Program-made: the position numbers and the translations under genes
In this document: positions 1 through 64,000 of the stretch, one piece after another
Layout of the letters: each line of letters opens with the position of its first letter
How positions within the stretch are numbered: the stretch's first letter is position 1
Notes under the pieces: model-generated
Database searches by the model: none
Told to the model about the DNA's origin: nothing
The model's input: the letters and a program-made list of their open reading frames with translations, nothing else
Origin: an uncultured Opitutales bacterium
GTDB taxonomy: Bacteria; Verrucomicrobiota; Verrucomicrobiia; Opitutales; Intestinicryptomonadaceae
Direction of reading: 5' to 3'
NCBI GenBank assembly: GCA_944389195.1
Contig: CALXLM010000020.1
Location: forward strand, 10,328-74,327
DNA: 64,000 nt

Positions 1-1059
1 TTTTAGGCTTTCCGCAACTATAAACGGGCGCGAAACCGTCGAAACGGAAACCGGAGCCCCCGGAAGCGGAGACAAACCTACGCCCGGCATGGCGATTTGA
101 GCGTCGATAAGCGCAAGCCCTATATTTGTTTTTAACGACGGGCTTTCCGAAACCGCAACCGCAACGCCTACCTCCCTCGCGCCATCAAACAAAGCGCAGC
201 CGACTTCCAACTTCCCGCTGGACATTATTCCCGTAAGGCGCCTCTTCAAGCCGGACTCCCTTTTCGAAAGAATCGCCTCCGATCCAGAAAACGACTCTTT
301 TTCAAAATCCGCCATCCACTGAAGTCCGAGCTCAAGCGGGCATCCCGCCCGAACGCCCTCCTTATAAACATTGAAAAAGTTGCCCTCCATTCTGGCGATT
401 TCATGGGCGCCGAATCCGCAAACGCGGCCGCCTACGCCGCCGAGAGCGGCTTCTATTTTTTCGCAAAGAGAATCCGCAACCTCAGACGGGGCGAGGAATT
501 GGTATCCAAATTCTCCCGTCCTTCCGTTCCGCATCAGAAAAACGCAGGCCCCTTCAAAATCGTACTTTTCCATTGAAAGGAAAGAAAGGTTCAAAATGTC
601 CGAACCGAAAACCTCACGAACGACTTTCCACGCCAGGGGACCATCGACGGAAAGCAGCACCCGCGAGCCTGAAAGATCCGCCGAAGCCCCCGCCGCAAGT
701 TCAAGCGCGGCCGAGCCGTCAATTTGCTCGGACACGGCCACTATTTTATCGTCTGCGTTTCCCACAAATACCTCCGCCACAATCCGGCCGGCCCTATTTG
801 CGAGAAACGTGTCTATTACTTTCCCGTACCTGAGTTTCAAAATGTTGGCGGCAAGCTTTGAATCCAAAAATTCCGCGCCGTCCGCCTCGTCAAACTCAAA
901 TACGCCGGAAAAAGAAAAATCGCAAAGCGCGGCTGTGTTGCGTATGGCAAAAAGCTCGCCCGCAACGTCCCCGAAACTTTCCACGCACTCCGCTCCGCAA
1001 AGCGATCCGAATTTCGCGCCCCGTGCCGCCCATCTGCTGCGTAATGTCAATTCGCGCAT
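1..1059 (-). CDS. GcvT/aminomethyltransferase-like folate-binding protein (3' end runs just off the window)
   Basis: Not in the ORF track. Manual minus-strand translation from ATG 1059 is open to base 1: MRELTLRSRW...AALCDFSFSG...RTGEFGYQF...ARMEGNF...PLELGLQWMADFEKESFSGSEAI...VSRPF, matching GcvT motifs. Start overlaps the stop of the upstream ACP. Confidence 0.8.
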   Translation of the reverse strand, partial: MRELTLRSRWAARGAKFGSLCGAECVESFGDVAGELFAIRNTAALCDFSFSGVFEFDEADGAEFLDSKLAANILKLRYGKVIDTFLANRAGRIVAEVFVGNADDKIVAVSEQIDGSAALELAAGASADLSGSRVLLSVDGPLAWKVVREVFGSDILNLSFLSMEKYDFEGACVFLMRNGRTGEFGYQFLAPSEVADSLCEKIEAALGGVGGRVCGFGAHEIARMEGNFFNVYKEGVRAGCPLELGLQWMADFEKESFSGSEAILSKRESGLKRRLTGIMSSGKLEVGCALFDGAREVGVAVAVSESPSLKTNIGLALIDAQIAMPGVGLSPLPGAPVSVSTVSRPFIVAESLK

Positions 1060-1337
1060 TGTTTGTCCTGTTGCTGAATGATATAGTCCACAAGTGTGTT
1101 GAGAGACCTTAGGGCATGCATGCCGTTTTGCGGCATCTTTACCGAAAAATTGTTTTCCACGCACAGCACGATTTCGAGAATATCGAGAGAATCGAGCCCG
1201 AGGCCCGATCCGATGAGAGGGATATCGTCAGATATGTCATCGGGTTTGTAGGGTATGTCGAGACTGCTTATGAGCCTCTCCTTCAACTTAAGGCAAATTT
1301 CCCTTCTTTTTTGAAGTCGGATAGTGTCGATTGGCAT
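1047..1337 (-). CDS. Acyl carrier protein
   Basis: GLGLDSLDILEIV phosphopantetheine motif; 96 aa from MPIDTIR (start trimmed from track ORF 1047-1487). Confidence 0.88.
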   Translation of the reverse strand: MPIDTIRLQKRREICLKLKERLISSLDIPYKPDDISDDIPLIGSGLGLDSLDILEIVLCVENNFSVKMPQNGMHALRSLNTLVDYIIQQQDKQCAN

Positions 1338-1442
1338 TTTATTCAAATATAATTGTAATGATTCTATATTCTTGCAAGATTTCAAAAGCGTAAAAAAATC
1401 GCATAGCACAATGTTATAAAAAAAGGAACTTTTCAAGCGCAA

Positions 1443-2162
1443 ATGAACGGCATAAAAATATGCGTCGCCATTCCGACCTACAACCATTCGGAACGCCTGC
1501 AGGAAATAATAGACACGCTTCCGCCCAAAATGTCCGCAATTGTGGTGGACGACGGGTCCTTTCCGCCCATATCGCTGAAACCGGGAAGCGCCGACATACT
1601 GCGGTTCGAAAAAAACGCAGGCAAGGCGGAAGCGCTAAAAGCCGCCTTCAGACTTGCCCAAAGCCGCGGATTTACCCACGCCATCACAATCGACGCCGAC
1701 GGGCAGCATCCGCCTTCCATGGTTCCCGATTTTGCCGCGGCAGCCGAAAAGTTTCCCGAATGCCTGATTCTCGGAGTGCGCGACTTCGACAATTCTGCGG
1801 CCCCCCCCGCAAGAAAATACATGAATAAATTTTCCAACTTTTGGTTTAGGGCCGAAACCGGAATAAAGCTGCGCGACACCCAGTGCGGATACAGATGCTA
1901 TCCGCTTGAACGCATTTCGCGCCTAAAACTGGATTTCGGCGGATTCGTATTCGAGGCCGAGCTGCTTGTAAAAGCCGCATGGGCGGGAATCGGCATCAGG
2001 GAAATTCCCATACCTGCCATATACGATAAGGCCTCGCTCGCGGGATCGCGCTATAAGCCCATCGCGGACACCGCAAAATTCGCCGCAATGAACGCGAAGC
2101 TGTTTTTTGCGTCTCTGCTTTTAACCCCGAAAAAGCTCAAGAAATCTGCCATAAAGGAATGA
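1443..2162 (+). CDS. Glycosyltransferase family 2
   Basis: IPTYN, VVDDGS, TIDADGQH and DTQCGYR motifs. Confidence 0.9.
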   Translation: MNGIKICVAIPTYNHSERLQEIIDTLPPKMSAIVVDDGSFPPISLKPGSADILRFEKNAGKAEALKAAFRLAQSRGFTHAITIDADGQHPPSMVPDFAAAAEKFPECLILGVRDFDNSAAPPARKYMNKFSNFWFRAETGIKLRDTQCGYRCYPLERISRLKLDFGGFVFEAELLVKAAWAGIGIREIPIPAIYDKASLAGSRYKPIADTAKFAAMNAKLFFASLLLTPKKLKKSAIKE

Positions 2163-4549
2163 ACTTTGCAGGGAAAGCCGTGGAATTTGTTTTCAAGCGC
2201 CGCAAGTCGGTTGCGGCAGCGGCTTTTTTGTTTTTATGCGCCGCGGCAGCGGCAATATGTTCGGCGGATTTTAACGCAAACGTTTACGATATCCTTCCGG
2301 TTTCCGACTCCACCCTGACGGCGCATATGAGAGTCTCAGAAAAGTTAAAGCAGTCGAATACTTTGTACTTTAACGTGTCGGGCGAAAATGCGGAAGCGGC
2401 GTGCGAAGCCCTCGCAAAGGAAGTGGGAAAACTGCCCGGAATTGCCTCTATATCCGGAAGTCCTGACGGATTCGACTACGCGTCGTTTATCAGCGGCGCC
2501 CTGACCGTGCTTCCTGAAATTTTTTCGCGCGACGACGAGATGGCCGCCAAGGAAAAGATCTCCTATGAAGCCTTGCGCGCCAGAATGGCGGATTTTAAGA
2601 GGAGGCTTTCCGGATTGGGCTCATACGGCGCCGCGGAAGCGCTCTCGAGCGACCCGCTTGGCCTGTCTTCAATTTTCTACGACAAATTGAAGGCCGCCTA
2701 CGGAGATTTCGAATCGTCCGCCTACGCCAGCGGGATAGTATCAGACAGTTCGGGAAAAAATTTTCTCGTCGCGGCCGAAGGCTCTTTCGATTCGTCCGAT
2801 TCCGATAAAAGCGCAGTGCTCATGCGGGCGGTGGACAAAGCCGTGGCGGGCATAACCAAAGAGTATCCCGGCGCAAAAATCTCCGTGGCCGGAGGCTACA
2901 GGATATCCGCCGAAAACGCCGCGATAGCCGCAAGGGATTCGGCATTGTGCCTAACAGCAACCGTCGCGTTCGTGGCGGCGCTGTGCTTTGTGGCGTTTTC
3001 GTCGCGCGTATTCGCGTCGATGGCGCTTCTGCCTCCGCTCTTCGGAACGGCGGCGGCGTTCTGCGCAATATCCGCCCTGTTCGGTTCGGTATCTACAATA
3101 GCGGTCGGATTCGCATCGGTGGCGGTAGGCGTCGGCATCGACTACGCCGTACACATATTGTACAGGCTCGACGGCGCCGGCAAAGCGGAGCTTGGCTTCG
3201 CCTCAAAAACGGCGTCCGAATTGGCGCTTCCCGTGGCGATAACGTCGGGAACGACCGCCATCGCCTTTGCGATTATAGGGCTGTACGGAAGTTCCGGATT
3301 TTCCCAGCTTGGGATTTTCGGAGCCGTGGGGGTTCTATTTTCGGCGGCAATAAGCGTGTTTGTCCTCCCGGCGGCGGCGGTGGGACTCGGCTCGAAAAAA
3401 CGGAAACAAAGGCCTTTCGACAAATTGGCGGGCGCCGTGGCGGCTTGCGCCAGCAGCCGCAGCGCCGCAGCCGCGGTTGCCGCTTTGTGCGCGCTATCGG
3501 TTCCGTTCGCATTGCAAGTAAGATTCAACGGAGATCTCTCGGCGCTCAGCGCCCTCGGCAAGCAGGCGAAAGCTGATGATGCCACGCTCAAAAACGTTTG
3601 GGGGGGCGCCCTATCCAAAACATTCGTATTTGTCGAAGCCGATACCCCAGACGGCGCAAAAGAGAAATGCGCAAAAATCGAAAGATGGCTTAAACAAAGG
3701 CGCGGCGCATCGGTTTGCCCTCTCTCTCCCCTGCTTCCAGACTCGAAGACGCTCCGCCAAAATTCCGAAAGATGGAAAAGTTTCTGGACCCGCGAGCGCA
3801 TCGAAGGCGCAAAAGAGGCGGCAGAAAAAGCTGCGCGCGACGAAGGCATAAATCCGGCGGCGCTGTCATTTAGAGCCCTCGAAATTCAGCCCGAAACGGT
3901 GCCGAAAGAAAAACGCATCGTTTCCGAAGCCTTAAAAAAGCGATTTTGGCAAGACGCCGGCGGGTCTGCCGCGGCGGTATTCGTAAAACTTGCCGACGGA
4001 ACGGATAAGCGCGCTTTTGCCGAAGACTTGGAAAAGTTCGACAGTTCCGCCCACTACATAGACGTAGGCTATCTTAGCGGGCACATCGCCTCGGAAACCT
4101 TTAAATGGCTTATTAAATTTGCGCTCGCCGCGTTCTGCGCTGCGGCGGCTTACATATGCGCGCTGACGCGCAGCGCCTCGGTGGCGGGGGCTGTTCTGGC
4201 GCCCGTGCTTATCGGCCTTTTATGGGCTTTCGGAATATTCGGGGCTTTCGGCGTGGAGATAAACGCCGTCAACGTCGTGTTTGTGATATTCGCCGTATGC
4301 ATAGCGCAGGACTACGCAGTCTTCATGATTTTTTCCAAATCCAAAGCCGAGGATAAATCGTCGTCCACAGCCGCCGTTCTCATATCGGCTATTACTACGG
4401 TTTTCGCGTTCGGAACGCTCGGCTTTGCGGAGCACCCCGTCTTAAGGAGCCTCGGGTTGTCCGCGTCTATATCGATATTTTCAATACTGTGCGCATGCCT
4501 TGCATTTTCGGGCGCGCCGGCAAGACGGACTGGAGGAGGCGTTGGATAA
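2159..4549 (+). CDS. MMPL/RND-family exporter (PKS-cluster associated)
   Basis: Two hydrophobic TM bundles with large soluble loops; GVGIDYAVH and IAQDYAVF motifs. Confidence 0.85.
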   Translation: MNFAGKAVEFVFKRRKSVAAAAFLFLCAAAAAICSADFNANVYDILPVSDSTLTAHMRVSEKLKQSNTLYFNVSGENAEAACEALAKEVGKLPGIASISGSPDGFDYASFISGALTVLPEIFSRDDEMAAKEKISYEALRARMADFKRRLSGLGSYGAAEALSSDPLGLSSIFYDKLKAAYGDFESSAYASGIVSDSSGKNFLVAAEGSFDSSDSDKSAVLMRAVDKAVAGITKEYPGAKISVAGGYRISAENAAIAARDSALCLTATVAFVAALCFVAFSSRVFASMALLPPLFGTAAAFCAISALFGSVSTIAVGFASVAVGVGIDYAVHILYRLDGAGKAELGFASKTASELALPVAITSGTTAIAFAIIGLYGSSGFSQLGIFGAVGVLFSAAISVFVLPAAAVGLGSKKRKQRPFDKLAGAVAACASSRSAAAAVAALCALSVPFALQVRFNGDLSALSALGKQAKADDATLKNVWGGALSKTFVFVEADTPDGAKEKCAKIERWLKQRRGASVCPLSPLLPDSKTLRQNSERWKSFWTRERIEGAKEAAEKAARDEGINPAALSFRALEIQPETVPKEKRIVSEALKKRFWQDAGGSAAAVFVKLADGTDKRAFAEDLEKFDSSAHYIDVGYLSGHIASETFKWLIKFALAAFCAAAAYICALTRSASVAGAVLAPVLIGLLWAFGIFGAFGVEINAVNVVFVIFAVCIAQDYAVFMIFSKSKAEDKSSSTAAVLISAITTVFAFGTLGFAEHPVLRSLGLSASISIFSILCACLAFSGAPARRTGGGVG

Positions 4550-5402
4550 GGCGCGCTGGACAGGAAAAAGCTACGGGGGATACTGGGGGAACTGGTGCTT
4601 TCTGCAGCTGTTAAAATTGGGCGCCCTGCCGGCTTACGGGCTCCTCCTGTTTGTGGCAGCATATTTTGTCGTGTTTAGAAGAAAGGCGTGCGAGGGAGGG
4701 GTTAAATTTCTTTCGAAAGTCGAGGGGCGCAAAATAGGCGCGATATCGCTTGAAACGTACAGGCTCGCGTTTTCATTTGGAGTCTGCCTGCTCGACAGGG
4801 CGATGGCGTTTTCGGGAAGCAAAAAAATAAAAATCGACGATGAATGCGAAAAAACCATAAAGCCGATTCTTGAAAGCGGGCGTGGAGCGGTGGTCGTGAC
4901 GGCGCATGTCGGCGGTTGGGAAATGGCGGGAGCCGAGCTTCTAAAATACGGCAGAAGGGTTTTTATGCCGGGAACCGACGGCGAGGATCCGCGCATACGG
5001 AAATTGTCGGAGTCGGCGCGAAAAACAAAAAAAATCAGCGTGAACGTTTCCGGCGGGGCACTGTCGAACATAGAGGCGTACTCCGTTTTAAAAGGCGGGG
5101 GGATAGTCGCCATGCACGCCGACAGATACGCGGGCGGAAGATTCGCAAGAGTAAAGTTTCTCGGGGAGGAAGTGGCGGCGCCGACCGCGGCGTATTGGCT
5201 TGCAAAAGCCGCGGGGGTTCCCGTCGTTCAAACGGTATGTTTCAGGGGAAAGCTGTTCCACTACTCAGCCCGCGCGTTCCCACCTATGGACGCCAACCTG
5301 AAAACGCCAAATGAATGCGCCTCAGAATTTATGTCCAACCTTGAAAGCGCAATAAAAGCGCACAAATACCAATGGTTTAATTTTTATGATTTCTGGAAAT
5401 GA
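4542..5402 (+). CDS. Lysophospholipid/lipid A-type acyltransferase
   Basis: N-terminal WTGKSYGG, AHVGGWE (HxxxxE), MHADR, WFNFYDFW C-terminus; likely TTG start 4542 after a GGAGG RBS. Confidence 0.85.
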   Translation: MDKARWTGKSYGGYWGNWCFLQLLKLGALPAYGLLLFVAAYFVVFRRKACEGGVKFLSKVEGRKIGAISLETYRLAFSFGVCLLDRAMAFSGSKKIKIDDECEKTIKPILESGRGAVVVTAHVGGWEMAGAELLKYGRRVFMPGTDGEDPRIRKLSESARKTKKISVNVSGGALSNIEAYSVLKGGGIVAMHADRYAGGRFARVKFLGEEVAAPTAAYWLAKAAGVPVVQTVCFRGKLFHYSARAFPPMDANLKTPNECASEFMSNLESAIKAHKYQWFNFYDFWK

Positions 5403-5458
5403 ATTATGCTTGCGCGAACATGCACCGCTGGTAGGCTGAAATAAAACAATTTTTTTTA

Positions 5459-5722
5459 ATGGATAAAGAAACGCTTACAGCAGATCTCAAACGCAAAATA
5501 ATCTCCGCGCTCAACCTGCCCGAAGTATCGCCCTCGGATATCGCCGACGACACCGAGCTGTTCGGGGAATCCGGGCTCGGTCTCGACTCCGTGGACGCTC
5601 TCGAACTTGTCGTGATGGTGGAGCGCGAGTACGGAGTCGTCATAAGCGAAAGCTCCGACGCAAAAAAGATTTTTGCGTCTGTCGGAACACTTGCCGACTA
5701 TTTGATATCAAACCGGAAATGA
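5459..5722 (+). CDS. Acyl carrier protein
   Basis: GLGLDSVDALEL motif, 87 aa, acidic. Confidence 0.92.
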   Translation: MDKETLTADLKRKIISALNLPEVSPSDIADDTELFGESGLGLDSVDALELVVMVEREYGVVISESSDAKKIFASVGTLADYLISNRK

Positions 5723-7836
5723 GCCGCGCGCCCGCAATAGTTTCGGCGGGCCTGTGTTCGTGCGCGGGCGCGTCGGTCGAATCTGCATGGAACGCAGTCG
5801 CATGCGGGACCGACACGCTCGAGAGGGTCCGCCTTTTCGAAAGCCCCAAACATTCGGAAAGGTTCGCGGGATTCGCAAAAATAGCGGCTCTCCCAAGGGG
5901 AATGTCAAGATGCGCCGCCATGATGTTTTCGGCCATAGACGAAGCCGCGCGCGGTTTCGATTTGTCGGCCATAAAAGGCGACAGGATAAGCGTCTATGTC
6001 GGAACGAGCATAGGGGGGATTTTCGAGACGGAAAACATGCTCGAAAGAAACGCCTCCACCGGAATCGAAAAGCTGTCGGAACTGGCGTGCTACGAATGTT
6101 CCACCCTGTCCGAACTTGCGGCAAAAAGGACTGGCGCTTTGGGCGAATGCGCGGCTTTTTCAACCGCCTGCTCAAGTTCGTCAATCGCCATTGCCGAGGC
6201 GTGCAACGCAATCGAACAGGGACGTTGCGACGCCGCCGTGGTGTGCGGTGTAGACGCGCTTTCGCGCATTACACTGAACGGTTTCGGATCCCTTCTTTTG
6301 CTTTCCCGAGGAAAATGCGCGCCATTCGACAAAAACCGCGACGGCATAAATTTGGGGGAGGCCGCGGGCGCCCTGTTTCTGTGCGCGGAGAGCAAACTCG
6401 GCAAAGCAAAGCCGCTCGCATACATAACAGGCTGGGCGCGCACCTGCGACGCTCACCATGCAACGTCTCCCGACCCGGACGGCAAAGACGCCGCCCGCGC
6501 GATAAGGGAGGCGCTTTCGATGGCCTCGGTGCCGGCAGAATCGGTATCATACTACAACGCCCACGGAACCGCCACAACGGGAAACGACAGCGCGGAGGCT
6601 GCGGCGCTGCGCGCAGTGTTCGGACAAAATATCCCCCCCGTATCGTCAATAAAAAGGATTTTCGGGCATACGCTCGGGGCGAGCGGAATTGTGAACGCCA
6701 TAATCTCCTTGGAATCGGAGCGCAGGTCAATTCTGCCTCCAAATGCCGGCTTTAAAACGTTCGACGAATCTCTCGGGATAGAGCCCGTCACATGCCCGAA
6801 GGGGGCAAAAATAGAAAACTCCATTTCCGTATCGCTGGGATTCGGAGGGAACAACGGAGCAATCGTTATTTCCCGCGGCCATGCCAAATGCAAGGCGCCG
6901 CCGAGAAACGCAAGAACATTTATCTACGGATGCGGAATAGTCGGGCGCGGAGGAACGGTTGACGATTCCCATCTCATGCCCGACGAACCCCCGCTAAAAA
7001 AGCGCAAATTGGCGCACCTGCAAAAAATGGGCGCCCATGCCGCCCGCGCCGCAATAAAAATGGCGCAGCCCGACGCGGAAAAGGAGCGCACAGCGGTATG
7101 TTGGGGAACGGGGCTTGGAATGACGGCTCAAACCCGCATGTTTGTCGAAAACATATTTGCCAAGCGCGAGGCCGAACCTATGCCTACGGCTTTTACGAAC
7201 TCCGTGCACAACGCCGTGCCGTCGGCCATAGCCATACGGGAGGGATTTAGGGGGCTGAACAGCGCGGTGTCCGCAAAAGAGATATCTTTCGAATGCGCCT
7301 TGGCGCAGGCTGTAAGGGAAATAAATTCCGGTGCGGCGGACGCGGCTGTCGTTTGCGCCGGCGACGAATACTGCCAACTTGCGGCCGATTTCCTCAAAAC
7401 CTCGAAGTATTCCGAAAACGACGGCTCAAAGTTGTCGGACTTTGCCGCGGCATATTTCATCGGGATTGACGGGGCTGCAAAATCAAAGCCTATTGCGGAA
7501 ATTTTGGACGTGGAAATATGCAGGCTTCCCGAAAGCGACGCCGTGGAGTTTAAGGCTATTTCAAATATGCTTGCATCAAACGGGCTGGCGGCCTCCGACG
7601 TGTCAAAATGGCTGTCTCTTAAGCCTTGCAACGCCTACCAGCGCAGGCGCCTCAAATCGCTTGCGGATTCATTGGGAATCGAACGCTTCGAACATGCGGC
7701 GGAAAAATACGGAGACAACTATTGCGCATCGGCGGCCTGCATGTTCGAATACGCCGAATACAGCGGTAAAATCTGCCTTCAATATTCGGTTTCGTCCACA
7801 TCGATGCGCGCCGCAACCCTGTTTAAAATACTATGA
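5719..7836 (+). CDS. Beta-ketoacyl synthase fused to a chain-length-factor-like domain
   Basis: Active KS triad TACSSS / NAHGTAT / GHTLGA, then a C-terminal KS-like half with PTAFTNSVHNA and no catalytic triad. Confidence 0.85.
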   Translation: MSRAPAIVSAGLCSCAGASVESAWNAVACGTDTLERVRLFESPKHSERFAGFAKIAALPRGMSRCAAMMFSAIDEAARGFDLSAIKGDRISVYVGTSIGGIFETENMLERNASTGIEKLSELACYECSTLSELAAKRTGALGECAAFSTACSSSSIAIAEACNAIEQGRCDAAVVCGVDALSRITLNGFGSLLLLSRGKCAPFDKNRDGINLGEAAGALFLCAESKLGKAKPLAYITGWARTCDAHHATSPDPDGKDAARAIREALSMASVPAESVSYYNAHGTATTGNDSAEAAALRAVFGQNIPPVSSIKRIFGHTLGASGIVNAIISLESERRSILPPNAGFKTFDESLGIEPVTCPKGAKIENSISVSLGFGGNNGAIVISRGHAKCKAPPRNARTFIYGCGIVGRGGTVDDSHLMPDEPPLKKRKLAHLQKMGAHAARAAIKMAQPDAEKERTAVCWGTGLGMTAQTRMFVENIFAKREAEPMPTAFTNSVHNAVPSAIAIREGFRGLNSAVSAKEISFECALAQAVREINSGAADAAVVCAGDEYCQLAADFLKTSKYSENDGSKLSDFAAAYFIGIDGAAKSKPIAEILDVEICRLPESDAVEFKAISNMLASNGLAASDVSKWLSLKPCNAYQRRRLKSLADSLGIERFEHAAEKYGDNYCASAACMFEYAEYSGKICLQYSVSSTSMRAATLFKIL

Positions 7837-8402
7837 AAACTTTTATCTTGCTTTTGGCTGCCGCATCGGTCCAGGCGTTATATGCCGACTCATTTCTGAT
7901 TGAAATGGAAAAAATAAAATCCGTTTCGATATTGACAGAACCTGTCAGGGGAAAATGCGCACTGGCCGCGGACTCAGAAGGCAGGGCGCGTTGGCAGATA
8001 TTCTCTCCGTACGAATCAATAACCATTTCGAACGAACGCGGGCTCTTCCAATTCGAAAAAAACGCCGGCGAATGGAAAACCATAAAAAATCCTTTCGCGG
8101 ATAAAATCAAAAAAGTAATAGGCGACATAAAAAACATAGTCTCGGGCAAATTCTCGAATGAATACGAGGTAGAGAGATCCGGCAATTCGGCGACGCTGCT
8201 GCCCAAAGACCCTGCGGCAAGAAAATTTATATCGAAAATAACCGTAAAATTCGCCGGCGGCTCGGACATTCCAGAATCGATAGAAATCGAAGAGGCCGGA
8301 GGCGACAAAACAGTCCTTAAAACGCTCCGCGCGCAAAAAGACCCGGCAGGCTTGTCTGACGCATTCGACGAAAAAAATTTCCTAAAATTCCCTCCCAAAT
8401 GA
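7833..8402 (+). CDS. LolA-like outer-membrane lipoprotein carrier protein
   Basis: Signal peptide, RWQIFSPYESITI, TLLPK, IEIEEAGGDKT; typical position in APE-type clusters. Confidence 0.7.
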   Translation: MKTFILLLAAASVQALYADSFLIEMEKIKSVSILTEPVRGKCALAADSEGRARWQIFSPYESITISNERGLFQFEKNAGEWKTIKNPFADKIKKVIGDIKNIVSGKFSNEYEVERSGNSATLLPKDPAARKFISKITVKFAGGSDIPESIEIEEAGGDKTVLKTLRAQKDPAGLSDAFDEKNFLKFPPK

Positions 8403-8932
8403 AAAGAAAAATCGCATTGGCAGCCGCAATATTGTTCGCCGCCGCGCTTTCGCTGGCGCTTCCGGACGGCGGATACGCGCTGCGCGGAAAATCGTACATG
8501 CAGAGGGGCGTGCTCAGCGCGGGCGGCGCGGACATGCCAATAACCGTTTATGTGCTGAGCGGCGATTCCTCCATAAGCATGGCAATCGAAGGCGAAGCGG
8601 GAGTCCTCGCAAAAGTTGCCGTCTCCCCGCTGGACGGCAGGGAGCTCTCGTGTTCAGGAAGCACCGCGCTCCCAGAAAAAATCGTTAGAAAATTTGCCCT
8701 GCGAGATCTGAGGGCTGCCATGGGACTCGGAGGATTTGAAAACGCGGAGGCAGTCTTTGTGGAAAAATACGGTGGACGCACAATATCGGCTTCATCGGAC
8801 GAATACAAAATTGAATTTTCAGAGTACAAAAAAATCGGAGAAACGGAAATCCCCACAAGGCTGAAAATATCGTGTGAAAGCTATTCGCTCTCGCTCGATT
8901 TTATTTCCCCGCTGAATGCGGGGAAAAAATAA
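8399..8932 (+). CDS. Secreted hypothetical protein (LolB/DUF3261-like by position)
   Basis: Signal peptide, beta-rich, translationally coupled after the LolA-like gene. Confidence 0.45.
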   Translation: MKRKIALAAAILFAAALSLALPDGGYALRGKSYMQRGVLSAGGADMPITVYVLSGDSSISMAIEGEAGVLAKVAVSPLDGRELSCSGSTALPEKIVRKFALRDLRAAMGLGGFENAEAVFVEKYGGRTISASSDEYKIEFSEYKKIGETEIPTRLKISCESYSLSLDFISPLNAGKK

Positions 8933-8961
8933 ATCCGCCCCGTTTACCCCCTGCTTATTTT

Positions 8962-11406
8962 ATGAACGAACAAAAAAATTTTTCCCGAATAAAAACGGAA
9001 GCTGCAGAGGCCGCCATAACCGGCATAGGAATCATATCTCCCATAGGCTGCAATCCCGACGCCGTCTTGCGCTCGCTCAGAAGCAAAAAAGACGGCATAA
9101 GAAAAGCCACAAAAATAGATACCTCAAAATTCTTGTCCCAACTATGCGGAGAGGTTGCGGATTTCGACTGCTCTTCAAACATGACACCCGAAGAGCTTGA
9201 TACATTTTCTGATCCGTACATTAGACTGGCATTAAACGCCGCCCGCATGGCGGCAAAAGACGCCGGACTGGCCGCCTTCCCGGAAAAAACGGCTATGGTT
9301 CTGGCGACATGCAACGGAGGGCTCAACTCCGGAGAGGCGGAATATGTAAGGGAATATATAAACCCGAACGCCGTTTTCGACGTTTCCACCCTTGCGCAAT
9401 ACGAATACTACGCGCTGTGCAAAGCGGCGGCAAACGCAATGAAAATAGGAGGCGAATGCTGGATGGTAAACACGGCGTGCTCCGGCTCGACCGCGGCGAT
9501 AGGGCTTGCCGAATCGCTCATAGGGTCGGGGAAAGCCGACTGCGTTCTCGTGGGTGGCGCCGACGCGGTGGCACTGTCGAACTTCGCTGGTTTCAACGCG
9601 ATTAAAGTTTTGTCCCCCGAAAAAATCGCCCCGTTCTCTATGCCCGTAGGAATGAACATCGGCGAGGGCGCGGCTTTTTGGATTCTGGAAAGCCGCAAGC
9701 ATGCGGAATCAAGAGGCGCAAAAATATACGGCAAAGTAATCGGGCACGCCACGACAGGAGACGCCCACCACCCCACCCAGCCGGACCCGAGAGGCGACGG
9801 GGCTTTCAGAACCATGCGCAACGCCGCCGCAAACGCAGGAGTATCAGTCGAACAAATAGGATGCATCAATGCCCACGGTTCCGGCACGGCCGCAAACGAC
9901 AAAGCCGAATCAAAGGGAATAACAAAATTTCTGGCCGGAACGGCAGTTCCGGCAACCTCAACAAAATCGTACACCGGCCATTGCATGGGCGCAACCGGCA
10001 TAATAGAGGCCACATGCCAGCTGCTGTCAATGAACGACGGTTTTATTCCGCCGACACTGCGCTATTCCGGTCCGCGCCCGGGATGCGAAACCGAAGTGGC
10101 AAGCGGAGACGGAATAGAAAAAAAATACGACTGTTTTTTGTCGGCAAACTACGCCTTCGCAGGCAACAATGCGGCCATAATAGTCGCAAAAGACGCGTTT
10201 TCAAATTATGACAGGCCCCATTCGCGGACAGATATCCGCCCGGCAATAAGCGGGTGTTCCGCAATTTCACCGCTCGGCATAAATATGGAGGAAAACTTGG
10301 CTGCGCTATTGAAGGGAGCATCGGGAATATCAAAAATTACTCGTTTCCCGTCAGACAGAAGCGCGGGCATGGTTTCTATTCCCAATTTGCGCTCCCTCGA
10401 CAGGCGCATAGACTTCGGCGGAATGAACCTGATTAGCACTTATGCGACAATCGCTGCAAAAGGCGCGCTCGACTCCGCGCTGCTTCAGGTAAGAAGAGGC
10501 AACTGCGAAGACGTCGGACTTGCCGTATCCACATGCAGGGGCTCTTCCGAAAGCGCCCACATGGAAGCCGTATTTTCAACCGCCGACATGCGCGGAGACA
10601 TAGGATGTTTCTCAAACTCGACCGCAAACTCAACCGCCGGCTGGGTCTCGAAAGCCCTCGAAATTAAGGGAGCCAATATAACGCTCACGTCCGGGCCCAA
10701 CTCAGGCCTGCAAACTATCGGATACGCCGCCAGACTCATACGCGAAGGCGCCGCAAAAAGCGTCGTGGCAGTAGCCGCCGACGAACTCTACAAACGGGAA
10801 ATGGACGCTTACGAAAAGTTCGGGCTTTTGCACGAGGGAAAAAACGAGGAAAACTTCAGGCTCGACTATTCGTCCTACGGGAAAAGCGTGCTCGGCGAAG
10901 GAGCTGCGGCGGCGGTCGTCGAGGATATCTCTGAGGCGAAGCTCCGTGGGGCGAAAATCCTCGGGGAAATTTTGGCATATTCGTCGGCTTCAAGCATGTG
11001 CGGATTCAACGAACCAAATCTCGAATGCGGCGCACTACTTCGCGCCTCGGAAAACGCGCTCTCAGAGGCGGGCGTAAGCACAAAAGATATTGAGCTTATT
11101 CTGTGGAGCCCGCGGGGTTGCGCCCAAGACTCCACGGCAATATTCGCGCGCGACAAAATGTTTCCCGGAACGCCCATGGTGGCGACTTCACTAAACACGG
11201 GATACCTCGAAACGGCATCTTCAATGCACGTTTTGGCGTGCGCCCTCAGCGCCCTCGCAGACGGGAAAACCCTATGGTGTCAAAAAACCGGAGTCCGCGC
11301 TTTGGACGCAACGCCTTTGCCGGGCAATCCAAAGCTTATTTTGTGCCTCGCATCAAGCAACGCCGGAAACAACTACGCCCTTCTGGTTGGAAGAGGCTCC
11401 ATGTAA
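8962..11406 (+). CDS. Beta-ketoacyl synthase (FabF-like) fused to a full-length inactive KS/CLF domain
   Basis: First domain NTACSGS / NAHGSGT / GHCMGA; second domain repeats the fold (AISGCSAISPLG) but the Cys and His positions are lost (LTSGPNSG, WSPRG, NTGYLE). Confidence 0.88.
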   Translation: MNEQKNFSRIKTEAAEAAITGIGIISPIGCNPDAVLRSLRSKKDGIRKATKIDTSKFLSQLCGEVADFDCSSNMTPEELDTFSDPYIRLALNAARMAAKDAGLAAFPEKTAMVLATCNGGLNSGEAEYVREYINPNAVFDVSTLAQYEYYALCKAAANAMKIGGECWMVNTACSGSTAAIGLAESLIGSGKADCVLVGGADAVALSNFAGFNAIKVLSPEKIAPFSMPVGMNIGEGAAFWILESRKHAESRGAKIYGKVIGHATTGDAHHPTQPDPRGDGAFRTMRNAAANAGVSVEQIGCINAHGSGTAANDKAESKGITKFLAGTAVPATSTKSYTGHCMGATGIIEATCQLLSMNDGFIPPTLRYSGPRPGCETEVASGDGIEKKYDCFLSANYAFAGNNAAIIVAKDAFSNYDRPHSRTDIRPAISGCSAISPLGINMEENLAALLKGASGISKITRFPSDRSAGMVSIPNLRSLDRRIDFGGMNLISTYATIAAKGALDSALLQVRRGNCEDVGLAVSTCRGSSESAHMEAVFSTADMRGDIGCFSNSTANSTAGWVSKALEIKGANITLTSGPNSGLQTIGYAARLIREGAAKSVVAVAADELYKREMDAYEKFGLLHEGKNEENFRLDYSSYGKSVLGEGAAAAVVEDISEAKLRGAKILGEILAYSSASSMCGFNEPNLECGALLRASENALSEAGVSTKDIELILWSPRGCAQDSTAIFARDKMFPGTPMVATSLNTGYLETASSMHVLACALSALADGKTLWCQKTGVRALDATPLPGNPKLILCLASSNAGNNYALLVGRGSM

Positions 11407-11571
11407 AACGGAGCCGACACCGGCATGGAAAAGCCGCGCAAAGACAGCCGGGCTCCCTAAACCCGCGCGTTCCGTCGCACTGCTCCCCCGCAACGCTCCG
11501 CGCTTTGCCGAAGCTAAACTTCACGCCTTCCGCAACGCCAATCCGCAAATCCGAAAAGCGGCGCATTACGG

Positions 11572-11599
11572 TTTTTCCTCCGGCATTTTTCCTCCGGCA
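11572..11599. repeat. Perfect 14-bp tandem repeat (tttttcctccggca x2)
   Basis: Seen directly in the intergenic region upstream of the glycosidase gene. Confidence 0.8.
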
Positions 11600-11650
11600 G
11601 CGACATGCCGGGCCGCCGACTATGGCGTCTGACATAAAAAAACATTCGGA

Positions 11651-11678
11651 TTGACAACGGCACGTCTGGTCATACATT
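11651..11678 (+). promoter_or_regulatory. Putative sigma70 promoter
   Basis: TTGACA-16 nt-TACATT, 12 nt upstream of ATG 11691. Confidence 0.45.
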
Positions 11679-11690
11679 GAATCAACGTTT

Positions 11691-13853
11691 ATGCAATCGA
11701 TTCAATTTAAATGTGTCCTCGCCGCCGTTTGCCTTTTTACGGTTTCCTCACATGCTGAAATAGACAGAAAAGCGCTTGCCGAGCGCCATAATGTCAACAT
11801 TTCAAAAACCGACCAAAATTCCCCGGCGCAAGTAGGAAACGGCGAATTTGCATTTAATTTCGACATAACCGGTTTGCAAACATTTGTGCCTTTCAATACG
11901 CTATCGCGTTGGGCGTGGCATTCGTCGCCAATGCCGCCGTTTATGAAGTCCACCGACGACTTTATGGGAACGCCTTTTAAAGTAAAAGGTAAAACGGTTT
12001 ATCTTTCCACGCCGATTGTGCCGAATATAAATATCGCCGAATGGAGGCGCGATTTCCCAGACTTTAAATTCACAAAAGAACAGGCCGAAATCGCAAAATG
12101 GATGGCAAAAAACCCGCATTCTCTAAACCTCGGAAGGATAGGATTCGAAATGTTTGCCGAAGACGGTTCTCCAGCGAAAGAGTCGGACATAACCGACCCG
12201 CAACAAACGCTTAACATATACACCGGAATCGCCGAAAGCAGCTTCTCTTTTAAAAAAGAAAAAGTTTCGGTCACCACCCTTTGCCGGCAGTCAGACGACA
12301 CCGTCGCGTTCGAAATATCGTCTCCGCTTCTAAAAAGCGGAAAGCTAAAAGTGTTTTTCGAATTTCCGTATGCCGACGACAGTTATATGGCGTTTTTTGT
12401 CGGCAAGTGGGATATGCCGAAAGCCCATTCGTCCAAACTTTCCCTCTCTGAAAACAGCGCGCTTATAGAGCGCACATTGGACGGCGACAAATACTTCGCC
12501 CTTATAAAATGGGAGGGGGAAGCGGAATTTTCCGGAGACGAAAACAACGCGCACAAATTCAGGCTTGCGCCAAAATGCGATAGCATCCGCCTTTTCGTAA
12601 ACTTCTCAAAAGAAAAACCCGCTGCAAAAAACTTTTCCTTCGAAGAATCGCTAAGGCAAAGCCGGAACGCATGGGAGAAATACTGGCTGGAAGGGGCGGC
12701 TATCGACTTCGGCCAAACAGCCGATCCGCGCGCGGCGGAACTTGAAAGGCGAATGGTTTTGTCGCAATACCTGATGCGCATAAACGCGGGAGGGTCGCTT
12801 CCGCCGCAGGAAAGCGGGCTGCTGTCGAACAGCTGGTACGGGAAATTTCACTACGAAATGATATGGTGGCATACCGCGCATTTCGTGCTCTGGGGGAAAG
12901 GCGACATCGCCCAAAGACAGTGGAAAATCTTTAGCGACAGGCTTGAAGAAGCCAAGGCGCGCGCAAAACGCGAGGGATACAAGGGCGCAAAATGGGACAA
13001 ATCGAGCGGAAATATGCCTTTTGAATGGCCACATATAATCCACGCCACGCTTTTGTGGCAACAGCCGCATCCGATATATTTCGCGGAACTCGAATACAGG
13101 AGAAATCCGTCCGAATCGGTGTTGAAAAAATGGAGCAGCATAGTTTTTGAAACGGCGGATTTTCTGGCTTCTTATCCGTGTTTCAACGGGCAAAAAAAAC
13201 GCTACGAGCTTCTGCCTCCAATGACGCTGGTTTCCGAAAACACCAATCAACTTCACACTAAAAATCCGACCTTTGAATTGGCGTATTGGCGCTACGGCTT
13301 GCGTACCGCCCTTAAATGGAAGGAACGCCTCGGGTTGGAAAAGCCGAAAGAATGGTTGGATGTCCTTGAAAACCTGGCCCCGGCGCCCGTCGAGAACGGC
13401 GTGTATGTCACATATGAAGGCATACCCCAAATGTGGACTAAATATAATTTCGAACACCCCGCGCTTATCGGCGTTTACGGCATGCTTCCGGGTGACGGCA
13501 TAAATGTGGAAACAGCAAAAGCCACGCTCTCGAAAGTGAAAAAGCTTTGGAATTTCGACCGCATATGGGGTTGGGATTTCCCCATGATGGCCATGTCCGC
13601 AGCGCGCCTGGGAGACCGCGAATTGGCGGTCGATATGCTTTTGCATAAATCTAAAAATTTCAGATTTTCCGCGCACGGCGTCGCGAGTGGCGGCCCGTGT
13701 CCGTATTTCCCGTCAAACGGGGGGCTTCTCGCCGCTCTGGCCATGATGGCCGGCGGCTGGGACGGCGCCAACGAGGAAACTTTCGACGCAGAAAGCCTCG
13801 CATTTCCCAAAGAATGGAAAGTCAAAGCCGAAGGCTTTATACCCTACGAATAG
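11691..13853 (+). CDS. Secreted six-hairpin glycoside hydrolase (GH65/GH95-like)
   Basis: Signal peptide; IDRKAL..RHN, VGNGEFAFNFDITGLQT, WYGKFHYEM..WH, WGWDFP, FPSNGGLL motifs. Confidence 0.7.
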   Translation: MQSIQFKCVLAAVCLFTVSSHAEIDRKALAERHNVNISKTDQNSPAQVGNGEFAFNFDITGLQTFVPFNTLSRWAWHSSPMPPFMKSTDDFMGTPFKVKGKTVYLSTPIVPNINIAEWRRDFPDFKFTKEQAEIAKWMAKNPHSLNLGRIGFEMFAEDGSPAKESDITDPQQTLNIYTGIAESSFSFKKEKVSVTTLCRQSDDTVAFEISSPLLKSGKLKVFFEFPYADDSYMAFFVGKWDMPKAHSSKLSLSENSALIERTLDGDKYFALIKWEGEAEFSGDENNAHKFRLAPKCDSIRLFVNFSKEKPAAKNFSFEESLRQSRNAWEKYWLEGAAIDFGQTADPRAAELERRMVLSQYLMRINAGGSLPPQESGLLSNSWYGKFHYEMIWWHTAHFVLWGKGDIAQRQWKIFSDRLEEAKARAKREGYKGAKWDKSSGNMPFEWPHIIHATLLWQQPHPIYFAELEYRRNPSESVLKKWSSIVFETADFLASYPCFNGQKKRYELLPPMTLVSENTNQLHTKNPTFELAYWRYGLRTALKWKERLGLEKPKEWLDVLENLAPAPVENGVYVTYEGIPQMWTKYNFEHPALIGVYGMLPGDGINVETAKATLSKVKKLWNFDRIWGWDFPMMAMSAARLGDRELAVDMLLHKSKNFRFSAHGVASGGPCPYFPSNGGLLAALAMMAGGWDGANEETFDAESLAFPKEWKVKAEGFIPYE

Positions 13854-13856
13854 GCG

Positions 13857-14594
13857 TCAATTCGCAGGCAGCAAGGGAGCCTTGAAATTGTTTGTCACTT
13901 CCTCAGGCGGAATAAAATCCACGCCCGCGGAAACAAATTTAAAGCGCCCCTTAGAATCTACGATGAAATAGACAAGTTCGCAATTCCAAACCTCAAAGTT
14001 CTCAAACTTTACGCCGTTTCCGCTATTCGACATCCAAGCGGCCAAAGCAAGCACTACTGCTTTGTGCGTGACAATAAACACGTCACCTTTCGTATCCCTT
14101 AAAATGCGCTCTAACGCGTCCGCTGCGCGCCGCGATAGGGCTTCTCCGTAATTGTCTCCCGCCACCCACGAAGGCTTTAGAACAGGATTAGGCGATATCA
14201 TGCTCGGAAACATTCCCTCAAGTTCTCTCTGGCTTCTGCCTTCAACGTTGGGAGTGCCGTGGATATGCGTGCGTTCCTGAAAAGCCGGTTCAAGTTTTAT
14301 TTTCAAACCGAGAAGTTCTGCCGTTTGTGCCGCCGTTTCAACTGTCCTCAAATAAGGCGAAGCGTAAATGCCGCCGTCAAAACCGACAGACTTGATGCGC
14401 TCCGCCAGATGTTTTGCCTGCAACACACCAAGCCGGGTGAGCGCCGGATCTCCCCCGCTCGGGCGCTGTCCGTGACGCGCTACAAAAACGCGGCGGAAAC
14501 CGCCGTCATCTACGCCAGAAGCAAACGCCCCCGCATCGAGCAAGAACGATAACGAAAACAAGAAAACAAATATGTGTCTTTTAAAAAATAGCAT
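13857..14594 (-). CDS. Histidine phosphatase family protein
   Basis: ARHG, ASPYLRTVETA and IVTH motifs; N-terminal signal peptide. Confidence 0.9.
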   Translation of the reverse strand: MLFFKRHIFVFLFSLSFLLDAGAFASGVDDGGFRRVFVARHGQRPSGGDPALTRLGVLQAKHLAERIKSVGFDGGIYASPYLRTVETAAQTAELLGLKIKLEPAFQERTHIHGTPNVEGRSQRELEGMFPSMISPNPVLKPSWVAGDNYGEALSRRAADALERILRDTKGDVFIVTHKAVVLALAAWMSNSGNGVKFENFEVWNCELVYFIVDSKGRFKFVSAGVDFIPPEEVTNNFKAPLLPAN

Positions 14595-14702
14595 GTCTAT
14601 AAATCGTAAAATAAAACGAAAATATAATTATGCTCGACAACACCTAAATTCAATACTAACCTTTCCGCGTTAACAATTAATATAAACACCACAAATAAAC
14701 AC

Positions 14703-17498
14703 ATGAGAAAAACACCGATTATAGCGGCGCTGTTTGCACTTTGCAGCGCCTATGCTGATGTAATATCGATAAGGGAAGCAGCGAATTTCGGATTGGCCGA
14801 CAACGGAATCGCGGGAGACGGCAAGGGGGGGTTTACCGACGACGGCGTAAATCTCCCCGACATCGCCTATAAAGACGGCATAAACACTGTTTACGGGGAA
14901 AAATTCGATCTTATCGACCCGCAAAAAAACGGCGGGCGGGCCGTGCTTACGTTCGAATGCAAAAAGTCGAAAACCGGTTTGCGCGAAGTCACGCTCGACC
15001 TCTCCGGCAAGAAAATTAAGGGTGAGTCTCTGAACCTTCTGCACACATCGACAAAATCGCCCGACCTCAGATATACAAAAATAGGCAAAATAGAAATAAA
15101 CTACGCCGACGGCAAAAGAAAAACAATCGTACTGGACTACGCGATCGACGTAATGAACGGCCTCTACCCGCAAGAAAGGGCTAACGCAAAAATATGGTCC
15201 CCATCAAAAAAGTTCGCTCCGGCGTATTTCTTTAGCAGGTTCATGATAGAGCCGAAAGAAATCAAAAGCATTAAGCTTTCCACAATGGACATCGCAACTT
15301 GGGTGGTCGCAGGCCTGTCGGTTTCCGAGAAATTCCCGTCGTCAAAGCCGTCTCCCGCAGACTGGGTGGAGGTAGATATAGACGACATTGCCATAAAAGA
15401 GGGTACGGCTTTGGACGTATCGAAAGATTTCGACTCCGACCCCGCCGGAAAATATGGAAGGGTGATAGTGTCAAAGAACGGCAAATTCGCATTTGAGAAA
15501 AAGCCGAATTCAAGACAGAAATTCCACGGCACTGTTTGGTACATGTCAGGAGAACTCGGAAAGACAATCGACGAAACTAAAGCAAACCTGAGGCTTTTGT
15601 GCAAAATCGCCAAGCGCCAGGGATACAACCTCCTAAGGTTCCACACCACCGATTTCCTTTGTTCTCCCGACCCCGCAAAAGTACTGGAGGGATTCGACCT
15701 TTACGACTACCTAATATCGGAAGCGCAAAAGAACGGCATTTACCTCAACCTATTGATAGGAAACAACGTGTTCCTAAACAAGCCCAACGCGATGGACGAA
15801 CGCTACGCCCTTAAGCTGAAAATGATAATGGGCGACGAAAAAACGCGCCAAACCTGGAAAAACCACGCAAAGAAACAGCTCGAACACATAAACCCGTACA
15901 CGGGCCTGGCATGGAAAGACGATCCCACTTTCATGGGAATGGAATTCTGGAACGAAATGGATCTTTTTATGTACGTTTCAAATGTAGATGTAAAAACAAT
16001 CGATTTTGTAAACTCCGAATTTTCAAAATATCTGAAAGAAAAATACGGCACCGTCGAAAATCTAAATTCCTCCGGGAAACTTAACAACAAAAACTACAAA
16101 GATTTCGGAGAAATAGATTTTATAAAAGAGCGAATGTCTTCCGAATGGGCTAATTTGCTTCAGAAGAAGAATCGTGAATTCCGCGAATACTGCGAAAGCA
16201 CCGTAAAAGACGAAATAGGATACAAGGGGTTGATATACCAATTCAACTGCAACCGCACGGTGAACATCGCCTATATGAGCGCCGAAATTGCCGACTACAT
16301 GGCTCTCAACGTATATTTTTCGCACCCCTCGGCCTTTATGAGGGAAAATTCCACCATTGTAAAGGGGAGTTCCCTTGCCGAACTTGCGCCCCATATGCGA
16401 GCCGGCATGAACCGAAAAGTATCGGGCCGACCGATATGCCTCACAGAATACAACCACTGCCATTGGAATAAGTTTAAACATGAAGGCGGCATAGTGTTCG
16501 GCGCATATTCGGCCCTTCAAGATTTCGACGGCATGGTGGTGCACTCGGACGGCGTCACCACGGGCAATAAGAAAAACAAATTCCTGCATCCTTTCGGAGT
16601 GTTCAATTCGCCCATATTCCGCGCGAACGAATTTATAACTTATTGCATGTTTAAGAGGGGCGACGTTAAAAAATCGAAAAGCCGCATCGAACTGTTCTTT
16701 CCAAAAGACTTTATTGAAAACAGCCCCGACATGATGAACTCGATTAACAACGACCAGTCTAAAATAGCGCTAATATCGGGCTTCTCCACCGCTTTTGAAG
16801 GCATGGCCAAACCAAGCGCGCTAAAAAGGGTCAAAATTAAAAAACCTACCCTTAGAATACTTCCCGTCGGTAGCGCGCTGACCGAATCGGCGCAAAACTT
16901 CTCCACAACTGGAGAAAATGTAGGTGACAAATTCGACCTCGACGCATTCGTGCAAAAGATGCGCTCCGAAGGCATCATAGGCAACGAGAATATCACCTCC
17001 CCTTCAGCCGGAATCTTCCAGTCAGATACGGGAGAAATATTTCTCGACTCCAAAAATGAGAGGATATCAGTAATAACTGAAAAAACCGAAGCAGTCGCAT
17101 TCAAACGCGGAATTGAAAAACTCGACGCGCTCAAGTCTGTGGCCTCCACAACTCCCTGTTCCGTGGCGGTATGCTCCATGGACGGCAACCCTATACGCAA
17201 AAGCAAAAGAATGGTGCTCGTCTACGCCACAGACAATATCAACGACAGCATGTGGCTTTCAAAAGACGAAACCATGCTGCTTAAAAACGCGGACAGAAAC
17301 GCCAAGATTCTTATCAGGCGCGGCAAACTGTCGGCTGAGCTCCAAGTAAATCCGGACGCCAAATTCAAGGTTTACGAGCTGAAATTCAACGGCGAGCGCA
17401 AGGCGGAAATACCTGCGGAAAACAAGAACGGAACCCTCGAAATAAAAATAGACAATTCGAAGAATCCGGCAACGTTCTTTGAAATAGCGGCAGAATAA
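14703..17498 (+). CDS. Secreted clan GH-A (GH5/GH42-like) glycoside hydrolase with N-terminal accessory module
   Basis: Signal peptide; LLRFH, NPYTGLAWKDDP, EFWNE (acid/base), LTEYNH (nucleophile), AYSALQDFDG. Confidence 0.7.
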   Translation: MRKTPIIAALFALCSAYADVISIREAANFGLADNGIAGDGKGGFTDDGVNLPDIAYKDGINTVYGEKFDLIDPQKNGGRAVLTFECKKSKTGLREVTLDLSGKKIKGESLNLLHTSTKSPDLRYTKIGKIEINYADGKRKTIVLDYAIDVMNGLYPQERANAKIWSPSKKFAPAYFFSRFMIEPKEIKSIKLSTMDIATWVVAGLSVSEKFPSSKPSPADWVEVDIDDIAIKEGTALDVSKDFDSDPAGKYGRVIVSKNGKFAFEKKPNSRQKFHGTVWYMSGELGKTIDETKANLRLLCKIAKRQGYNLLRFHTTDFLCSPDPAKVLEGFDLYDYLISEAQKNGIYLNLLIGNNVFLNKPNAMDERYALKLKMIMGDEKTRQTWKNHAKKQLEHINPYTGLAWKDDPTFMGMEFWNEMDLFMYVSNVDVKTIDFVNSEFSKYLKEKYGTVENLNSSGKLNNKNYKDFGEIDFIKERMSSEWANLLQKKNREFREYCESTVKDEIGYKGLIYQFNCNRTVNIAYMSAEIADYMALNVYFSHPSAFMRENSTIVKGSSLAELAPHMRAGMNRKVSGRPICLTEYNHCHWNKFKHEGGIVFGAYSALQDFDGMVVHSDGVTTGNKKNKFLHPFGVFNSPIFRANEFITYCMFKRGDVKKSKSRIELFFPKDFIENSPDMMNSINNDQSKIALISGFSTAFEGMAKPSALKRVKIKKPTLRILPVGSALTESAQNFSTTGENVGDKFDLDAFVQKMRSEGIIGNENITSPSAGIFQSDTGEIFLDSKNERISVITEKTEAVAFKRGIEKLDALKSVASTTPCSVAVCSMDGNPIRKSKRMVLVYATDNINDSMWLSKDETMLLKNADRNAKILIRRGKLSAELQVNPDAKFKVYELKFNGERKAEIPAENKNGTLEIKIDNSKNPATFFEIAAE

Positions 17499-17508
17499 TC
17501 TAATCTCC

Positions 17509-17556
17509 GACCAGCAAAAAAGCCGCCCGCATGCATGGGCGGCTTTTTTGCTGGTC
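17509..17556. terminator. Bidirectional rho-independent terminator
   Basis: gaccagcaaaaaagccgccc...gggcggcttttttgctggtc inverted repeat between convergent genes. Confidence 0.9.
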
Positions 17557-17594
17557 GCGTTTCGGCAACATAGCCGCCGCAAAGCTCCGCAGCG

Positions 17595-18317
17595 CTAAAA
17601 CCTAAGCTGATACGCCTCCAGCAAAAGCCCCCTAAGTTCTTTTTCAGTCAGCCATACGGGGCTCTTTGCAACCCCCATAACGCGATATTCGTCAGTCTTC
17701 TTATTGTATCCGGTAATGAGAGCCCTCGTATATACGTTTCCTTTCGGAAGCCTCTTTACCTCAGATTTTCTCAAATCCTTTTTCCATGCCTCCGCATTGT
17801 TTGTTTCCTCCCTTTTCTTTGTGCGCTCAAAGAACACCTTTTCATAGATTGGATCAGCCAAAATCCACGCTATCAACGGAACGCCGTCGTCGATTTTCTG
17901 TATGACGTTAGACCCTGACACGGAAACCTTTTGGAGCTGCATGTTATTTCTGCCGAGATATTTGCTTATTCCTGCCATTACAAATTTTATAGGAACTTTC
18001 CCGCTTTTGCCCCCCGTCTCCTTTGCAATTGATTTGTTAAGCGCCTCAAAATCTATGTCCGGATCGACGTATGTCAGAAAAACGAGAAGCGCCCCGCTGA
18101 TATTTTCATTGTCCTTTAATTTTGAAAAATCCGCCTCCGGAAATTCCTTTAAATACACGTCTCCGTTTGAAGCAGTTTCAACATTCTTCTTAAACTTTTC
18201 CTTAAGCGCGGCTTTTGCCGCCGCGCCCGACTTGGCGTCTGATGCTGGATAGGCGCTGTTTAACGCACAAAACATTAATGAGGATACTACCGTTGCCAAT
18301 ATTAATAGTTTTTTCAT
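17595..18317 (-). CDS. Secreted hypothetical protein, possibly degenerate C39/papain-like fold
   Basis: Signal peptide; IDDGVPLIAW...RALITGYNKKTDE resembles C39-like segments but lacks the His. Confidence 0.5.
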   Translation of the reverse strand: MKKLLILATVVSSLMFCALNSAYPASDAKSGAAAKAALKEKFKKNVETASNGDVYLKEFPEADFSKLKDNENISGALLVFLTYVDPDIDFEALNKSIAKETGGKSGKVPIKFVMAGISKYLGRNNMQLQKVSVSGSNVIQKIDDGVPLIAWILADPIYEKVFFERTKKREETNNAEAWKKDLRKSEVKRLPKGNVYTRALITGYNKKTDEYRVMGVAKSPVWLTEKELRGLLLEAYQLRF

Positions 18318-18395
18318 AAAGCTTACCTGTTAAACGTTCTCTTTTTACGAAGAAAACATTTTTTATATTCAAAGTCAAACAAAATGCATAATGGC

Positions 18396-19259
18396 TTATT
18401 TGTTCGCGCAAAATTCCCGCATAAGCCGAAGCGCTTCAGCTACGCGGACAGACGGCACTATGACGTATCCGCGCGGCACAAAACACAGTCTTCCGTTTTT
18501 TACTGCCGGAGTTGTCCTCCAAATCGGATCCGTTTTGTAAAAGAGCTCGAGCCTCTCGCGCCCTTTGGAATCCTTGAACTCTATGAAAAGTATCTCAGGC
18601 CGCGCCGACAAAACGAACTCTTTCGAAACCTCCGCCCACGGGCGCCCGATTTTATCGGCGCAGTTGACCAAGCCGCACGCCTCGACCAACCCTCCCGCGA
18701 AAGACCCCCTGCCCGCCGCCATCTTTCCGAACATAAACATCGCCCTGCGTCCAGCCCCAGCAGGGAACGGAGAATCCACAAGCTTTTCGAATTCCAACGC
18801 TACTTTTTCGGCATCGTCCCTTTTATCGAAAAGCCTCCCGAGCAGGCGTATGTCGGCGGATATTTTATCGATTCCCTCGCCGTTTAATATGAAGCATCTG
18901 ACGCCCAAATCCTCAAGCCGCCGCTCGAGGCGCGGATCGGAAGTTGACGGAAGGATAAAAACATCAGGATTAAGCGAAACTATTTTCTCGTAGTCCGGGT
19001 CTATGTACCCGCCGAGCTTTATTTTTTTACGGGCCTCGGGCGGATAGGTGCAGAAACGGGAATTCGCCACAAGCAAGTCTCCCGCACCTATGGCGTATAT
19101 GTTTTGCGTCACCGCCGGAACTATCGTCGCGCAAACCGGAGGCTTTGAAAACTCAAAAACGCGCCCGCGAGCGTCCTTTACGCTGTAAGCCCACGCGCAT
19201 GCGCAAAGCATAAAAGGCGCAAAAAGCGCGGGAAAACTTAATCTAAAAAAACGCCCCAT
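18396..19259 (-). CDS. Helical-backbone ABC substrate-binding protein (BtuF/cobalamin-iron type)
   Basis: VKDARGR, PAVTQNIYAIGAG, CTYPPEA, PDYEKIVSLNPD motifs. Confidence 0.85.
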   Translation of the reverse strand: MGRFFRLSFPALFAPFMLCACAWAYSVKDARGRVFEFSKPPVCATIVPAVTQNIYAIGAGDLLVANSRFCTYPPEARKKIKLGGYIDPDYEKIVSLNPDVFILPSTSDPRLERRLEDLGVRCFILNGEGIDKISADIRLLGRLFDKRDDAEKVALEFEKLVDSPFPAGAGRRAMFMFGKMAAGRGSFAGGLVEACGLVNCADKIGRPWAEVSKEFVLSARPEILFIEFKDSKGRERLELFYKTDPIWRTTPAVKNGRLCFVPRGYVIVPSVRVAEALRLMREFCANK

Positions 19260-19260
19260 G

Positions 19261-19974
19261 CTATTTCTTCGAAGAAACGATGTCTTCTATTTTCAATCCG
19301 GTGCATTTCGTAATTGCGGTAAAAAACCTGTACATGGCGACAATAAAGACCACCATTGTCGGCAACACTATCACCGGAAACGAAAGCGCCGTCATCTCTC
19401 CGACTTCCGCATTAAAAGCGTCGGTTCCCGGTTCGCTTTTAAATATCATAGACGCCAGTATGAAATTGAGGGCGGCGCTCATTAAAAACGACGCAGCAAT
19501 CCAATACGTTGCAGAACGAAGCGACGCGTCGTAATCGCCGCGCGTCCCCGAAGACTCCAAGGCGGCGTCTATTTTTTCGACATCGACAACGCTGTCGTTT
19601 AGCATTATCATTTTTGCCAGAGGCCTTTTTGTAAAAGCTGTCGCAAGCACGGCAATACCCAATACGAGCGGCACCGCAGTCTCCTTTAACACCATATATT
19701 CGCGCGACAACCTCAACAACCCGATGCCTCCGGTCAATACGACGCTCGCCAGGCCTATAATGGAAAATATGTTCCACTTGCGCCTGTCCACGAGGTCGTA
19801 AACGCCGTATAGCAGCGGAAAAGCCAGCGCCAACACGAATATCGCCGCGTCCAATCCATCGAACGCCTCAAAGAAACGGACGTAAATATCCCTTCCCTTT
19901 ATAAGCAGCAGGCTTGGCGCAACTATGTTGAACCCCAAATTCAACCATATGTTCTCCTTTTTTTCGGCGCTCAT
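19261..19974 (-). CDS. VC0807-family membrane protein
   Basis: Multi-TM; NLGFNIVAP, SVVLTGGIGLL, KET, N..VG.MT..SFPVI.LP motifs. Confidence 0.7.
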   Translation of the reverse strand: MSAEKKENIWLNLGFNIVAPSLLLIKGRDIYVRFFEAFDGLDAAIFVLALAFPLLYGVYDLVDRRKWNIFSIIGLASVVLTGGIGLLRLSREYMVLKETAVPLVLGIAVLATAFTKRPLAKMIMLNDSVVDVEKIDAALESSGTRGDYDASLRSATYWIAASFLMSAALNFILASMIFKSEPGTDAFNAEVGEMTALSFPVIVLPTMVVFIVAMYRFFTAITKCTGLKIEDIVSSKK

Positions 19975-21785
19975 TTCTTTGTCGCTTTCAGCAAGTGTAA
20001 GTTTCTGGAACGGGCCACTTCCGAAAAATCGAGGCCCATTTCACTCTTAAGGCGCTCAATCCCCCTCGCATCGGTCGCTATATAAACGTTTCCCGGAGTT
20101 CCGTCCACAAACTCGCGGAGTTTCGTTTTTTCGGTTATAAATCGCCCCGAATTTTTTTCCCTTTCGCGCATAAAACCGAACTTTTGCTCCTCGGGCGGAT
20201 TGCCCACCATATAAACCGTCCTGCCGAGCCATACCGGAAAATCCTGAAATTCGTTGTAATTGTAAGCCACCATATACGCGTCGCCGTCCATGCGGTTTTC
20301 CAGGGCCTTCTCCGCCAAAGCCTGCGCGCTTTCCCTCTGTACAAACGTGCCTATGGGATTGAAAAACATCAATAAAACATATATGCCGGCAAAAACCACA
20401 GTCCAAAATCCGCGATCGCTGCGCTTCAGCCATAATAGCGCCGAAACTGCCGTGCACACCGCCATAGCGACCGACATTGCCACCGCCACAGACAGCATCT
20501 CGGGAGCCCTTTCCATAAGCTTGCCCTTATGCTTGAGAACCGCATAAAGAACCACGGGCGCAATCGAAGCGGAACAACCGAGAAAAATATATGCAGCTTT
20601 GGCGGCTTTCATGCGGTATTCCCCCGGATTATCCCAAAATTTGGCGACCCATACGCCCACTATAACCGCAAATGCCGGATAAATCGGCAGTATATAAGCC
20701 GGAAGCTTAGAACTCGACACCGAAAAGAACGCTATTACAAAAAGTATCCAAATCCCCAAAAAAATCATCTCTGGGTTCCGCGAACGGAGCTTGCCATAAC
20801 CATCGCAAACGACGTCCCATACCGACTGCGGAAGCAGCACAACCCACGGTATCAGCCCGACGGGCGCAAGCACTACAAACGTCCACCACGGAGCCGCCCG
20901 CATGCTCGTATCGGGATCGACATAGCGCAGTATGTGCTCGTGGACTATGTAATACCACAAAAATCCCTGTCCTTCGGGATTTGCCGAAAACAGCCCCTCC
21001 GCAGTTTCGAAAGGAGGATTTGCCAAAGCGGCCATAACGTGCCACGGAACCGCAATCGCCAGAAATAAAACTGCCCCACCCGCGCACCACCAAATGTCGG
21101 ACACTTTCAGCATCTTAAAGAACGGCAAAAATCCGAGAGCGGCCGCAAACAGGAATATCACCGCGCACGGTATAAGAACCCCTATGATCCCTTTTGTCAT
21201 AACGGCAAGAGCGCACATCGCAAAAAACGAAAGTATGAGCACGCCCCTCCACAGCCCGCTCCGCTTGAGCGCAACTATAAACGAGAACATTGCCGCACCT
21301 ATGAAAACCGACACAGTCATGTCGAGAGTGACTATTTCCCCAAGGGCGAAATATAATACGCTCGTGCCGAGCACAAACGCGGAAAACAATCCAGCCTTCC
21401 GCCCGTAAATAGCGCGAGCCGCGCAATAAGTCGCCAAAATCCCAAGTATTGCCATAAGCGAATTAGGCAAACGCAAAGAAACCCTGTTTACTCCGAAAGC
21501 CTTGATAGACGCAGCCTGCATCCAGTAAAAGAGCGGCGGCTTGTAAAAATAAACCATTTCATTTAGGCGCGGCGAGACATAATCGCCGCTCTTCACCATC
21601 TCGATGGGAATCTGGCTGTATCTGCCCTCATCGGGGCTCGCCAGCGGGCGCATAAAGGACAATGCCAAATACAGAACGGCAAACAGCGCTGTCAAAACCA
21701 GAATGTCGATAAACAATCCTTCGCCCTTCCCGCCGGCAATTTTTAAACTTTTCATTTTCAAAGCAGAAACAATTTGCCGCTTCAA
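19971..21785 (-). CDS. ArnT-like (GT83/PMT) lipid glycosyltransferase
   Basis: PDEGRY, YFYKPPL.YW, TLDM, MTKG, SSKLPAYILP; about 13 TM. Confidence 0.85.
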   Translation of the reverse strand: MKRQIVSALKMKSLKIAGGKGEGLFIDILVLTALFAVLYLALSFMRPLASPDEGRYSQIPIEMVKSGDYVSPRLNEMVYFYKPPLFYWMQAASIKAFGVNRVSLRLPNSLMAILGILATYCAARAIYGRKAGLFSAFVLGTSVLYFALGEIVTLDMTVSVFIGAAMFSFIVALKRSGLWRGVLILSFFAMCALAVMTKGIIGVLIPCAVIFLFAAALGFLPFFKMLKVSDIWWCAGGAVLFLAIAVPWHVMAALANPPFETAEGLFSANPEGQGFLWYYIVHEHILRYVDPDTSMRAAPWWTFVVLAPVGLIPWVVLLPQSVWDVVCDGYGKLRSRNPEMIFLGIWILFVIAFFSVSSSKLPAYILPIYPAFAVIVGVWVAKFWDNPGEYRMKAAKAAYIFLGCSASIAPVVLYAVLKHKGKLMERAPEMLSVAVAMSVAMAVCTAVSALLWLKRSDRGFWTVVFAGIYVLLMFFNPIGTFVQRESAQALAEKALENRMDGDAYMVAYNYNEFQDFPVWLGRTVYMVGNPPEEQKFGFMREREKNSGRFITEKTKLREFVDGTPGNVYIATDARGIERLKSEMGLDFSEVARSRNLHLLKATKK

Positions 21786-22086
21786 GACAAGAAAAATCTT
21801 ATGTCGAAGGTGCTTAAAAGCCGGCCTCTTGAGCTTAAATTACATAAGCAAAAACGCACGCTTCGCCGCTTGCAAGAGCGCGCGGCGAAACTCAGAATAA
21901 ATTGAAGCAAACTTGACAACATCAACGCCCCTATTTCCCCATGCAGAAAAAAACAACACGCACACCGGAACTACTGTTGGAATCCGACGCGCGCATGGAA
22001 CCTTCCGCATGCCGTGCATTATACCCGGCGGGGATAATTTTGTATTGAAAAAAACACGGCCCTTTTTTATCGTGCGCGCCAATTTG

Positions 22087-22755
22087 ATGAAGCAAAGCGA
22101 AGCAAACGTTTACGAACCGACTCTGCGGCATTACGCCGTCATACTGCCGTTTTTTTTACTCATACGTATGTTGCAGGCAACGGTCAGGCTGCGTTCGTCG
22201 GAGCGCGGAAGAGCCGCCATGTCGGCGCCGGAGCGTTTGGTGGGCGTGGCGTGGCACAGCAGAATATTTTTTCTCTCCATGTGCAAATACGAATACCGTC
22301 CCAAATTCCCCATGAACGGCCTCGTAAGCGCAAGCAAAGACGGGGCGTACCTGTGCGCGCTGTTCCGCCTCATGGGTATTGGAAGCGTCCGCGGCTCGCA
22401 CAAGCGCCGCGGTATCCGCGCGGTGATGGAACTTGTGGATTCCATAAAGGGAGGATCCGACGTTTTCATCACTCCGGACGGCCCGCGCGGACCGAAAAAC
22501 AAAATAAAGGACGGTTTTGCAGTCGTCGCAAAGGAAAGCGGCGCCCGAATTGTGGCTTTGAAAATAACCCCAAAATCTTATTGGCGCATATCAAAAACCT
22601 GGGACAAATTCATAATACCAAAGCCGTTCTCGAGCGCCTTCGTTGAGCCTCTCGAATTCAAATCTTACGCCGATCTTGAGGCGGCTGCGGCAGAGCGCGG
22701 CACAACTCCGTCGCGGCTTATAGAAGACTATCTGAATTCCGACGGAATAGACTGA
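22087..22755 (+). CDS. DUF374 / lysophospholipid acyltransferase family protein
   Basis: AWHSRI, VSASKDG, SVRGS, ITPDGPRGP, WDKFIIPKPFS; start trimmed to MKQSEAN. Confidence 0.85.
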   Translation: MKQSEANVYEPTLRHYAVILPFFLLIRMLQATVRLRSSERGRAAMSAPERLVGVAWHSRIFFLSMCKYEYRPKFPMNGLVSASKDGAYLCALFRLMGIGSVRGSHKRRGIRAVMELVDSIKGGSDVFITPDGPRGPKNKIKDGFAVVAKESGARIVALKITPKSYWRISKTWDKFIIPKPFSSAFVEPLEFKSYADLEAAAAERGTTPSRLIEDYLNSDGID

Positions 22756-22790
22756 TTCTTACCCCTGAATCACGCCGCCTATGTTCCAAT

Positions 22791-22818
22791 AAAAAAACCC
22801 GCCTAAAAGCGGGTTTTT
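22791..22818. terminator. Bidirectional rho-independent terminator
   Basis: aaaaacccgc-ctaaaa-gcgggttttt between convergent genes. Confidence 0.85.
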
Positions 22819-22837
22819 AGCCGAAATTCCAACTGCA

Positions 22838-24319
22838 TTACAGAGCCGCCTTGCGCATATCGCCCTGCGACAGAAAAGCCTCGTGGAAAGCGTAGGCGCG
22901 CGCGAGAGTCTGCGGCGTATGCCCCATAACCCCCTCTTTTAGGAATTTCCGCAACAAATCCTTGTATTCGGGGTTCGCGCATTTCTCTATGATAATCTCA
23001 GCCCTTTCGTACGGAGTCTTGCAGCGCAAATCCGCGACGCCGTATTCCGTGATAACGACGTTTACGCTGTGTTCCGTGTGGTCGCAGTGCGAAACATTCG
23101 GAACGATTGCGCTTATCATGCCGCCCTTTGCGACCGACGGACACGTATAAATCGAGATATAAGCCGCACGCGTAAAATCTCCGCTTCCGCCTATGCCGTT
23201 CATGAGATTCTTACCCATTATGTGCGAGCTGTTTACGTTTCCGGACAAATCCACCTCTATTGCGGTGTTTATCGAAATAACGCCTATGCGGCGCGCGACC
23301 TCGGGGCTGTTGGAGATTTCCTGCGGGCGCAAAACCAGCCTTTCGCGGAAGAATTTGGGGTTTGAGTATATCTCCTGGATTTTTCCGGGAGTGACCGTCA
23401 GCGAAGTTGCGCTGGCGCAGTTTATTCTTCCGTGCTCTATAAGGTCTATGACCGAATCCTGCAAAACTTCGGAGTACATCGAAAACGCGGGAATGTCAGG
23501 ATTGTTTCCCAAGGCTCCGAGAACGGCGTTTGCTATGTTTCCGACTCCGCTCTGAATGGGAAGGAAGGTTGAGGGAATCCTTCCTGCCTTCATTTCTGCC
23601 TCGAGAAAATCGGCCACGTTTTGCCCTATTTTTTCCGTGATGGGGTCGCTCGGCTTAAAGGGTTTCACCTCGTCGGGCTTGTTTGTCATTACGATGCCCG
23701 CTATTTTTTGGGGATCCACCTTGACGACTTCGGAACCTATTCTGTCTCCGGCCGAATATATCGGAATCTCGCGCCTATTGGGAGGGTTGGAGGTTTCATA
23801 AATGTCGTGGAATCCGCGAAGCTCCTTTGAATGGTATTCGTTCAGCTCTATCAGAATCTTATCGGCCAATTTGAGCCCGGTCGGGGATATGCCGACAGAC
23901 GTTGTAAGCAGAATCTCGCCGTTGTCTGAAACGTCGGCAGCCTCCACTATCGCCCAATCAAACTTGCCCATGAAGCCGTAGTTCATGTACTGGGGCGTCA
24001 TCGACAGGTGGAGGTCGGTGAATTTTATTTCGTTTTTATTCGCCCCTCCCCTGAGATCCGCATTCGACTGGTACGGAGCCCTGTAGTTTATAGCGCCGGC
24101 CCTTGCCAAAACGCCGTCGCAAGAATCGCCCGTTGACGCGCCAGTGACGACGTTGATTTTAAAGGGTCTGCCCGCCGCGTGTTCGGCTTCGGCGCGCCTG
24201 GCTATCGCTCCAGGAATTTCCTTTGTGGCCCCCGCGGGTGTAAAGCCGCTAAAGGCTATCTGTTGACCGTTCTGGATGAGGCTCGCAGCCTCGTCCGCCG
24301 ACATGATTTTGTACTTCAT
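22838..24319 (-). CDS. Acetyl-CoA hydrolase / succinate CoA-transferase family
   Basis: SGFTPAG, GASTG, PIQSGVGNIANAV, MNGIGGSGDF, DHTEH motifs. Confidence 0.92.
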   Translation of the reverse strand: MKYKIMSADEAASLIQNGQQIAFSGFTPAGATKEIPGAIARRAEAEHAAGRPFKINVVTGASTGDSCDGVLARAGAINYRAPYQSNADLRGGANKNEIKFTDLHLSMTPQYMNYGFMGKFDWAIVEAADVSDNGEILLTTSVGISPTGLKLADKILIELNEYHSKELRGFHDIYETSNPPNRREIPIYSAGDRIGSEVVKVDPQKIAGIVMTNKPDEVKPFKPSDPITEKIGQNVADFLEAEMKAGRIPSTFLPIQSGVGNIANAVLGALGNNPDIPAFSMYSEVLQDSVIDLIEHGRINCASATSLTVTPGKIQEIYSNPKFFRERLVLRPQEISNSPEVARRIGVISINTAIEVDLSGNVNSSHIMGKNLMNGIGGSGDFTRAAYISIYTCPSVAKGGMISAIVPNVSHCDHTEHSVNVVITEYGVADLRCKTPYERAEIIIEKCANPEYKDLLRKFLKEGVMGHTPQTLARAYAFHEAFLSQGDMRKAAL

Positions 24320-24343
24320 TTTAATTGTGTTGTTGAAATAAAA

Positions 24344-24423
24344 GCCGTCGCGCAGGCGCCGTAAACCGCACGGGCGCTACCGCCATGGACTCGAAACCGG
24401 ATGTCCAAGAAAAACGCGACGGC
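24344..24423 (-). other. Multi-branched stem-loop between mmdB and the CoA-transferase
   Basis: 9-bp closing stem gccgtcgcg/cgcgacggc with internal hairpins (tggac/gtcca) followed by a U4 tract on the minus strand. Confidence 0.5.
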
Positions 24424-24463
24424 GAATTTTTAACTTTTCGCCACCGCAAATCAAATATTATTT

Positions 24464-26026
24464 TTAATGGGCCAAAGTTGCTATAAAGAATCCGGCGACC
24501 ATTGCAGTTCCTATCACGCCGGCGACGTTCGGACCCATCGCGTGCATGAGCAGGAAGTTTGCCGGATCCGCCTTTTGCCCCTCGACTTGCGAGACTCTCG
24601 CGGCCATCGGAACCGCCGAAACGCCGGCGGACCCTATAAGCGGGTTTATCTTTTCCCTCAGGAACAGATTCATGACCTTGGCAATCACAACGCCTGCGGC
24701 CGTGGAGAATCCGAACGCCACAACTCCGAGTGCAAGAATGGAAAGCGTATCTACGCGAATGAACCTGTCGCCCGTCATGGTTATACCGACAGACGTTCCG
24801 AGAAACACCGTCACTATGTTTATCGTTTCGTTCTGCGCCGCCTTGCTTAAGCGCTCGCAAACGCCGCACTCGCGTATGAAGTTTCCGAGCATGAGCATTC
24901 CGATAAGCGCCGAAACATCGGGCACCAAAAGTATGCAAAATATCGTCACTATGAGCGCAAAAATGAGTTTCTCAAGGCGCGTGACTTTCCTGAGGCTCTT
25001 CATTCTTATTTTGCGCTCCTTTTCGGTTGTGAGCATGCGCATAATCGGCGGCTGAATTATGGGAACCAACGCCATATAACTGTAGGCAGCAACCGCTATC
25101 GGCGCCAGCAGATGAGGCGCAAGCTTGTTTGATATGAATATCGACGTCGGTCCGTCAGCTCCGCCTATGATGCCAATAGACGCCGCTTCGCGCGAATTAA
25201 AGCCGCAAAAACATATCGCCCCTATGAACGTTATAAATACCCCGAACTGCGCCGCGCCGCCAAGCAGCAGCATTTTGGGATTCGCTATAAGCGGGCCGAA
25301 ATCCGTGAGGGCTCCGACGCCCATAAATATTAAAGGCGGGAATATTTCAAGAAGGACCCCCTGCTGTATATAGTAGTAAAGGCCGCCAACTCTCGGGCTG
25401 TAAACATCGGCCAAAGGTTCGCCATACACAGCTTTCGCCCCTACAGGCAGCGGAACGTCCGTCACAGTTCCGGAGGTCGTTGCCCAAACGAAGAGATCGT
25501 CGCCCGAAAGCTCGACCGTTCTTCCCTTGTACGACGCCTTGTATTTTGCCGGCGCTTTTGAAGCGGACGCTCCGGGGCGCAGCGTAGCGACCAAATCGGG
25601 GATTCCTCTTGCCTTTTCGAATACGTCCGCCCTTCCCTCGGGAGAGGTCGTCTTGGAAAGCATTGCAAAATAAGCGTCTATGTCGGCCTGCGCCGTCTCA
25701 GGACTTTTTATTACGTCGGAAACGCGCGTCGGAATATGGCGGACGACTCTCGGCACAAACACCGCGTCTCCCGCGCTTACAAAAACGCCGCTTACGACGC
25801 CCGCCGCGGGGGCTATGAGCTCCGAAGCCGGTTTGTTCGTCACGCCCTCGGTTGGAAGGTTCGCCAAAAGAGCCCCGAACGCTATGGGAACCAGCAGCAA
25901 CGGTTCAAACTGCTTGAAAACCGCCAAATACAGCAGCACAAGTACAACAAGCCACATTACAATCATGCGCCAATCGACATAGAAAAAACCGGTGTCGAGC
26001 GCCAAATCTATCAGACTTTGCAGCAT
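24464..26026 (-). CDS. mmdB: Na+-translocating decarboxylase beta subunit (MmdB/OadB) with a large insertion
   Basis: FEPLLLVPIAFG, IGIIGGADGPT, AYSYMALVP, GSAGVSAVPMAARV, HAMGPNVAG. Confidence 0.92.
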   Translation of the reverse strand: MLQSLIDLALDTGFFYVDWRMIVMWLVVLVLLYLAVFKQFEPLLLVPIAFGALLANLPTEGVTNKPASELIAPAAGVVSGVFVSAGDAVFVPRVVRHIPTRVSDVIKSPETAQADIDAYFAMLSKTTSPEGRADVFEKARGIPDLVATLRPGASASKAPAKYKASYKGRTVELSGDDLFVWATTSGTVTDVPLPVGAKAVYGEPLADVYSPRVGGLYYYIQQGVLLEIFPPLIFMGVGALTDFGPLIANPKMLLLGGAAQFGVFITFIGAICFCGFNSREAASIGIIGGADGPTSIFISNKLAPHLLAPIAVAAYSYMALVPIIQPPIMRMLTTEKERKIRMKSLRKVTRLEKLIFALIVTIFCILLVPDVSALIGMLMLGNFIRECGVCERLSKAAQNETINIVTVFLGTSVGITMTGDRFIRVDTLSILALGVVAFGFSTAAGVVIAKVMNLFLREKINPLIGSAGVSAVPMAARVSQVEGQKADPANFLLMHAMGPNVAGVIGTAMVAGFFIATLAH

Positions 26027-26121
26027 TTTACTGAATGTTTATGTTTAAAGTTGTCGGAAACGCCCGCGTCCGCCCTGCGCGCAAACGCCGCGCGGACGCG
26101 TTAAAAATGCGGTTTGCCGCG

Positions 26122-26532
26122 CTATGAAATGCAAACGAGAGGCTGCCCCTCCTGAATGCTCTGCCCAGCGGCAACATATATTTTAGACACCGTGCCCGCC
26201 CTGTCAGAGTTTATAGGAGTGTTCATTTTCATGGCCTCCAGCGTGACAAGCAAGTCGCCTACCTTAACCGCCTGGCCTTCAGTGACGTTGACGGCGATAA
26301 CCGTAGCCGCAAGCGGACATGCGACATCTCCCGCTCCGCTGCGCGCGGGAGCGGCCGCAGGCGCCGGTGCAGGAGCTGGTGCGGGCGCCGGTGCGGGAAC
26401 TGGTGCCGGTGCGGGAACTGGTGCCGGTGCGGGAGCCGGTGCCGCCTGTACTGGCGCCGAATTTCTCGATCCGAGAATCTCGACTTCCACTTCGTAAACT
26501 TTGCCTTCAACTGTTATGCGTAATTTTTTCAT
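26122..26532 (-). CDS. mmdC: Biotin carboxyl carrier subunit of methylmalonyl-CoA decarboxylase
   Basis: EAMKM biotinylation motif and (AP)n linker. Confidence 0.92.
   Translation of the reverse strand: MKKLRITVEGKVYEVEVEILGSRNSAPVQAAPAPAPAPVPAPAPVPAPAPAPAPAPAPAAAPARSGAGDVACPLAATVIAVNVTEGQAVKVGDLLVTLEAMKMNTPINSDRAGTVSKIYVAAGQSIQEGQPLVCIS
26357..26446. repeat. Coding tandem repeat (18-bp unit gccggtgcgggaactggt) encoding the Ala-Pro linker
   Basis: Two perfect copies at 26387-26422 plus flanking imperfect copies. Confidence 0.85.
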
Positions 26533-26575
26533 AAAACTATTTCCTGTTTTTATTGTTTTGACTGTAAAAACTGCA

Positions 26576-27019
26576 TCACTTTACTCGCGATGGAACGTAT
26601 ATTTTCGACGCGTAAATCTGCGCCCTTCCCTGCCGCGCATAAGACATGTCCGGAAGGGACTTAAACGAAAGCACCCTGCATTCGTCGTCGAGAGCCGCGC
26701 TCGCCGCCGCAGAAAGCACGGCTACAAGCTCGGCGTTCTCCGCCTGAAGTTCGGGCATGACGGCCGCAACCGCCGCGGAAACCACAAACGCGTGGTCCGG
26801 ATTTTCCTCTTTGGAAACTCCTTTTTTGGCGTCCGCCGAAGCCGCAGCTTTCGCCGAAGCATCTTTGGGTTTCGACACCGACGTAAAGAAAATCCCCGCT
26901 ATCGAAGTCAAAACCGAGAGAACAGCCAGCACGAACATCACAACGCCGAACCCAAGCGCCGAAAAAACCAACATCTCGGGTATGCTGGGCTTTAATCCAA
27001 TTAATGCTGCAATAAACAT
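26576..27019 (-). CDS. mmdD: OadG/MmdD-type small membrane subunit
   Basis: Single TM (LGFGVVMFVLAVL), Ala/Lys linker, repeated VAV.SAA segments; position between mmdA and mmdC. Confidence 0.75.
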   Translation of the reverse strand: MFIAALIGLKPSIPEMLVFSALGFGVVMFVLAVLSVLTSIAGIFFTSVSKPKDASAKAAASADAKKGVSKEENPDHAFVVSAAVAAVMPELQAENAELVAVLSAAASAALDDECRVLSFKSLPDMSYARQGRAQIYASKIYVPSRVK

Positions 27020-27082
27020 ACTTTATATTCCGTTTCCGTTTTCGGACGCGCCCGCGCAGCCGCGCAAAACGCCGCCGATTCA

Positions 27083-28645
27083 TTACATTGGGATATTTCC
27101 GTGCTTCTTCGGCAGGCGGGTCTCGCGCTTGCCCACGGTTGCTCTGAGGGCCATCGCAAGCGCCCCGCGCGTTTCCGCGGGTTCAATGACGTCGGTGATC
27201 ATTCCCTTGCTCGCCGCCTGATACGGGCTTTCGAACTTCTGGCTGTACTCCTGGCTGTACTTCGCCGCAAGCTCGGCGCGCTTGGCCGGATCCTCTATCG
27301 CCTTAAGCTCTTTGCCGTATAGCACATTCACCGCTCCCTTTGCGCCCATGACTGCTATCTCGGCAGTGGGCCATGCAAATACCATGTCGGCCCCCATATC
27401 CACGCAGCACATGGCAAGATACGCCCCGCCGTAGGCTTTGCGCATAATAAGCGTAATTTTGGGCACCGTAGCCGAAGCGTAAGCAAACAGCATCTTGGCC
27501 CCGTGCCTGATTATGCCGCCGCGCTCCTGGGCCAAACCGGGCATAAAGCCGGGAACGTCCACAAGGTTGACTATCGGAACGTTGAACACGTTGCATGTGC
27601 GAATAAAACGCGAAGCCTTGTCGGAGGCGTCGATGTCAAGGCAGCCGGCTTTGAAATTCGGCTGGTTGGCTATGATGCCAACTACCATGCCCTCTATTCT
27701 GGCAAAGCCCACTACTATGTTGCGGGCAAAAGCCGACTGTATTTCAAAAAAGTCTCCGTTGTCAACTATGCGGTTTATGACCGACTTGACGTCGTAGCCG
27801 TGCGACGAAGACTCAGGAACTATGTTGTTCAATTCCGGATCGTACGTCCTTTCGACGGGGACCGAAAAATCGTGCGGAGGTTCCTGCATGTTGTTTGACG
27901 GCAGGAAGGAGAGCAGCTTTTCGGCAAGCTCTATCGCGTGCCTGTCGTTATCGGCGACGAGGTGTATGTTGCCGGAAACCGTCGCATGCGCGTTGGCCGT
28001 CGCAAACATTTCCACCGACGCCTCCTCGCCGGTCGCGGCCTTGATGACCTGCGGGCCGCATATAAAGAGGTTCGAATTCTCCTTCGTCATTATGATGAAA
28101 TCCATCAGCGCCGGGCTGTACGCTGCGCCGCCCGCGCACGGGCCGGCGATTATCGAAACTTGCGGAACGACCCCTGAAAGCGCCACATTTTGATAGAAAA
28201 TCTGGCCATAGCCGGCAAGAGATTCCACACCCTCCTGGATTCTCGCGCCGCCGCTGTCGTTTACACCCACTACCGGCATTCCGTTCTTTGCGGCGAATTT
28301 CATAAGGTCAACTATCTTCTTGGCGTGGTTTGAACCGAGAGAACCGCCTGACACTGTGAAATCTTGGCTGAAAGCGGCCACCGGACGCCCTTGAACGAGC
28401 CCTATTCCAGTCACTATGCCGTCGGTGGGAAGAACCTTCTTTTCCATTCCGAAATTGTGGCAGTTGTGCTGAACGTGCATTCCGAATTCCTGGAAAGACC
28501 CGTCGTCAAAAAGCGCCTCTATCCTGTCGCGGGCCGTCATCAGCCCCTTTGCCCGCCTGGCTTCAAGCTTGGCTTTCCCGCCGGCATTAAAAGCGTCCTC
28601 GCGGCGCTTTATAAGTTCGTCCATCAATTTTTTTGCTATGGCCAT
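27083..28645 (-). CDS. mmdA: Methylmalonyl-CoA decarboxylase alpha (carboxyltransferase) subunit
   Basis: DSGGARIQEG, GPCAGGAAY, VDVPGF, RKAYGGA, KKHGNIPM. Confidence 0.92.
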   Translation of the reverse strand: MAIAKKLMDELIKRREDAFNAGGKAKLEARRAKGLMTARDRIEALFDDGSFQEFGMHVQHNCHNFGMEKKVLPTDGIVTGIGLVQGRPVAAFSQDFTVSGGSLGSNHAKKIVDLMKFAAKNGMPVVGVNDSGGARIQEGVESLAGYGQIFYQNVALSGVVPQVSIIAGPCAGGAAYSPALMDFIIMTKENSNLFICGPQVIKAATGEEASVEMFATANAHATVSGNIHLVADNDRHAIELAEKLLSFLPSNNMQEPPHDFSVPVERTYDPELNNIVPESSSHGYDVKSVINRIVDNGDFFEIQSAFARNIVVGFARIEGMVVGIIANQPNFKAGCLDIDASDKASRFIRTCNVFNVPIVNLVDVPGFMPGLAQERGGIIRHGAKMLFAYASATVPKITLIMRKAYGGAYLAMCCVDMGADMVFAWPTAEIAVMGAKGAVNVLYGKELKAIEDPAKRAELAAKYSQEYSQKFESPYQAASKGMITDVIEPAETRGALAMALRATVGKRETRLPKKHGNIPM

Positions 28646-28725
28646 ATTGTGTTATTACGCGTTAAAAATGTTGTGAGAACCGCCAAGCTGCAGCGCAACC
28701 AGACGGTTCAAAATTAAACAAAGCA

Positions 28726-29145
28726 TTAATTGCAGCCGCATTCGCCGTCCTGGCAAAATTCCGTAAGCACCCCCTTTGTAAACTTGGGATGCAAAAACGC
28801 TATTTTTTTTGCGTGCGCGCCTATCTTGGGCTCCTCGTTGATAAGCCCCACTCCGGCCGACTTCGCCTTGGCCAAATCGTCCATAATTGAATCGCTGTTG
28901 AAAGCCACATGGTGCACGCCTCCGTGCGGATTCTTCTCGAGGAATTTTGCGATGGGGCTGTCGGGCGACGTTGGTTCGAGAAGTTCTATATGGACTCCGC
29001 CGACGTTGAAAAACGCCGTCTTAACCTTCTGATCCGCAACTTCTTCTATACCTTCGCATTTGAATCCGAGCGCGTTTTCGTAATAGGGAACCGCGTCCTC
29101 GATTGATTTTACGGCGATACCGATATGGTCTATTTTCTTTAACAT
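28726..29145 (-). CDS. mce: Methylmalonyl-CoA epimerase
   Basis: IDHIGIAV, IELLEP, GGVHHVAF, FLHPK..GVLTE; start trimmed to MLKKIDH. Confidence 0.93.
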   Translation of the reverse strand: MLKKIDHIGIAVKSIEDAVPYYENALGFKCEGIEEVADQKVKTAFFNVGGVHIELLEPTSPDSPIAKFLEKNPHGGVHHVAFNSDSIMDDLAKAKSAGVGLINEEPKIGAHAKKIAFLHPKFTKGVLTEFCQDGECGCN

Positions 29146-29559
29146 AATTAGCCTTTCCCTTCTTAAAAAATTATATAGCAGGCTATCTCCCGCACCGCGA
29201 TTGTCAACAAATTTTGAAATAAAATCAGGCGGCCTTCCACCGAAGTGCCAAAAGCCCGCGCAAGCTGCCCGAAAAAACGGGTACCGCCGCAAAAAAACGC
29301 GCCGCCTCCGGTTTTTAACGCGTGCAAACCAAATAAAAACAGCGCACTAAAAAAAATGCCTGCGGGAAACCGCCGTAGCCGGAACGCAAACCATCTTGGC
29401 CCACGCACGCAGCAGCATAAGTTCCGCTCGGAATAAACGGCAAAAAAACGAAATAAATGATTTCCCGGCGCGAAAAACGCCAAAAAATATAAAACCGACG
29501 GGCGTTTCACACGCAAACCTCAAGCGATGCCCGGCAAAACGCGGAAGTTTTTCCCGCGT

Positions 29560-32500
29560 TTATTTTAATTCCGATATCTTGGAAAACTCTATTTGCGCCT
29601 TCCCAATTATGCCCGAAGGTATCGGCCCCTGCTTCCACGACTTGTCCATGCCCTGATTATAAATGGCCTTTTTGCCCTTTTCGGGGAAATGGAATGGCAT
29701 AGTATTAGCCCAAGTCAGACGTTTTTCGGGCGGAAGCGTCGCGTCGTACAAACAGCGGTTAACCCACGTGTTGCCGACTTCAACCTCGATGTCGTTAACC
29801 CCCTCTTTCACAAATTTCGTTATGTCGAGCGTATATGGGCGCTTCCAAAGCGTGCCCGCGAAGTTGCCGTTGACCTTCACCCGCCCTATTTCCATTACGC
29901 TTCCGAAAGACAAATAAGCCCGTTCGTCGCCGGATATTTTCGGCAAATGAGCCTTTAAATCGTACACGCCAACGCCGGAGTAATTTTTTACCCGCCCGTC
30001 GGGGTGCTCCGTCCACGACGCGAACCCGCCGAATTCAGCCGACTTGGGTGCACCGTATCTATCGTCAAAGCGCACCGTGAACGGTACCCCGATTTTCACG
30101 GCTTCGCGCACCGACGAAACCGACGCCGAAGCCGACGATCCGTCAGACAGCGAAACCTCCGCCGTTCCCGCCGAAAAGAACTCGGCCGAATATCCCCCCG
30201 CCTCGTTTCTGATAAAGCGCGGCATTTCCTCATACGCAGCGGCGTCCTTCAAAGAAGCCGATTTCGGGAAAATTCTTTTGCCGTCAACAAGCGCCTCCGC
30301 GACCGACGGATATTTCGCCTCTCCCGAAAACACCACAAACACGGCGTCGTTTCGGCGCAAATAAAGGGGTATTCTCGTGTAGCCTCCGCTTTCCCTCCTC
30401 TGCACGACCTCCGCTTTTTCGGCGGTCTCCGGATTCCAGATTTCCGCCCTCTTCCCGGAAACGTCAAACGATATGTCGAAAGCCTTGTCATCCGGCGAAC
30501 AGTTCACGACATAATACCACACCGTTCCGTCTATATGCTCGCGCTTTACTACCGCCACGCCGTTTTCCGACGTAATGTACGCCGGCCTCAAACCGAGAAT
30601 CTTAGCGGTTTCGCTTGCGGAATATCCGACATAAACCTTGCCTTTGCCTATTTCCACAATCCTTTTCCCGCCTCCGCCGAAAAGCTCGTCAGCAAGTTTT
30701 TTCCATGTTTTTTCTGCGGCCTTTCCGCCGGCGAGAGTCCTATATTTAGGTGGATTTTCGGCGCACACGACAGCTCCGCCGGAAACGAGGCTCTTAAGCG
30801 CCCCAAGCGTATCCGCCTTAAACACACCGCGAGGATCCAATTCGAGAAAATCGTATTCGATTCTTCCGGGAGAGACAAGTTTGCCGCCCTTTACTCGCAA
30901 ATAATTTTTTACGCAGTCGGCGTTTATTTTATTTGAGTAGAATCCTTTTGGCAAATTCGACATTTCGGCCGACATAGGCAATTCCTCGGTCACAAGCTTG
31001 AGCACGTGAATGTCGGCCTTCCCCTGTTGAAGCATGTACTGCGAACGCGATATGTAGTCGAAAAAGTCGCGCGACAATCCGAACCACGGCATCTTTCTGT
31101 TTATGCAGCTTCCCCAAGGCTCCATCTGCCAGCCGGGCACGCGCTCGTCCGGCTGGTGCGTGTAGGAGTGGAAAACTATGGCGTTCATGCCGCTCAACAA
31201 TATCGTGTCTATGGCTCCCTTAAGCGGAAGCGGGGCGTCGGACCAATTTCCCTGCACCTGTGTGAGGGATTCGCACGTCGCCATGCCCTTGCCGAAAAAC
31301 TGCGCAGCAGCAGCCACTTCGCGGCCAGGATTGTAATTCGGTACGGCGTTAGATTTCAAATTTCTGTATTCCTGCCAAATTTCGTTTTGCGGAATGTCGG
31401 TCTGTTTAAAAAGAGAAATGCTATCCTTCAGTGAAAGCTCGCTTGTTGGTTCGCTTTCGTACTTAAGGCCGCGCGCGCGTATGCGTTCCCCGAGGCGCCC
31501 GTAAAAATTCTTAACGACCAGATGCGCCGTAAGAGACCTCAAGTCTGCGGCGAACCTTTCCGTAGCCTCCTTGCTTTCGACAACCTCGCCGAGCATCGCC
31601 GGCAGCCACGGCATGATGTCATAACCGTTAAGCTTGCGGAATTCCTCCGGCATTTTCTGGGTCCAATTTTGCGCGCCGCATTCCCAAGAGTCGGTCTCGA
31701 CGTACTTAAACACCCTGCCGGCGCCGGAACCCGCCGCGTCTATCATTTTGGAGATGTAGCTGTCGAAATGGTGGTCGGTAGCCTCCGCGCTCAGCTTGTC
31801 GCTTTCAAGGCCGCGCCCCGACGGGCTCGCCGGGTGCACGCCTACGCCGTTTGTTGTGTATCCCACGCGCACAACCTCCCATTCCCCGGCGGGAAGGCGC
31901 CAGCTTATAGAATTGTCGGCGCCGATTTTACCATTGAAAAATTTTATCTTTTTCGGGTTTATAATCGCTTTTTCGGGTACTTTTGCATCGTCGTAAACGA
32001 CATTAAAATTGTTTTTTGCCGCAGCGACCTTCGGTAAAAGCTGCGTTATATACGGAGCGTTGCGCGCTACTCTTCCGCTCGGTATAAGCTCGAGCTCGGC
32101 AATCCTTAAAAACATCTGGAAAGCGTCTATATCTTTCTTTTTAAGCTCCCTTCCTATTCTCCAATATTTGGCAGTGGTGGAGGGAAAATTCACAAAAACC
32201 TCGTTTGAGCCGAACTTTGGAACGCTTATCTTTCTGAAATTCTTGCCGTCGTCGGAAACCGCGATAAATATGCCCAGCGGCTTCCTCCACGTCCACTGCG
32301 TGTTTATGTACGCCGCCGACGCCTCGTACGGGGACTCGAACTCTATGTCTATGCCGTACATGCTGAAATCTGGAGTATTCGGCCCAACCGAGTAAACCGA
32401 TTTTATGTTGCCGTCGAACATGGCGCCAAAATTTTTCGGAAGCCGCGCGTTCTGCGAGCTCGACGGTTTTATATCCGCTATTTTTTCGAACATATCGACT

Positions 32501-33105
32501 TTTTCCGGCCTAAACGCCGGATACGCCAATACCGCTATATCCTCGTAATACGGCGGGGGAACCGGATTTTTATAGTGGTCGGAATATGCCGCCGGGCGCG
32601 GCAAAACAATGCGCTGTGCGGAACCGTCGCTCTTTACCCTCGCCCTGCTCGACGTAAGCACTTTCATCGAATATTCCGGCGTTATCCACGGCCCGCCTGC
32701 CTCCGACCAGCCGTCGCAGTTGTGTATCCCTATCTCAAGACCGTTCTTATCCGCCGTATCCACAACAAACTTAAACGTGTCGAACCAGTCTTTAGAGTTG
32801 AATTTGAGGGGGCCTTCGGGGGTTGATCCGCTGCTTACATTAAATATGATCGCCGCCCCGAAATTGTTTTTTCCCATAGCTTCGAGATCCTTTTCAATCC
32901 CCTCTCGCGAAACGTTGGCGTTGATCCAATGCCACCAAGTCTGCACTCTCGACTTTCCCTTCGGCGATACAAAATCTTCGAATAAAATTGAACTTTCCTT
33001 TGCGTCCGGATTGTAGTTCGTATATTTGTAAAACTGTTCGTCGCCGCCCGCTCCGAAGCAAGCCCCCATTCCGCATATCGACAATAAAAATAATAAATTC
33101 TTCAT
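29560..33105 (-). CDS. Secreted GH106-like glycoside hydrolase (alpha-L-rhamnosidase family)
   Basis: TWWHWINANVS, GWSEAGGPWI, GLESDKLS, TDSWE, PQNEIW, FHSYTHQP, NTWVNR; start trimmed to MKNLLF. Confidence 0.85.
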   Translation of the reverse strand: MKNLLFLLSICGMGACFGAGGDEQFYKYTNYNPDAKESSILFEDFVSPKGKSRVQTWWHWINANVSREGIEKDLEAMGKNNFGAAIIFNVSSGSTPEGPLKFNSKDWFDTFKFVVDTADKNGLEIGIHNCDGWSEAGGPWITPEYSMKVLTSSRARVKSDGSAQRIVLPRPAAYSDHYKNPVPPPYYEDIAVLAYPAFRPEKVDMFEKIADIKPSSSQNARLPKNFGAMFDGNIKSVYSVGPNTPDFSMYGIDIEFESPYEASAAYINTQWTWRKPLGIFIAVSDDGKNFRKISVPKFGSNEVFVNFPSTTAKYWRIGRELKKKDIDAFQMFLRIAELELIPSGRVARNAPYITQLLPKVAAAKNNFNVVYDDAKVPEKAIINPKKIKFFNGKIGADNSISWRLPAGEWEVVRVGYTTNGVGVHPASPSGRGLESDKLSAEATDHHFDSYISKMIDAAGSGAGRVFKYVETDSWECGAQNWTQKMPEEFRKLNGYDIMPWLPAMLGEVVESKEATERFAADLRSLTAHLVVKNFYGRLGERIRARGLKYESEPTSELSLKDSISLFKQTDIPQNEIWQEYRNLKSNAVPNYNPGREVAAAAQFFGKGMATCESLTQVQGNWSDAPLPLKGAIDTILLSGMNAIVFHSYTHQPDERVPGWQMEPWGSCINRKMPWFGLSRDFFDYISRSQYMLQQGKADIHVLKLVTEELPMSAEMSNLPKGFYSNKINADCVKNYLRVKGGKLVSPGRIEYDFLELDPRGVFKADTLGALKSLVSGGAVVCAENPPKYRTLAGGKAAEKTWKKLADELFGGGGKRIVEIGKGKVYVGYSASETAKILGLRPAYITSENGVAVVKREHIDGTVWYYVVNCSPDDKAFDISFDVSGKRAEIWNPETAEKAEVVQRRESGGYTRIPLYLRRNDAVFVVFSGEAKYPSVAEALVDGKRIFPKSASLKDAAAYEEMPRFIRNEAGGYSAEFFSAGTAEVSLSDGSSASASVSSVREAVKIGVPFTVRFDDRYGAPKSAEFGGFASWTEHPDGRVKNYSGVGVYDLKAHLPKISGDERAYLSFGSVMEIGRVKVNGNFAGTLWKRPYTLDITKFVKEGVNDIEVEVGNTWVNRCLYDATLPPEKRLTWANTMPFHFPEKGKKAIYNQGMDKSWKQGPIPSGIIGKAQIEFSKISELK

Positions 33106-33427
33106 TTCAAAATTATCCAATAACTTCAAATTATTTCAAATAAAAAAATTCAGCGGCAAATATGCATTACCTCAAAAAGGATTTGCAATAGTTTCAATAA
33201 AAACGCGCGGCAGGCATGCCGCAAAAAGCGCGAAAAAAACGCAAAAAACGAAGCGGCCCAGCTTTCAATGCCGGCTTGGAGTCGGCGCCGATAAAACCGC
33301 CGACAACGATAAATTCTCCGCGCGCGCCTACGGATAAAGTCCGGCTTTAGGCACAAGAGCCCGATGCCTTTCCGGCTTGCCGCCATTTTTCCCGAAAGCC
33401 GCCGGATCGGTCCGATCCGAAAGCGTT

Positions 33428-34297
33428 TCAATGCGCACCCAAAGCCAATTCGCGCACAAGGGCGAGTTTTTCCACTAAAGTTGCAGAAACGTCGAACTCG
33501 ATTTTTTGGAAACCGGTGTTTTCGTGGAAAAACCTAAAAGTCAAACCGTCGCAATTAGCCGCGTATGCTGCCTGGCAGCCTCCGCCGAGAGCGGTCAAAA
33601 ATTCCCTCTCGATTGAGAAAATCTCGTTTGTAGAAGGATCGGTCAAAGGAGAATAAAAAGAAAGATCGGAGCTGCGACATTCAAAAGCCACAATTCCCTG
33701 CCCCACCGCGGGCACACATATATCGACTTTTACCGGAGAAAACTTTATCCCCCCGAAAGAATCGATTCCGAGGCGCTTTAAACCGGCTTCGGAAAGAATT
33801 GTCGCGTCGGCCTCGCCCGCCGCTATTTTTCCCAGGCGGGTTTCCACATTACCCCTAAACTCCGTCCAGACGGCCTGCGGAAATATTTTCTTTAGCTGAG
33901 CCCTTCTGCGGGGGCTCCCCGAAGCTATTAGAGACGGGACAGAAACGCCGTCACGCACCGCCAATACGTCGCGGCAGGCGTCGCGGGGCAGGCAGCCTGC
34001 AATGACAAGGCCCTCGGGAATATTCGAGGGAAGATCCTTTGCGCTGTGCACAGCCAGATCGGCCTCGCCCGACAAGAGAGCGTCCTCAATCTCTTTTGTG
34101 AACAGCCCCTTTCCGCCGAACTTTTCAAGCGACCAATCCTGGCGCTTGTCGCCTGACGTCTTCACAATCACGCGCTCAAACTCGACGCCTCCGCCGATAT
34201 GCGCGCGCAAAAAATCCTCCGCCATCCGCGTTTGTATCAATGCCAGCGGACTTCCCCTCGTTGCGAGCCTTATTTTTCTCATTAAAACACCGGACAT
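33428..34297 (-). CDS. hemC: Hydroxymethylbilane synthase
   Basis: LATRGSPLAL.Q, GGKGLFTKE, AVHSAKD, RGNVETR, PAVGQG, LGGGCQ. Confidence 0.92.
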   Translation of the reverse strand: MSGVLMRKIRLATRGSPLALIQTRMAEDFLRAHIGGGVEFERVIVKTSGDKRQDWSLEKFGGKGLFTKEIEDALLSGEADLAVHSAKDLPSNIPEGLVIAGCLPRDACRDVLAVRDGVSVPSLIASGSPRRRAQLKKIFPQAVWTEFRGNVETRLGKIAAGEADATILSEAGLKRLGIDSFGGIKFSPVKVDICVPAVGQGIVAFECRSSDLSFYSPLTDPSTNEIFSIEREFLTALGGGCQAAYAANCDGLTFRFFHENTGFQKIEFDVSATLVEKLALVRELALGAH

Positions 34298-34317
34298 TTA
34301 GCCTGCATAAAAACAGA

Positions 34318-34345
34318 GCCGGCTTCGGGAAATCCCAAAGCCGGC
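34318..34345 (-). terminator. Probable terminator downstream of ilvC
   Basis: gccggctt...aagccggc stem followed on the minus strand by tctgttttt. Confidence 0.6.
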
Positions 34346-34362
34346 CTCGTTGCCGAAAAATG

Positions 34363-35424
34363 CTACTTCTTCGAAGATTTTTTCGCGGGAGCCTCAACAA
34401 GCGCCGAATAGGAAGCCTGCGCCCCCTTTATGTTCTGCTTGGCAGCCCACGGCATAAGCGAACGGAGGCGCTGCCCGACCTTTTCAATCGGGTGTTTTTC
34501 ACCGTCGGCGAGCAGCTTGTTGTAGTTCTTAAGGCCCGCCTTGTATTCAGCGACCCACTCCTTGACAAATTTGCCGCTCTGGATTTCCTTGAGGATTTTC
34601 TCCATTTCCTTTTTGGCCTTGTCGCCGATTACGCGCGGCCCGCGGGTGACATCGCCGTATTTTGCGGTCTCGGATATCGAGAACCTCATTCCGGATATGC
34701 CGCTTTGATTGATGAGGTCAACAATAAGCTTTAACTCGTGGCAGCATTCGAAATACGCCATTTCCGGCTTGTACCCGGCCTTCACGAGCGTTTCGAAACC
34801 GGCCTGGATAAGGGCGCTTACGCCTCCGCAAAGAACAGCCTGCTCTCCGAACAGGTCCGTTTCCATCTCCTCCTTGAAAGTGGTTTCTATGACTCCCGCG
34901 CGCGTCGCGCCGATGCCGTCGGCCCACGCCAGCGCGATAGCCTTTGCGTCCTTGCCGCCCTGGTACACCGCAATGAGAGCGGGCACGCCCTTGTTTTCAA
35001 GATATTGAGAACGGACAGTGTGACCGGGGCCCTTCGGGGCGACCATGATCACATTGACGTCCTTGGGGGCCTTGATGAGGCCGGAGTGAATGCTGAGGCC
35101 GTGCAGAAAAACGAGCGTCTTACCCTTCGAAAGGTTCGGCTCGATATCCTTCGCGTAAATATCCGCCTGGCGCATGTCGGGCGTAGCAATCATGATGACA
35201 TCGGCGGCCTTTACGGCGTCGGCCGTCGGCATCACCTTGAAGCCCTGTTTTTTCGCCACTTCAATAGACTTGCTTTTTGGATACAAGCCCACAACGACCT
35301 TATAGCCGCTGTCCTTCAAATTAAGCGCGTGCGCATGCCCCTGCGAACCGTATCCGATTACGGCAAGAGTCTTGTTTTTGAGGATGTTTTTATTGGCGTC
35401 TTTTTCTTTGTATATCTTAGTCAT
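34363..35424 (-). CDS. ilvC: Ketol-acid reductoisomerase
   Basis: [41 protein letters not shown]. Confidence 0.97.
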
Positions 35425-35525
35425 GGCTTTGATAAATATTTATTAAACTTCCGATTAAGAACCTAAAAAACGGATATTGCAACCCATTTATAAAAAATAT
35501 ATCGCATGAAGACGAACCGCCGGAC

Positions 35526-36017
35526 CTATTCCTCGGGCATATTGCCGCGCTCGAGCGCGACGCTGCCGGTTCTTGCCATGTCGATTATGCCGAAAGATTT
35601 TATCATGCCCAAAAAAGCCTTTATTTTATTGGCGTTTCCCGTGCACTCTATAATGAGAGACCCCGCATCGACGTCCACGACCTTCGCATGAAACAGATCG
35701 GCCACCTGCACTATCTCGGAGCGTGTTTTGGAGTCCGCCTTTACCTTCGCCAAGACGAGTTCGCGCGCTACGAACGAACCCACCTGTGAAAAATCCTTGA
35801 CGTCTATCACGTTTACGAATTTGTCGAGCTGTTTGACGCATTGCTCTATGCTGTTTCTTCCCTCCTTCACGGTGACCGTTATGCGGGAATACTTTCCGCC
35901 GACGAGCGGCCCGACGTTGAGGGTTTCTATGTTAAACCCCCTTCCGCTAAACATTCCCGCAACACGCGCGAGAACGCCGAACTTATTTTCAACAAGAGCC
36001 GATATTGTATGATTCAT
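35526..36017 (-). CDS. ilvN: Acetolactate synthase small subunit
   Basis: VENKFGVLARVAGMFSGRGFNI, RTGSVALER; start trimmed to MNHTIS. Confidence 0.93.
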   Translation of the reverse strand: MNHTISALVENKFGVLARVAGMFSGRGFNIETLNVGPLVGGKYSRITVTVKEGRNSIEQCVKQLDKFVNVIDVKDFSQVGSFVARELVLAKVKADSKTRSEIVQVADLFHAKVVDVDAGSLIIECTGNANKIKAFLGMIKSFGIIDMARTGSVALERGNMPEE

Positions 36018-36160
36018 GAGTCCCGTATGAAATTTCTTCCGCGCGTTTTTGCAAGAATAAAACCCCCGCCCCATGCGGCGGTTGGCTGCGCAAAAAAAAT
36101 ATTTAAAAAAAACTTGATTCGCAATCCACTTTCCGCATTGTGTGTTAACTTAATTTTTCA

Positions 36161-36234
36161 GGGCGATTAGCTCAGTTGGTTAGAGCGTCTGTTTTACACA
36201 CAGGATGTCGCAGGTTCGAGTCCTGCATCGCCCA
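36161..36234 (+). tRNA. tRNA-Val (anticodon TAC); CCA not encoded
   Basis: GGGCGAT acceptor / ATCGCCC, D arm AGCTCAGTTGGTTAGAGC, anticodon loop TTTACAC, T arm GCAGGTTCGAGTCCTGC. Confidence 0.96.
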
Positions 36235-36456
36235 TTTTAAAGGCCCGCACGGAGCCATGTACGTCCGGAACGCTGAATTAGGGGCCGAACCGTTCGCCAG
36301 AACGAAAGCCGGAGGACTCGGCGGTTTTCCGTTTTTAAGCAACCGCAATGCGGATGAGCGCGTTTCGCGCCGCCAGCTGCACCACGCGGGAAAACGACGA
36401 CGGGTCTCTTCGAACAGTAAAAATTATAAGAAATGCATATCTTCGAACGAGAATTA

Positions 36457-37263
36457 ATGAATACGGTGTTTACCGCCTGCATATCCGGCGTAGAATACAA
36501 ATACGCCAAAAGCGCCGCCTTCGACATTTTCTCAGAAACGGATGCCCTGGAAAATTTATTGAGCGTGTACAGATACGGCAGCGATATATCGTGCGTCAAT
36601 TCGTCGAGTGTCGGTTCGCTGACGCCGTTGACCGACGAAACTGTCGAATGTTTGTCTCTTGCGTTCTCCGCGGCGCTAATCAGCCGCGGAGCTCTGGATA
36701 TATGCATGGGCGAATATTTTCTCAGGGCAAAAAACGACAACACTTTTTTTATTCCCGAGACTCCGCGCAAAGGAAAATTCGAATTCGACCCGGAAAACTT
36801 CCTGATAAAAAAAGTCTCCGAGGGCAAAATAGATTTAGGGGCGATAGGCAAGGGATTCGCCTTGGACCGCGCCGTCAAGAAGCTCACGGAAGTATGGGAA
36901 ATAGAAAGCGCTTTTCTTTCATTCGGCAAAAGCAGCATATACGCCTTCGGAAAAAATGACGGCGGCAACGCCTGGGAAATAAACCTTTCCGACACGGTAA
37001 AAATACCCATAGACAACTTCTCGGTAGGAGCCTCCGGAACTTCCGTTCTCGGTTCCCACATAATAGACGCAAGAACCGGGGAAATACCCGAAAATCAGCC
37101 GTACAGAACTTGGGCGTTCTGCGCAAACGCCGCAATAGCCGACGCTATGTCAACCGCGTTTATGGTTCTCGAAAGGGATATTATAGCTCAAATATGCGCC
37201 GAAGAAAACATCTCCGCGGCGATACAGCAAACGCCCGGCTCCGAAATAGAATTCATAGATTAA
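36457..37263 (+). CDS. apbE: FAD:protein FMN transferase (ApbE family)
   Basis: IDLGAIGKGFALD, SVGASGT, HIIDARTG, ADAMSTAFMV. Confidence 0.85.
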   Translation: MNTVFTACISGVEYKYAKSAAFDIFSETDALENLLSVYRYGSDISCVNSSSVGSLTPLTDETVECLSLAFSAALISRGALDICMGEYFLRAKNDNTFFIPETPRKGKFEFDPENFLIKKVSEGKIDLGAIGKGFALDRAVKKLTEVWEIESAFLSFGKSSIYAFGKNDGGNAWEINLSDTVKIPIDNFSVGASGTSVLGSHIIDARTGEIPENQPYRTWAFCANAAIADAMSTAFMVLERDIIAQICAEENISAAIQQTPGSEIEFID

Positions 37264-37326
37264 CCGCCAATTATTTCTGCAATTTGCGGCCATGCCCGCG
37301 CGCTTTCCGGGGGTGGCGCGTCGGCC

Positions 37327-37433
37327 GTCAACTCAAGCGACGCTGCGGAATGCGTTTGCAACATGATAACTTGGAGAAAAAGCTTACATACACTAAGGTC
37401 AAGTCAAGCGACATTGCGGAATGCGTTTGCAAC
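37327..37433. CRISPR. Orphan CRISPR-like mini-array: two 36-bp repeats, one 35-bp spacer
   Basis: Repeat 1 (37327-37362) gtcaactcaagcgacgctgcggaatgcgtttgcaac; repeat 2 (37398-37433) gtcaagtcaagcgacattgcggaatgcgtttgcaac; 33/36 identical. Spacer atgataacttggagaaaaagcttacatacactaag (11/35 GC). No cas gene in the window. Confidence 0.55.
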
Positions 37434-37448
37434 GGCGTGAGCGCTCCG

Positions 37449-37808
37449 TCAAGAATCCGCCCCGGCGCCCGTTTTTTTGAAGTGGCCGAAAACGGCAAGC
37501 CATACGCACGCGGGTTCCATGGAAGTCGAAGCCACGCGGTGCCGCACTCCCTTTTCTATTACGATCCAGTCTCCCGCGGCCATATGAACTTTCGATGTTT
37601 CAAAATCGAGGGAGGCGCTTCCGGAAAGAAGAAGCACAAATTCGTCCTGTTCCTGTTCGTACCACTCCCCGCATGTGTAGGCCTTTGAATATATGCGTTC
37701 CACTTTAAAACGTCCTTCTCCCCTGAGAATATCCTCAAATGCCTCTTTTTGATCCCCCTTAAAAGGCGCCGCCCCGAAATCGAATATGTTATTTTTTATT
37801 ATTTTCAA
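37449..37808 (-). CDS. Cupin domain protein
   Basis: VERIYS, WYEQEQDEFVLLLSG, IEKGVRHRV, CVWLAVF. Confidence 0.85.
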   Translation of the reverse strand: MKIIKNNIFDFGAAPFKGDQKEAFEDILRGEGRFKVERIYSKAYTCGEWYEQEQDEFVLLLSGSASLDFETSKVHMAAGDWIVIEKGVRHRVASTSMEPACVWLAVFGHFKKTGAGADS

Positions 37809-37824
37809 ATTTCAAACCTCCGTA

Positions 37825-37859
37825 AAAAAAGCTCCGCATTTACTGTGCGGAGCTTTTTT
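37825..37859 (-). terminator. Terminator downstream of HU
   Basis: aaaaaagctccgca...tgcggagctttttt. Confidence 0.85.
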
Positions 37860-37880
37860 AAATATTGATGCCAAAACGGC

Positions 37881-38153
37881 TTATTTCGCCTTGAAAGCCG
37901 CGCCGGGTTTAAACCTTACAACCTTGCTGGCCTTGACCTTGATCTTCTCGCGCGTTCTCGGGTTGAAGCAGGTGCGTGCCTTGCGTTCCACGACAGAGAA
38001 AGTGCCGAAACCGATGAGCTGAAGCTTTTTGTTCTTCTTCACACCAGCTTTGATGGCCTCGATTGTCGCATTAAGAGCCTTTTCGGCGCAAGCCTTGGTG
38101 GCGTCTTTGCCGAGGATCTTTTGGATTTCTTCGATGAGTTGCTGTTTATTCAT
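37881..38153 (-). CDS. hup: HU DNA-binding protein
   Basis: MNKQQLI, LQLIGFGTFSV..RKAR..FNPRT, VRFKPG. Confidence 0.95.
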   Translation of the reverse strand: MNKQQLIEEIQKILGKDATKACAEKALNATIEAIKAGVKKNKKLQLIGFGTFSVVERKARTCFNPRTREKIKVKASKVVRFKPGAAFKAK

Positions 38154-38478
38154 ATTTTTTTGTTTGGTTGTTTGTTTGAGATAAAAAATCTACTAATAAA
38201 TATTCGTAGAATATGTTGCCGATTCTAAGGGGGAACCTGCGCAAAAATCCAGTAAAAAAATCGCCGAAAGCGACTTTTGCGAAACCTTTGCAAAGAACGA
38301 ATCCTCATTCGGATATAACCCCTTAACAAACGCGAATCTACAACCGCTATTTTTGTAAGTCAACATAAATTTCAGTAAAAAAACAGAAAAAAAACGCCCG
38401 CCAATCCTTTTGGGAAAAGAGATTGCCGCCCGGGTTCCGGCTTTTTCACCTCCGCAACTTGCGAAAAATTTAGCCTTC

Positions 38479-39825
38479 CTACCAAACGAAGCCTTCGTTT
38501 CGCCTTGAAACGAGTTCCATTCCGCTATTCCGGCGCCCGCCGCGCGCCGAATATACGGCCAGCGCAAGCGCCCAAAACCGGTCGGCGTGCCCGTCCGGAG
38601 ACCTTTCCGCCCTGAAGCGAACTCCGCCCTGTGAGGATTCCTTCCTGACCGAATGCAAATCGGCCATTATATCCATATCGTTCGGAATCCGCACTGTCGC
38701 GTTTTCAAAATGCGTTCGAAGCGGATACGCGAGCTCCTCCTTTATCCTTTGCGAAAACGAAACGCCCTCTATTCTTCCGGTGCCGTAGCGTTCTGCGGCC
38801 CTTTCGGCAAATTGGCGGCCCAAACCGCTTTCGTCTATGGCCGCGCGCCGCAAGCGCGGAAGCCGGAGATATGAATGCAGCACGGTTTCCTGTTCCGAAA
38901 ACGGAACGTCTTGAAAGGTCTTGACGTCGCGCGTAAAGAGCACGTCTCCGCAAGATTCGAGAAGCCAAAAAACCGTAAAGTCGCGCGTGCGCCCGACATC
39001 CACGCCCAAATACAGGAAGTTATCCTCCGAAAAGAAACGTTTCCAATCATCTTCGGGCGCATAGGCGCACCTTTGCATGTCGTCGTAGGAAATAAACGCC
39101 GACTTGTCGTCCGAAGGCACACACATGTACTCCTGCAAAAAACTCTCTTCGTCCACGCAGGAATTCCGCACATAGTCGAAATACGCCGCCTCGTCCATTT
39201 GGGAAACTTCGTGCTCGGCGGGAAGGCTTTCCTTCAGCTTTTTCAGCAGGCCCTGTTCGAGGGCGTCCTGAAGCGTCACCCTGTGCAGCGATATCTTTTT
39301 CGGATTGCCCCCGTAGCGGATCTCCTCTACGAGCTTGTTGAAAAAATTTTCGTTTCCGCGGTGCGTGGACAGTATCTGAAGGCTTCCTCCCCATGTAATG
39401 CCCGGATACGCTATCGCATAAAGGCGCGCCGGATCCGGATGAAGGGCGAACTCATCGAGAACGCGAGTTCCCCTCTTCCCGGCCTGCGCGTCCGGATTGG
39501 ACGAAAGGGACCATATCCTGGTGCCGTTTGAAAACTCCAAAGAGTGGGAGTCCGACGCCCCAAAAAGCGTTTCTCCCGAACACTCCTCCGCGGCGGTGTT
39601 CAATATAGAGGCGAATTTTTTGCAGTCGCCGATGAAAAGCTTGGCCTGAAGCTCGTCGCGCGAGCTCACCCACGAATCGTATTTCTCCGATGAGACGCAG
39701 TGGCGGCGCACAAGCTCGTATGAAGTGGTCCAGCTCATTCCTATCTGTCTGGATTTCTCCATAAGCTTTATCCGCGAGCGGTCGGTTATCCACGCGCGCT
39801 GGTATGGAAGGAAAAACGGCCCCAT
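38479..39825 (-). CDS. Mu gp28-like large terminase
   Basis: LPYQ, KSRQIGMSW (Walker A), LDEFA (Walker B), ILST..G...F, GVDVGRTRD, HADRFWALALA (nuclease). Confidence 0.92.
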   Translation of the reverse strand: MGPFFLPYQRAWITDRSRIKLMEKSRQIGMSWTTSYELVRRHCVSSEKYDSWVSSRDELQAKLFIGDCKKFASILNTAAEECSGETLFGASDSHSLEFSNGTRIWSLSSNPDAQAGKRGTRVLDEFALHPDPARLYAIAYPGITWGGSLQILSTHRGNENFFNKLVEEIRYGGNPKKISLHRVTLQDALEQGLLKKLKESLPAEHEVSQMDEAAYFDYVRNSCVDEESFLQEYMCVPSDDKSAFISYDDMQRCAYAPEDDWKRFFSEDNFLYLGVDVGRTRDFTVFWLLESCGDVLFTRDVKTFQDVPFSEQETVLHSYLRLPRLRRAAIDESGLGRQFAERAAERYGTGRIEGVSFSQRIKEELAYPLRTHFENATVRIPNDMDIMADLHSVRKESSQGGVRFRAERSPDGHADRFWALALAVYSARGGRRNSGMELVSRRNEGFVW

Positions 39826-39826
39826 A

Positions 39827-40273
39827 TCACAACATCTTAAGCTGTTCCTCTATCCTCGCGAGGGCCTCCTCTGAAAGGCCCTTCGGCGACGCCCTTTCGC
39901 CGCTGGCGCCGGCGTCCACCGTTTGGGTGGAGCGGGGCTTTGCGGAAGAAAGTTTCTGCACCACGCCGGCAAGCGCGTTGAAATCCGCAAGCGATATTTC
40001 GCCGCAGTTGCAGAGAATGTCGAAAACCATCTCCCACAGCAGGGCCATCGACGCCTGCTGCGTGTCGAGAACGGCGTTCCGGGACATCTCGTCCGCCCTC
40101 AGCTTTGCCTCCCTTATGCGCTTCAAATGCGATGCGAAGCCACTGCCGAAACTCTCCAAACGGCTTTTTCCGGCAGCGCACGCCGCCCGTGAACCCACGT
40201 CGCCGTCAGATACGCCGCACGTCCCGGTTTCCTCGTCCGGAGAATCAGATCTTTTTTTCCTTGCCGAAGCCAT
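39827..40273 (-). CDS. Mu gp27-like putative small terminase (N-terminally divergent)
   Basis: Position directly before TerL; C-terminal GLSEEALARIEEQL and helical core resemble the DUF3486 C-terminal half. Confidence 0.55.
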   Translation of the reverse strand: MASARKKRSDSPDEETGTCGVSDGDVGSRAACAAGKSRLESFGSGFASHLKRIREAKLRADEMSRNAVLDTQQASMALLWEMVFDILCNCGEISLADFNALAGVVQKLSSAKPRSTQTVDAGASGERASPKGLSEEALARIEEQLKML

Positions 40274-40534
40274 TTAGTAGTCCCCCGACTCCAGATAATC
40301 CCTGCCGGCAGGCGAAAGCCTTAACCGGACATGTCCCGACGAAATTTTCGACCTGCACAGTTCAAGATACCCTTTCCCCGCCAGATATTCGATGTCGGAA
40401 AGCAGCTCCTTTTCCGAAAAGACGAAGCCCGCTACGGCAAGTCCGGCGGCGAGCGTTTCCAGCGGGAGGCTCGCCGGGGACGCGGCCTCCAGCTGGGCGA
40501 GCACCGCGCGCCGAAAAAACAGTTTGTCGGCCAT
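40274..40534 (-). CDS. Mu gp26-like winged-helix protein
   Basis: 86 aa; R..VL..L, LLSDIEYLAGKGYL, LRLSPAGRDYL; syntenic with gp27/gp28. Confidence 0.65.
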   Translation of the reverse strand: MADKLFFRRAVLAQLEAASPASLPLETLAAGLAVAGFVFSEKELLSDIEYLAGKGYLELCRSKISSGHVRLRLSPAGRDYLESGDY

Positions 40535-40535
40535 A

Positions 40536-40976
40536 TCAGACCTCCCCCTTCATTTTCATCACTATGCGGTCGGTTTTCATCGAAAGCTCCGCAATGCGCT
40601 GAAAAGCCATCTGGGATTGCGCAACAAGCGCGCTTACGTTTTGCGCGTTTTTGCACACGAGTTCCCGCGTCTCCGAAAGGTTGTTCGAATACTGCTTTTG
40701 AAGGGCGCGCGTCTCCTCGCGTATCTCGGCGCGGAGCGAGCGCAAATCCTGGACGGCTTCCGATATCGACCTCATCATTTCGGCGCGAAGCTTGTCCATC
40801 TGGACGTGCGTGACATACGTGAGTTTAGGATCGGGGCGCTCCTCGTGGTGTTCCCTAATCCGCAAAATGAGATAATAAGCCCCGAGCAGCGACGTGAGCG
40901 TTATCACCGCCGTTCCGAGCACCGTTGAATTTTCAATGTCCATATCCGCCGATTCTACCGCGCGCGGGCGGCCCAT
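40536..40976 (-). CDS. Mu gp25-like membrane-anchored coiled-coil protein
   Basis: N-terminal TM followed by coiled coil; first gene of the tightly packed operon (alternative start 40943). Confidence 0.5.
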   Translation of the reverse strand: MGRPRAVESADMDIENSTVLGTAVITLTSLLGAYYLILRIREHHEERPDPKLTYVTHVQMDKLRAEMMRSISEAVQDLRSLRAEIREETRALQKQYSNNLSETRELVCKNAQNVSALVAQSQMAFQRIAELSMKTDRIVMKMKGEV

Positions 40977-41047
40977 GCAAAAGAACTTTTGATATTTTGT
41001 AAAAACGCTTGCAAACGCACCTTTTGAACCTACACTCGTCCGGGCGT

Positions 41048-41713
41048 ATGAAAAAGCTTAATACTATATTGACGGGAATATTCGCCGCGCTCTCTTTCGG
41101 ATGCGCGACGTGCGAAAGCGACGGCGGCTGGAAGCCGCTTTTTGGGGACAATTTGTCTGAAGCCGACTATGATCCAAAAGTATGGTCACTGTCGTCGGAC
41201 GGCGTGCTTTCCGCCGAAAAGGACCAAATAATATTTACAAAAAAAGATTGGAGCAATTTCGAGCTTGAACTCGATTTCAAGATTTTTGAAGGCTCCAACA
41301 GCGGCGTCGTGGTTTACTGCAGCGACATTAAAAAGTGGATTCCAAACTCCATAGAAATACAGATTGCCGACAACAGAAAGTTCGGAAAGCCGAGATGGAC
41401 CTGCGGTTCCGTTTTCGGGCTTGTCCCGTCAGAGTGGGACGCCACCCTTCCGCTTGGCGAGTGGCATAAAATGAAAGTGCGCTGCGACGGCAAAAAAATC
41501 GACGCTTGGATTAACGGCAAACACATATCGCACATGGATATGTCCAAGTGGACCGACTTGAAGAAAAATCCCGACGGTTCCGACATACTGCCGTGGATTG
41601 CCAAAGTGAAAAAATGCGAAGCCCCGACCTTCGGCAAAATCGGGCTTCAGGGAAAGCACGGGGAAGCCCCCATAAATTTTAGAAACGTAAAGATAAGGGA
41701 AATAAAGAAATAG
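41048..41713 (+). CDS. DUF1080 (3-keto-disaccharide hydrolase-like) lipoprotein
   Basis: Lipobox-like SFGC; WKPLF, NFELELDFKI, NSGV, EIQIAD, GEWH, GKIGLQGKHG, FRNVKIRE. Confidence 0.88.
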   Translation: MKKLNTILTGIFAALSFGCATCESDGGWKPLFGDNLSEADYDPKVWSLSSDGVLSAEKDQIIFTKKDWSNFELELDFKIFEGSNSGVVVYCSDIKKWIPNSIEIQIADNRKFGKPRWTCGSVFGLVPSEWDATLPLGEWHKMKVRCDGKKIDAWINGKHISHMDMSKWTDLKKNPDGSDILPWIAKVKKCEAPTFGKIGLQGKHGEAPINFRNVKIREIKK

Positions 41714-41725
41714 CGCCGCAAAAAC

Positions 41726-41764
41726 AAAAAAAAAGATTCCGGAAATTCCGGAATCTTTTTTTTT
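41726..41764. terminator. Bidirectional terminator
   Basis: A9-gattccgga-aat-tccggaatc-T9 between convergent genes. Confidence 0.9.
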
Positions 41765-41871
41765 GCAAACGCGCTCCGAAACTCGCAAAGCGCTCTACCC
41801 GAAACTTGTAAAACGCGCCCAGTAGCACGCAAAACGCCCCACCTAAATCTTGTAAAACTCTCCCCAAGCCC
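41765..41871. repeat. Five degenerate 20-23 bp tandem units starting G(C/T)AAA
   Basis: Units start at 41765, 41785, 41808, 41829 and 41852. Confidence 0.55.
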
Positions 41872-41889
41872 AAGCAATCTGGGGCATTT

Positions 41890-43035
41890 TTATCTCATCG
41901 GGCAACCGACGTTATTTTCAAAAACAAAGTCCTTTCCATGCGATCCGAGATCGCGCTTCATCTCGTCCATATAGCCGCCGAAAAGAGTATTGTTTGCTAT
42001 TACGGAATATGAAAGCCGCCTTAGAATGAATCCCACATTCGGAGTATATTTTCCCTTTCCTTTATCGTCGCGTCCGGCCCGAAACGAATTGCCCACAACA
42101 CACAAGCCTTTTGAGCCGTCGAAAATAACCTGCGCCGACACTTCTCCTACGGGTAGCATGCTGCTGTCCTTTCCGCATCTTCTAAATAGGTTTCCCGTAA
42201 CGCTGACAGCCGTAACATTTTCGGTTTTCAACCCGGCGCCCCAGTTTCTGTCGAACGAATTGCCCGTAATGTTCCATGTGTCGCCGGCGGGAATGTACAG
42301 CCCGTGTCTTTGGTTCCATTCCACGCGGTTCGAAGTAAACATCACCGTGGAGCCCACATTTTCGCAGCCGAATCCGTGAAGCCCGTTCCCCGAAAATTGG
42401 TTGTCCAAAACGAATCCGTCCCAACCCATTATCGCCATTCCGCACCCGCCGTTATTAAAGCACTGGCTGTGGCGCACTATAAAGAGCCATATGCGTTTCA
42501 GATATATACCGTGCCCGGAAAAGTTTTGGACTTTTGTATCGTCTATGACGACAGTGTCCTCCTTGGGGCTGTACTTTTGGCAGTTGTTCAGAAATATGCC
42601 GTGGATTTTGCGCTTTGACTTCGGGATGCCGGTAAGGGTAAGCCCGCGTATCCTCACGCCGAAAGCGCCGGTTATGTCGAGAAGGCAGTAGGCGTCCTCG
42701 GAGTCGAGCTTGAGTACTGCGCCCCTGTCCTCGCCCCTGAAAATCCATTGGGGCTCCGCGACCAGAGTGGTGTGCGGGTGCGCCTTTAATTCCGAGCACA
42801 AATATATCCCGCTCGGGAAATAAACAGCCCCCTCGACCTTTCCGGCGGCGTCGAGAGCGGCCTGGATTGCTTTCCCGTCATGCGTGGCGCCGTCCCCCTT
42901 CGCGCCGAAATCCCGCACGTTGAAAACAGAAGATGCACGATACTCCGCTCCGGCATGCAGGCCCGAAGGCATGGACGCCGCCACGGCGGCGGCCGAAAAC
43001 AAGCCGGTTCCCTTTATAAAATCTCTTTTGTTCAT
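41890..43035 (-). CDS. Right-handed beta-helix protein (pectate lyase superfamily) with Tat-like signal
   Basis: KRDFIK signal; FNVRDFGAKGDGATHD..AIQAALD, VYFPSGIY, Asn-ladder repeats. Confidence 0.85.
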   Translation of the reverse strand: MNKRDFIKGTGLFSAAAVAASMPSGLHAGAEYRASSVFNVRDFGAKGDGATHDGKAIQAALDAAGKVEGAVYFPSGIYLCSELKAHPHTTLVAEPQWIFRGEDRGAVLKLDSEDAYCLLDITGAFGVRIRGLTLTGIPKSKRKIHGIFLNNCQKYSPKEDTVVIDDTKVQNFSGHGIYLKRIWLFIVRHSQCFNNGGCGMAIMGWDGFVLDNQFSGNGLHGFGCENVGSTVMFTSNRVEWNQRHGLYIPAGDTWNITGNSFDRNWGAGLKTENVTAVSVTGNLFRRCGKDSSMLPVGEVSAQVIFDGSKGLCVVGNSFRAGRDDKGKGKYTPNVGFILRRLSYSVIANNTLFGGYMDEMKRDLGSHGKDFVFENNVGCPMR

Positions 43036-43180
43036 CTATGTGATACTACTTTTTTCCGCACGAAATGCCAAGTAAAAAAACCGACATTTATTTATAATCA
43101 AAAATATCAAAAAATATAGTTTTACCCAAAGTTTCCAAAGTAAATTTGCCCCGCCGGAAAATTTTGATATCATTTGCGGC

Positions 43181-44458
43181 ATGAATGCGAAAACAAATAT
43201 CCCGGCGGTAAGTTCGCGCATAATAAGGGCGCGGTTCAACCCCATAAGAAATTTGCGTCCCGACGTTTTGTCGCGGGCGCTTGAAGAATTCGAAGCCGGA
43301 AGGCTCGGAAGCGCTTCCAGAATTTTCGAGGCCATACTTAGGCGCGACGACATCATCTGCGGCCTGAATTTAAAAAGAAAAAAATCCATCGCCCGCCTCG
43401 AAAGCGAAATAGTCGTTGACGACGACTCCGCACGAGCCTTCAAGCACAAGGAAATTTTGTCCGAATTCTACTCCACCCTCGAGGCGCGCAGCTTCTGCGA
43501 CGGAAACCAGCGGGGCGGATTGAGAATGCTCGTATCGCAAATGATGGACGCAGTCCCCATGAAATACTCCGCGCACAAAATCGAATTTTTCGAAAGCGGG
43601 GGCAAGGTAAGGGGAATATTCAAGCAGTATCCGCTTTGGCTTTTTGAAAACACGAGCGGGAAGCTTCGAATCCTCAAAAGCGAAGGGCAGCTTACCGACG
43701 GCGACCCGCTCGACGAAGACGAATGGATGGTGACGTGCGGGGACGGCCTAATGGCGGCTTCTTCAATAGCGTACATTTTCAAACAGCTTCCGCTGAAAGA
43801 CTGGCTGATATACTGCGAGCGCAACGGAATGCCGGGAATAAAGGCCAAGACCGACGCATTTCCAGACTCCCCGCAATGGGAAGCCGCATGCGAAGCCGTT
43901 GCAGACTTCGGAGCGGAGTTCCATGCAGTCCTTTCCGAAGGGACAGACATCGAAGCCATAGACCTTTCGACCCGCGGCGAACTGCCGTACCCAGCGCTTG
44001 TGGAAAGGGTTGACCGCATGCTGTGCGCGCTCTGGAGGGGCAGCGACTTAAGCACCATAAGCGGGAAAAACCAGCAGGGCGCAAGCGTCCAATGGTATGA
44101 AAGCACCCTGATAGAGGAGGCCGACGCGGCAATGATAAGCGACACCCTCAACAGAAACGTCGATGCGCAGGTGATAAAGCTGGCCCTCGGGGACGACGCG
44201 CCTCTGGCCAAGTTCAAGCTCAAGCTGCCCGACTATGAAATGCACAAGTACGAGCTTGAAATAATAGAGCGTCTCGCCGCGCTCGGACTAAAGCCCGACC
44301 TAACCGAGCTGTCGCGCAGATTCGCAGTGCCCGCAAACGGCGGAGGCGGCGAAAACGCCGGGGAAATCCGCGGCGGGTCAGCCGGCGATCCGGAAAACAA
44401 CGGTGCAGAAAGCCAAAATTCCGAAGGGAAAGAGGACGAGCAGCATGAAAGCAGATAA
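43181..44458 (+). CDS. Mu gp29-like (DUF935) portal protein
   Basis: ILRRDDII...LKRK, DWLIYCERNGMP, VLSEGTDIE, length 425 aa, synteny with protease and capsid genes. Confidence 0.85.
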   Translation: MNAKTNIPAVSSRIIRARFNPIRNLRPDVLSRALEEFEAGRLGSASRIFEAILRRDDIICGLNLKRKKSIARLESEIVVDDDSARAFKHKEILSEFYSTLEARSFCDGNQRGGLRMLVSQMMDAVPMKYSAHKIEFFESGGKVRGIFKQYPLWLFENTSGKLRILKSEGQLTDGDPLDEDEWMVTCGDGLMAASSIAYIFKQLPLKDWLIYCERNGMPGIKAKTDAFPDSPQWEAACEAVADFGAEFHAVLSEGTDIEAIDLSTRGELPYPALVERVDRMLCALWRGSDLSTISGKNQQGASVQWYESTLIEEADAAMISDTLNRNVDAQVIKLALGDDAPLAKFKLKLPDYEMHKYELEIIERLAALGLKPDLTELSRRFAVPANGGGGENAGEIRGGSAGDPENNGAESQNSEGKEDEQHESR

Positions 44459-45158
44459 CGAGCTTCTGCAAGTGTTGTGTCCGTTCGGAGAGTGGCCCCA
44501 CCCCAAAGGCACACAGATCGTCGATGAAGAATCGGCGCGTAGCATGAAGCGCGCCGCGGCTTGGAAAAGCCTGACCGGCATTCCCATATACATAGGGCAC
44601 CCAGACGACGGCGGCAAAAAAACGCCCGCCGTCGGCAGGGTAAAGCGCATATGCCGCACAAAAGGCGGCATAGCGGTGGTCGCGGAGTATTCTAAAGCGG
44701 CCTACGAGCAAATCGTCGGGGGAAAGTACCGCGCAATGTCTCCCCGCTGGCAGATGAAGCCCCTCGGAAACGGCAAGTTCCGACCCGTAAAGCTCATATC
44801 GGTAGGCCTTACAAACAACCCAAACATAGAGCCGAGCGGACGCATTCTGGAGTTTCTAAGCGCCCCCGACGCCCTGTCAGAATATTCCAGACGCGGGCGC
44901 ATCGCAAGAGACAGAATAAAAAAGCTGTCGGAGTCCGCAAAATCGTGCTCCCGCGCTCTCGAAAACATTCGAAAAAGCGTGGCGTCGCTGGAGATTTCTG
45001 AACGCTTGGCGGTGCGCAAAGCCCGCGAAAGCCGCGCCGAAACGCCCGCGGCAAGCCTTGCCGACATGGCGCGCGAGCGCAGCAAACGGCTCGGCGAGCC
45101 ATATACAAAAAGTTTCGCCGCAGTTAAACGCGAACATCTCAACGGAAAACGGCGTTAA
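44445..45158 (+). CDS. Mu I-like prohead protease with short scaffold-like C-terminus
   Basis: PIYIGHPD (His), AVGRV, YRAMSPRW (Ser), LISVGLTNNPNI; start trimmed to MKADNE, overlapping the portal stop. Confidence 0.85.
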   Translation: MKADNELLQVLCPFGEWPHPKGTQIVDEESARSMKRAAAWKSLTGIPIYIGHPDDGGKKTPAVGRVKRICRTKGGIAVVAEYSKAAYEQIVGGKYRAMSPRWQMKPLGNGKFRPVKLISVGLTNNPNIEPSGRILEFLSAPDALSEYSRRGRIARDRIKKLSESAKSCSRALENIRKSVASLEISERLAVRKARESRAETPAASLADMARERSKRLGEPYTKSFAAVKREHLNGKRR

Positions 45159-45205
45159 CACGCGCCTTTTTTCACACAAAAAAAATAAAAATAAAAACTG
45201 ACAAT

Positions 45206-45901
45206 ATGACTAAATATAAAAAATTGTGCGCGCGCCTTCTCGAAGGGATCGGCGCGGCGTTCGGGAGACGGTTCTGCGCTTTCAGCAACATAGCCGAAGG
45301 CACACATGCCGGATCCATAACAATGACGGCGGAAGAGGCCGTTGACCAACCCAACCTCGTGGTGAAGGCCGGCGCAAGCGACGGCGGATTCTCCGTTGCG
45401 GGCGTCGCCGACAAGCCGCTCGGAATATGTTCCGACGAAGGCGCCGCAGGCGACAAGCTTGCCGTGCTGCTTCCGGGTTCGGCCGAAAGCACCATGATTT
45501 GCCGTGCAGCCGGATCCGTAAACGCCGGAGAAAGCGTGTACACGGCGGCAAACGGCAAGGTAAGCTCGGCCGCCGCGGACGGATCCTACAAGATAGGCGT
45601 GGCTTTGTGCTCCGCGGCGTCGGGCGGCGTGGTGGAGGTTGACCCGCAAGGGTTCGGGGAATCAGCTTGGCAATTCTACGCATGCGGAATTCACACGTGG
45701 GACAACGACACCGCCTCGAGCACGCTCGGCTGCTCCGGACTAAACGAAGGCGACGTTGTAATCGCCTCGGTTCAATCCGCCGGCTCCTCCGAAAAAACCG
45801 TAAAGGCCAGCGCAGACTCGGCGGGAATAACATTCACCCTCGATTCCGCCGGGAAGTCGGGCTCTACAAAAATATCGTGGATAGCAATAAGAAAGAACTA
45901 A
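45206..45901 (+). CDS. Capsid decoration/cement (DUF2190-like) protein with C-terminal extension
   Basis: Gly/Ala-rich beta motifs PLGICSD, AAGSVNAGESVYTAANGKV, IGVAL..A..GGVVEV; located between protease and capsid genes. Confidence 0.65.
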   Translation: MTKYKKLCARLLEGIGAAFGRRFCAFSNIAEGTHAGSITMTAEEAVDQPNLVVKAGASDGGFSVAGVADKPLGICSDEGAAGDKLAVLLPGSAESTMICRAAGSVNAGESVYTAANGKVSSAAADGSYKIGVALCSAASGGVVEVDPQGFGESAWQFYACGIHTWDNDTASSTLGCSGLNEGDVVIASVQSAGSSEKTVKASADSAGITFTLDSAGKSGSTKISWIAIRKN

Positions 45902-45905
45902 GGCA

Positions 45906-46832
45906 ATGCAGGAAGAAAACATCATAACCGCAAACGAAAACAGGTTCACCGCAGGCAACTATTCCGAGGCTCTTACGGCGTTTACAGTCGGTTGGACAGA
46001 CCCCGACAACACCGCCGAAATTCTCGACTTCATCGCCCCGCCCGTTCCGGTGGGGCGCAGGTTCGAGTTCAAGCGCAGCGACAACGCCCAGGCCTTCTAC
46101 TCGGAAAACGACGACGTCCGCTCTATAGGCTCGGAGTTTAAGCGCGTGCGCTACGACGGCGAATCCGTCAACGAGAAAACCCTCAACAAGGGCCTTACGA
46201 TACGCGTCGACCACGATGAAGTCGCCGTGGACGATTGGCAGGAGCGCTATGTGCAAATGCTGCTTCAAAGGCTGCTGCGCAACGAGCTCCGCAGGGCCAT
46301 TACCGCGCTCGACGCGATAGCTTCGCCGATGGACGACGCCGACTGGTCCGGCTCCTCCAACCCGGACGCCGACATACGCATGATGCTCTCGTCGGCGGCG
46401 GACGAAAGCGGCATAAGGCCGAACAGAATCGTCATTGGCGAATCTGCCTGGGACAAACGCATGACATGCCTCGAGTCGCAGAATTCGGCGGTCGCCTTCA
46501 AGGGGGCGGCCATGGCGCAGGACGAGCTTGCGGGGAAGTTTATGCTCGACGGCTGCCGCGTCATATCGTCGAGGTACCAAAGCTCGGCTTCGGAGAAGTC
46601 GAAGGTGCTCGGAAATTCGCTCTATGCGTTCTTTGCGCAAAATGCGGTCTCCAAGGACGAGCCGTCCAATCTCAAGCGTTTCTATACGCCGATGGACGAA
46701 GGCTCGGCGTTCAGGGTGTATTGCGACGAACACGCAAAATATACCGACATTACGGTAGAACACTATTCGAGCATCGTCGCGGCAAGCGGGCTCGGGGTGC
46801 GCAAACTCAAAATAACCGGGGAAGGAGCGTAA
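45906..46832 (+). CDS. Major capsid protein (HK97 fold, lambda E-like)
   Basis: 308 aa; DFIAPPVPV, PNRIVIG..AW; canonical position after protease/decoration and before the head-tail connector. Confidence 0.75.
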   Translation: MQEENIITANENRFTAGNYSEALTAFTVGWTDPDNTAEILDFIAPPVPVGRRFEFKRSDNAQAFYSENDDVRSIGSEFKRVRYDGESVNEKTLNKGLTIRVDHDEVAVDDWQERYVQMLLQRLLRNELRRAITALDAIASPMDDADWSGSSNPDADIRMMLSSAADESGIRPNRIVIGESAWDKRMTCLESQNSAVAFKGAAMAQDELAGKFMLDGCRVISSRYQSSASEKSKVLGNSLYAFFAQNAVSKDEPSNLKRFYTPMDEGSAFRVYCDEHAKYTDITVEHYSSIVAASGLGVRKLKITGEGA

Positions 46833-46839
46833 TACGAAA

Positions 46840-46870
46840 GCGCGCCGGAGTCTCCGCGGCTCCGGCGCGC
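46840..46870 (+). other. Perfect 11-bp GC hairpin after the capsid gene, no U-tract
   Basis: gcgcgccggag-tctccgcgg-ctccggcgcgc. Confidence 0.75.
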
Positions 46871-46884
46871 GCCGCCACAATACC

Positions 46885-47334
46885 ATGGACTGGATAAGAA
46901 TTTTTCCGGAGGACCTCGAGGAGGCTCTCAACAAACCGCAGCTCGACACGCTCAAGGCGGAATCGCTCAAGTCCCTAAAGCGCGACATTTCCGCCGACAT
47001 CATATCGACGATAGTTGCCCGCATAAGGGCGGAAATCGCCACAAGCGGGCTAAACGCCCTTGACGCCGACCATTCCCGCATACCGCCGGAACTTAAAGAC
47101 TGCGCATTAAGGCTCGCAATAGAGTCGCTGCACCTGCGCGTACCCGCCATAGAGATTTCGCAAATGCAGGCAAAACACGCAGACATCGCGCGGGAAACGC
47201 TTGCGCGAATATCGCGCGGAGAGCTCGTCGTCACGCGCCCGCGCATAGGGGTGAAAACCGCAAATCCCAGAAAAGGCGTTTACTCGGACGCCTCCAAAAG
47301 AAACGCAACGAGAAAAACTATGAAAGGAATTTGA
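46885..47334 (+). CDS. Mu gp36-like (DUF1320) head-tail adaptor
   Basis: Helical, IPPELKDCALRLAI..L, LARISRGEL; follows the capsid gene. Confidence 0.7.
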   Translation: MDWIRIFPEDLEEALNKPQLDTLKAESLKSLKRDISADIISTIVARIRAEIATSGLNALDADHSRIPPELKDCALRLAIESLHLRVPAIEISQMQAKHADIARETLARISRGELVVTRPRIGVKTANPRKGVYSDASKRNATRKTMKGI

Positions 47335-47335
47335 C

Positions 47336-47746
47336 ATGGGAAATTTAGAACGCCTGCAACGCTCAGTGGTCGAACTGCTGCGCTCGGTCTCCGATTTGCG
47401 GCTCGCCGACATAAAAGCCGAGGACTCGGACGACAACGCGGGAAAGGCCGAAGGCCTCAGGGTGACGGTTCTTCGTCCGCTGCCGCGCGCCGCCTCAAGG
47501 TATGCCGCCGGCCCCGTGTTTTCCGAAGTGGAGATTTCCGTGGAAATATCGCGCGACAAATCCATAGCTGCGCGCGCCCCCTCCATCATTTCGGCGGCCG
47601 AAAACGTATCGCGCGCCCTGCACAACTGGTCGCCGCCGGTGGCGTGCGGCTACGGGCGCGTGTACCTCTCGCAGGAAAACCCGTGGCTCGCCGACGGGCC
47701 GTCGAAAATAAGAATAATTTTAAACGCCCAATCTGTGCTGCAATGA
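47336..47746 (+). CDS. Putative neck/tail-completion protein (gp37-like by position)
   Basis: Alpha/beta pattern, V...LHNW motif, synteny only. Confidence 0.45.
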   Translation: MGNLERLQRSVVELLRSVSDLRLADIKAEDSDDNAGKAEGLRVTVLRPLPRAASRYAAGPVFSEVEISVEISRDKSIAARAPSIISAAENVSRALHNWSPPVACGYGRVYLSQENPWLADGPSKIRIILNAQSVLQ

Positions 47747-48123
47747 AAATATACTTCGCGCAAACACCCATAAACGAAAACTTCGAGTTTCCCAAAGGCC
47801 TGTCAACAGAGACTAAAAGAATATCGCAGACCGAATTCACGCTAAATTCGGCGACGGCCAAAATCTTCGACAGGGGCAACTCGAAAACGTCCATAACCTT
47901 TACGATTGAGCGGGCCCACCCGAGCGAATCGGCAGCCGACGAATTCGCCCTCACCCACGCCGAAAAGCTCGGCGCGCTTTCGCCCGCGACGCTGTCTTTT
48001 GAAACCGGCCGCGGTAAAAAAACCGAATTCGAAAATACCGCGCTCTCAAGGATAAAAATAGAAACAAACAGGCTTATTACCTCAGCCTACTACGAATTTT
48101 CAGCCCAAAAACCGAAAGGATAA
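47743..48123 (+). CDS. Hypothetical beta-rich virion protein (distal-tail-like?)
   Basis: 126 aa from MKIYFAQ; overlaps the upstream stop; alternating hydrophobic beta pattern. Confidence 0.45.
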   Translation: MKIYFAQTPINENFEFPKGLSTETKRISQTEFTLNSATAKIFDRGNSKTSITFTIERAHPSESAADEFALTHAEKLGALSPATLSFETGRGKKTEFENTALSRIKIETNRLITSAYYEFSAQKPKG

Positions 48124-48125
48124 TT

Positions 48126-48275
48126 ATGACATTGGAAGACCTTGAAATTGAGCTTAGGGACGAAATAGAGCAAATCGAGTCAAAGCTGGACGAGATGGAG
48201 GATGCCGTCGAGCAGATGAAAATAAGCATCGCAGAATGTCTCGAGCAATTAAAAACCCTAAAGTGCGACATTTAA
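48126..48275 (+). CDS. 49-aa acidic coiled-coil peptide
   Basis: Not in the track; MTLEDLEIELRDEIEQIESKLDEMEDAVEQMKISIAECLEQLKTLKCDI exactly fills the gap (2 nt and 1 nt spacers). Confidence 0.6.
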   Translation: MTLEDLEIELRDEIEQIESKLDEMEDAVEQMKISIAECLEQLKTLKCDI

Positions 48276-48276
48276 A

Positions 48277-50001
48277 ATGGACATAGAGTTTAAAATCAAC
48301 TCCCAACAAGTGGATTTTGAAGACTTTCCCGTATGCGCGGCAAAAATAACGAGGCGCTCTTCGGCCGCCGACGAGCTGTCAATATCGCTCGCCCCGCACG
48401 CGGCCGTCGTTCCGCAAATAGGAGACACCATAGAGGTCTTCTACCGCGGAGTGCGGAAGTTCGCGGGCAGAACCGCTAAAATTCCGCTTACAAAATCGGC
48501 GGAAAGGTCGGTAGTGGAAATAGTGGCTAAAAACGCATGGCTCGACCTCGAAGAAACCGTATATCAGCAAAAATGGGTGAGATCCATAAACGGAAACCCC
48601 GCAAGCGTATTCAGAAGCAGAGTCACATTGGGGCAGGATTTGGAAGGAGAAAAAATAAGCGTCGCCCAACAGCTGGAGGAAATTTTACAGTATGCAATAT
48701 CGTGCGGCGCGCAGCTGTCGGTAGGCTCCATCGACACCGACTCAGAAATGCTTCTCGACGAAACGCGCGACATATCGTGTTCTCAGGCCATAGCGCGCGT
48801 CCTAAAATGGGTCCCGAACTCGTCGGTATACTTCGATTATTCGACAGGCGGGCTTCCCGCCCTAAACATAAAAAAACGCGCCTCCCTTGAGACGGAAACC
48901 ATAGACATATCGCGCGGCTCGGTCTCCGCTGCGACGGTCACCGCCCGCCCCGACCTCGCAATAGAGGGCGTATCAATCAAATACGAACAGGAAAACAAGC
49001 AAAACGACACTACTTGGCTGGCCATATCCGAGGAGAAATATCCCCCGGACATCGTTTCCGACGCGCGCAAGACAATCGTCATGACCGTCGATTTGGACGG
49101 CTCGAGGTCGAGGTCGTCAACCTACAAAATCGTATGCGAAACGATACGCCCGGACAGCGTGCACTGGTGGAGGGAACATGTTCCGGCGCTCGCCGACGAA
49201 ACCCAAATAGAAATTCTCGAATACCAGCGGGACAATCCCAAATATTCACGCGAGCTGATTTCCGGGTCCATCGTGTCGGGCATGAACTTTGAAGTGGTAC
49301 CCGACCATGTAAGGGCAAAAATCAGATATGAAAAGCCGAACGGCGTCATCGTCACAAAAGACGTCGCAACCGCCGTCAAAACGACCAACGCCTTTACGGG
49401 AACGTTCACTATTTGGAAGACTTCGCAGCTCGCGGAAAAACGCCCGGAGGGAATCGCAAAGGCGATATACGAAGCCGCATCGTCGATGCAATACGAAGGC
49501 AGCGTATCCCTCGTGGGCGAACTCTCGGCAGACCGTTTCGGAAAGAAAATAAGGTTGTCTGGTTCGAAATATCCGGAATGGAACAGCATCGACGCGACTG
49601 TCGTCTATTCCGAAGAAAACCTGATAGATCAAACCACGCTGCTAAAATTCGGGCCCCCGAAACACCTTTATCCGGACAACATAGAGGAGCTATTCAGAAT
49701 AAGCAGAAACAGGGTGGTGACAAACGACTCCTCCACAAGGAAAACTGGGAAGCTGCCGTCGGACGAAGACGAAGACATGTCGCAGACAAAGGCCGAAATA
49801 AACGGCAACGAGGGTGATTCGTACTACGAAAGATTCATAGTCTCGGAAAATCCGTCCCTGTCCGAAGTAAGGAACATCGACCTGAACGTCGCCGACCTCG
49901 AGGGAAACGAAGCCGCAAAGATGCGCGAAATATATCTCTGCTATAACGGATATCTCGCGACGGCGAAAGTGCTCATGACAAACCCAGTAATCGAACAATA
50001 A
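48277..50001 (+). CDS. Putative baseplate hub / tail-tip (Tal/gpD-like) protein
   Basis: N-terminal DELSISL, IGDTIEVFYRGVRKFAGR, VEIVAKNAW pattern typical of hub proteins. Confidence 0.5.
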   Translation: MDIEFKINSQQVDFEDFPVCAAKITRRSSAADELSISLAPHAAVVPQIGDTIEVFYRGVRKFAGRTAKIPLTKSAERSVVEIVAKNAWLDLEETVYQQKWVRSINGNPASVFRSRVTLGQDLEGEKISVAQQLEEILQYAISCGAQLSVGSIDTDSEMLLDETRDISCSQAIARVLKWVPNSSVYFDYSTGGLPALNIKKRASLETETIDISRGSVSAATVTARPDLAIEGVSIKYEQENKQNDTTWLAISEEKYPPDIVSDARKTIVMTVDLDGSRSRSSTYKIVCETIRPDSVHWWREHVPALADETQIEILEYQRDNPKYSRELISGSIVSGMNFEVVPDHVRAKIRYEKPNGVIVTKDVATAVKTTNAFTGTFTIWKTSQLAEKRPEGIAKAIYEAASSMQYEGSVSLVGELSADRFGKKIRLSGSKYPEWNSIDATVVYSEENLIDQTTLLKFGPPKHLYPDNIEELFRISRNRVVTNDSSTRKTGKLPSDEDEDMSQTKAEINGNEGDSYYERFIVSENPSLSEVRNIDLNVADLEGNEAAKMREIYLCYNGYLATAKVLMTNPVIEQ

Positions 50002-50014
50002 AAATCTCCGCCGC

Positions 50015-50641
50015 ATGGACATTCCGAAAGAATTCACACACTTGTCGCCGATTCCATACCCTGTCACCTCCGTTTACGAAGATTACATTACCCTTCCCGT
50101 CGGCCCGTTTTCGGCGTCAGAATGCGTCGAATTTTTCTGGCGCGTAAGAAAAGTGTCCCTCTACGCGTCATTAAGCCTGTCGGTCATCGATACCGAAAAC
50201 AACTCGGTAATTTGGGACGTTTCAAAATACGCAATGCTCGACTCTGAGTTTGATTCGGGAGATTCGGCATTCGCAGTCCCCCCGCATGCCAGGTGCGCAA
50301 AAACGCATCCGTGCATGATGTCGAAAGACGGGGCGACCCTTCAGATTTCGGGCCCGTTTTTAGATGCCGAATATCCTGTTGAAACACCGATTGTCCAAAG
50401 GGGCTTCTTTTACGACATGTATCTCCAATTCGGGGCGGGCTCATTGGAGCTTTCAACGCGCTATATCGACTCCACCGCATCCAACAGTTCCGTGACAGTG
50501 GAAAGGTACCCCTTCGACATACTTGGAAAAACTTTTTTCCTAAACCTCAACATGCCGCGCATGTACATGAATCCCGCCGACCACGGACTCAATGTCAGCT
50601 ACGACTCGGAAGTTCAATTCGGATTCGAGTTTTACAACTGA
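50015..50641 (+). CDS. Hypothetical protein, last gene of the phage-like operon (possible receptor-binding/tip protein)
   Basis: 208 aa, beta-rich and aromatic; no recognisable family. Confidence 0.5.
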   Translation: MDIPKEFTHLSPIPYPVTSVYEDYITLPVGPFSASECVEFFWRVRKVSLYASLSLSVIDTENNSVIWDVSKYAMLDSEFDSGDSAFAVPPHARCAKTHPCMMSKDGATLQISGPFLDAEYPVETPIVQRGFFYDMYLQFGAGSLELSTRYIDSTASNSSVTVERYPFDILGKTFFLNLNMPRMYMNPADHGLNVSYDSEVQFGFEFYN

Positions 50642-50869
50642 CGCAATAAAAGCAAAACGCGCAAAAAACACCAGAAAACATGCGCTATGCCCTCGTTTCT
50701 GCGGACAAAAAACAAGCCTCCAAACGGCAAAATAAAAAACTCCCGCCGGAAAAATTTCTTTAATAATATTTTCGCAAAGAAAGACCCTTAAGAACGTGCC
50801 CATTAACGGAGTAATAAAATAACGCGCCATGCGGAAAAATACCTTGCGTATGCGATAAACGCCTGACCG

Positions 50870-50890
50870 ATGCAAGAAAGGTTCTTGCAT
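50870..50890. promoter_or_regulatory. Perfect palindrome, possible operator
   Basis: atgcaagaa-agg-ttcttgcat; half-site atgcaagaa recurs near 50913. Confidence 0.4.
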
Positions 50891-51092
50891 ATATTCAAAA
50901 AAAACCCGCGCCATGCAAGAAACTGCCGCAAAAATTCAACTTCATTCTCGGGCATCGCCTGCTGATTTCTCACTTTCACCCGGCACCCGGAGCAAGATTC
51001 CCCTCCCGCTTTACGGGGAATCCGGCGTTCTCCGCATAATGCCACGGATGCCGGAAACGGCGATTATTTTCCGATCCCTCGCGGCAATAGAA

Positions 51093-51926
51093 CTACCGTG
51101 GAATACGCAACACCTGTCCAGGTTTTAGCGACTCCGGCGTCGCCATTCTGTCGCGGTTGGCGTTGTAAATCTCGCGCCAGCGGCTCTTCCTGCCGTAAAC
51201 TTTCCTGCTTATATTCGAAAGCGTGTCTCCGGGTTGAACGACATAGCTCGAAGGGGTGTCGCGCCTTACCTGCGGCGCCGTAGCGGAAGCGGACGACCCC
51301 CTTTCGGGGGCCTGAGCGGCCGTATTCTGGGAAGGAGCTTCGGAACGCGACGACGATGACTGCACCCTTGCAACGCTGACGTTTTGAGAGGCCTTTAGTG
51401 AATCTATCATATCGGCGGCGGCATCGAGACGCTGTTTAAGCTCGAGGTTTTCCTTCTGAACTTTTTGGAGAAGCTCCTCAAGCTCCATTCTACGAACGTT
51501 GTTTTCAAACGGGCTTTCGGGAAGCGATGCGGCGAACTTTTTCTGCGCCGTGTTAATCATCTGCCGGACCATGGGCGAAACCTGCGAATTCGGCTTAAGT
51601 TCGAGAAATTTCCTAAAATGGTATATCGCCTGAATGGGGTCGTTCATATTGTCGAGATATATGCGCCCCAACTCGAAGTGCGACTCCGGCGCGTCTTTGC
51701 GCTTTTCCGTCACCTTAAGAAACGCGCTCATCGCCTCCGAAACATTACCCCTTCTGAGCTCGTCTTGCCCCCTGACAAAATGGGTTTCGCTTGTCTCTTT
51801 CACGGCTTCGGACTTTCCGAAGTCGCAACCGCCGGCGGTAAGTATATACAACGACGCAAGCGACGCGGCAAGCACCGCAAGCGCCGTTTTACCCTTGTAT
51901 GTAAGAATGTCGAAAGCAAAAGGCAT
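51093..51926 (-). CDS. TPR + LysM domain protein
   Basis: TPR (ESHFELGRIY, AIYHFRKFLEL), coiled coil, YVVQPGDTLSNISRKVYG...IYNAN...L.PGQVLRIP. Confidence 0.9.
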   Translation of the reverse strand: MPFAFDILTYKGKTALAVLAASLASLYILTAGGCDFGKSEAVKETSETHFVRGQDELRRGNVSEAMSAFLKVTEKRKDAPESHFELGRIYLDNMNDPIQAIYHFRKFLELKPNSQVSPMVRQMINTAQKKFAASLPESPFENNVRRMELEELLQKVQKENLELKQRLDAAADMIDSLKASQNVSVARVQSSSSRSEAPSQNTAAQAPERGSSASATAPQVRRDTPSSYVVQPGDTLSNISRKVYGRKSRWREIYNANRDRMATPESLKPGQVLRIPR

Positions 51927-51935
51927 CGCTTGATA

Positions 51936-53486
51936 TCAATGGCGGAAGTGCCGCACCCTCGTAAAGACCATTGCCATATTGTTTTCGTCGGCTGCGGCGA
52001 TGACTTCGGCGTCGCGAACTGAGCCGCCGGGTTGTATCGCAGCTGTGGCGCCGGCTTTTGCCGCGGCGACAAGCCCATCGGCAAACGGGAAAAAAGCGTC
52101 CGAGGCAATTACGCTGCCTTTCAAAGAAAGTCCAGCCTGGCCGGCCTTCCAAACCGCAATCTGCGAACTGTCCACCCTCGACATCTGCCCCGCCCCTATT
52201 CCGAGCGTGCGCTCGCCTCCGGCGTAAACTATCGCGTTGCTCTTGACGTGCTTTGCGACTTTCCAACCGAACAGCATGGCATTCCACTCCTCTTCGGTAG
52301 GGGCGCGCTTAGTGACGACCTCCATATTTTCCTTCAACTCGGCGGCGACGTCGGCGTCTTGCGCCAAAACCCCGCCGACCACGCTCTTGAATTGCAATCC
52401 GTGCACTCCCTCGCATGTGGAAAGCATCAAGCGCAGATTCTTTTTCTTCGTCAATATTTCTATCGCCTCGTCGGAAAAGTTGGGAGCTATTATGACTTCC
52501 GAGAATATTCCCGATATAACCCGGGCCAAGTCGACCTCCATCGTCCTATTCGACACGATTATCCCACCGAAAGGAGCCTGCTTGTCGGTCTCAAATGCCA
52601 TATTCCACGCCTCCAAAAGGTTGTCACAAGAGGCGACGCCGCATGGATTGGTATGCTTCAGAATCGCCACCGTCGGCTTTTCAAACTCGGATATAAGAAG
52701 AGCGGCAGCGCTTATGTCTATTATGTTGTTGTACGAAAGCTCCTTTCCGTGCAGCTGGCGGAAACAGCGCCCAAAATCTCCGTATAGGGCAGCTTTTTGG
52801 TGTGGATTCTCGCCGTATCTCATCTTCTGCACGAGCGGCAAACCGATATTCAGGGTGTCGGGCAAAGAGCCGGAACCGTTAAATTTCTCGTTGAGGTAAT
52901 TTGAAATAGCAGCGTCGTAGGAGCTTGTCCGCTGGTAAACCTTGAGGGCCAATTTCCTTCTTAGGCTTGCCAGTTCTTCTCCGCCCTTTCTCATCGCATC
53001 GAGAACCGAAGGGTAGTCTCGGCTGTCGCACACCACCGTCACGCTGGCGTGGTTTTTAGCCGCGGAACGCAGCATTGAGGGACCGCCTATGTCTATGTTT
53101 TCTATGGCATCCTCCAAAGTGCAGCCCGGCTTTGCGACGGTCGCCTCGAACGGATAAAGGTTGACCGCCACAAGGTCTATCATTCCTATGCCGTGCTCCT
53201 CAGCCTGCTTCATGTGCGCCTCTGAGGACCGAAGGCACAAAAGCCCGCCGTGGATTTTCGGATGCAAAGTCTTAACCCTGCCGTCCATCATTTCGGGAAA
53301 TCCGGTATAGTCGCTCACCTCCGTGACGGGGATTCCGTTTTCGGCCAGCAGCCTTGCCGTTCCGCCGGTGGAAAGAATCGTATAGCCGTGATGCCTCACC
53401 AATTCTTTCGCAAATTCAACTACGCCCGTTTTGTCGCTTACGGATATTAATGCGCGCTTTTCCATACCACCGGAAATCAAGCCCAT
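51936..53486 (-). CDS. purH: Bifunctional AICAR transformylase / IMP cyclohydrolase
   Basis: [48 protein letters not shown]. Confidence 0.98.
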
Positions 53487-53588
53487 TGCGGCCTCCCTGA
53501 CAAGTATATTTTTAGCTTTGCCGAATTTTTTTTTGCCGCTTCATTTTTTAATTGCGAAAAAGCATGTTTTTGAAACGATTGTTCGCCG

Positions 53589-54566
53589 TTGAATAATTTT
53601 CATGACATTACAAATCCTTTCGGGGAACTTTCAAGCGACCTCAATCGGCAGCTGTCGGACTTCAAGCGCTACCTTTTAAAACAGGCCTCCGCCTTCGAGA
53701 GGGAGGTGCGGCCGGCGGCAAGGGACGCCATTTATCCGCGCGGCAAATACATAAGGCCCATTCTGGTGTTTTCGTCCGCGCTTGACGGCTCCGACGAAAA
53801 GTCCCTCGTGAGGCGCGCCGCCATAGCCGAACTCGTGCACCTTTCCACCCTCATACACGACGACGTCATCGACGAAGCCGACATGAGGCGGAACAACGAA
53901 ACGGCCTTTAAAAAGTACGGCGCAAAAACCGCCATACTTCTCGGGGACGCAATATTCTCGCACATGATGTCGCTCGCCTTTGAAGAAAACAGCATGGACG
54001 TGCTGAAAAAGACGGCGGACTGCGTGAGGACAATCTGCGAGGGTGAAATAAAACAGACGCTCGCAGACAGAACCAAAATAGTTTCCCGAAAGAAATACTA
54101 CGACGTCGCCTACGGAAAAACAGCCGCCCTGTTCGAACTGTCGTGCCATTTCGGCGCGTCGGTGCGCGATAAAAGCCAAAAATGGACGAGGGCCGCCGAA
54201 AAGGCGGGAAGGCAGCTCGGAATAGCCTACCAAATTTACGACGACATCTGCGACTGGTTTATGTCGGAAAAGGCCGCCGGGAAAACCCTCGGCACGGATT
54301 TGACATCGGGCAAACAAACCTATCCCCTAATAGTGCTGCTGGAGAAGCTTCCCGCAAAGGAGTCGGCCCGCCTGGCAAAAAACCTTCCGAACGAACAGCC
54401 TTCAAAAATAACCGAAATGATGCGTTCATTCGGCGTTCCCGACGACTGCCAAAAAGAGTTCGCAAGGCGCGTAGGACGGGCCGAAAAATCGCTCGAGAAA
54501 TTCCCGTCGGAAAACCGAAAACTAATGAAGTTCTGCTCGGCCATGCGCGCGCTGAAATTCGGCTGA
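53589..54566 (+). CDS. Polyprenyl diphosphate synthase (IspB-like)
   Basis: GKYIRP, LIHDDVID FARM, KTAALF, YQIYDD SARM, GTDL..GK.T.P. Confidence 0.9.
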   Translation: MNNFHDITNPFGELSSDLNRQLSDFKRYLLKQASAFEREVRPAARDAIYPRGKYIRPILVFSSALDGSDEKSLVRRAAIAELVHLSTLIHDDVIDEADMRRNNETAFKKYGAKTAILLGDAIFSHMMSLAFEENSMDVLKKTADCVRTICEGEIKQTLADRTKIVSRKKYYDVAYGKTAALFELSCHFGASVRDKSQKWTRAAEKAGRQLGIAYQIYDDICDWFMSEKAAGKTLGTDLTSGKQTYPLIVLLEKLPAKESARLAKNLPNEQPSKITEMMRSFGVPDDCQKEFARRVGRAEKSLEKFPSENRKLMKFCSAMRALKFG

Positions 54567-54595
54567 CGTTACCCCGGGGGAAGCGTTTTTTTCAA

Positions 54596-55645
54596 ATGGA
54601 CACCAACGTCAAACGCGGAAACATTTACGTCGTCGGAATATCGCATCTGTGCGCCGACGCGGAAACGCTCGGCAGATACGGCGTACCCGGAGATTCGGCA
54701 GCCGCTCTTGAAAGTTCCGTTTTGTCGTCCGTCCGGATATCCGAAGCGCTTATTCTCAGTACATGCAACAGGGTCGAAATATACCTCGTGTCTGATTCCG
54801 ACAACTGCGCACAGGCCGCGGCCGAAGCCTTTGCGAAAGCCGCCGCGACAGACGGCGACGCCGAAGCCTTTAAGCGCGCGGCTTATATCAAAAAAAATGG
54901 CGACGCCATCTGCCATATATTCGAAGTGGCGTCGGGCCTGCAGTCGCAGATGACCGGAGAGACCGAAATACTCGGCCAGGTAAAGGCCGCATATTCGCGT
55001 TCCTATCTGGCTGGGCACTGCTCGACGGTTCTGAACACAGTTTTCCAAAAGGCCAACCAATGCGCGAAATGGGTGAGGACAAACACCGACATCGGGCACG
55101 GCAAAATAAGCCTAGGATCCGTAGCTTCAGAATTGGCAGACAGAATCTTCAACGATGTTTCGAAGGCAAAAATACTCCTCATAGGTTCGGGAGAGGCAGG
55201 AAGGCTCGTGGCCGACGCACTTTTCGTGCGCGGCGCAAAAAATATAACGGTTTCAAGCAGAAGGCGCGAGCACGCCGAAACGCTCGCCGCCCAGATAGGA
55301 GGCCGGGCTGCCGACATGGACGAATCTGCCGAACGTCTGCACGCATTTGACATAGTTATAACGGCAAGTTTTTCGCCCGTGCCGCTTATTGACGCAAAAC
55401 GCGCGAAACGCGCTGCGGCCGAACGCGCCGGAAAACCGCTGTTCTTGATTGATCTGGCGGTCCCCCGCAACGTAGAGCCGGCATGCTCCAATATCGAGGA
55501 TGTCTATCTTTACGACCTTGAAGACCTATCAAAAATAGCCAACGAAAATATCGCCATGAGAAAAGCGGAAATAAGCACGGCGCGAAAATCGATATTTGAA
55601 AAGGCTGGGGCGGTAGCCGACAGACTGGGCTTTACTTTACCATAA
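54596..55645 (+). CDS. hemA: Glutamyl-tRNA reductase (short form)
   Basis: LSTCNRVE, VASGLQS..GETEILGQVK, IGSGEAG, DLAVPRNVE; start trimmed to MDTNVK (349 aa). Confidence 0.9.
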   Translation: MDTNVKRGNIYVVGISHLCADAETLGRYGVPGDSAAALESSVLSSVRISEALILSTCNRVEIYLVSDSDNCAQAAAEAFAKAAATDGDAEAFKRAAYIKKNGDAICHIFEVASGLQSQMTGETEILGQVKAAYSRSYLAGHCSTVLNTVFQKANQCAKWVRTNTDIGHGKISLGSVASELADRIFNDVSKAKILLIGSGEAGRLVADALFVRGAKNITVSSRRREHAETLAAQIGGRAADMDESAERLHAFDIVITASFSPVPLIDAKRAKRAAAERAGKPLFLIDLAVPRNVEPACSNIEDVYLYDLEDLSKIANENIAMRKAEISTARKSIFEKAGAVADRLGFTLP

Positions 55646-55653
55646 AAACAACT

Positions 55654-58600
55654 ATGAATTACCGGACTATTATCAATTCACTTGAAACGCTCGGAGCGCC
55701 GTGCCTGATTTTTATATGCGCCGTATCGACCTCCAACGCGGCGGAAATATTCCGAATAGGAAAGCCGGACGCATCGGCGGCGGAATTTAAAATATTCAGG
55801 AATTTGGCCGACCCGCGCTACACGTTTCAAAAATCCCAACTGCAAAAGACCGACGATTGCCGCGCCTTCCGCGATATAGACGATATCCGCGGTTTCTGCT
55901 CAAAGCCGTTTGAATTTACGGTCGGCGAATCGCATGAAAAAGATTTCCCCTTTATACACCCTATCGGCGGCTGCTGGTGGAAGGCGCATCTGAAAGGTAT
56001 CGTTATAAATTTCGACGCCCCGGAAAATACGCCGGAAGAACTGTATTTCAGGGTGGGCATATCCGATATGTCCGACATGGGGCCGATAGACCTCGAGGTT
56101 TTTCTAAACGGAGAAAGCATCGGCGTAAAAACGGGGGTAAATACGGGAGTCGGGTTCGGCGGGACGCTCGCATACAAGCCTACCGCGACCGGCATTCCAC
56201 ACTCCGTGTCCTTTAAATTCGACTCCTCAAAGCTCAAAAAAGGAAAGAACCGCATCGAGATAAGGCCGAAGGCGCGGTCGCCGAGGCCGTCATGGTTCGC
56301 ATACGACTATGTCGAGCTTTCGGATTCTCCCGAAGCCCCGAAAATTCCCGACTGCCGCGACGAAATTCTAAAAAACGCCGTGCGCGCGGCCGGAACCGCC
56401 AAAGTCGTATTTTCCACGCGCGGAGAGGGGCGCGACTACCATTGGTACTCTAATATCGGGAAAACATGCTGGGTAAAAACAGGAGTGGCGCAGATAGACG
56501 CCCGTTTCGACTGCGAAATGTTCAGCCGCCTCGGCGGAAAGCTGTGCGTCTACGACCTCGTCACAGGGGAACTGAAAAACCTTGTCGACGATCCGGACGG
56601 CTGCGTGCGAGACCACACGCTCAGCTTCGACGGCAAGAAAATACTCTTTTCCTACCGCAAGGGCAAGTCGGGCTCGTTTCGGCTCTACGAAATAGGCGCC
56701 GACGGCAAAGGCCTAAAAAAGCTGCCAATAGGCGCGGAGGGAACGGACGACATTGAGCCTGCCTATCTTCCGAACGGGGACATAGTGTTCGCATCGTCGC
56801 GCCTAGGCAAGACGGTTCAATGTTTCTTTATGCCCGTCACCGACATACACAGGTGGTACCGCAGCGAAAACAAAATAGCCGTGCTTTCGCAAAATCCCGA
56901 CGTCGACAGCACTCCGAACGTTCTGCCCGACGGCAGAATAATATATATGCGTTGGGACTACAACCACAGGAACCAGCTCGCCTTCCACCATCTGTGGACG
57001 ATGAATCCCGACGGCAGCGGCGACGCCGTATATTTCGGAAACAACAATCCGGGTCACCTGTTTATATCCCCCGCGCCGATCCCCGACGAGAACGGCGTGG
57101 TGTTCACGCTTTCGCGCGGGCACAGCGGCCGTGACCACTTCGGCGAGGTGGCAAAGCTGGTGCAGCCGGTCGATCCCGACGATCCATACTGCCTGCAATT
57201 CGTCAGCGGCGACATATCCGCCAAATTTAACCGCCCGCAGCCCCTCGGGAACGGATACACCATGGCGACCGACGGCAGGAACATCGCCATATTCAACGCG
57301 GACGGGCAATACAAAACGGTATCCGGCATTCCGGAATGGATATTCGCCTCAGACAAAACCGTCAGAATGAGCGTTGTTGGCTGGAAAAACGGCAAGGACA
57401 AAGTCCCCAAAGAGTGCAGGGTAATCATGCAGGGCGCAATGCCGCTGAAGGCCAAGCCCAAACCTGCGGCGCGCCCCGACATGGCAGATTTAGACGCAAA
57501 GACGGCCGCCGTGTTTCTGCAGGACGTATATCACGGAAGAAACATGGCCGGCGTAAAGCGCGGCAGCATAGACAGGCTGCTCGTGCTGCAGGTGCTGCCC
57601 ACTCCCGCGCATTACAACGGCGGTTCGAACCAGCTCAACAGGCTTGGCGGATTCGCGCTCGAGAGAATTTTGGGAACCGTGCCGGTCGAAGAAGACGGAT
57701 CCGCAAGTTTCGAGGTCCCGGCGCACCGCGCTATCGCGTTTGTCGCGCTCGACAAACAGGGCCGCGCCGTCAAGCGCATGCAAAGTTTTGTGGCGTTCGC
57801 CCCGGGCACGAACACCAGCTGCATAGGGTGCCACGAAATGCGGGCCGAAGCCCCCATTCCCAAAATGGGGCGCCCGCGCTCCTACGGCAAAATATCCAAG
57901 ATAACGCCCTTCAGAGGAGAGTCGCCCATAGACTACCGCCGGCAGATACAGCCCCTGCTCGACAAATACTGCCTCGAATGCCACAACAGCTCAAAGCCCA
58001 CCGCCGGCATTATTTTGGACGGGGACCTCGGCGCAAATTTCATACATTCATACATAGCACTCGACGAACGCGGACAGATGACAACCGGCCGAAACGAATT
58101 CGGAAACATGCCGCCCTACTCTTTCGGTTCGGGGTCGAGTAAAATTCTCGAAAAATTCCGGAAAGGGCACTGCGGCAAAGATGCGTCCGACGCGGACCTC
58201 GAGCTTCTCATGCGCTGGCTCGACACCGGCGCTATGCAAATAGGCGCATATGCCGCGTTGAATACGGGCTTTCTTCATTCCTATCTCCAGGGCGGGGTAG
58301 TCAGGCTTGAAGACGAAAACCCCGAAAACGCCGCGGCGTATGCCGCCGTTGAAAACGCCTGCGGAAAATGCCATTCCGGCGAAGCGCAAATTCCCCGCAG
58401 GGTATTTGAACCGAAACAAAACTACGGGGAAACCGTGTTTGACTACAGAAGCGCGTTTGAAAGCGCGTGCGTGGAAAAAATAAAATATAAGACGCCCGAC
58501 GGCAAGGTAGGCGAATCAAAAATTCTGGCCGACCTGCTCTACAATTTCAGCGCTCCCGAAAAGTCGCTGGCGCTCACCATACCGCTTGCGCGGGAACGCG

Positions 58601-58914
58601 GGGGCTGCGCCGGAGAAGGAGCGCATCCGGTCGTGTTCGCCGATACTGGCAACCCCGACTACCGGGCGATTCTCGGGGCGGTTCGCGCGGCGTCCGAATT
58701 GCTCAAAAACAAGTCTCCGTTTTGCGGCACTCCCGACTTTCGCCCGACGCCGGGCTATATAAAAAAGCTTAGGGATTTGAAAATATTGCCCCCCGACTTC
58801 CCGCTGGACGGCAAAATCGACGCTTTCAAGGCCGACGCGCTCTATTTCGACTGGCTCGATAAAAATTCCGTAATCGAGGCGGTAAAAAATCCGGATAAAT
58901 CGCCCGAAACCTAA
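55654..58914 (+). CDS. HzsA-like (hydrazine synthase alpha-related) beta-propeller / cytochrome c protein with N-terminal carbohydrate-binding-like module
   Basis: LSFDGKKILFS, DIEPAYLPNGDIVFASSR, GTVPVEEDGSASFEVPA...LDKQGRAV..MQS; CIGCH, CLECH and CGKCH heme motifs. Confidence 0.8.
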   Translation: MNYRTIINSLETLGAPCLIFICAVSTSNAAEIFRIGKPDASAAEFKIFRNLADPRYTFQKSQLQKTDDCRAFRDIDDIRGFCSKPFEFTVGESHEKDFPFIHPIGGCWWKAHLKGIVINFDAPENTPEELYFRVGISDMSDMGPIDLEVFLNGESIGVKTGVNTGVGFGGTLAYKPTATGIPHSVSFKFDSSKLKKGKNRIEIRPKARSPRPSWFAYDYVELSDSPEAPKIPDCRDEILKNAVRAAGTAKVVFSTRGEGRDYHWYSNIGKTCWVKTGVAQIDARFDCEMFSRLGGKLCVYDLVTGELKNLVDDPDGCVRDHTLSFDGKKILFSYRKGKSGSFRLYEIGADGKGLKKLPIGAEGTDDIEPAYLPNGDIVFASSRLGKTVQCFFMPVTDIHRWYRSENKIAVLSQNPDVDSTPNVLPDGRIIYMRWDYNHRNQLAFHHLWTMNPDGSGDAVYFGNNNPGHLFISPAPIPDENGVVFTLSRGHSGRDHFGEVAKLVQPVDPDDPYCLQFVSGDISAKFNRPQPLGNGYTMATDGRNIAIFNADGQYKTVSGIPEWIFASDKTVRMSVVGWKNGKDKVPKECRVIMQGAMPLKAKPKPAARPDMADLDAKTAAVFLQDVYHGRNMAGVKRGSIDRLLVLQVLPTPAHYNGGSNQLNRLGGFALERILGTVPVEEDGSASFEVPAHRAIAFVALDKQGRAVKRMQSFVAFAPGTNTSCIGCHEMRAEAPIPKMGRPRSYGKISKITPFRGESPIDYRRQIQPLLDKYCLECHNSSKPTAGIILDGDLGANFIHSYIALDERGQMTTGRNEFGNMPPYSFGSGSSKILEKFRKGHCGKDASDADLELLMRWLDTGAMQIGAYAALNTGFLHSYLQGGVVRLEDENPENAAAYAAVENACGKCHSGEAQIPRRVFEPKQNYGETVFDYRSAFESACVEKIKYKTPDGKVGESKILADLLYNFSAPEKSLALTIPLARERGGCAGEGAHPVVFADTGNPDYRAILGAVRAASELLKNKSPFCGTPDFRPTPGYIKKLRDLKILPPDFPLDGKIDAFKADALYFDWLDKNSVIEAVKNPDKSPET

Positions 58915-58958
58915 ATTTTTCTTGTTTTCGGCGCTTTAAGTGATTGAATCGACGCCGA

Positions 58959-60074
58959 ATGAAAACCTTATTTGTCACATCGGAACGCGACCCGCGCGAA
59001 ACGAGGGTTGCGGTAATTCCGTCCGACGTTCAGAAATTGTCGAAAATCGGATGGTCAGTAAATGTCGAATCGGGTGCGGGGATAAAAGCCGGCTTCCCGG
59101 ACGAAGATTACGCGGCGGCGGGAGCGTCGATTGTCGGTGCCGACTTCGCAAAGGAAGCCGACTTTGTCGCGGCGGTCAGAAAACCCGCGCCCGAATTTGT
59201 CAAAAGCCTCAAAAGGGGGGCGTTTTACCTCAGCCTTCTGGATCCCTTCAACGAAAAGGAGCTTATAAAGACTTTCGCCGAAGCCGGAGTGACGGCCGCA
59301 AGCTTCGAAATGATCCCCAGAAGCACGATAGCGCAAAAGATGGACGTTTTAAGCTCGCAGTCCAACCTTGCCGGATATGTGTCGGTGCTCAAGGCGGCAA
59401 ACACGCTGAAAAAAATACTTCCGATGATGATGACGCCGGCGGGCACCATTTCGCCGCTGAAGTTTTTTGTGGTGGGCGTCGGAGTCGCGGGCCTGCAGGC
59501 GATAGCGACCGCAAAGAGGCTCGGCGCGAGGGTCGACGCGTTCGACACGCGCCCCGTGGTCGAGGAACAGGTAAAAAGCCTCGGGGCCAAGTTCGTAAAG
59601 ATAGACCTCGGCGAGACAGGGCAGACAGCCCAGGGCTACGCCAAGGAACTTACGCCCGAACAGATCGAAATGCAGCGCAGGGGAATGGCGAAAGTGTGCG
59701 CGCAGTCCGACGTGATAATAACAACGGCCAAGCTCTTCGGCAGAAAAGCCCCGCGGATTATAACGGCAGAAATGGTTGCCGGCATGAAGCCCGGAAGCGT
59801 GATAGTCGATATGGCGGTTGAAAGCGGCGGAAACGTCGAAGGCTCAAAGCCCGACGAAACGGTCATAACCCCCAACGGCGTGACCATTATCGGCGACACA
59901 TGCCTCGAAGCGTCAGTGCCCTCGACGGCAAGCCAAATGTACAGCTCAAACGTGTTCAACTACATAGCGCACTTCTCCGCGGACGGGGAATTCAAACCGA
60001 ACTTTGAAGACCAGATAATGAAAATGTCGGCAATTACCCACGACGGTAAAATATCCGACGAACGCTTCATGTAA
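58959..60074 (+). CDS. pntA: NAD(P) transhydrogenase alpha subunit, part 1
   Basis: ETRVA, RSTIAQKMDVLSSQ, MMTPAGT, GVGVAGLQAIATAKRLGA, GGNVEG. Confidence 0.95.
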   Translation: MKTLFVTSERDPRETRVAVIPSDVQKLSKIGWSVNVESGAGIKAGFPDEDYAAAGASIVGADFAKEADFVAAVRKPAPEFVKSLKRGAFYLSLLDPFNEKELIKTFAEAGVTAASFEMIPRSTIAQKMDVLSSQSNLAGYVSVLKAANTLKKILPMMMTPAGTISPLKFFVVGVGVAGLQAIATAKRLGARVDAFDTRPVVEEQVKSLGAKFVKIDLGETGQTAQGYAKELTPEQIEMQRRGMAKVCAQSDVIITTAKLFGRKAPRIITAEMVAGMKPGSVIVDMAVESGGNVEGSKPDETVITPNGVTIIGDTCLEASVPSTASQMYSSNVFNYIAHFSADGEFKPNFEDQIMKMSAITHDGKISDERFM

Positions 60075-60096
60075 TATCAACTCCGGAAACAGAAAT

Positions 60097-60384
60097 ATGG
60101 AAATTATTTTGCTATTGTTCATATTCACGCTCGCGGCGTTTTTGGGATTCGAACTCATATCCAAAGTCCCGAGTCAACTGCACACTCCGCTTATGAGCGG
60201 CTCAAACGCAATAAGCGGCATAACCATAGTCGGGGCGATGATAGCCACTGCCGGAACCGAGGGAAGCCTCACGGCAACGCTCGTGGGCACGGCGGCGCTC
60301 GTGCTGGCAACCATAAATGTCGTGGGCGGATACATGGTCACCGACAGAATGCTTGCCATGTTTAAGAAGAAAGGAGACAAATAA
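60097..60384 (+). CDS. pntA: NAD(P) transhydrogenase alpha subunit, part 2
   Basis: VPSQLHTPLMSGSNAISGI, NVVGGYMVTDRML.MF. Confidence 0.95.
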   Translation: MEIILLLFIFTLAAFLGFELISKVPSQLHTPLMSGSNAISGITIVGAMIATAGTEGSLTATLVGTAALVLATINVVGGYMVTDRMLAMFKKKGDK

Positions 60385-60386
60385 CG

Positions 60387-61793
60387 ATGAATCCGGCGTT
60401 TGTAAATTTCATATACATCATAGCCTCCATACTGTTTATTCTCGGCATAAAAATGCTCGGAAAGGCCGAGACCGCCCGCAGAGGCAACATAGTATCGTCG
60501 GTCGGAATGCTTATAGCCGTAGTCATAACGCTTTTCGACAAAAAGATTATAGATTGCTCGGACCCGACATCGTGGGGCCTTTTAGCTGGAGGACTGGCTG
60601 TCGGTGCTATTATAGGCGCGGTCGTCGCAAAAAAGGTAAAAATGACGGCCATGCCCGAGATGGTTGCACTTCTTAACGGTTTTGGCGGCCTGGCAAGCCT
60701 TCTTGTCGCCGCGGCGGAATATTATTTCGACTCCGTAAAAGGCCAAATGCCGTCCGACTTCTCAAAGTTTGCAATAATCGCAACAATATTCATAGGCGGC
60801 GTCACCTTTACCGGCTCGGTTTACGCATGGGGAAAGCTTTCCGGAAAAATATCCGGAAAGGCGAAAGTTTACCCAGGGCAAAAGACAGTCAACGCGGTGG
60901 TGGCTATGCTGACGATTGCCGCGTCAGCCGTATTTGTCGTTCTCGGAGACTTCCAATCTGGGCTCGGAACCATGATAGCCGTTATCATACTTTCTCTGCT
61001 GCTGGGCATAGTCGCTGTCATGCCGATAGGCGGCGGAGACATGCCGGTGGTTATATCGCTTCTAAACTCGCTGTCCGGCATGGCGGCGTCGGCGGCGGGA
61101 TTTGTCTTACACAACAACGTGCTGATTGTGGCGGGCTGCCTTGTGGGAGCGAGCGGCCTCATACTTACCGTCATCATGTGCAAGTCGATGAACAGAACGC
61201 TTTCAAACGTTCTATTCTCCGGATTCGGCGCAACCGGCTCGAAATCGCAAAAGCTTGATGGCGAAATGAAGCCGATGTCCACGGACGATGCCTATTTCGT
61301 GCTTGAAGCCGCGCAAAACGTGGTATTCATTCCCGGATACGGAATGGCGGTAGCCCAGGCCCAGCACGCGGTAAAAGAGCTTGCGGAAATACTCGAGAAC
61401 AACGGGGCGGAGGTTTCGTTTGCGATACACCCGGTGGCCGGACGCATGCCGGGCCACATGAATGTGCTGCTTGCGGAAGCCGACGTGCCGTACGAACAGC
61501 TGAAGGAAATGGAGGAAGCCAACAGGATTCTCGAAACTGCCGATGTGGCGATTGTAATCGGGGCAAACGATGTCGTAAACCCGGCTGCGGCCGAAGACAA
61601 GGGAAGCCCGATTTACGGAATGCCGATTATAGAGGCGTACAAGGCAAAAACCGTATTCGCGTTAAAGCGCGGAAAAGGCGCCGGATTCTCCGGGCTTGAA
61701 AACGGCTTGTTCTTCCGCCCGAACACCCGCATGATTTACGGAGACGCAAAAGCCACAATAAACGACCTTGTGGCAAAATTCAAAGACAAATAG
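60387..61793 (+). CDS. pntB: NAD(P) transhydrogenase beta subunit
   Basis: MTAMPEMVA..NGFGG, IGGGDMPVVIS.LNS, PGYGMAVAQAQ, HPVAGRMPGHMNVLLAEA. Confidence 0.97.
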   Translation: MNPAFVNFIYIIASILFILGIKMLGKAETARRGNIVSSVGMLIAVVITLFDKKIIDCSDPTSWGLLAGGLAVGAIIGAVVAKKVKMTAMPEMVALLNGFGGLASLLVAAAEYYFDSVKGQMPSDFSKFAIIATIFIGGVTFTGSVYAWGKLSGKISGKAKVYPGQKTVNAVVAMLTIAASAVFVVLGDFQSGLGTMIAVIILSLLLGIVAVMPIGGGDMPVVISLLNSLSGMAASAAGFVLHNNVLIVAGCLVGASGLILTVIMCKSMNRTLSNVLFSGFGATGSKSQKLDGEMKPMSTDDAYFVLEAAQNVVFIPGYGMAVAQAQHAVKELAEILENNGAEVSFAIHPVAGRMPGHMNVLLAEADVPYEQLKEMEEANRILETADVAIVIGANDVVNPAAAEDKGSPIYGMPIIEAYKAKTVFALKRGKGAGFSGLENGLFFRPNTRMIYGDAKATINDLVAKFKDK

Positions 61794-61810
61794 GCTCTCT
61801 TAAAGCGCGC

Positions 61811-61850
61811 AAAAAAGCGGTTCGGCGGCAATCTCCGAACCGCTTTTTTT
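61811..61850. terminator. Bidirectional terminator
   Basis: aaaaaagcggttcgg...ccgaaccgcttttttt. Confidence 0.9.
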
Positions 61851-62841
61851 ATTCTGAGGAGCCTTCGTTTTTTTTAGCACCGTCCACCTTTTTTAGCGCC
61901 AAAGAATGCCCGCGCGCGGCGGCCTTGCGGTAAAAATCCCAAGCGCGTTCGGCGTCCTTTTGCACGCCGTCGCCGTTTTCAAAAATAACCCCCATGTTGA
62001 AAATAGAGTCCAAATCGCCGGCGGCGGCGGCCATCGAAGTGTATTTTACGAACTTCTTTTTGTCGGCCGGCACGCCGTCGCCGCGCAGATACATAAGAGC
62101 GGCGTTCTTTTGGGCGAAAACGTCGCCCGCCTCGGCAGCCTCCCCCCAAAGGCGCGCCGCGCGCCCTTTGTCCATCGGAAGCCCGACACCGTGGTAGCAA
62201 TAACCAGCAAGGGCGGTTTTTGCGTCGCTGTTTCCGCCCTCGGCGGATTTTTCAAGCCAAAACAAACCCTTTTTTAGAGATTTTTCGAGATAGCTGCCGT
62301 TAATGTATAAAGCCGCAACGTTAAACTGCGCTTCCGGGTGCCCGCCGTCGGCGGCTTTCAGCCACCAGTCGACAGCCGCCCTGTAATCCTTTTTTACGCC
62401 GAACCCCTTGGAGCAGCATGCTGCCATATTGAACATAGCCTCCGGATATCCTAATTGGGCGGCTTTCAGCCACCATTGCGCCGCAAGCCGTTCGTCCTTT
62501 TTTACGCCGTCACCTTTGGCGTAGGCGGCCGCCGCAAAATTTTGCGCGTACGCGTTGCCGTCCTCCGCGGCGGATAAAAACCATTTCATAGCCTCCGCCA
62601 TGTCTTTGGGAAAGCCCTTTTTACCCTGGGCATAGCTTAGGGCCACGGAAAGCTTTGAATCTGTGTCGCCCCTTTCCGCCCGCGACAGCAAAATCTTTGC
62701 GCCCATGTCGGAAACGCGCGCGTCGGACTTGCCTTCCGAATCCGCGGCGCGGCACGTATCCGGGAAAAGCGGCGCAAAAACTGCGGCGGCAATAAAGAGA
62801 AAAATAATAAGGCGTAATGTTCTCATGTCAGCGTTTAACAA
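61849..62841 (-). CDS. Sel1-like repeat protein
   Basis: Signal peptide; repeated A..W..KAA..G...AQ/AM.N.A..Y..G.GV.KD units. Confidence 0.93.
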   Translation of the reverse strand: MLNADMRTLRLIIFLFIAAAVFAPLFPDTCRAADSEGKSDARVSDMGAKILLSRAERGDTDSKLSVALSYAQGKKGFPKDMAEAMKWFLSAAEDGNAYAQNFAAAAYAKGDGVKKDERLAAQWWLKAAQLGYPEAMFNMAACCSKGFGVKKDYRAAVDWWLKAADGGHPEAQFNVAALYINGSYLEKSLKKGLFWLEKSAEGGNSDAKTALAGYCYHGVGLPMDKGRAARLWGEAAEAGDVFAQKNAALMYLRGDGVPADKKKFVKYTSMAAAAGDLDSIFNMGVIFENGDGVQKDAERAWDFYRKAAARGHSLALKKVDGAKKNEGSSE

Positions 62842-63550
62842 AATCTATGTCCGTAAATATCTCCGCGTTTCCGGCTCGCGAAAAAATATACGCCGCCGGA
62901 GTGGAATAGCGCCCCGATTCAAGTTCGGAAAGCATGCGCAAAAACATGGGCCTCTTCCCTTTCCCAGTTATCGGACAGAAAATTCTGCGGGCGTTTAAAA
63001 TAGTCCCGCCAGTCATGGTGACGCGGACCGTGCCGTCGTTCGGATTGTCGCTTACAGCATAGGGGGAGGATGAACAAAGCAGACCGGCATAATCGGGAAA
63101 TATCGACGCCGTGTGGCCGTCGCTGCCTACCCCGAGGACGACACAGTCAAAGCGCGGAAATCCGTTTTCGGAAGGCAACATTTCCCGCACTAAAGCAGAA
63201 TATCTTTCGGCTTCGCGCTCCGGAGAAAACGCCTCCCCCCTTATGCGAAAAACATTTTCTGGAGGTATCCTTCCGGACAGGAAGAGCCTGTCGGCCTCCC
63301 CAAAATTGCTCTCCGAAGATTCGGTAGGAACGCAGCGCTCGTCAACCCAAAATATGCGCGCGGTCGACCAGCGACCGGTTTCAAGCCCGGATTCCGCAAG
63401 GGCGTTAAACAGCGACTTGGCGCTGTCGCCCCCGGAAAGCGCCAGAAAATATGCTGAGCCTTTCGCCGCCCCCCTTCTTATATCCTCCGACACGGCGTCC
63501 GCCAGCCCCCTAAAGGCTTCTGCCCTGCCTGTGTAAAAATTAATCTTCAT
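62828..63550 (-). CDS. pgl: 6-phosphogluconolactonase
   Basis: LALSGG, FWVDERCVP...SN, FDCVVLGVGSDGHTASIFP, RVTMT. Confidence 0.93.
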   Translation of the reverse strand: MKINFYTGRAEAFRGLADAVSEDIRRGAAKGSAYFLALSGGDSAKSLFNALAESGLETGRWSTARIFWVDERCVPTESSESNFGEADRLFLSGRIPPENVFRIRGEAFSPEREAERYSALVREMLPSENGFPRFDCVVLGVGSDGHTASIFPDYAGLLCSSSPYAVSDNPNDGTVRVTMTGGTILNARRIFCPITGKGKRPMFLRMLSELESGRYSTPAAYIFSRAGNAEIFTDIDFVKR

Positions 63551-64000
63551 TTGAAGCTTTCGGAAGCGCCACCGTAAGTTCGTTTTTTATCGGAAGGGAA
63601 CAGGAAGCCCCGCTATGTTCAAAGCTCAATTCCACGCCCTCCTTCGTGCCGTCAGAACCCGCCGGATATTTAGGGATTTCAGAGCCGCAGTTTTTCCAAT
63701 AATCCTCTATGGGGTCTATAAACTTCCACCCCTCCTCCACGGCGTCGCTTCGGGCGAAAAGCGTCGAGTCGCCGCGCATGGCGTCGAGAAGAAGGCGGGC
63801 GTAGGCGTCCGGAAGGGTTATGTCGGCGAGGGAAGAATAGTCGAAATCCATGGAAACCTGCGTCGACTGAAATCCGGCTCCAGGAACCTTTAGCCCGAAT
63901 TTTAGCGATACCCCTTCGTCGGGCTGAATTCTTAGCACAAGCCTGTTGCACGAACGCCCGCAGCATTGTCCGGCAAAAAACATCTGGGGGGCCGATTTGA
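63540..64000 (-). CDS. zwf: Glucose-6-phosphate dehydrogenase, C-terminal part (5' end outside the window)
   Basis: NRLVLRIQPDEG, DAYARLLLDAMRGD.TLFAR.D.VE..W, YPAGS.G; frame open to the window edge. Confidence 0.93.
   Translation of the reverse strand, partial: KSAPQMFFAGQCCGRSCNRLVLRIQPDEGVSLKFGLKVPGAGFQSTQVSMDFDYSSLADITLPDAYARLLLDAMRGDSTLFARSDAVEEGWKFIDPIEDYWKNCGSEIPKYPAGSDGTKEGVELSFEHSGASCSLPIKNELTVALPKASNED

Follow-up and report, generated by a model that had tools for sequence, protein, structure and literature searches.

The minus-strand gene at the left edge of the analysed window, a 64,000-nucleotide stretch from an uncultured gut Opitutales bacterium, encodes a protein that is predicted to adopt the GcvT fold, falls in a clade distinct from that of true GcvT and is encoded in translational coupling with an acyl carrier protein (ACP) gene. 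We consider it probable (about 0.6) that this protein, acting outside glycine cleavage and without folate, binds the ACP arm as a subunit of a type II FAS/PKS-like lipid pathway. The ACP coupling, the repeated natural fusions and the loss of folate-contact residues point to a carrier-protein partner rather than to glycine cleavage or methylation. The locus contains the following features:

1..1059, minus strand: GcvT-fold, CylF-like protein (PF01571, PF08669), ATG at 1059-1057 with AGGA upstream
1047..1337, minus strand: ACP1, 96-aa acyl carrier protein, ATG at 1337, stop TGA at 1049-1047 (PF00550, E 3e-07; NCBIfam PRK09184)
1338..1442, no strand: AT-rich divergent intergenic region of 105 bp, between ACP1 (minus) and the GT2 gene (plus)
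1443..2162, plus strand: family-2 glycosyltransferase (GT2), with which the divergent lipid cluster starts (PF00535, E 1e-13)
2159..4549, plus strand: predicted MMPL/HpnN-like RND lipid exporter (PF03176, TIGR03480)
4500..5402, plus strand: LpxL/lysophospholipid-type acyltransferase (PF03279, E 6e-17)
5459..5722, plus strand: ACP2, second carrier protein, of aryl-polyene-cluster type (PF00550; PRK09184, 74 bits, above the cut-off)
5719..7836, plus strand: KS1, 705 aa, ketosynthase fused to a KS-like (chain-length-factor-like) domain (PF00109/PF02801 and PF13723; PRK09185)
7833-8402 (within 7833..8932), plus strand: LolA-like carrier, weak match (PF03548, E 2e-4)
8399-8932, plus strand: 177-aa protein, no match in the family search
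8962..11406, plus strand: KS2, 814-aa double ketosynthase (KS and a second KS-like domain), with PF00109/PF02801 in the N-terminal half

On the minus strand, 13 nt are shared by the ACP1 and GcvT-like ORFs. The initial annotation had proposed that the ACP stop overlaps the start of a GcvT-fold ORF, which is what the ORF reading gives (stop 1049-1047 versus ATG 1059). ACP1 carries the GLGLDSLD motif including the phosphopantetheine serine, as seen in its translation and profile match. The GcvT-like ORF matches PF01571 with an E value of 3.5e-32 (112-113 bits) and PF08669 with 25 bits. Inspection of the genes to the left of the window completed this gene, which encodes 358 aa (L002 11386..10313) and extends 18 nt beyond the window edge, with the last five codons and the stop at L002 10310-10327. 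It is followed after 4 nt by a YbgC-type thioesterase gene. The neighbours are thus an ACP and a thioesterase, and the earlier observation that neither GcvH nor GcvP is encoded nearby holds. The 105-bp region between ACP1 and GT2 may tentatively be presumed to be a bidirectional promoter region; it contains one sigma-70-like match per strand, a number not above that in shuffled sequences, and a scan for promoters and terminators across the operon likewise gave matches no more numerous than in shuffles. In the divergent operon, the C-terminal half of KS2 matches FabF structures (E 3e-20) and also PF00109. Unlike in the closest relatives, no cluster-linked ketoreductase (KR), DH or radical-SAM genes adjoin the operon in this genome.

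The pairing of the two minus-strand genes is conserved over long distances. We compared 55 related loci from six phyla, including Verrucomicrobiota, Fibrobacterota, Myxococcota, Planctomycetota and Pseudomonadota. A same-strand ACP gene adjoins the GcvT-like gene in 51 of the 55, and the distance from the ACP stop to the GcvT-like start ranges from a 37-nt overlap to a 4-nt gap in 43 of these 51; the arrangement is therefore far beyond chance. Translational coupling links the GcvT-like gene to ACP1 here, and its counterparts to their ACP partners in dozens of genomes of the six phyla. The GxDS[LIV] serine motif of the adjoining ACP is kept in 46/51 loci. Double ketosynthases flank the pair in every phylum examined and are always present among the neighbours of the family, which often include a thioesterase, KR and FabD, with FabA-like DH and PPTase genes as further neighbours. 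The position of the GT2 gene is kept in nearly all Opitutales/Verrucomicrobiota loci compared.

The two proteins are also joined covalently in nature. Seven protein clusters are ACP::GcvT-like fusions: five of them (P0037, P0137, P0163, P0176 and P0182) match both PF00550 and PF01571, and P0193 and P0197 align as fusions of the same kind. The DS motif is retained in all seven. An artefact or frameshift was rejected as their origin, with seven separate clusters at no more than 50% identity and at least five tree positions. The AF2 model of a natural fusion has two confident domains; its pTM is only 0.72 and the linker is disordered, and it therefore supports no ACP docking pose. In a single further case (P0305), the GcvT-like protein is fused to a ketoreductase. 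Gene linkage and fusion, read from sequence, indicate an ACP partnership rather than a mechanism.

The family is well separated from the glycine-cleavage enzyme. Close relatives of the window protein comprise about 60 protein clusters scoring 253-498 bits, and true GcvTs come next, at about 106 bits. In the tree, every ACP-linked locus falls outside the canonical GcvT clade, and two loci without any ACP (L050 and L052) fall inside it. The genome encodes a canonical gcvT directly followed by gcvH on another contig (C17:35533-36922), and this true GcvT scores 270 bits against PF01571, compared with the 112-113 bits of the window protein. The latter also misses the NCBIfam GcvT cut-offs (PRK00389, 117 versus 300 bits; TIGR00528, 97 versus 236 bits). 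Its sequence GRTGEFGYQ agrees with the family signature G(K/R)TGE(F/Y)GY(Q/M/L), and it shares with the family an upstream ACP, a nearby double ketosynthase (KS2), a basic side chain in place of Tyr197 and a residue other than Glu in place of Glu204. We reject a housekeeping GcvT, given the gcvT-gcvH pair elsewhere and the lost residues. The initial annotation had described a GcvT-fold paralogue of non-canonical type, linked with an ACP and a KS/lipid cluster, and this description is upheld: grouping with true GcvT or YgfZ and independence from ACP/KS genes, which would have spoken against it, were not seen in the tree, in the structural comparison with YgfZ or in the neighbourhoods, where ACP and KS genes are nearly always present.

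The AF2 model of the window protein (pLDDT 93.7, pTM 0.91) predicts a GcvT fold with three domains and a C-terminal barrel. The model matches 1WOS (Thermotoga maritima GcvT) with a TM score of 0.88 and human 1WSR with 0.87; over all GcvT structures the range is 0.84-0.88. The folate-bound domains of DMGDH and sarcosine oxidase are very close in fold too. The three-domain fold and the TGE motif are common to GcvT (PF01571/PF08669; 1WOO, 1YX2, 3A8I) and the window protein, at 24-28% identity. GcvT recognises the swinging-arm carrier protein GcvH, whereas the partner of the window protein is an ACP.

Alignment indicates that the residues holding tetrahydrofolate in GcvT are replaced in the family. 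The canonical folate contacts in human GcvT are M56, D101, Y197, E204 and R233, and the first four are invariant in the folate-binding members of the fold (PMC9551070). Mapped by conserved motifs and spacing, the corresponding residues of the window protein are S51, E96, R180, Q187 and H219, which differ at all five positions, whereas M-D-Y-E-R is found in the true GcvTs of this genome and of E. coli. HMMER alignments to 1yx2 and 1woo place GRIVAEV opposite the GG(I/T)(I/V)DDL segment of GcvT, the change that the initial annotation had noticed. None of the 101 core members has Glu at the E204 position (0/101); 99 have Lys or Arg in place of Y197, one keeps Arg at the GcvT-specific R233 position, and the M56 position is variable. 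An acid (Glu or Asp) occupies the catalytic D101 position in 83/101 core members, as it does in most of the wider clade; the other 18 core members have Ala, Ser or Thr there. The TGE glutamate is invariant across the core. Because the acid is mostly kept and the TGE glutamate is invariant, a pterin could be bound in an altered way.

These residues bear directly on a folate-dependent one-carbon enzyme, which would act on ACP1 cargo by methylene, methyl or aminomethyl transfer and equip the starter or chain with a C1 or amino group, or strip it of one. The close match to true GcvT and to folate-bound domains, together with the acid and the TGE glutamate, favours such an enzyme; the family-wide replacement of the equivalents of the Asp pair, Glu204, Tyr197 and Arg233, and the core members with no acid at the catalytic position, argue against it. 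We regard it as unlikely, and the one-carbon or amino-group transfer suggested initially has become less probable to the extent that it would proceed through folate.

The closest described counterpart appears to be CylF of the Streptococcus agalactiae cyl operon, which directs synthesis of the granadaene/beta-haemolysin pigment; this match between a Gram-negative and a streptococcal protein was made by comparing descriptions. Like the window gene, cylF encodes a GcvT homologue within a dedicated FAS-II-like cluster, which comprises ACP, KR, DH, the large KS CylI, a glycosyltransferase, an exporter and a PPTase. The cylF gene directly precedes the large KS gene and is conserved in all cyl operons. 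CylF is known only from Gram-positive bacteria, and acpC does not adjoin cylF in group B Streptococcus (GBS), unlike the window pair. When members of the wider clade and the E. coli O157 protein served as queries in homology searches, the matches were Polyangia/Gemmatimonadaceae and Enterobacterales proteins only, with no Firmicutes CylF among them. The names of 20 family representatives were generic only, none being CylF, and tblastn against plasmids found canonical GcvTs only, at about 25% identity.

Two published ideas on CylF favour alternatives to a folate-independent role. CylF has been predicted to supply ammonia via glycine cleavage (PMC6985545), and a working aminomethyltransferase, cleaving glycine with the H protein for a local supply of ammonia or C1 units, could use the GcvH that this genome encodes. 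The canonical gcvT-gcvH pair elsewhere, the five altered folate contacts and a fixed partner that is an ACP and not the H protein, and is sometimes covalently fused, make this extremely unlikely for the window protein. A methylated granadaene derivative has also been suggested as the product of CylF (Whidbey et al.), and folate antagonists raise cyl pigment output (PMC4315905), which is a hint of a folate link for CylF and is consistent with a folate-dependent enzyme. An ACP plays no part in the published predictions of ammonia supply or methylation.

A Gram-negative system with the same gene order is found in E. coli O157:H7 Sakai. In the island ECs_1284-1298, the products of ECs_1284-1290 include a PPTase, KR, DH, ACP, an 'aminomethyltransferase' and an 852-aa KS, with an ABC exporter nearby, and the order is ACP (ECs_1287), GcvT-like protein (ECs_1288), KS (ECs_1289). 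As in the family, ECs_1288 carries Lys in place of Tyr197 and lacks the equivalents of Glu204 and Arg233; its catalytic residue is still Asp, and it is only 23% identical to the window protein. Against the family profile it scores 129 bits, compared with 56 bits for the true GcvT of E. coli. The exporter is of the ABC type in the island and of the MMPL type in the window cluster. Enterobacterales relatives of ECs_1288 exist. The step had been proposed as uncharacterised, which needs qualification, given that CylF and the O157 island gene provide precedents in the same kind of cluster. The label given everywhere to GcvT-fold genes in fatty-acid-like clusters is 'aminomethyltransferase'.

The fold is also shared with YgfZ and Iba57, which mature Fe-S proteins and act independently of folate; canonical folate binding is lost in them, and part of the arm tunnel persists as a remnant (PMC9551070). 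A YgfZ/Iba57-like factor could maintain the Fe-S cluster of a pathway enzyme of the radical-SAM type; the ketosynthase encoded nearby is indeed fused to a B12-binding radical-SAM domain in Fibrobacterota and several Opitutales. This radical-SAM::KS gene was not found in the present genome, and many related clusters are likewise without one. The KGC[YF]xGQE-type invariant surface Cys, the hallmark of YgfZ/Iba57, was not found in the family alignment, in which the best column has Cys in 57/101 members. The model matches YgfZ (1VLY/1NRK) with TM scores of only 0.62-0.63 and Iba57 with 0.53-0.56, much poorer than GcvT; the genomic context differs, and the ACP fusions are left unexplained. The missing Cys and the poorer structural match led us to reject a YgfZ-type protein, and a supporting role for Fe-S or radical chemistry, as first suggested, is very unlikely.

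The near-constant position of the family beside ACP and KS genes and the seven fusions make action on or with phosphopantetheinyl-ACP the best-supported reading; this part of the initial annotation stands, and the chemistries that it proposed remain guesses. In the folate-independent role that we favour, a GcvT-fold protein would have left glycine cleavage and become the fixed partner of the dedicated ACP1, in a pathway whose product would be an exported, probably glycosylated outer-membrane lipid. The former tunnel, which receives the lipoyl-lysine arm of the H protein in GcvT, may admit the 4´-phosphopantetheine arm of ACP1, and the old pterin pocket may hold the thioester-bound cargo in place of folate. 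The pocket would be lined by a near-invariant Lys/Arg (R180), a Gln or hydrophobic residue (Q187) and usually an acid (E96). The protein could then carry out a step that needs no folate on the starter or intermediate bound to ACP1, or hold this cargo and present it to the double ketosynthase, after which the downstream YbgC-type thioesterase may release or proof-read the cargo. More tentatively, and with considerable doubt, the family might form its own, new class among type II PKS/FAS components, in which the arm of the protein's own ACP passes through the lipoyl tunnel and the conserved Lys/acid pair of the old folate pocket catalyses a folate-independent reaction on the tethered chain. Candidate reactions are Schiff-base-assisted decarboxylative priming, double-bond handling and chain-length gating.

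The folate-independent hypothesis extends to CylF, which is universally conserved in the haemolytic-pigment pathway of group B Streptococcus, to the E. coli O157 island gene and its many Enterobacterales equivalents, and to uncharacterised lipid clusters of gut Verrucomicrobia, Fibrobacterota, Myxococcota and Planctomycetota. If it is true, a fold that recognises swinging arms would provide a new example of a switch from lipoyl to phosphopantetheinyl carriers. Should the proposed component class also prove real, the 25-year-old puzzle of CylF and the O157 island gene would be explained together.

The divergent operon itself resembles the aryl-polyene (APE) clusters of Gram-negative bacteria. 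Described APE clusters are not known to carry a GcvT-like gene, and our literature search linked GcvT/aminomethyltransferase neither to aryl-polyene clusters nor, except for cyl, to ACP/ketosynthase clusters. Aryl-starter genes, KR and DH are absent within the window. The GT2, the MMPL exporter, the LpxL-type acyltransferase, the PRK09184 ACP, the PRK09185 KS with a CLF-like domain and the LolA-like protein are common to the APE clusters and the divergent operon, and in one Verrucomicrobia relative AMP-ligase and ApeI-like dehydratase genes are also present.

ACP1 and the GcvT-fold gene, whose stop-start overlap had been noticed in the initial annotation, indeed share 13 nt, as read from the sequence. 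The genome is 2.37 Mb in size and 96% complete, and its closest related loci come from gut Opitutales (Verrucomicrobiota) MAGs. In the DNA to the left of the window (locus L002, the same contig), only five codons and the stop of the GcvT-fold gene remain, and a thioesterase gene follows.

Genes of the ACP1 operon and of the divergent lipid cluster
1337..1050, stop TGA 1049-1047, minus strand: ACP1, 96 aa (PF00550; GLGLDSLD)
Start ATG 1059-1057, AGGA just upstream, minus strand: GcvT-fold gene, 358 aa in full
L002:9883-10305, left of the window, 4 nt after the GcvT-fold gene: YbgC/4HBT thioesterase, 140 aa
Divergent cluster: GT2 glycosyltransferase
Divergent cluster: MMPL exporter
Divergent cluster: LpxL-type acyltransferase
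Divergent cluster: ACP2 (PRK09184)
Divergent cluster: ketosynthase (KS) with a CLF-like domain (PRK09185)
Divergent cluster: LolA-like protein
Divergent cluster: 177-aa protein, family not found
Divergent cluster: double KS (KS2), 814 aa

An AT-rich 105-bp spacer separates the ACP1 operon from the divergent cluster, and beyond the thioesterase the operon is abutted by an unrelated, convergent TolC/MFP/AcrB efflux operon of the AcrAB-TolC type (L002). Past the lipid cluster, two large ORFs of 720 and 931 aa (window 11691-13853 and 14703-17498) match no significant Pfam family and give only faint glycoside-hydrolase-like matches (E 0.002-0.013).

The coupling of an ACP to this GcvT-like gene is real and statistically robust. 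Among 55 loci from species-representative genomes of Opitutales and other Verrucomicrobiota, Fibrobacterota, Myxococcota, Planctomycetota and Pseudomonadota, 51 have a same-strand ACP gene as the neighbour of the GcvT-like gene; the junction ranges from a 37-nt overlap to a 4-nt gap in 43 of these 51, and the serine motif of the ACP is kept in 46. Larger negative offsets occur in distant members because those proteins lack the first ~30 residues. Natural ACP::GcvT-like fusions form seven protein clusters with a mutual identity of ≤50%, which occupy at least five separate positions in a tree of 198 sequences. All seven retain an intact DS motif and have a linker of 10-40 aa; their GcvT-like part is shortened by ~30 N-terminal residues, so that the ACP stands in place of this segment. 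The model of one fusion (P0037) has two confident domains joined by a disordered linker (pTM 0.72), and gives no firm indication of how they dock. In E. coli T-H complex work, the N-terminal segment of GcvT is said to contribute to the H-protein contact, and its replacement by the ACP is consistent with docking at an equivalent face. A second kind of fusion, between a GcvT-like domain and an SDR/ketoreductase domain (P0305, 597 aa), also ties the family to FAS/PKS enzymes. Separately, canonical-type GcvT domains unrelated to the ACP-linked clade occur in odd fusions (P0169, 685 aa; P0119, 762 aa; P0164, 920 aa; P0195, 623 aa), with partners that include a lysyl-phosphatidylglycerol-synthase transmembrane region and an AstE/AspA-like domain; P0119 and P0164 contain a second set of GcvT-domain matches within the same protein.

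The ACP-linked proteins are set apart from true GcvT. A homology search of 5.8 billion proteins returned ~60 clusters close to the window protein (39-64% identity, 253-498 bits), below which the score drops to true GcvTs (28% identity, ~106 bits); when 1.84 billion representatives were searched with a profile, 249 proteins matched at E ≤ 1e-30. In the 198-sequence tree, built with FastTree, whose deep branches need caution, all loci with ACP context fall outside the canonical GcvT clade, in agreement with the proposed ACP link of the homologues, and the two loci L050 and L052, neither of which has an ACP in its neighbourhood, group inside it with the genome's own GcvT. This canonical gcvT is followed by gcvH on contig C17 and scores 270 bits against PF01571, compared with 113 for the window gene, near which GcvH and GcvP are absent, as had been noted. 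The gene is patchy within Verrucomicrobiota (3 of 401 evenly sampled genomes), which fits an accessory, mobile biosynthetic cluster.

The AF2 model of the window protein, computed from the family alignment, is confident (pLDDT 93.7, pTM 0.91). Foldseek TM-scores are 0.88 to T. maritima GcvT (1WOS), 0.87 to human GcvT (1WSR), 0.84 to the E. coli T protein of the T-H complex (3A8I), 0.84 to DmdA (3TFH) and ~0.7 to LigM, compared with 0.62-0.63 to YgfZ and 0.53-0.56 to Iba57. The predicted shape is therefore GcvT-like, not YgfZ-like, and a role in Fe-S support is very improbable.

In human GcvT, Met56, Asp101, Tyr197 and Glu204 are the invariant folate contacts of the fold, Asp101 being the catalytic base, and Arg233 is GcvT-specific (PMC9551070). 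These positions were mapped via the conserved motifs SHM, IDD, GYTGEDGxE and GARD, with spacing checked on the 1yx2 alignment. E. coli GcvT and the genome's own GcvT carry M-D-Y-E-R, and the window protein carries S51-E96-R180-Q187-H219; the alignment also bears out GRIVAEV in place of GcvT GG(I/T)(I/V)DDL. Across the 101 core members of the family, the Glu204 position is never Glu (Q 70, L 15, M 5, S 5, others 6), Tyr197 is replaced by K (84) or R (15), Arg233 corresponds to H (62), L (25) or R (1), and Asp101 to E (56), D (27) or A/S/T (18), while the TGE glutamate is invariant. The former folate pocket has gained a conserved basic residue, with an acid usually kept. Given these replacements, canonical pterin binding is unlikely, and folate-dependent one-carbon chemistry on an ACP cargo is doubtful. 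The chemistries initially proposed are not supported.

In GcvT, a small carrier protein inserts its lipoyl-lysine arm into a tunnel whose end is the folate pocket (PMC9551070). Taken together, coupling, fusion and residue loss are most simply explained if proteins of this clade take up the phosphopantetheine arm of their ACP in place of the lipoyl-lysine arm. A thioester cargo would then be acted on or held without folate, inside a KS/KR/(DH)/TE module. The earlier idea that the window protein works with the ACP is well supported.

Double ketosynthases of ~800 aa are constant companions of the pair.

Gene neighbourhoods of the ACP/GcvT-like pair
Fibrobacterota: B12-radical-SAM::KS (1253 aa), KS (770 aa), ACP, GcvT-like, thioesterase, FabG, FabD
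One Pirellulaceae genome: ACP, GcvT-like, three large KS genes, PPTase, KR
Polyangia and Pseudomonadota: KS, ACP, GcvT-like, KR, then FabA-like DH or acyltransferase
One Verrucomicrobia MAG: flavoprotein, AMP-ligase, CLF, AMP-ligase::ApeI-dehydratase, KS, ACP, GcvT-like, KR
Closest Opitutales relatives (e.g. L003/L006/L008/L010, ~11330-12240): operon ACP-GcvT-like-TE-KR

In the window genome the operon ends at the thioesterase with no KR after it, the best KR match lying elsewhere (44% identity); no cluster-linked KR, DH or PlsC-type gene was found in the window or L002. In some of the closest Opitutales relatives a radical-SAM::KS replaces KS2; it was not found in the window genome. In a Fibrobacter MAG (L025:3617-7375), a B12-binding radical-SAM domain lies N-terminal to a double ketosynthase (~1250 aa), directly upstream of the pair. 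The same fusion occurs in L023, L028, L030, L033, L038 and L053, and in the first ~2 kb of the Opitutales loci L003, L006, L010 and L011. To our knowledge, no such fusion has been described previously; the arrangement points to unusual C-methylation or C-C chemistry on the chain.

Here a known fold occurs in variant form together with a new carrier partner, a feature foreshadowed by CylF and uncharacterised in the literature; our literature search found no paper that ties GcvT-like genes to aryl-polyene-type clusters. CylF, from the cyl operon of group B Streptococcus, is likened to the window protein by published description and not by alignment; the literature presents it as a homologue of aminomethyltransferases that every cyl operon contains, and cylF directly precedes the large KS gene CylI. 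Two speculative roles have been proposed for it, making a methylated derivative and supplying ammonia for ornithine synthesis (ammonia: PMC6985545), and ammonia supply by glycine cleavage is the least probable account of the window protein. In E. coli O157:H7 Sakai, ABC transporter genes come after ECs_1284-1290, which encode a PPTase, KR, DH, ACP, 'aminomethyltransferase', 852-aa KS and a further KS. The window protein and ECs_1288 share 23% identity (E 4e-23), and ECs_1288 has K in place of Tyr197, M in place of Glu204 and Q in place of Arg233; proteins related to ECs_1288, annotated as 'aminomethyltransferase family protein', are frequent in Enterobacter, Klebsiella oxytoca and Kosakonia. 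This cyl-like FAS cluster, within the locus 1350076-1370405 and presumably O-island 47, lies just before the SpLE1 element. Immediately ahead of the cluster is a two-partner-secretion pair with the annotations 'hemagglutinin/hemolysin-related protein' and 'hemolysin activator-related protein'.

Follow-up and report, generated by a model that had tools for sequence, protein, structure and literature searches.

RcGTA, the gene transfer agent (GTA) of the alphaproteobacterium Rhodobacter capsulatus, is encoded by phage structural genes that lie in the host chromosome, are inherited vertically and come without replication or lysogeny functions. Its dispersed loci are expressed together, with a head-tail cluster in one place and fibre and lysis genes elsewhere, and purifying selection acts on all of its parts. 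The PBSX particles of Bacillus are also fixed in their host, package chromosomal DNA and cannot propagate; they have a contractile tail, a single locus and their own repressor. Capsid-forming PICIs (cf-PICIs) have capsid, portal, protease and terminase genes of their own but no normal tail. An integrase, replication genes and att sites belong to them as well, and they are mobile, patchily distributed and in need of the tails of a helper phage. In 'Ca. Marcellius', a region with two Mu-like phage proteins, a large terminase, short hypothetical flanking genes and best hits in Verrucomicrobia has been read as a degraded, defective prophage remnant (PMC6920513). We found no publication describing the system reported below.

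At positions 38479-50641 of the window (the whole 64,000-nucleotide stretch of DNA analysed here, part of the chromosome of a gut Verrucomicrobia member), 14 intact Mu-type virion genes form two divergent operons. One is a packaging block on the minus strand and the other a head, neck and tail block on the plus strand. Profile matches confirmed this layout, as the original prediction had described it, together with the housekeeping neighbours that it had named. The operons stand between hup, whose side of the locus encodes HU, a cupin, ApbE, ilvN, ilvC and hemC, and the TPR-LysM gene, which is followed by the housekeeping genes purH and hemA. Gene order matches that of Mu and of Mu-like prophages such as MuSo2 and FluMu (gp25-, gp26- and gp27-like genes, TerL, portal, gpI protease, capsid, gp36-like adaptor), and the Mu-type head module is complete by Pfam, PHROG and PDB profile matches (gp27-like, TerL, Portal_Mu, gpI protease, capsid, gp36). 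A DUF1080 gene (41009-41713) and a beta-helix gene (41890-43035) lie between the packaging and head blocks. Both were rejected as module members, and no copy of the beta-helix gene turned up at the loci of relatives.

The packaging block encodes a large terminase with a Mu/T4-type ATPase and an RNaseH-like nuclease (TerL, 38479-39825, minus strand; PF17289, Terminase_6C, E 1.7e-10; PF03237 E 2.1e-8; phrog_5909 E 1.4e-33), whose KSRQxG, LDEF and STHRG motifs, like its three nuclease Asp motifs, do not vary among 20 genomes. Always immediately upstream of TerL in relatives is the gene for a Mu gp27-like protein, a candidate small terminase (39827-40273, minus strand), which matched PF11985 at E 1e-4, below the Pfam cut-off, and phrog_426 (terminase small subunit) at E 0.004. 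The 86-aa protein in the Mu gp26 position (40274-40534, minus strand; phrog_436 E 3e-4) is kept in all 20 of the packaging blocks from the genus and also in other families, and we would guess from its sequence that it adopts a DNA-binding winged-helix fold. The gp25-position protein (40536-40943, minus strand; 54-78% identity across 20 genus genomes) apparently has, on a reading by eye, one N-terminal membrane helix and a long coiled coil. Its presence had been predicted correctly. The start codon that had been assigned to it at 40976 is probably wrong, and the gene most likely begins at 40943 because the -10 box of the promoter falls within the longer reading frame.

The second operon opens with a portal protein of the Mu gp29 type (Portal_Mu, 43181-44458, plus strand; PF06074 E 2.2e-55), present in one copy per genome; identity is 62-82% among members of the genus and 44-55% for other families. 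There follow, all on the plus strand, a Mu gpI-like head maturation protease/scaffold of uncertain start codon (44403-45158; PF10123 E 3.4e-8, phrog_328 E 1.1e-11), a cement/decoration or scaffold protein (45206-45901; PF09956 E 3.2e-8, phrog_673 E 1.2e-9) and the major capsid protein (45906-46832; phrog_1005 E 7.4e-9), which has 93 invariant columns among 14 sequences from several families. The DUF1320 / Mu gp36-like head-tail adaptor (46885-47334, plus strand; profile against PDB chain 8rka, a DUF1320 protein, E 0.0027) is kept in nearly all loci. The 136-aa neck protein behind it (47336-47746, plus strand) gave no match in family searches and is recognised by its position and by sequence conservation in 59 loci.

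The remaining plus-strand genes encode what we predict to be an extremely short, non-contractile stub tail made of the adaptor, the 136-aa protein and four further proteins. The original prediction had listed no tube gene, which was wrong: the 126-aa protein encoded at 47743-48123 has a tail-tube/Hcp fold (AF2 pLDDT 94.9), and Foldseek matched it, at E 1e-4 to 1e-2 and probability 1.00, to tube, Hcp and tube-initiator proteins; these come from phage 812, R4C, Mu and RcGTA. Next comes a 49-aa acidic coiled-coil protein (48126-48275), a candidate miniature tape measure or plug. Nearly every locus examined, whether within the genus or outside it in other families, has a coiled-coil reading frame of 36-56 aa (mostly 43-53 aa) directly ahead of the hub gene. 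It is because this coiled coil stands where no tape measure is recognisable that a stub is predicted. The 574-aa baseplate hub (48277-50001; AF2 pLDDT 84.6) has a VgrG / Mu gp44 / Afp8 fold, and its Foldseek matches include 7aef_q (E 1.7e-15), the MuSo2 43-kDa tail protein (4e-12) and Mu gp44 (1.5e-10). Downstream of it lies a 208-aa tip protein (50015-50641), and nearly all loci have a homologue of about 180-225 aa in this place behind the hub. To our knowledge, DNA delivery by a tail of tube ring, 49-aa coiled coil and hub has no characterised precedent.

In the whole 96%-complete assembly, profile searches for rve, sheath, tape measure, MuF and Mor gave no match, and transposase, replication and lysogeny genes were found neither in the window nor in the assembly. 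The Mu DDE_2 profile also had no match in the assembly, but its control likewise matched nowhere, so that this one negative carries no information. The window holds nothing of the kind of MuA/MuB, repressor/Ner or a Mor/C region; integrase-family matches fell only on contigs other than that of the locus, and an integrase, a replication gene and an att-like flanking repeat were all absent at the locus. No endolysin was identified. Beyond the locus, a fibre gene lies on another contig, and there are candidate lysis genes elsewhere in the genome, a second detail in which the original prediction needs correction.

Compared with Mu, the locus lacks MuA/MuB, the phage ends, repressor/Ner, Mor/C, the lysis cassette, MuF, the sheath, a long tube and the tape measure, and it is further set apart by being split, by its constant places in the chromosome and by being inherited vertically. 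With no rve or Mor match in the assembly and no MuA/MuB or regulatory region in the window, we rejected a transposable Mu-like prophage. A tailocin or extracellular contractile injection system was rejected as well, there being no sheath in the presence of capsid, portal and terminase. The RcGTA virion is among the Foldseek matches for both hub and tube, which are shared folds. However, portal, TerL and protease are here of Mu type (PF06074, PF10123), indicating an independent origin, a 49-aa coiled coil stands in place of a recognisable tape measure, and the host phylum is Verrucomicrobiota. Membership of the RcGTA family (Rhodogtaviriformidae) was rejected because the Pfam and PHROG matches are Mu-type (PF06074, PF10123, PF11985) and RcGTA is only a distant fold match for hub and tube.

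Among the 301 genomes sampled from the order, 106 carry a single-copy relative of the module. Within a family, nearly all members have it (22/24, 8/11, 15/17, 3/3, 12/13 and 7/8) or none does (0/24, 0/24, 0/23, 0/10 and 0/9); of the 24 species in the focal genus, 22 have the portal and 23 have TerL. This is not the patchy presence in close relatives that would speak against a host-kept element. The module persists in dozens of genomes of 0.7-1.1 Mb, and three small genomes without purH still keep it. It is nevertheless dispensable, since one genus member (G001) shows a clean empty site. Of the 2.9 million contigs in IMG/VR, only 2 are of the module type, against capsid relatives in 175 GTDB species.

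The packaging block adjoins HU (hup) in all 20 genus genomes; the head block adjoins TPR-LysM/purH in at least 13 species, its usual site in the genus, often on a contig apart from the packaging block. The two blocks thus occupy two fixed chromosomal sites that are unlinked in most genus species, and a self-transmitting phage could not be so organised. The module of other families is colinear, at a single locus of about 11 kb, and its flanks are conserved within several of these other lineages. Many independent assemblies show one and the same arrangement, which excludes an assembly artefact. The distance matrices of TerL and portal are correlated (r = 0.89) even though most species carry the two genes unlinked, and TerL and portal distances each correlate with those of purH (r = 0.43 and 0.60, p <= 0.0006).

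Selection was evaluated from species pairs with unsaturated dS. Values of dN/dS were 0.01-0.28 across the genes measured: 0.01-0.06 for the capsid, 0.03-0.07 for the portal, 0.05 for TerL, 0.06 for the 49-aa coiled coil, 0.06-0.12 for the hub and 0.15-0.28 for the tip, with 0.02 for purH as a comparison. The tube gene gave an apparent 0.35-0.67, an artefact of a query that takes in an out-of-frame overlap. Frames are intact in about 80 loci, with a split portal in one species, so that neutral decay was not seen. For TerL, portal and capsid, the claim that they are kept intact agrees with the invariant catalytic motifs of TerL and with purifying selection on all three.

Both operons are preceded by a 26-nt promoter motif that is new here. 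The packaging-operon promoter (40952-41002, minus strand) has the motif at 41002-40977, a TAGAAT -10 box at 40957-40952 and an ATG 8 nt downstream. It scored 30.3 with our position weight matrix (PWM; shuffled-genome maximum 15.3), was also detected by a generic sigma-70 scan and is conserved upstream of the block in 21 genomes. The head-operon promoter (43097-43173, plus strand) has an upstream motif copy at 43097-43122, the main motif at 43124-43149 and a TATCAT -10 box at 43168-43173 before the ATG at 43181. Its PWM score was 34.4, the generic sigma-70 scan matched TTGCCC-16-TATCAT, and 41 of the 44 regions upstream of portal genes conserve it, the other three being those of outlying species that diverge. 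In the whole genome only six sites scored above 24: both operons, the fibre gene (C2:9079), a phage-type membrane-protein gene (C53), a contig-end site (C34) and a recombinase gene. Five relatives together had 11 exact matches to the motif pattern, 8 of them at these operons; the control had no match. The pattern suggests transcription units that are co-regulated under one common promoter motif.

The tail-fibre gene, relocated to another contig with the motif upstream, encodes a conserved N-terminus, which is homologous to a large gene inside the module of other families; its C-terminus is replaced rapidly. In those families a tail fibre assembly chaperone (E 5e-20) comes next after the large fibre-type gene, one copy of which has a lectin domain, and there is a holin (E 3e-16) in one module. 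Membership of the phage-type membrane-protein gene is uncertain because it often adjoins copies of a multi-copy recombinase and is present in the module-less G001. The motif itself may not be host-specific, since it also precedes this mobile recombinase family.

Taken together, the structural and packaging genes are phage-derived and chromosomal, no genes for replication, integration or lysogeny accompany them, and they are inherited vertically with the host under purifying selection. This is a host-kept element and not a decaying prophage. Selection has kept its genes in more than 100 related species, which makes it a candidate new GTA-like system rather than a dead virus. The domesticated, Mu-derived, host-kept element of the original prediction is therefore supported as a genomic signature, which is the sense in which we use GTA-like, and the outcomes named as counting against it came out the other way wherever they were testable. 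We judge it somewhat probable that the genes specify a multi-locus GTA-like particle system with a Mu-type head and a stub tail, chromosomally fixed and vertically inherited. In the genus its genes are spread over three or more loci, much as the RcGTA gene set is dispersed. In such a system, a regulator would fire the shared promoter in some cells, heads would assemble, and headful packaging would follow. The packaged DNA would most likely be cellular because no single packageable unit appears to hold the whole gene set; in the other families, with their colinear locus, the argument that the module cannot package itself rests on head size. Stub tails and fibres would attach to the filled heads, the cell would lyse via a holin-type membrane protein, and the variable fibre would bind related cells, into which the DNA would be injected.

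A different reading, which we hold to be unlikely, is that of a PBSX-like particle made to kill competitors or deliver toxins to them, whose hub and tip would puncture the target and whose packaged DNA would be incidental. PBSX is alike as a host-fixed set of phage-like particle genes with a possible killing role, but it is unrelated in sequence, contractile and single-locus. The VgrG/eCIS spike-hub fold would suit such a device, and rapid replacement of the fibre's C-terminus next to a conserved N-terminus is as expected for variable surface targets. Two other lineages have C-terminally extended tips: that of G037 holds a PT-TG pre-toxin domain (E 2.9e-13) and that of G033 is long and gave no family match, whereas about 45 other tips consist of the core of about 200 aa only. 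No sheath or other force-generating part was found, and the most conserved features are the TerL ATPase/nuclease motifs, the portal and the capsid, none of which a pure puncturing device would need. The PT-TG domain on one lineage's tip suits a weapon better than a gene donor.

More doubtful still is a host-kept particle with another role. It might, for instance, defend against infecting phages by diverting their tails or packaging, release DNA that serves biofilm or nutrition, or form a compartment inside the cell. The evolutionary evidence shows selection without saying for what, and a second Mu-like element in about ten genus genomes (portal 33%, TerL 54% identity) could be a target or partner. 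However, the module is also kept in genomes of 0.7-1.1 Mb in which no second portal type was seen, and its own tube, hub, tip and fibre, plus the chaperone and holin of other families, point to an extracellular, cell-binding particle.

We consider it very improbable that the module is a helper-dependent satellite which, like a cf-PICI, would make its own small heads and packaging enzymes and take tails and mobilisation from a helper phage. A gene set rich in head and packaging functions and poor in tail functions would fit, as would the related Mu-like prophage family in some genus genomes. However, none of the integrase, replication genes, att sites, mobility or patchiness of cf-PICIs holds here, and collections of viral contigs contain hardly any of the module type. 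Fixed sites split into unlinked blocks, a family-wide, single-copy, vertical distribution and the module's own tube, hub, tip and fibre largely refute this reading. A functionless, decaying Mu-like prophage remnant would account for the missing transposase, repressor, lysis cassette, MuF, sheath and tape measure, the one split portal and the one genus member without the module, but it is scarcely credible and is refuted by the selection and distribution data, namely low dN/dS with intact frames, invariant catalytic motifs, retention by whole families including highly reduced genomes, and a common promoter conserved across unlinked loci. The defective prophage of 'Ca. Marcellius', matched by its description, is probably the same module, for which conservation, selection and multi-locus organisation are addressed here in addition to the earlier account (PMC6920513).

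The main new result of our analysis is a promoter shared by both operons of the Mu-type module and by further loci in the genome. The lead came from a 12-mer noted earlier upstream of the packaging block. We compared the upstream regions of the packaging block from 21 genomes and of the head block from 44, and found a 26-nt motif common to both (consensus ATCAAAAGTTTCCAAAGTTAATTTGC), made up of two CAAAGT-type repeats and then TTTGC. The motif is followed by a 17-19 nt spacer, a TAnAAT box and, 7-9 nt further, the ATG; this short distance between box and start codon suggests leaderless transcripts. A generic sigma-70 scan recovered both operon sites. When a PWM built from the sites of both blocks was run over the whole genome, only six sites scored above 24, while the maximum in the shuffled genome was 15.3. 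Two of the six belong to the operons, and the others precede a 748-aa fibre gene (contig position C2:9079), a 155-aa membrane-protein gene (C53:55347), a gene cut by a contig end (C34:94139) and a tyrosine recombinase gene (C26:130767). An exact degenerate pattern gave 11 distinct matches in five relatives, eight of them at the two operons, and the reversed pattern used as a control gave none. The motif was not detected in the modules of other families, outside the gut clade. It provides a direct handle on the regulator.

The protein encoded behind the C2 site is conserved in its N-terminal 160-270 residues in 21/24 genus genomes, with a C-terminal part that is swapped from species to species, and its orthologues in three relatives (G018, G003 and G005) carry the same promoter. 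In other families, the same N-terminal domain opens a large gene (470-1010 aa, one copy with a concanavalin-like lectin domain) located between the tube and coiled-coil genes, with the gene for a Phage_tail_APC fibre-assembly chaperone (E = 5e-20) next in line; one such module also encodes a Pam3-type holin (E = 3e-16). Given the shared domain and this in-module context, we conclude that in the focal genus the fibre gene was relocated to a third locus, where it retains the module promoter.

The remaining motif-bearing genes were treated with more caution. The 155-aa protein matched phage family phrog_38283 (E = 9e-8) and has the appearance of a multi-pass membrane protein; it is tentatively proposed as a candidate lysis protein. 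It was downgraded from a firm member of the system to a candidate because the motif occurs on some orthologues only, several orthologues lie beside recombinase copies, and the gene is present in G001, a genus member that lacks the module. The tyrosine recombinase gene (C26:130789-131832) has both the 26-nt motif and the leaderless layout, and was rejected as a core part: the family is multi-copy (up to 5-6 copies in relatives, several adjoining the 155-aa protein gene), patchy, includes pseudogenes and is likewise present in G001. We read it as a separate mobile family sharing the promoter type, which weakens the claim of purely "host" regulation. On contig C34, a strong double copy of the motif (94112-94225, scores 29.0 and 20.5) faces the contig end, and about the first ten codons of the downstream gene are assembled (METRIKTQF...).

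Profile searches confirmed the gene list of the original prediction, with a packaging block of four genes on the minus strand and a head block of ten genes on the plus strand. The packaging block comprises TerL (38479-39825, by profile search), a Mu gp27-like protein (39827-40273), an 86-aa protein (40274-40534) and a protein of ~135 aa (40536-40943) that by eye shows a single N-terminal membrane helix and an extended coiled coil. The head block begins with Portal_Mu (43181-44458, E = 2.2e-55), followed in order by a gpI-like protease, a cement/scaffold protein, the major capsid protein, a DUF1320/gp36-like adaptor, a 136-aa protein, a 126-aa protein (47743-48123), a 49-aa coiled-coil ORF (48126-48275), a 574-aa protein and a 208-aa tip protein. 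The neighbours are ordinary metabolism genes and HU, which bears out the housekeeping flanks claimed earlier. No match to rve, sheath, tape measure, MuF or Mor was found in the 2.37-Mb assembly (96% complete); a search for the Mu DDE_2 family also gave no match, but carries no weight because its control was equally silent. Three integrase-family matches were found in the assembly, all on contigs other than that of the module. Searching the genome by tblastn for further tail genes, with proteins of a second Mu-like element and of other-family modules, returned nothing new. The stretch between the blocks (41009-43035) holds a DUF1080 (3-keto-disaccharide hydrolase) gene, a frequent host neighbour of the packaging block within the genus, and a convergent right-handed beta-helix gene; both are outside the module. 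The beta-helix gene (41890-43035) had PHROG tailspike matches, yet neither it nor a homologue was found at any relative's locus, and the tailspike reading was therefore dropped.

We modelled two proteins with AlphaFold from alignments and compared the models using Foldseek. Its model (pLDDT 85; Foldseek E down to 1.7e-15) identifies the 574-aa protein as a baseplate hub of the VgrG / Mu gp44 / Afp8 type. The model of the 126-aa protein (pLDDT 95) has a tail-tube/Hcp fold, which corrects the original statement that the module lacks a tube. Four proteins (tube, hub, tip and the 136-aa protein) had no match when their sequence profiles were searched against the PDB, and a homologue search with the tube gene returned the query's own cluster only. 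In almost every locus a coiled coil of 36-56 aa (mostly 43-53) directly precedes the hub gene, and the conserved tip protein comes after it. The part set read from the sequences thus comprises a complete Mu-type head and packaging set, an adaptor, a further neck protein and, for the tail, one tube-fold protein, the coiled coil, the VgrG-like hub, the tip and a fibre. Neither a sheath nor an ordinary tape measure belongs to the predicted particle.

Two other lineages have a tip protein with an extension that brings it to 400-509 aa (loci L019:1245-2774 of G037 and L018:9820-11022 of G033). One of these extensions carries a PT-TG pre-toxin domain (E = 2.9e-13) and then a C-terminal region that is toxin-like by eye, which suggests a polymorphic toxin mounted on the particle tip in that lineage. 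Together with the VgrG-like hub, this domain makes a PBSX-like killer or toxin-delivery particle a serious alternative, though we consider it rather unlikely: conservation in the system is strongest in the packaging machinery, and toxin domains are absent from about 45 other tip proteins. To some other host function we would assign only a very small chance.

A DNA-carrying particle could work as follows. The shared promoter would fire all units together, and headful packaging would fill the heads. If the coiled coil acts as the tape measure, its 49 residues (~7 nm) would correspond to one to two tube rings, and the resulting tail would be a stub; this predicted combination of tube ring, mini coiled coil, VgrG-like hub and tip would represent a new, minimal kind of tail. 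After cell lysis, particles would bind related cells via the variable fibre. Since no phage-size DNA segment spans all loci in the genus, the particle would be unable to transmit its own gene set. Taken further, and with a good deal of doubt, the system could be an undescribed hybrid in which a DNA-filled Mu-type head sits directly on a VgrG-like hub, joined to it by a ~50-aa coiled coil and one or two tube rings, forming a host-controlled exchange or injection organelle. Such an organelle might offset genome decay by recombination in the families with genomes of 0.7-1.1 Mb, and would deliver DNA together with toxins in the toxin-tipped lineages.

The distribution of the module is almost all-or-none by family. 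Within the genus, the portal was found in 22/24 species and TerL in 23/24. Among 301 genomes sampled evenly across the order, 106 had a close portal homologue, always with one match per genome; carrier families scored 22/24, 8/11, 15/17, 3/3, 12/13 and 7/8, and non-carrier families 0/24, 0/24, 0/23, 0/10 and 0/9. Dozens of carrier genomes are just 0.7-1.1 Mb, and three small genomes lost purH and kept the module. We scanned the GTDB species genomes using the capsid alignment (the hub alignment being too divergent for this purpose) and found capsid relatives in 175 species. The best 80 of these are all Opitutales/Puniceicoccales with the same gene order and include the gut 'Candidatus Merdousia', Intestinicryptomonas porci and strain Marseille-Q1082, the marine Cerasicoccus and Ruficoccus, and many termite-gut MAGs. 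IMG/VR held just eight relatives, two of them of the module type. The module is fixed in more than 100 Opitutales/Puniceicoccales species from guts, termite guts and the sea, and its carriers include whole families with genomes below 1.1 Mb, which are expected to discard useless DNA.

Species pairs with unsaturated dS (0.06-0.7) gave dN/dS values of 0.01-0.06 for the capsid, 0.03-0.07 for the portal, 0.05 for TerL, 0.06 for the coiled coil, 0.06-0.12 for the hub and 0.15-0.28 for the tip; the host genes purH and TPR-LysM gave 0.02 and 0.11. The ATPase and nuclease motifs of TerL were invariant across 20 genomes. With dN/dS at or below 0.28 in every measured module gene, these motifs and the family-wise distribution agree with the original prediction of intact virion genes kept by the host. 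The sole broken core gene seen was the portal of one close relative (G015:C3:45369-46575, also locus L036), split in two frames by a stop through a frameshift or an assembly error. In a termite-gut MAG, the coiled-coil and hub genes are separated by an inserted transposase gene of the PD-(D/E)XK family (L090:6624-7841).

Other families have the module genes in one colinear series on a single strand (gp25-like, gp26-like, gp27-like, TerL, portal ... hub, tip); in the focal genus this series is interrupted after TerL and before the portal gene. In all 20 genus genomes examined, the HU gene directly follows the packaging block on the same strand, and the head block adjoins TPR-LysM/purH in at least 13 species; flanking genes are likewise conserved among related species in other lineages. 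In most species the two blocks fall on separate contigs or have tens to hundreds of kilobases between them, and only the focal genome and a few close relatives have them adjacent and divergent. Although unlinked, TerL and portal gave correlated distance matrices (r = 0.89) and trees with the same main clades, and their distances correlated with those of purH (r = 0.43 and 0.60, p <= 0.0006). In the module-less G001 (1.6 Mb), the two genes that elsewhere border the head block enclose a clean empty site, and TerL and the fibre gene are missing as well; this shows that the system is dispensable and can be lost as a whole. Family-wise distribution, single copy, identity gradients and local synteny all point to vertical inheritance at depth. 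A helper-dependent satellite is excluded by the fixed sites, the split loci and the module's own tail parts, and no integrase, replication gene or convincing att-like repeat was found at the locus. Distribution, purifying selection, fixed sites and the shared promoter exclude a dead prophage remnant. HU is required by Mu for transposition; in the focal genome its gene lies at 37881-38153, and a promoter-like site of its own (38335-38363) falls in the 325-nt gap after TerL.

The system, known here from its genes alone, appears GTA-like in every testable genomic respect. It does not belong to the RcGTA family, whose head genes differ, because its own are Mu-type, and it is not a Mu prophage because the transposition and regulatory genes of such phages were not found. 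To our knowledge, only a handful of independently evolved GTAs are known, none in Verrucomicrobiota and none with a Mu-type head, so that this would be a new origin for a system of the kind. If DNA is indeed moved, gut Verrucomicrobia would have a major route of gene exchange that has gone unrecognised, and it would bear on how reduced genomes escape decay. Our searches of the full-text literature turned up no account of a system like this in Verrucomicrobiota; a region in 'Ca. Marcellius', a probable relative by its description, was dismissed as a degraded prophage (PMC6920513). Cultured carriers (Intestinicryptomonas porci Cla-KB-P66, Puniceicoccaceae bacterium Marseille-Q1082, Cerasicoccus frondis and C. 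maritimus) make the system testable; the first two have the split arrangement, and C. frondis (NBRC 105381) has the colinear one.

About ten genus genomes also contain a second Mu-like element (e.g., loci L029 and L030, at G003:C1:16000-35999 and G005:C4:27000-46999), with 33, 40 and 54% identity to the module in portal, capsid and TerL, respectively, and a D12 adenine methylase gene between the capsid and adaptor genes. It is probably a true prophage family of the genus. A C-terminal domain of the focal fibre matches a protein on a contig of another relative (G022) that bears this element. Haem genes occur near the module both in the focal window (hemC and hemA, 33428-34297 and 54182-55645) and in Cerasicoccus frondis (hemF and hemE, L072:15643-17939), which may be a trace of an old common chromosomal context or a coincidence. 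Just past a cupin gene, our repeat scan recovered two 36-nt direct repeats (37327-37433, 92% identical, 71 nt apart) that had earlier been called a CRISPR-like mini-array. A 30-nt imperfect direct repeat (77%) brackets the head operon, with one copy in the promoter (43136-43165) and the other 87 nt past the tip gene (50728-50757), and may reflect chance or a terminator-like element.
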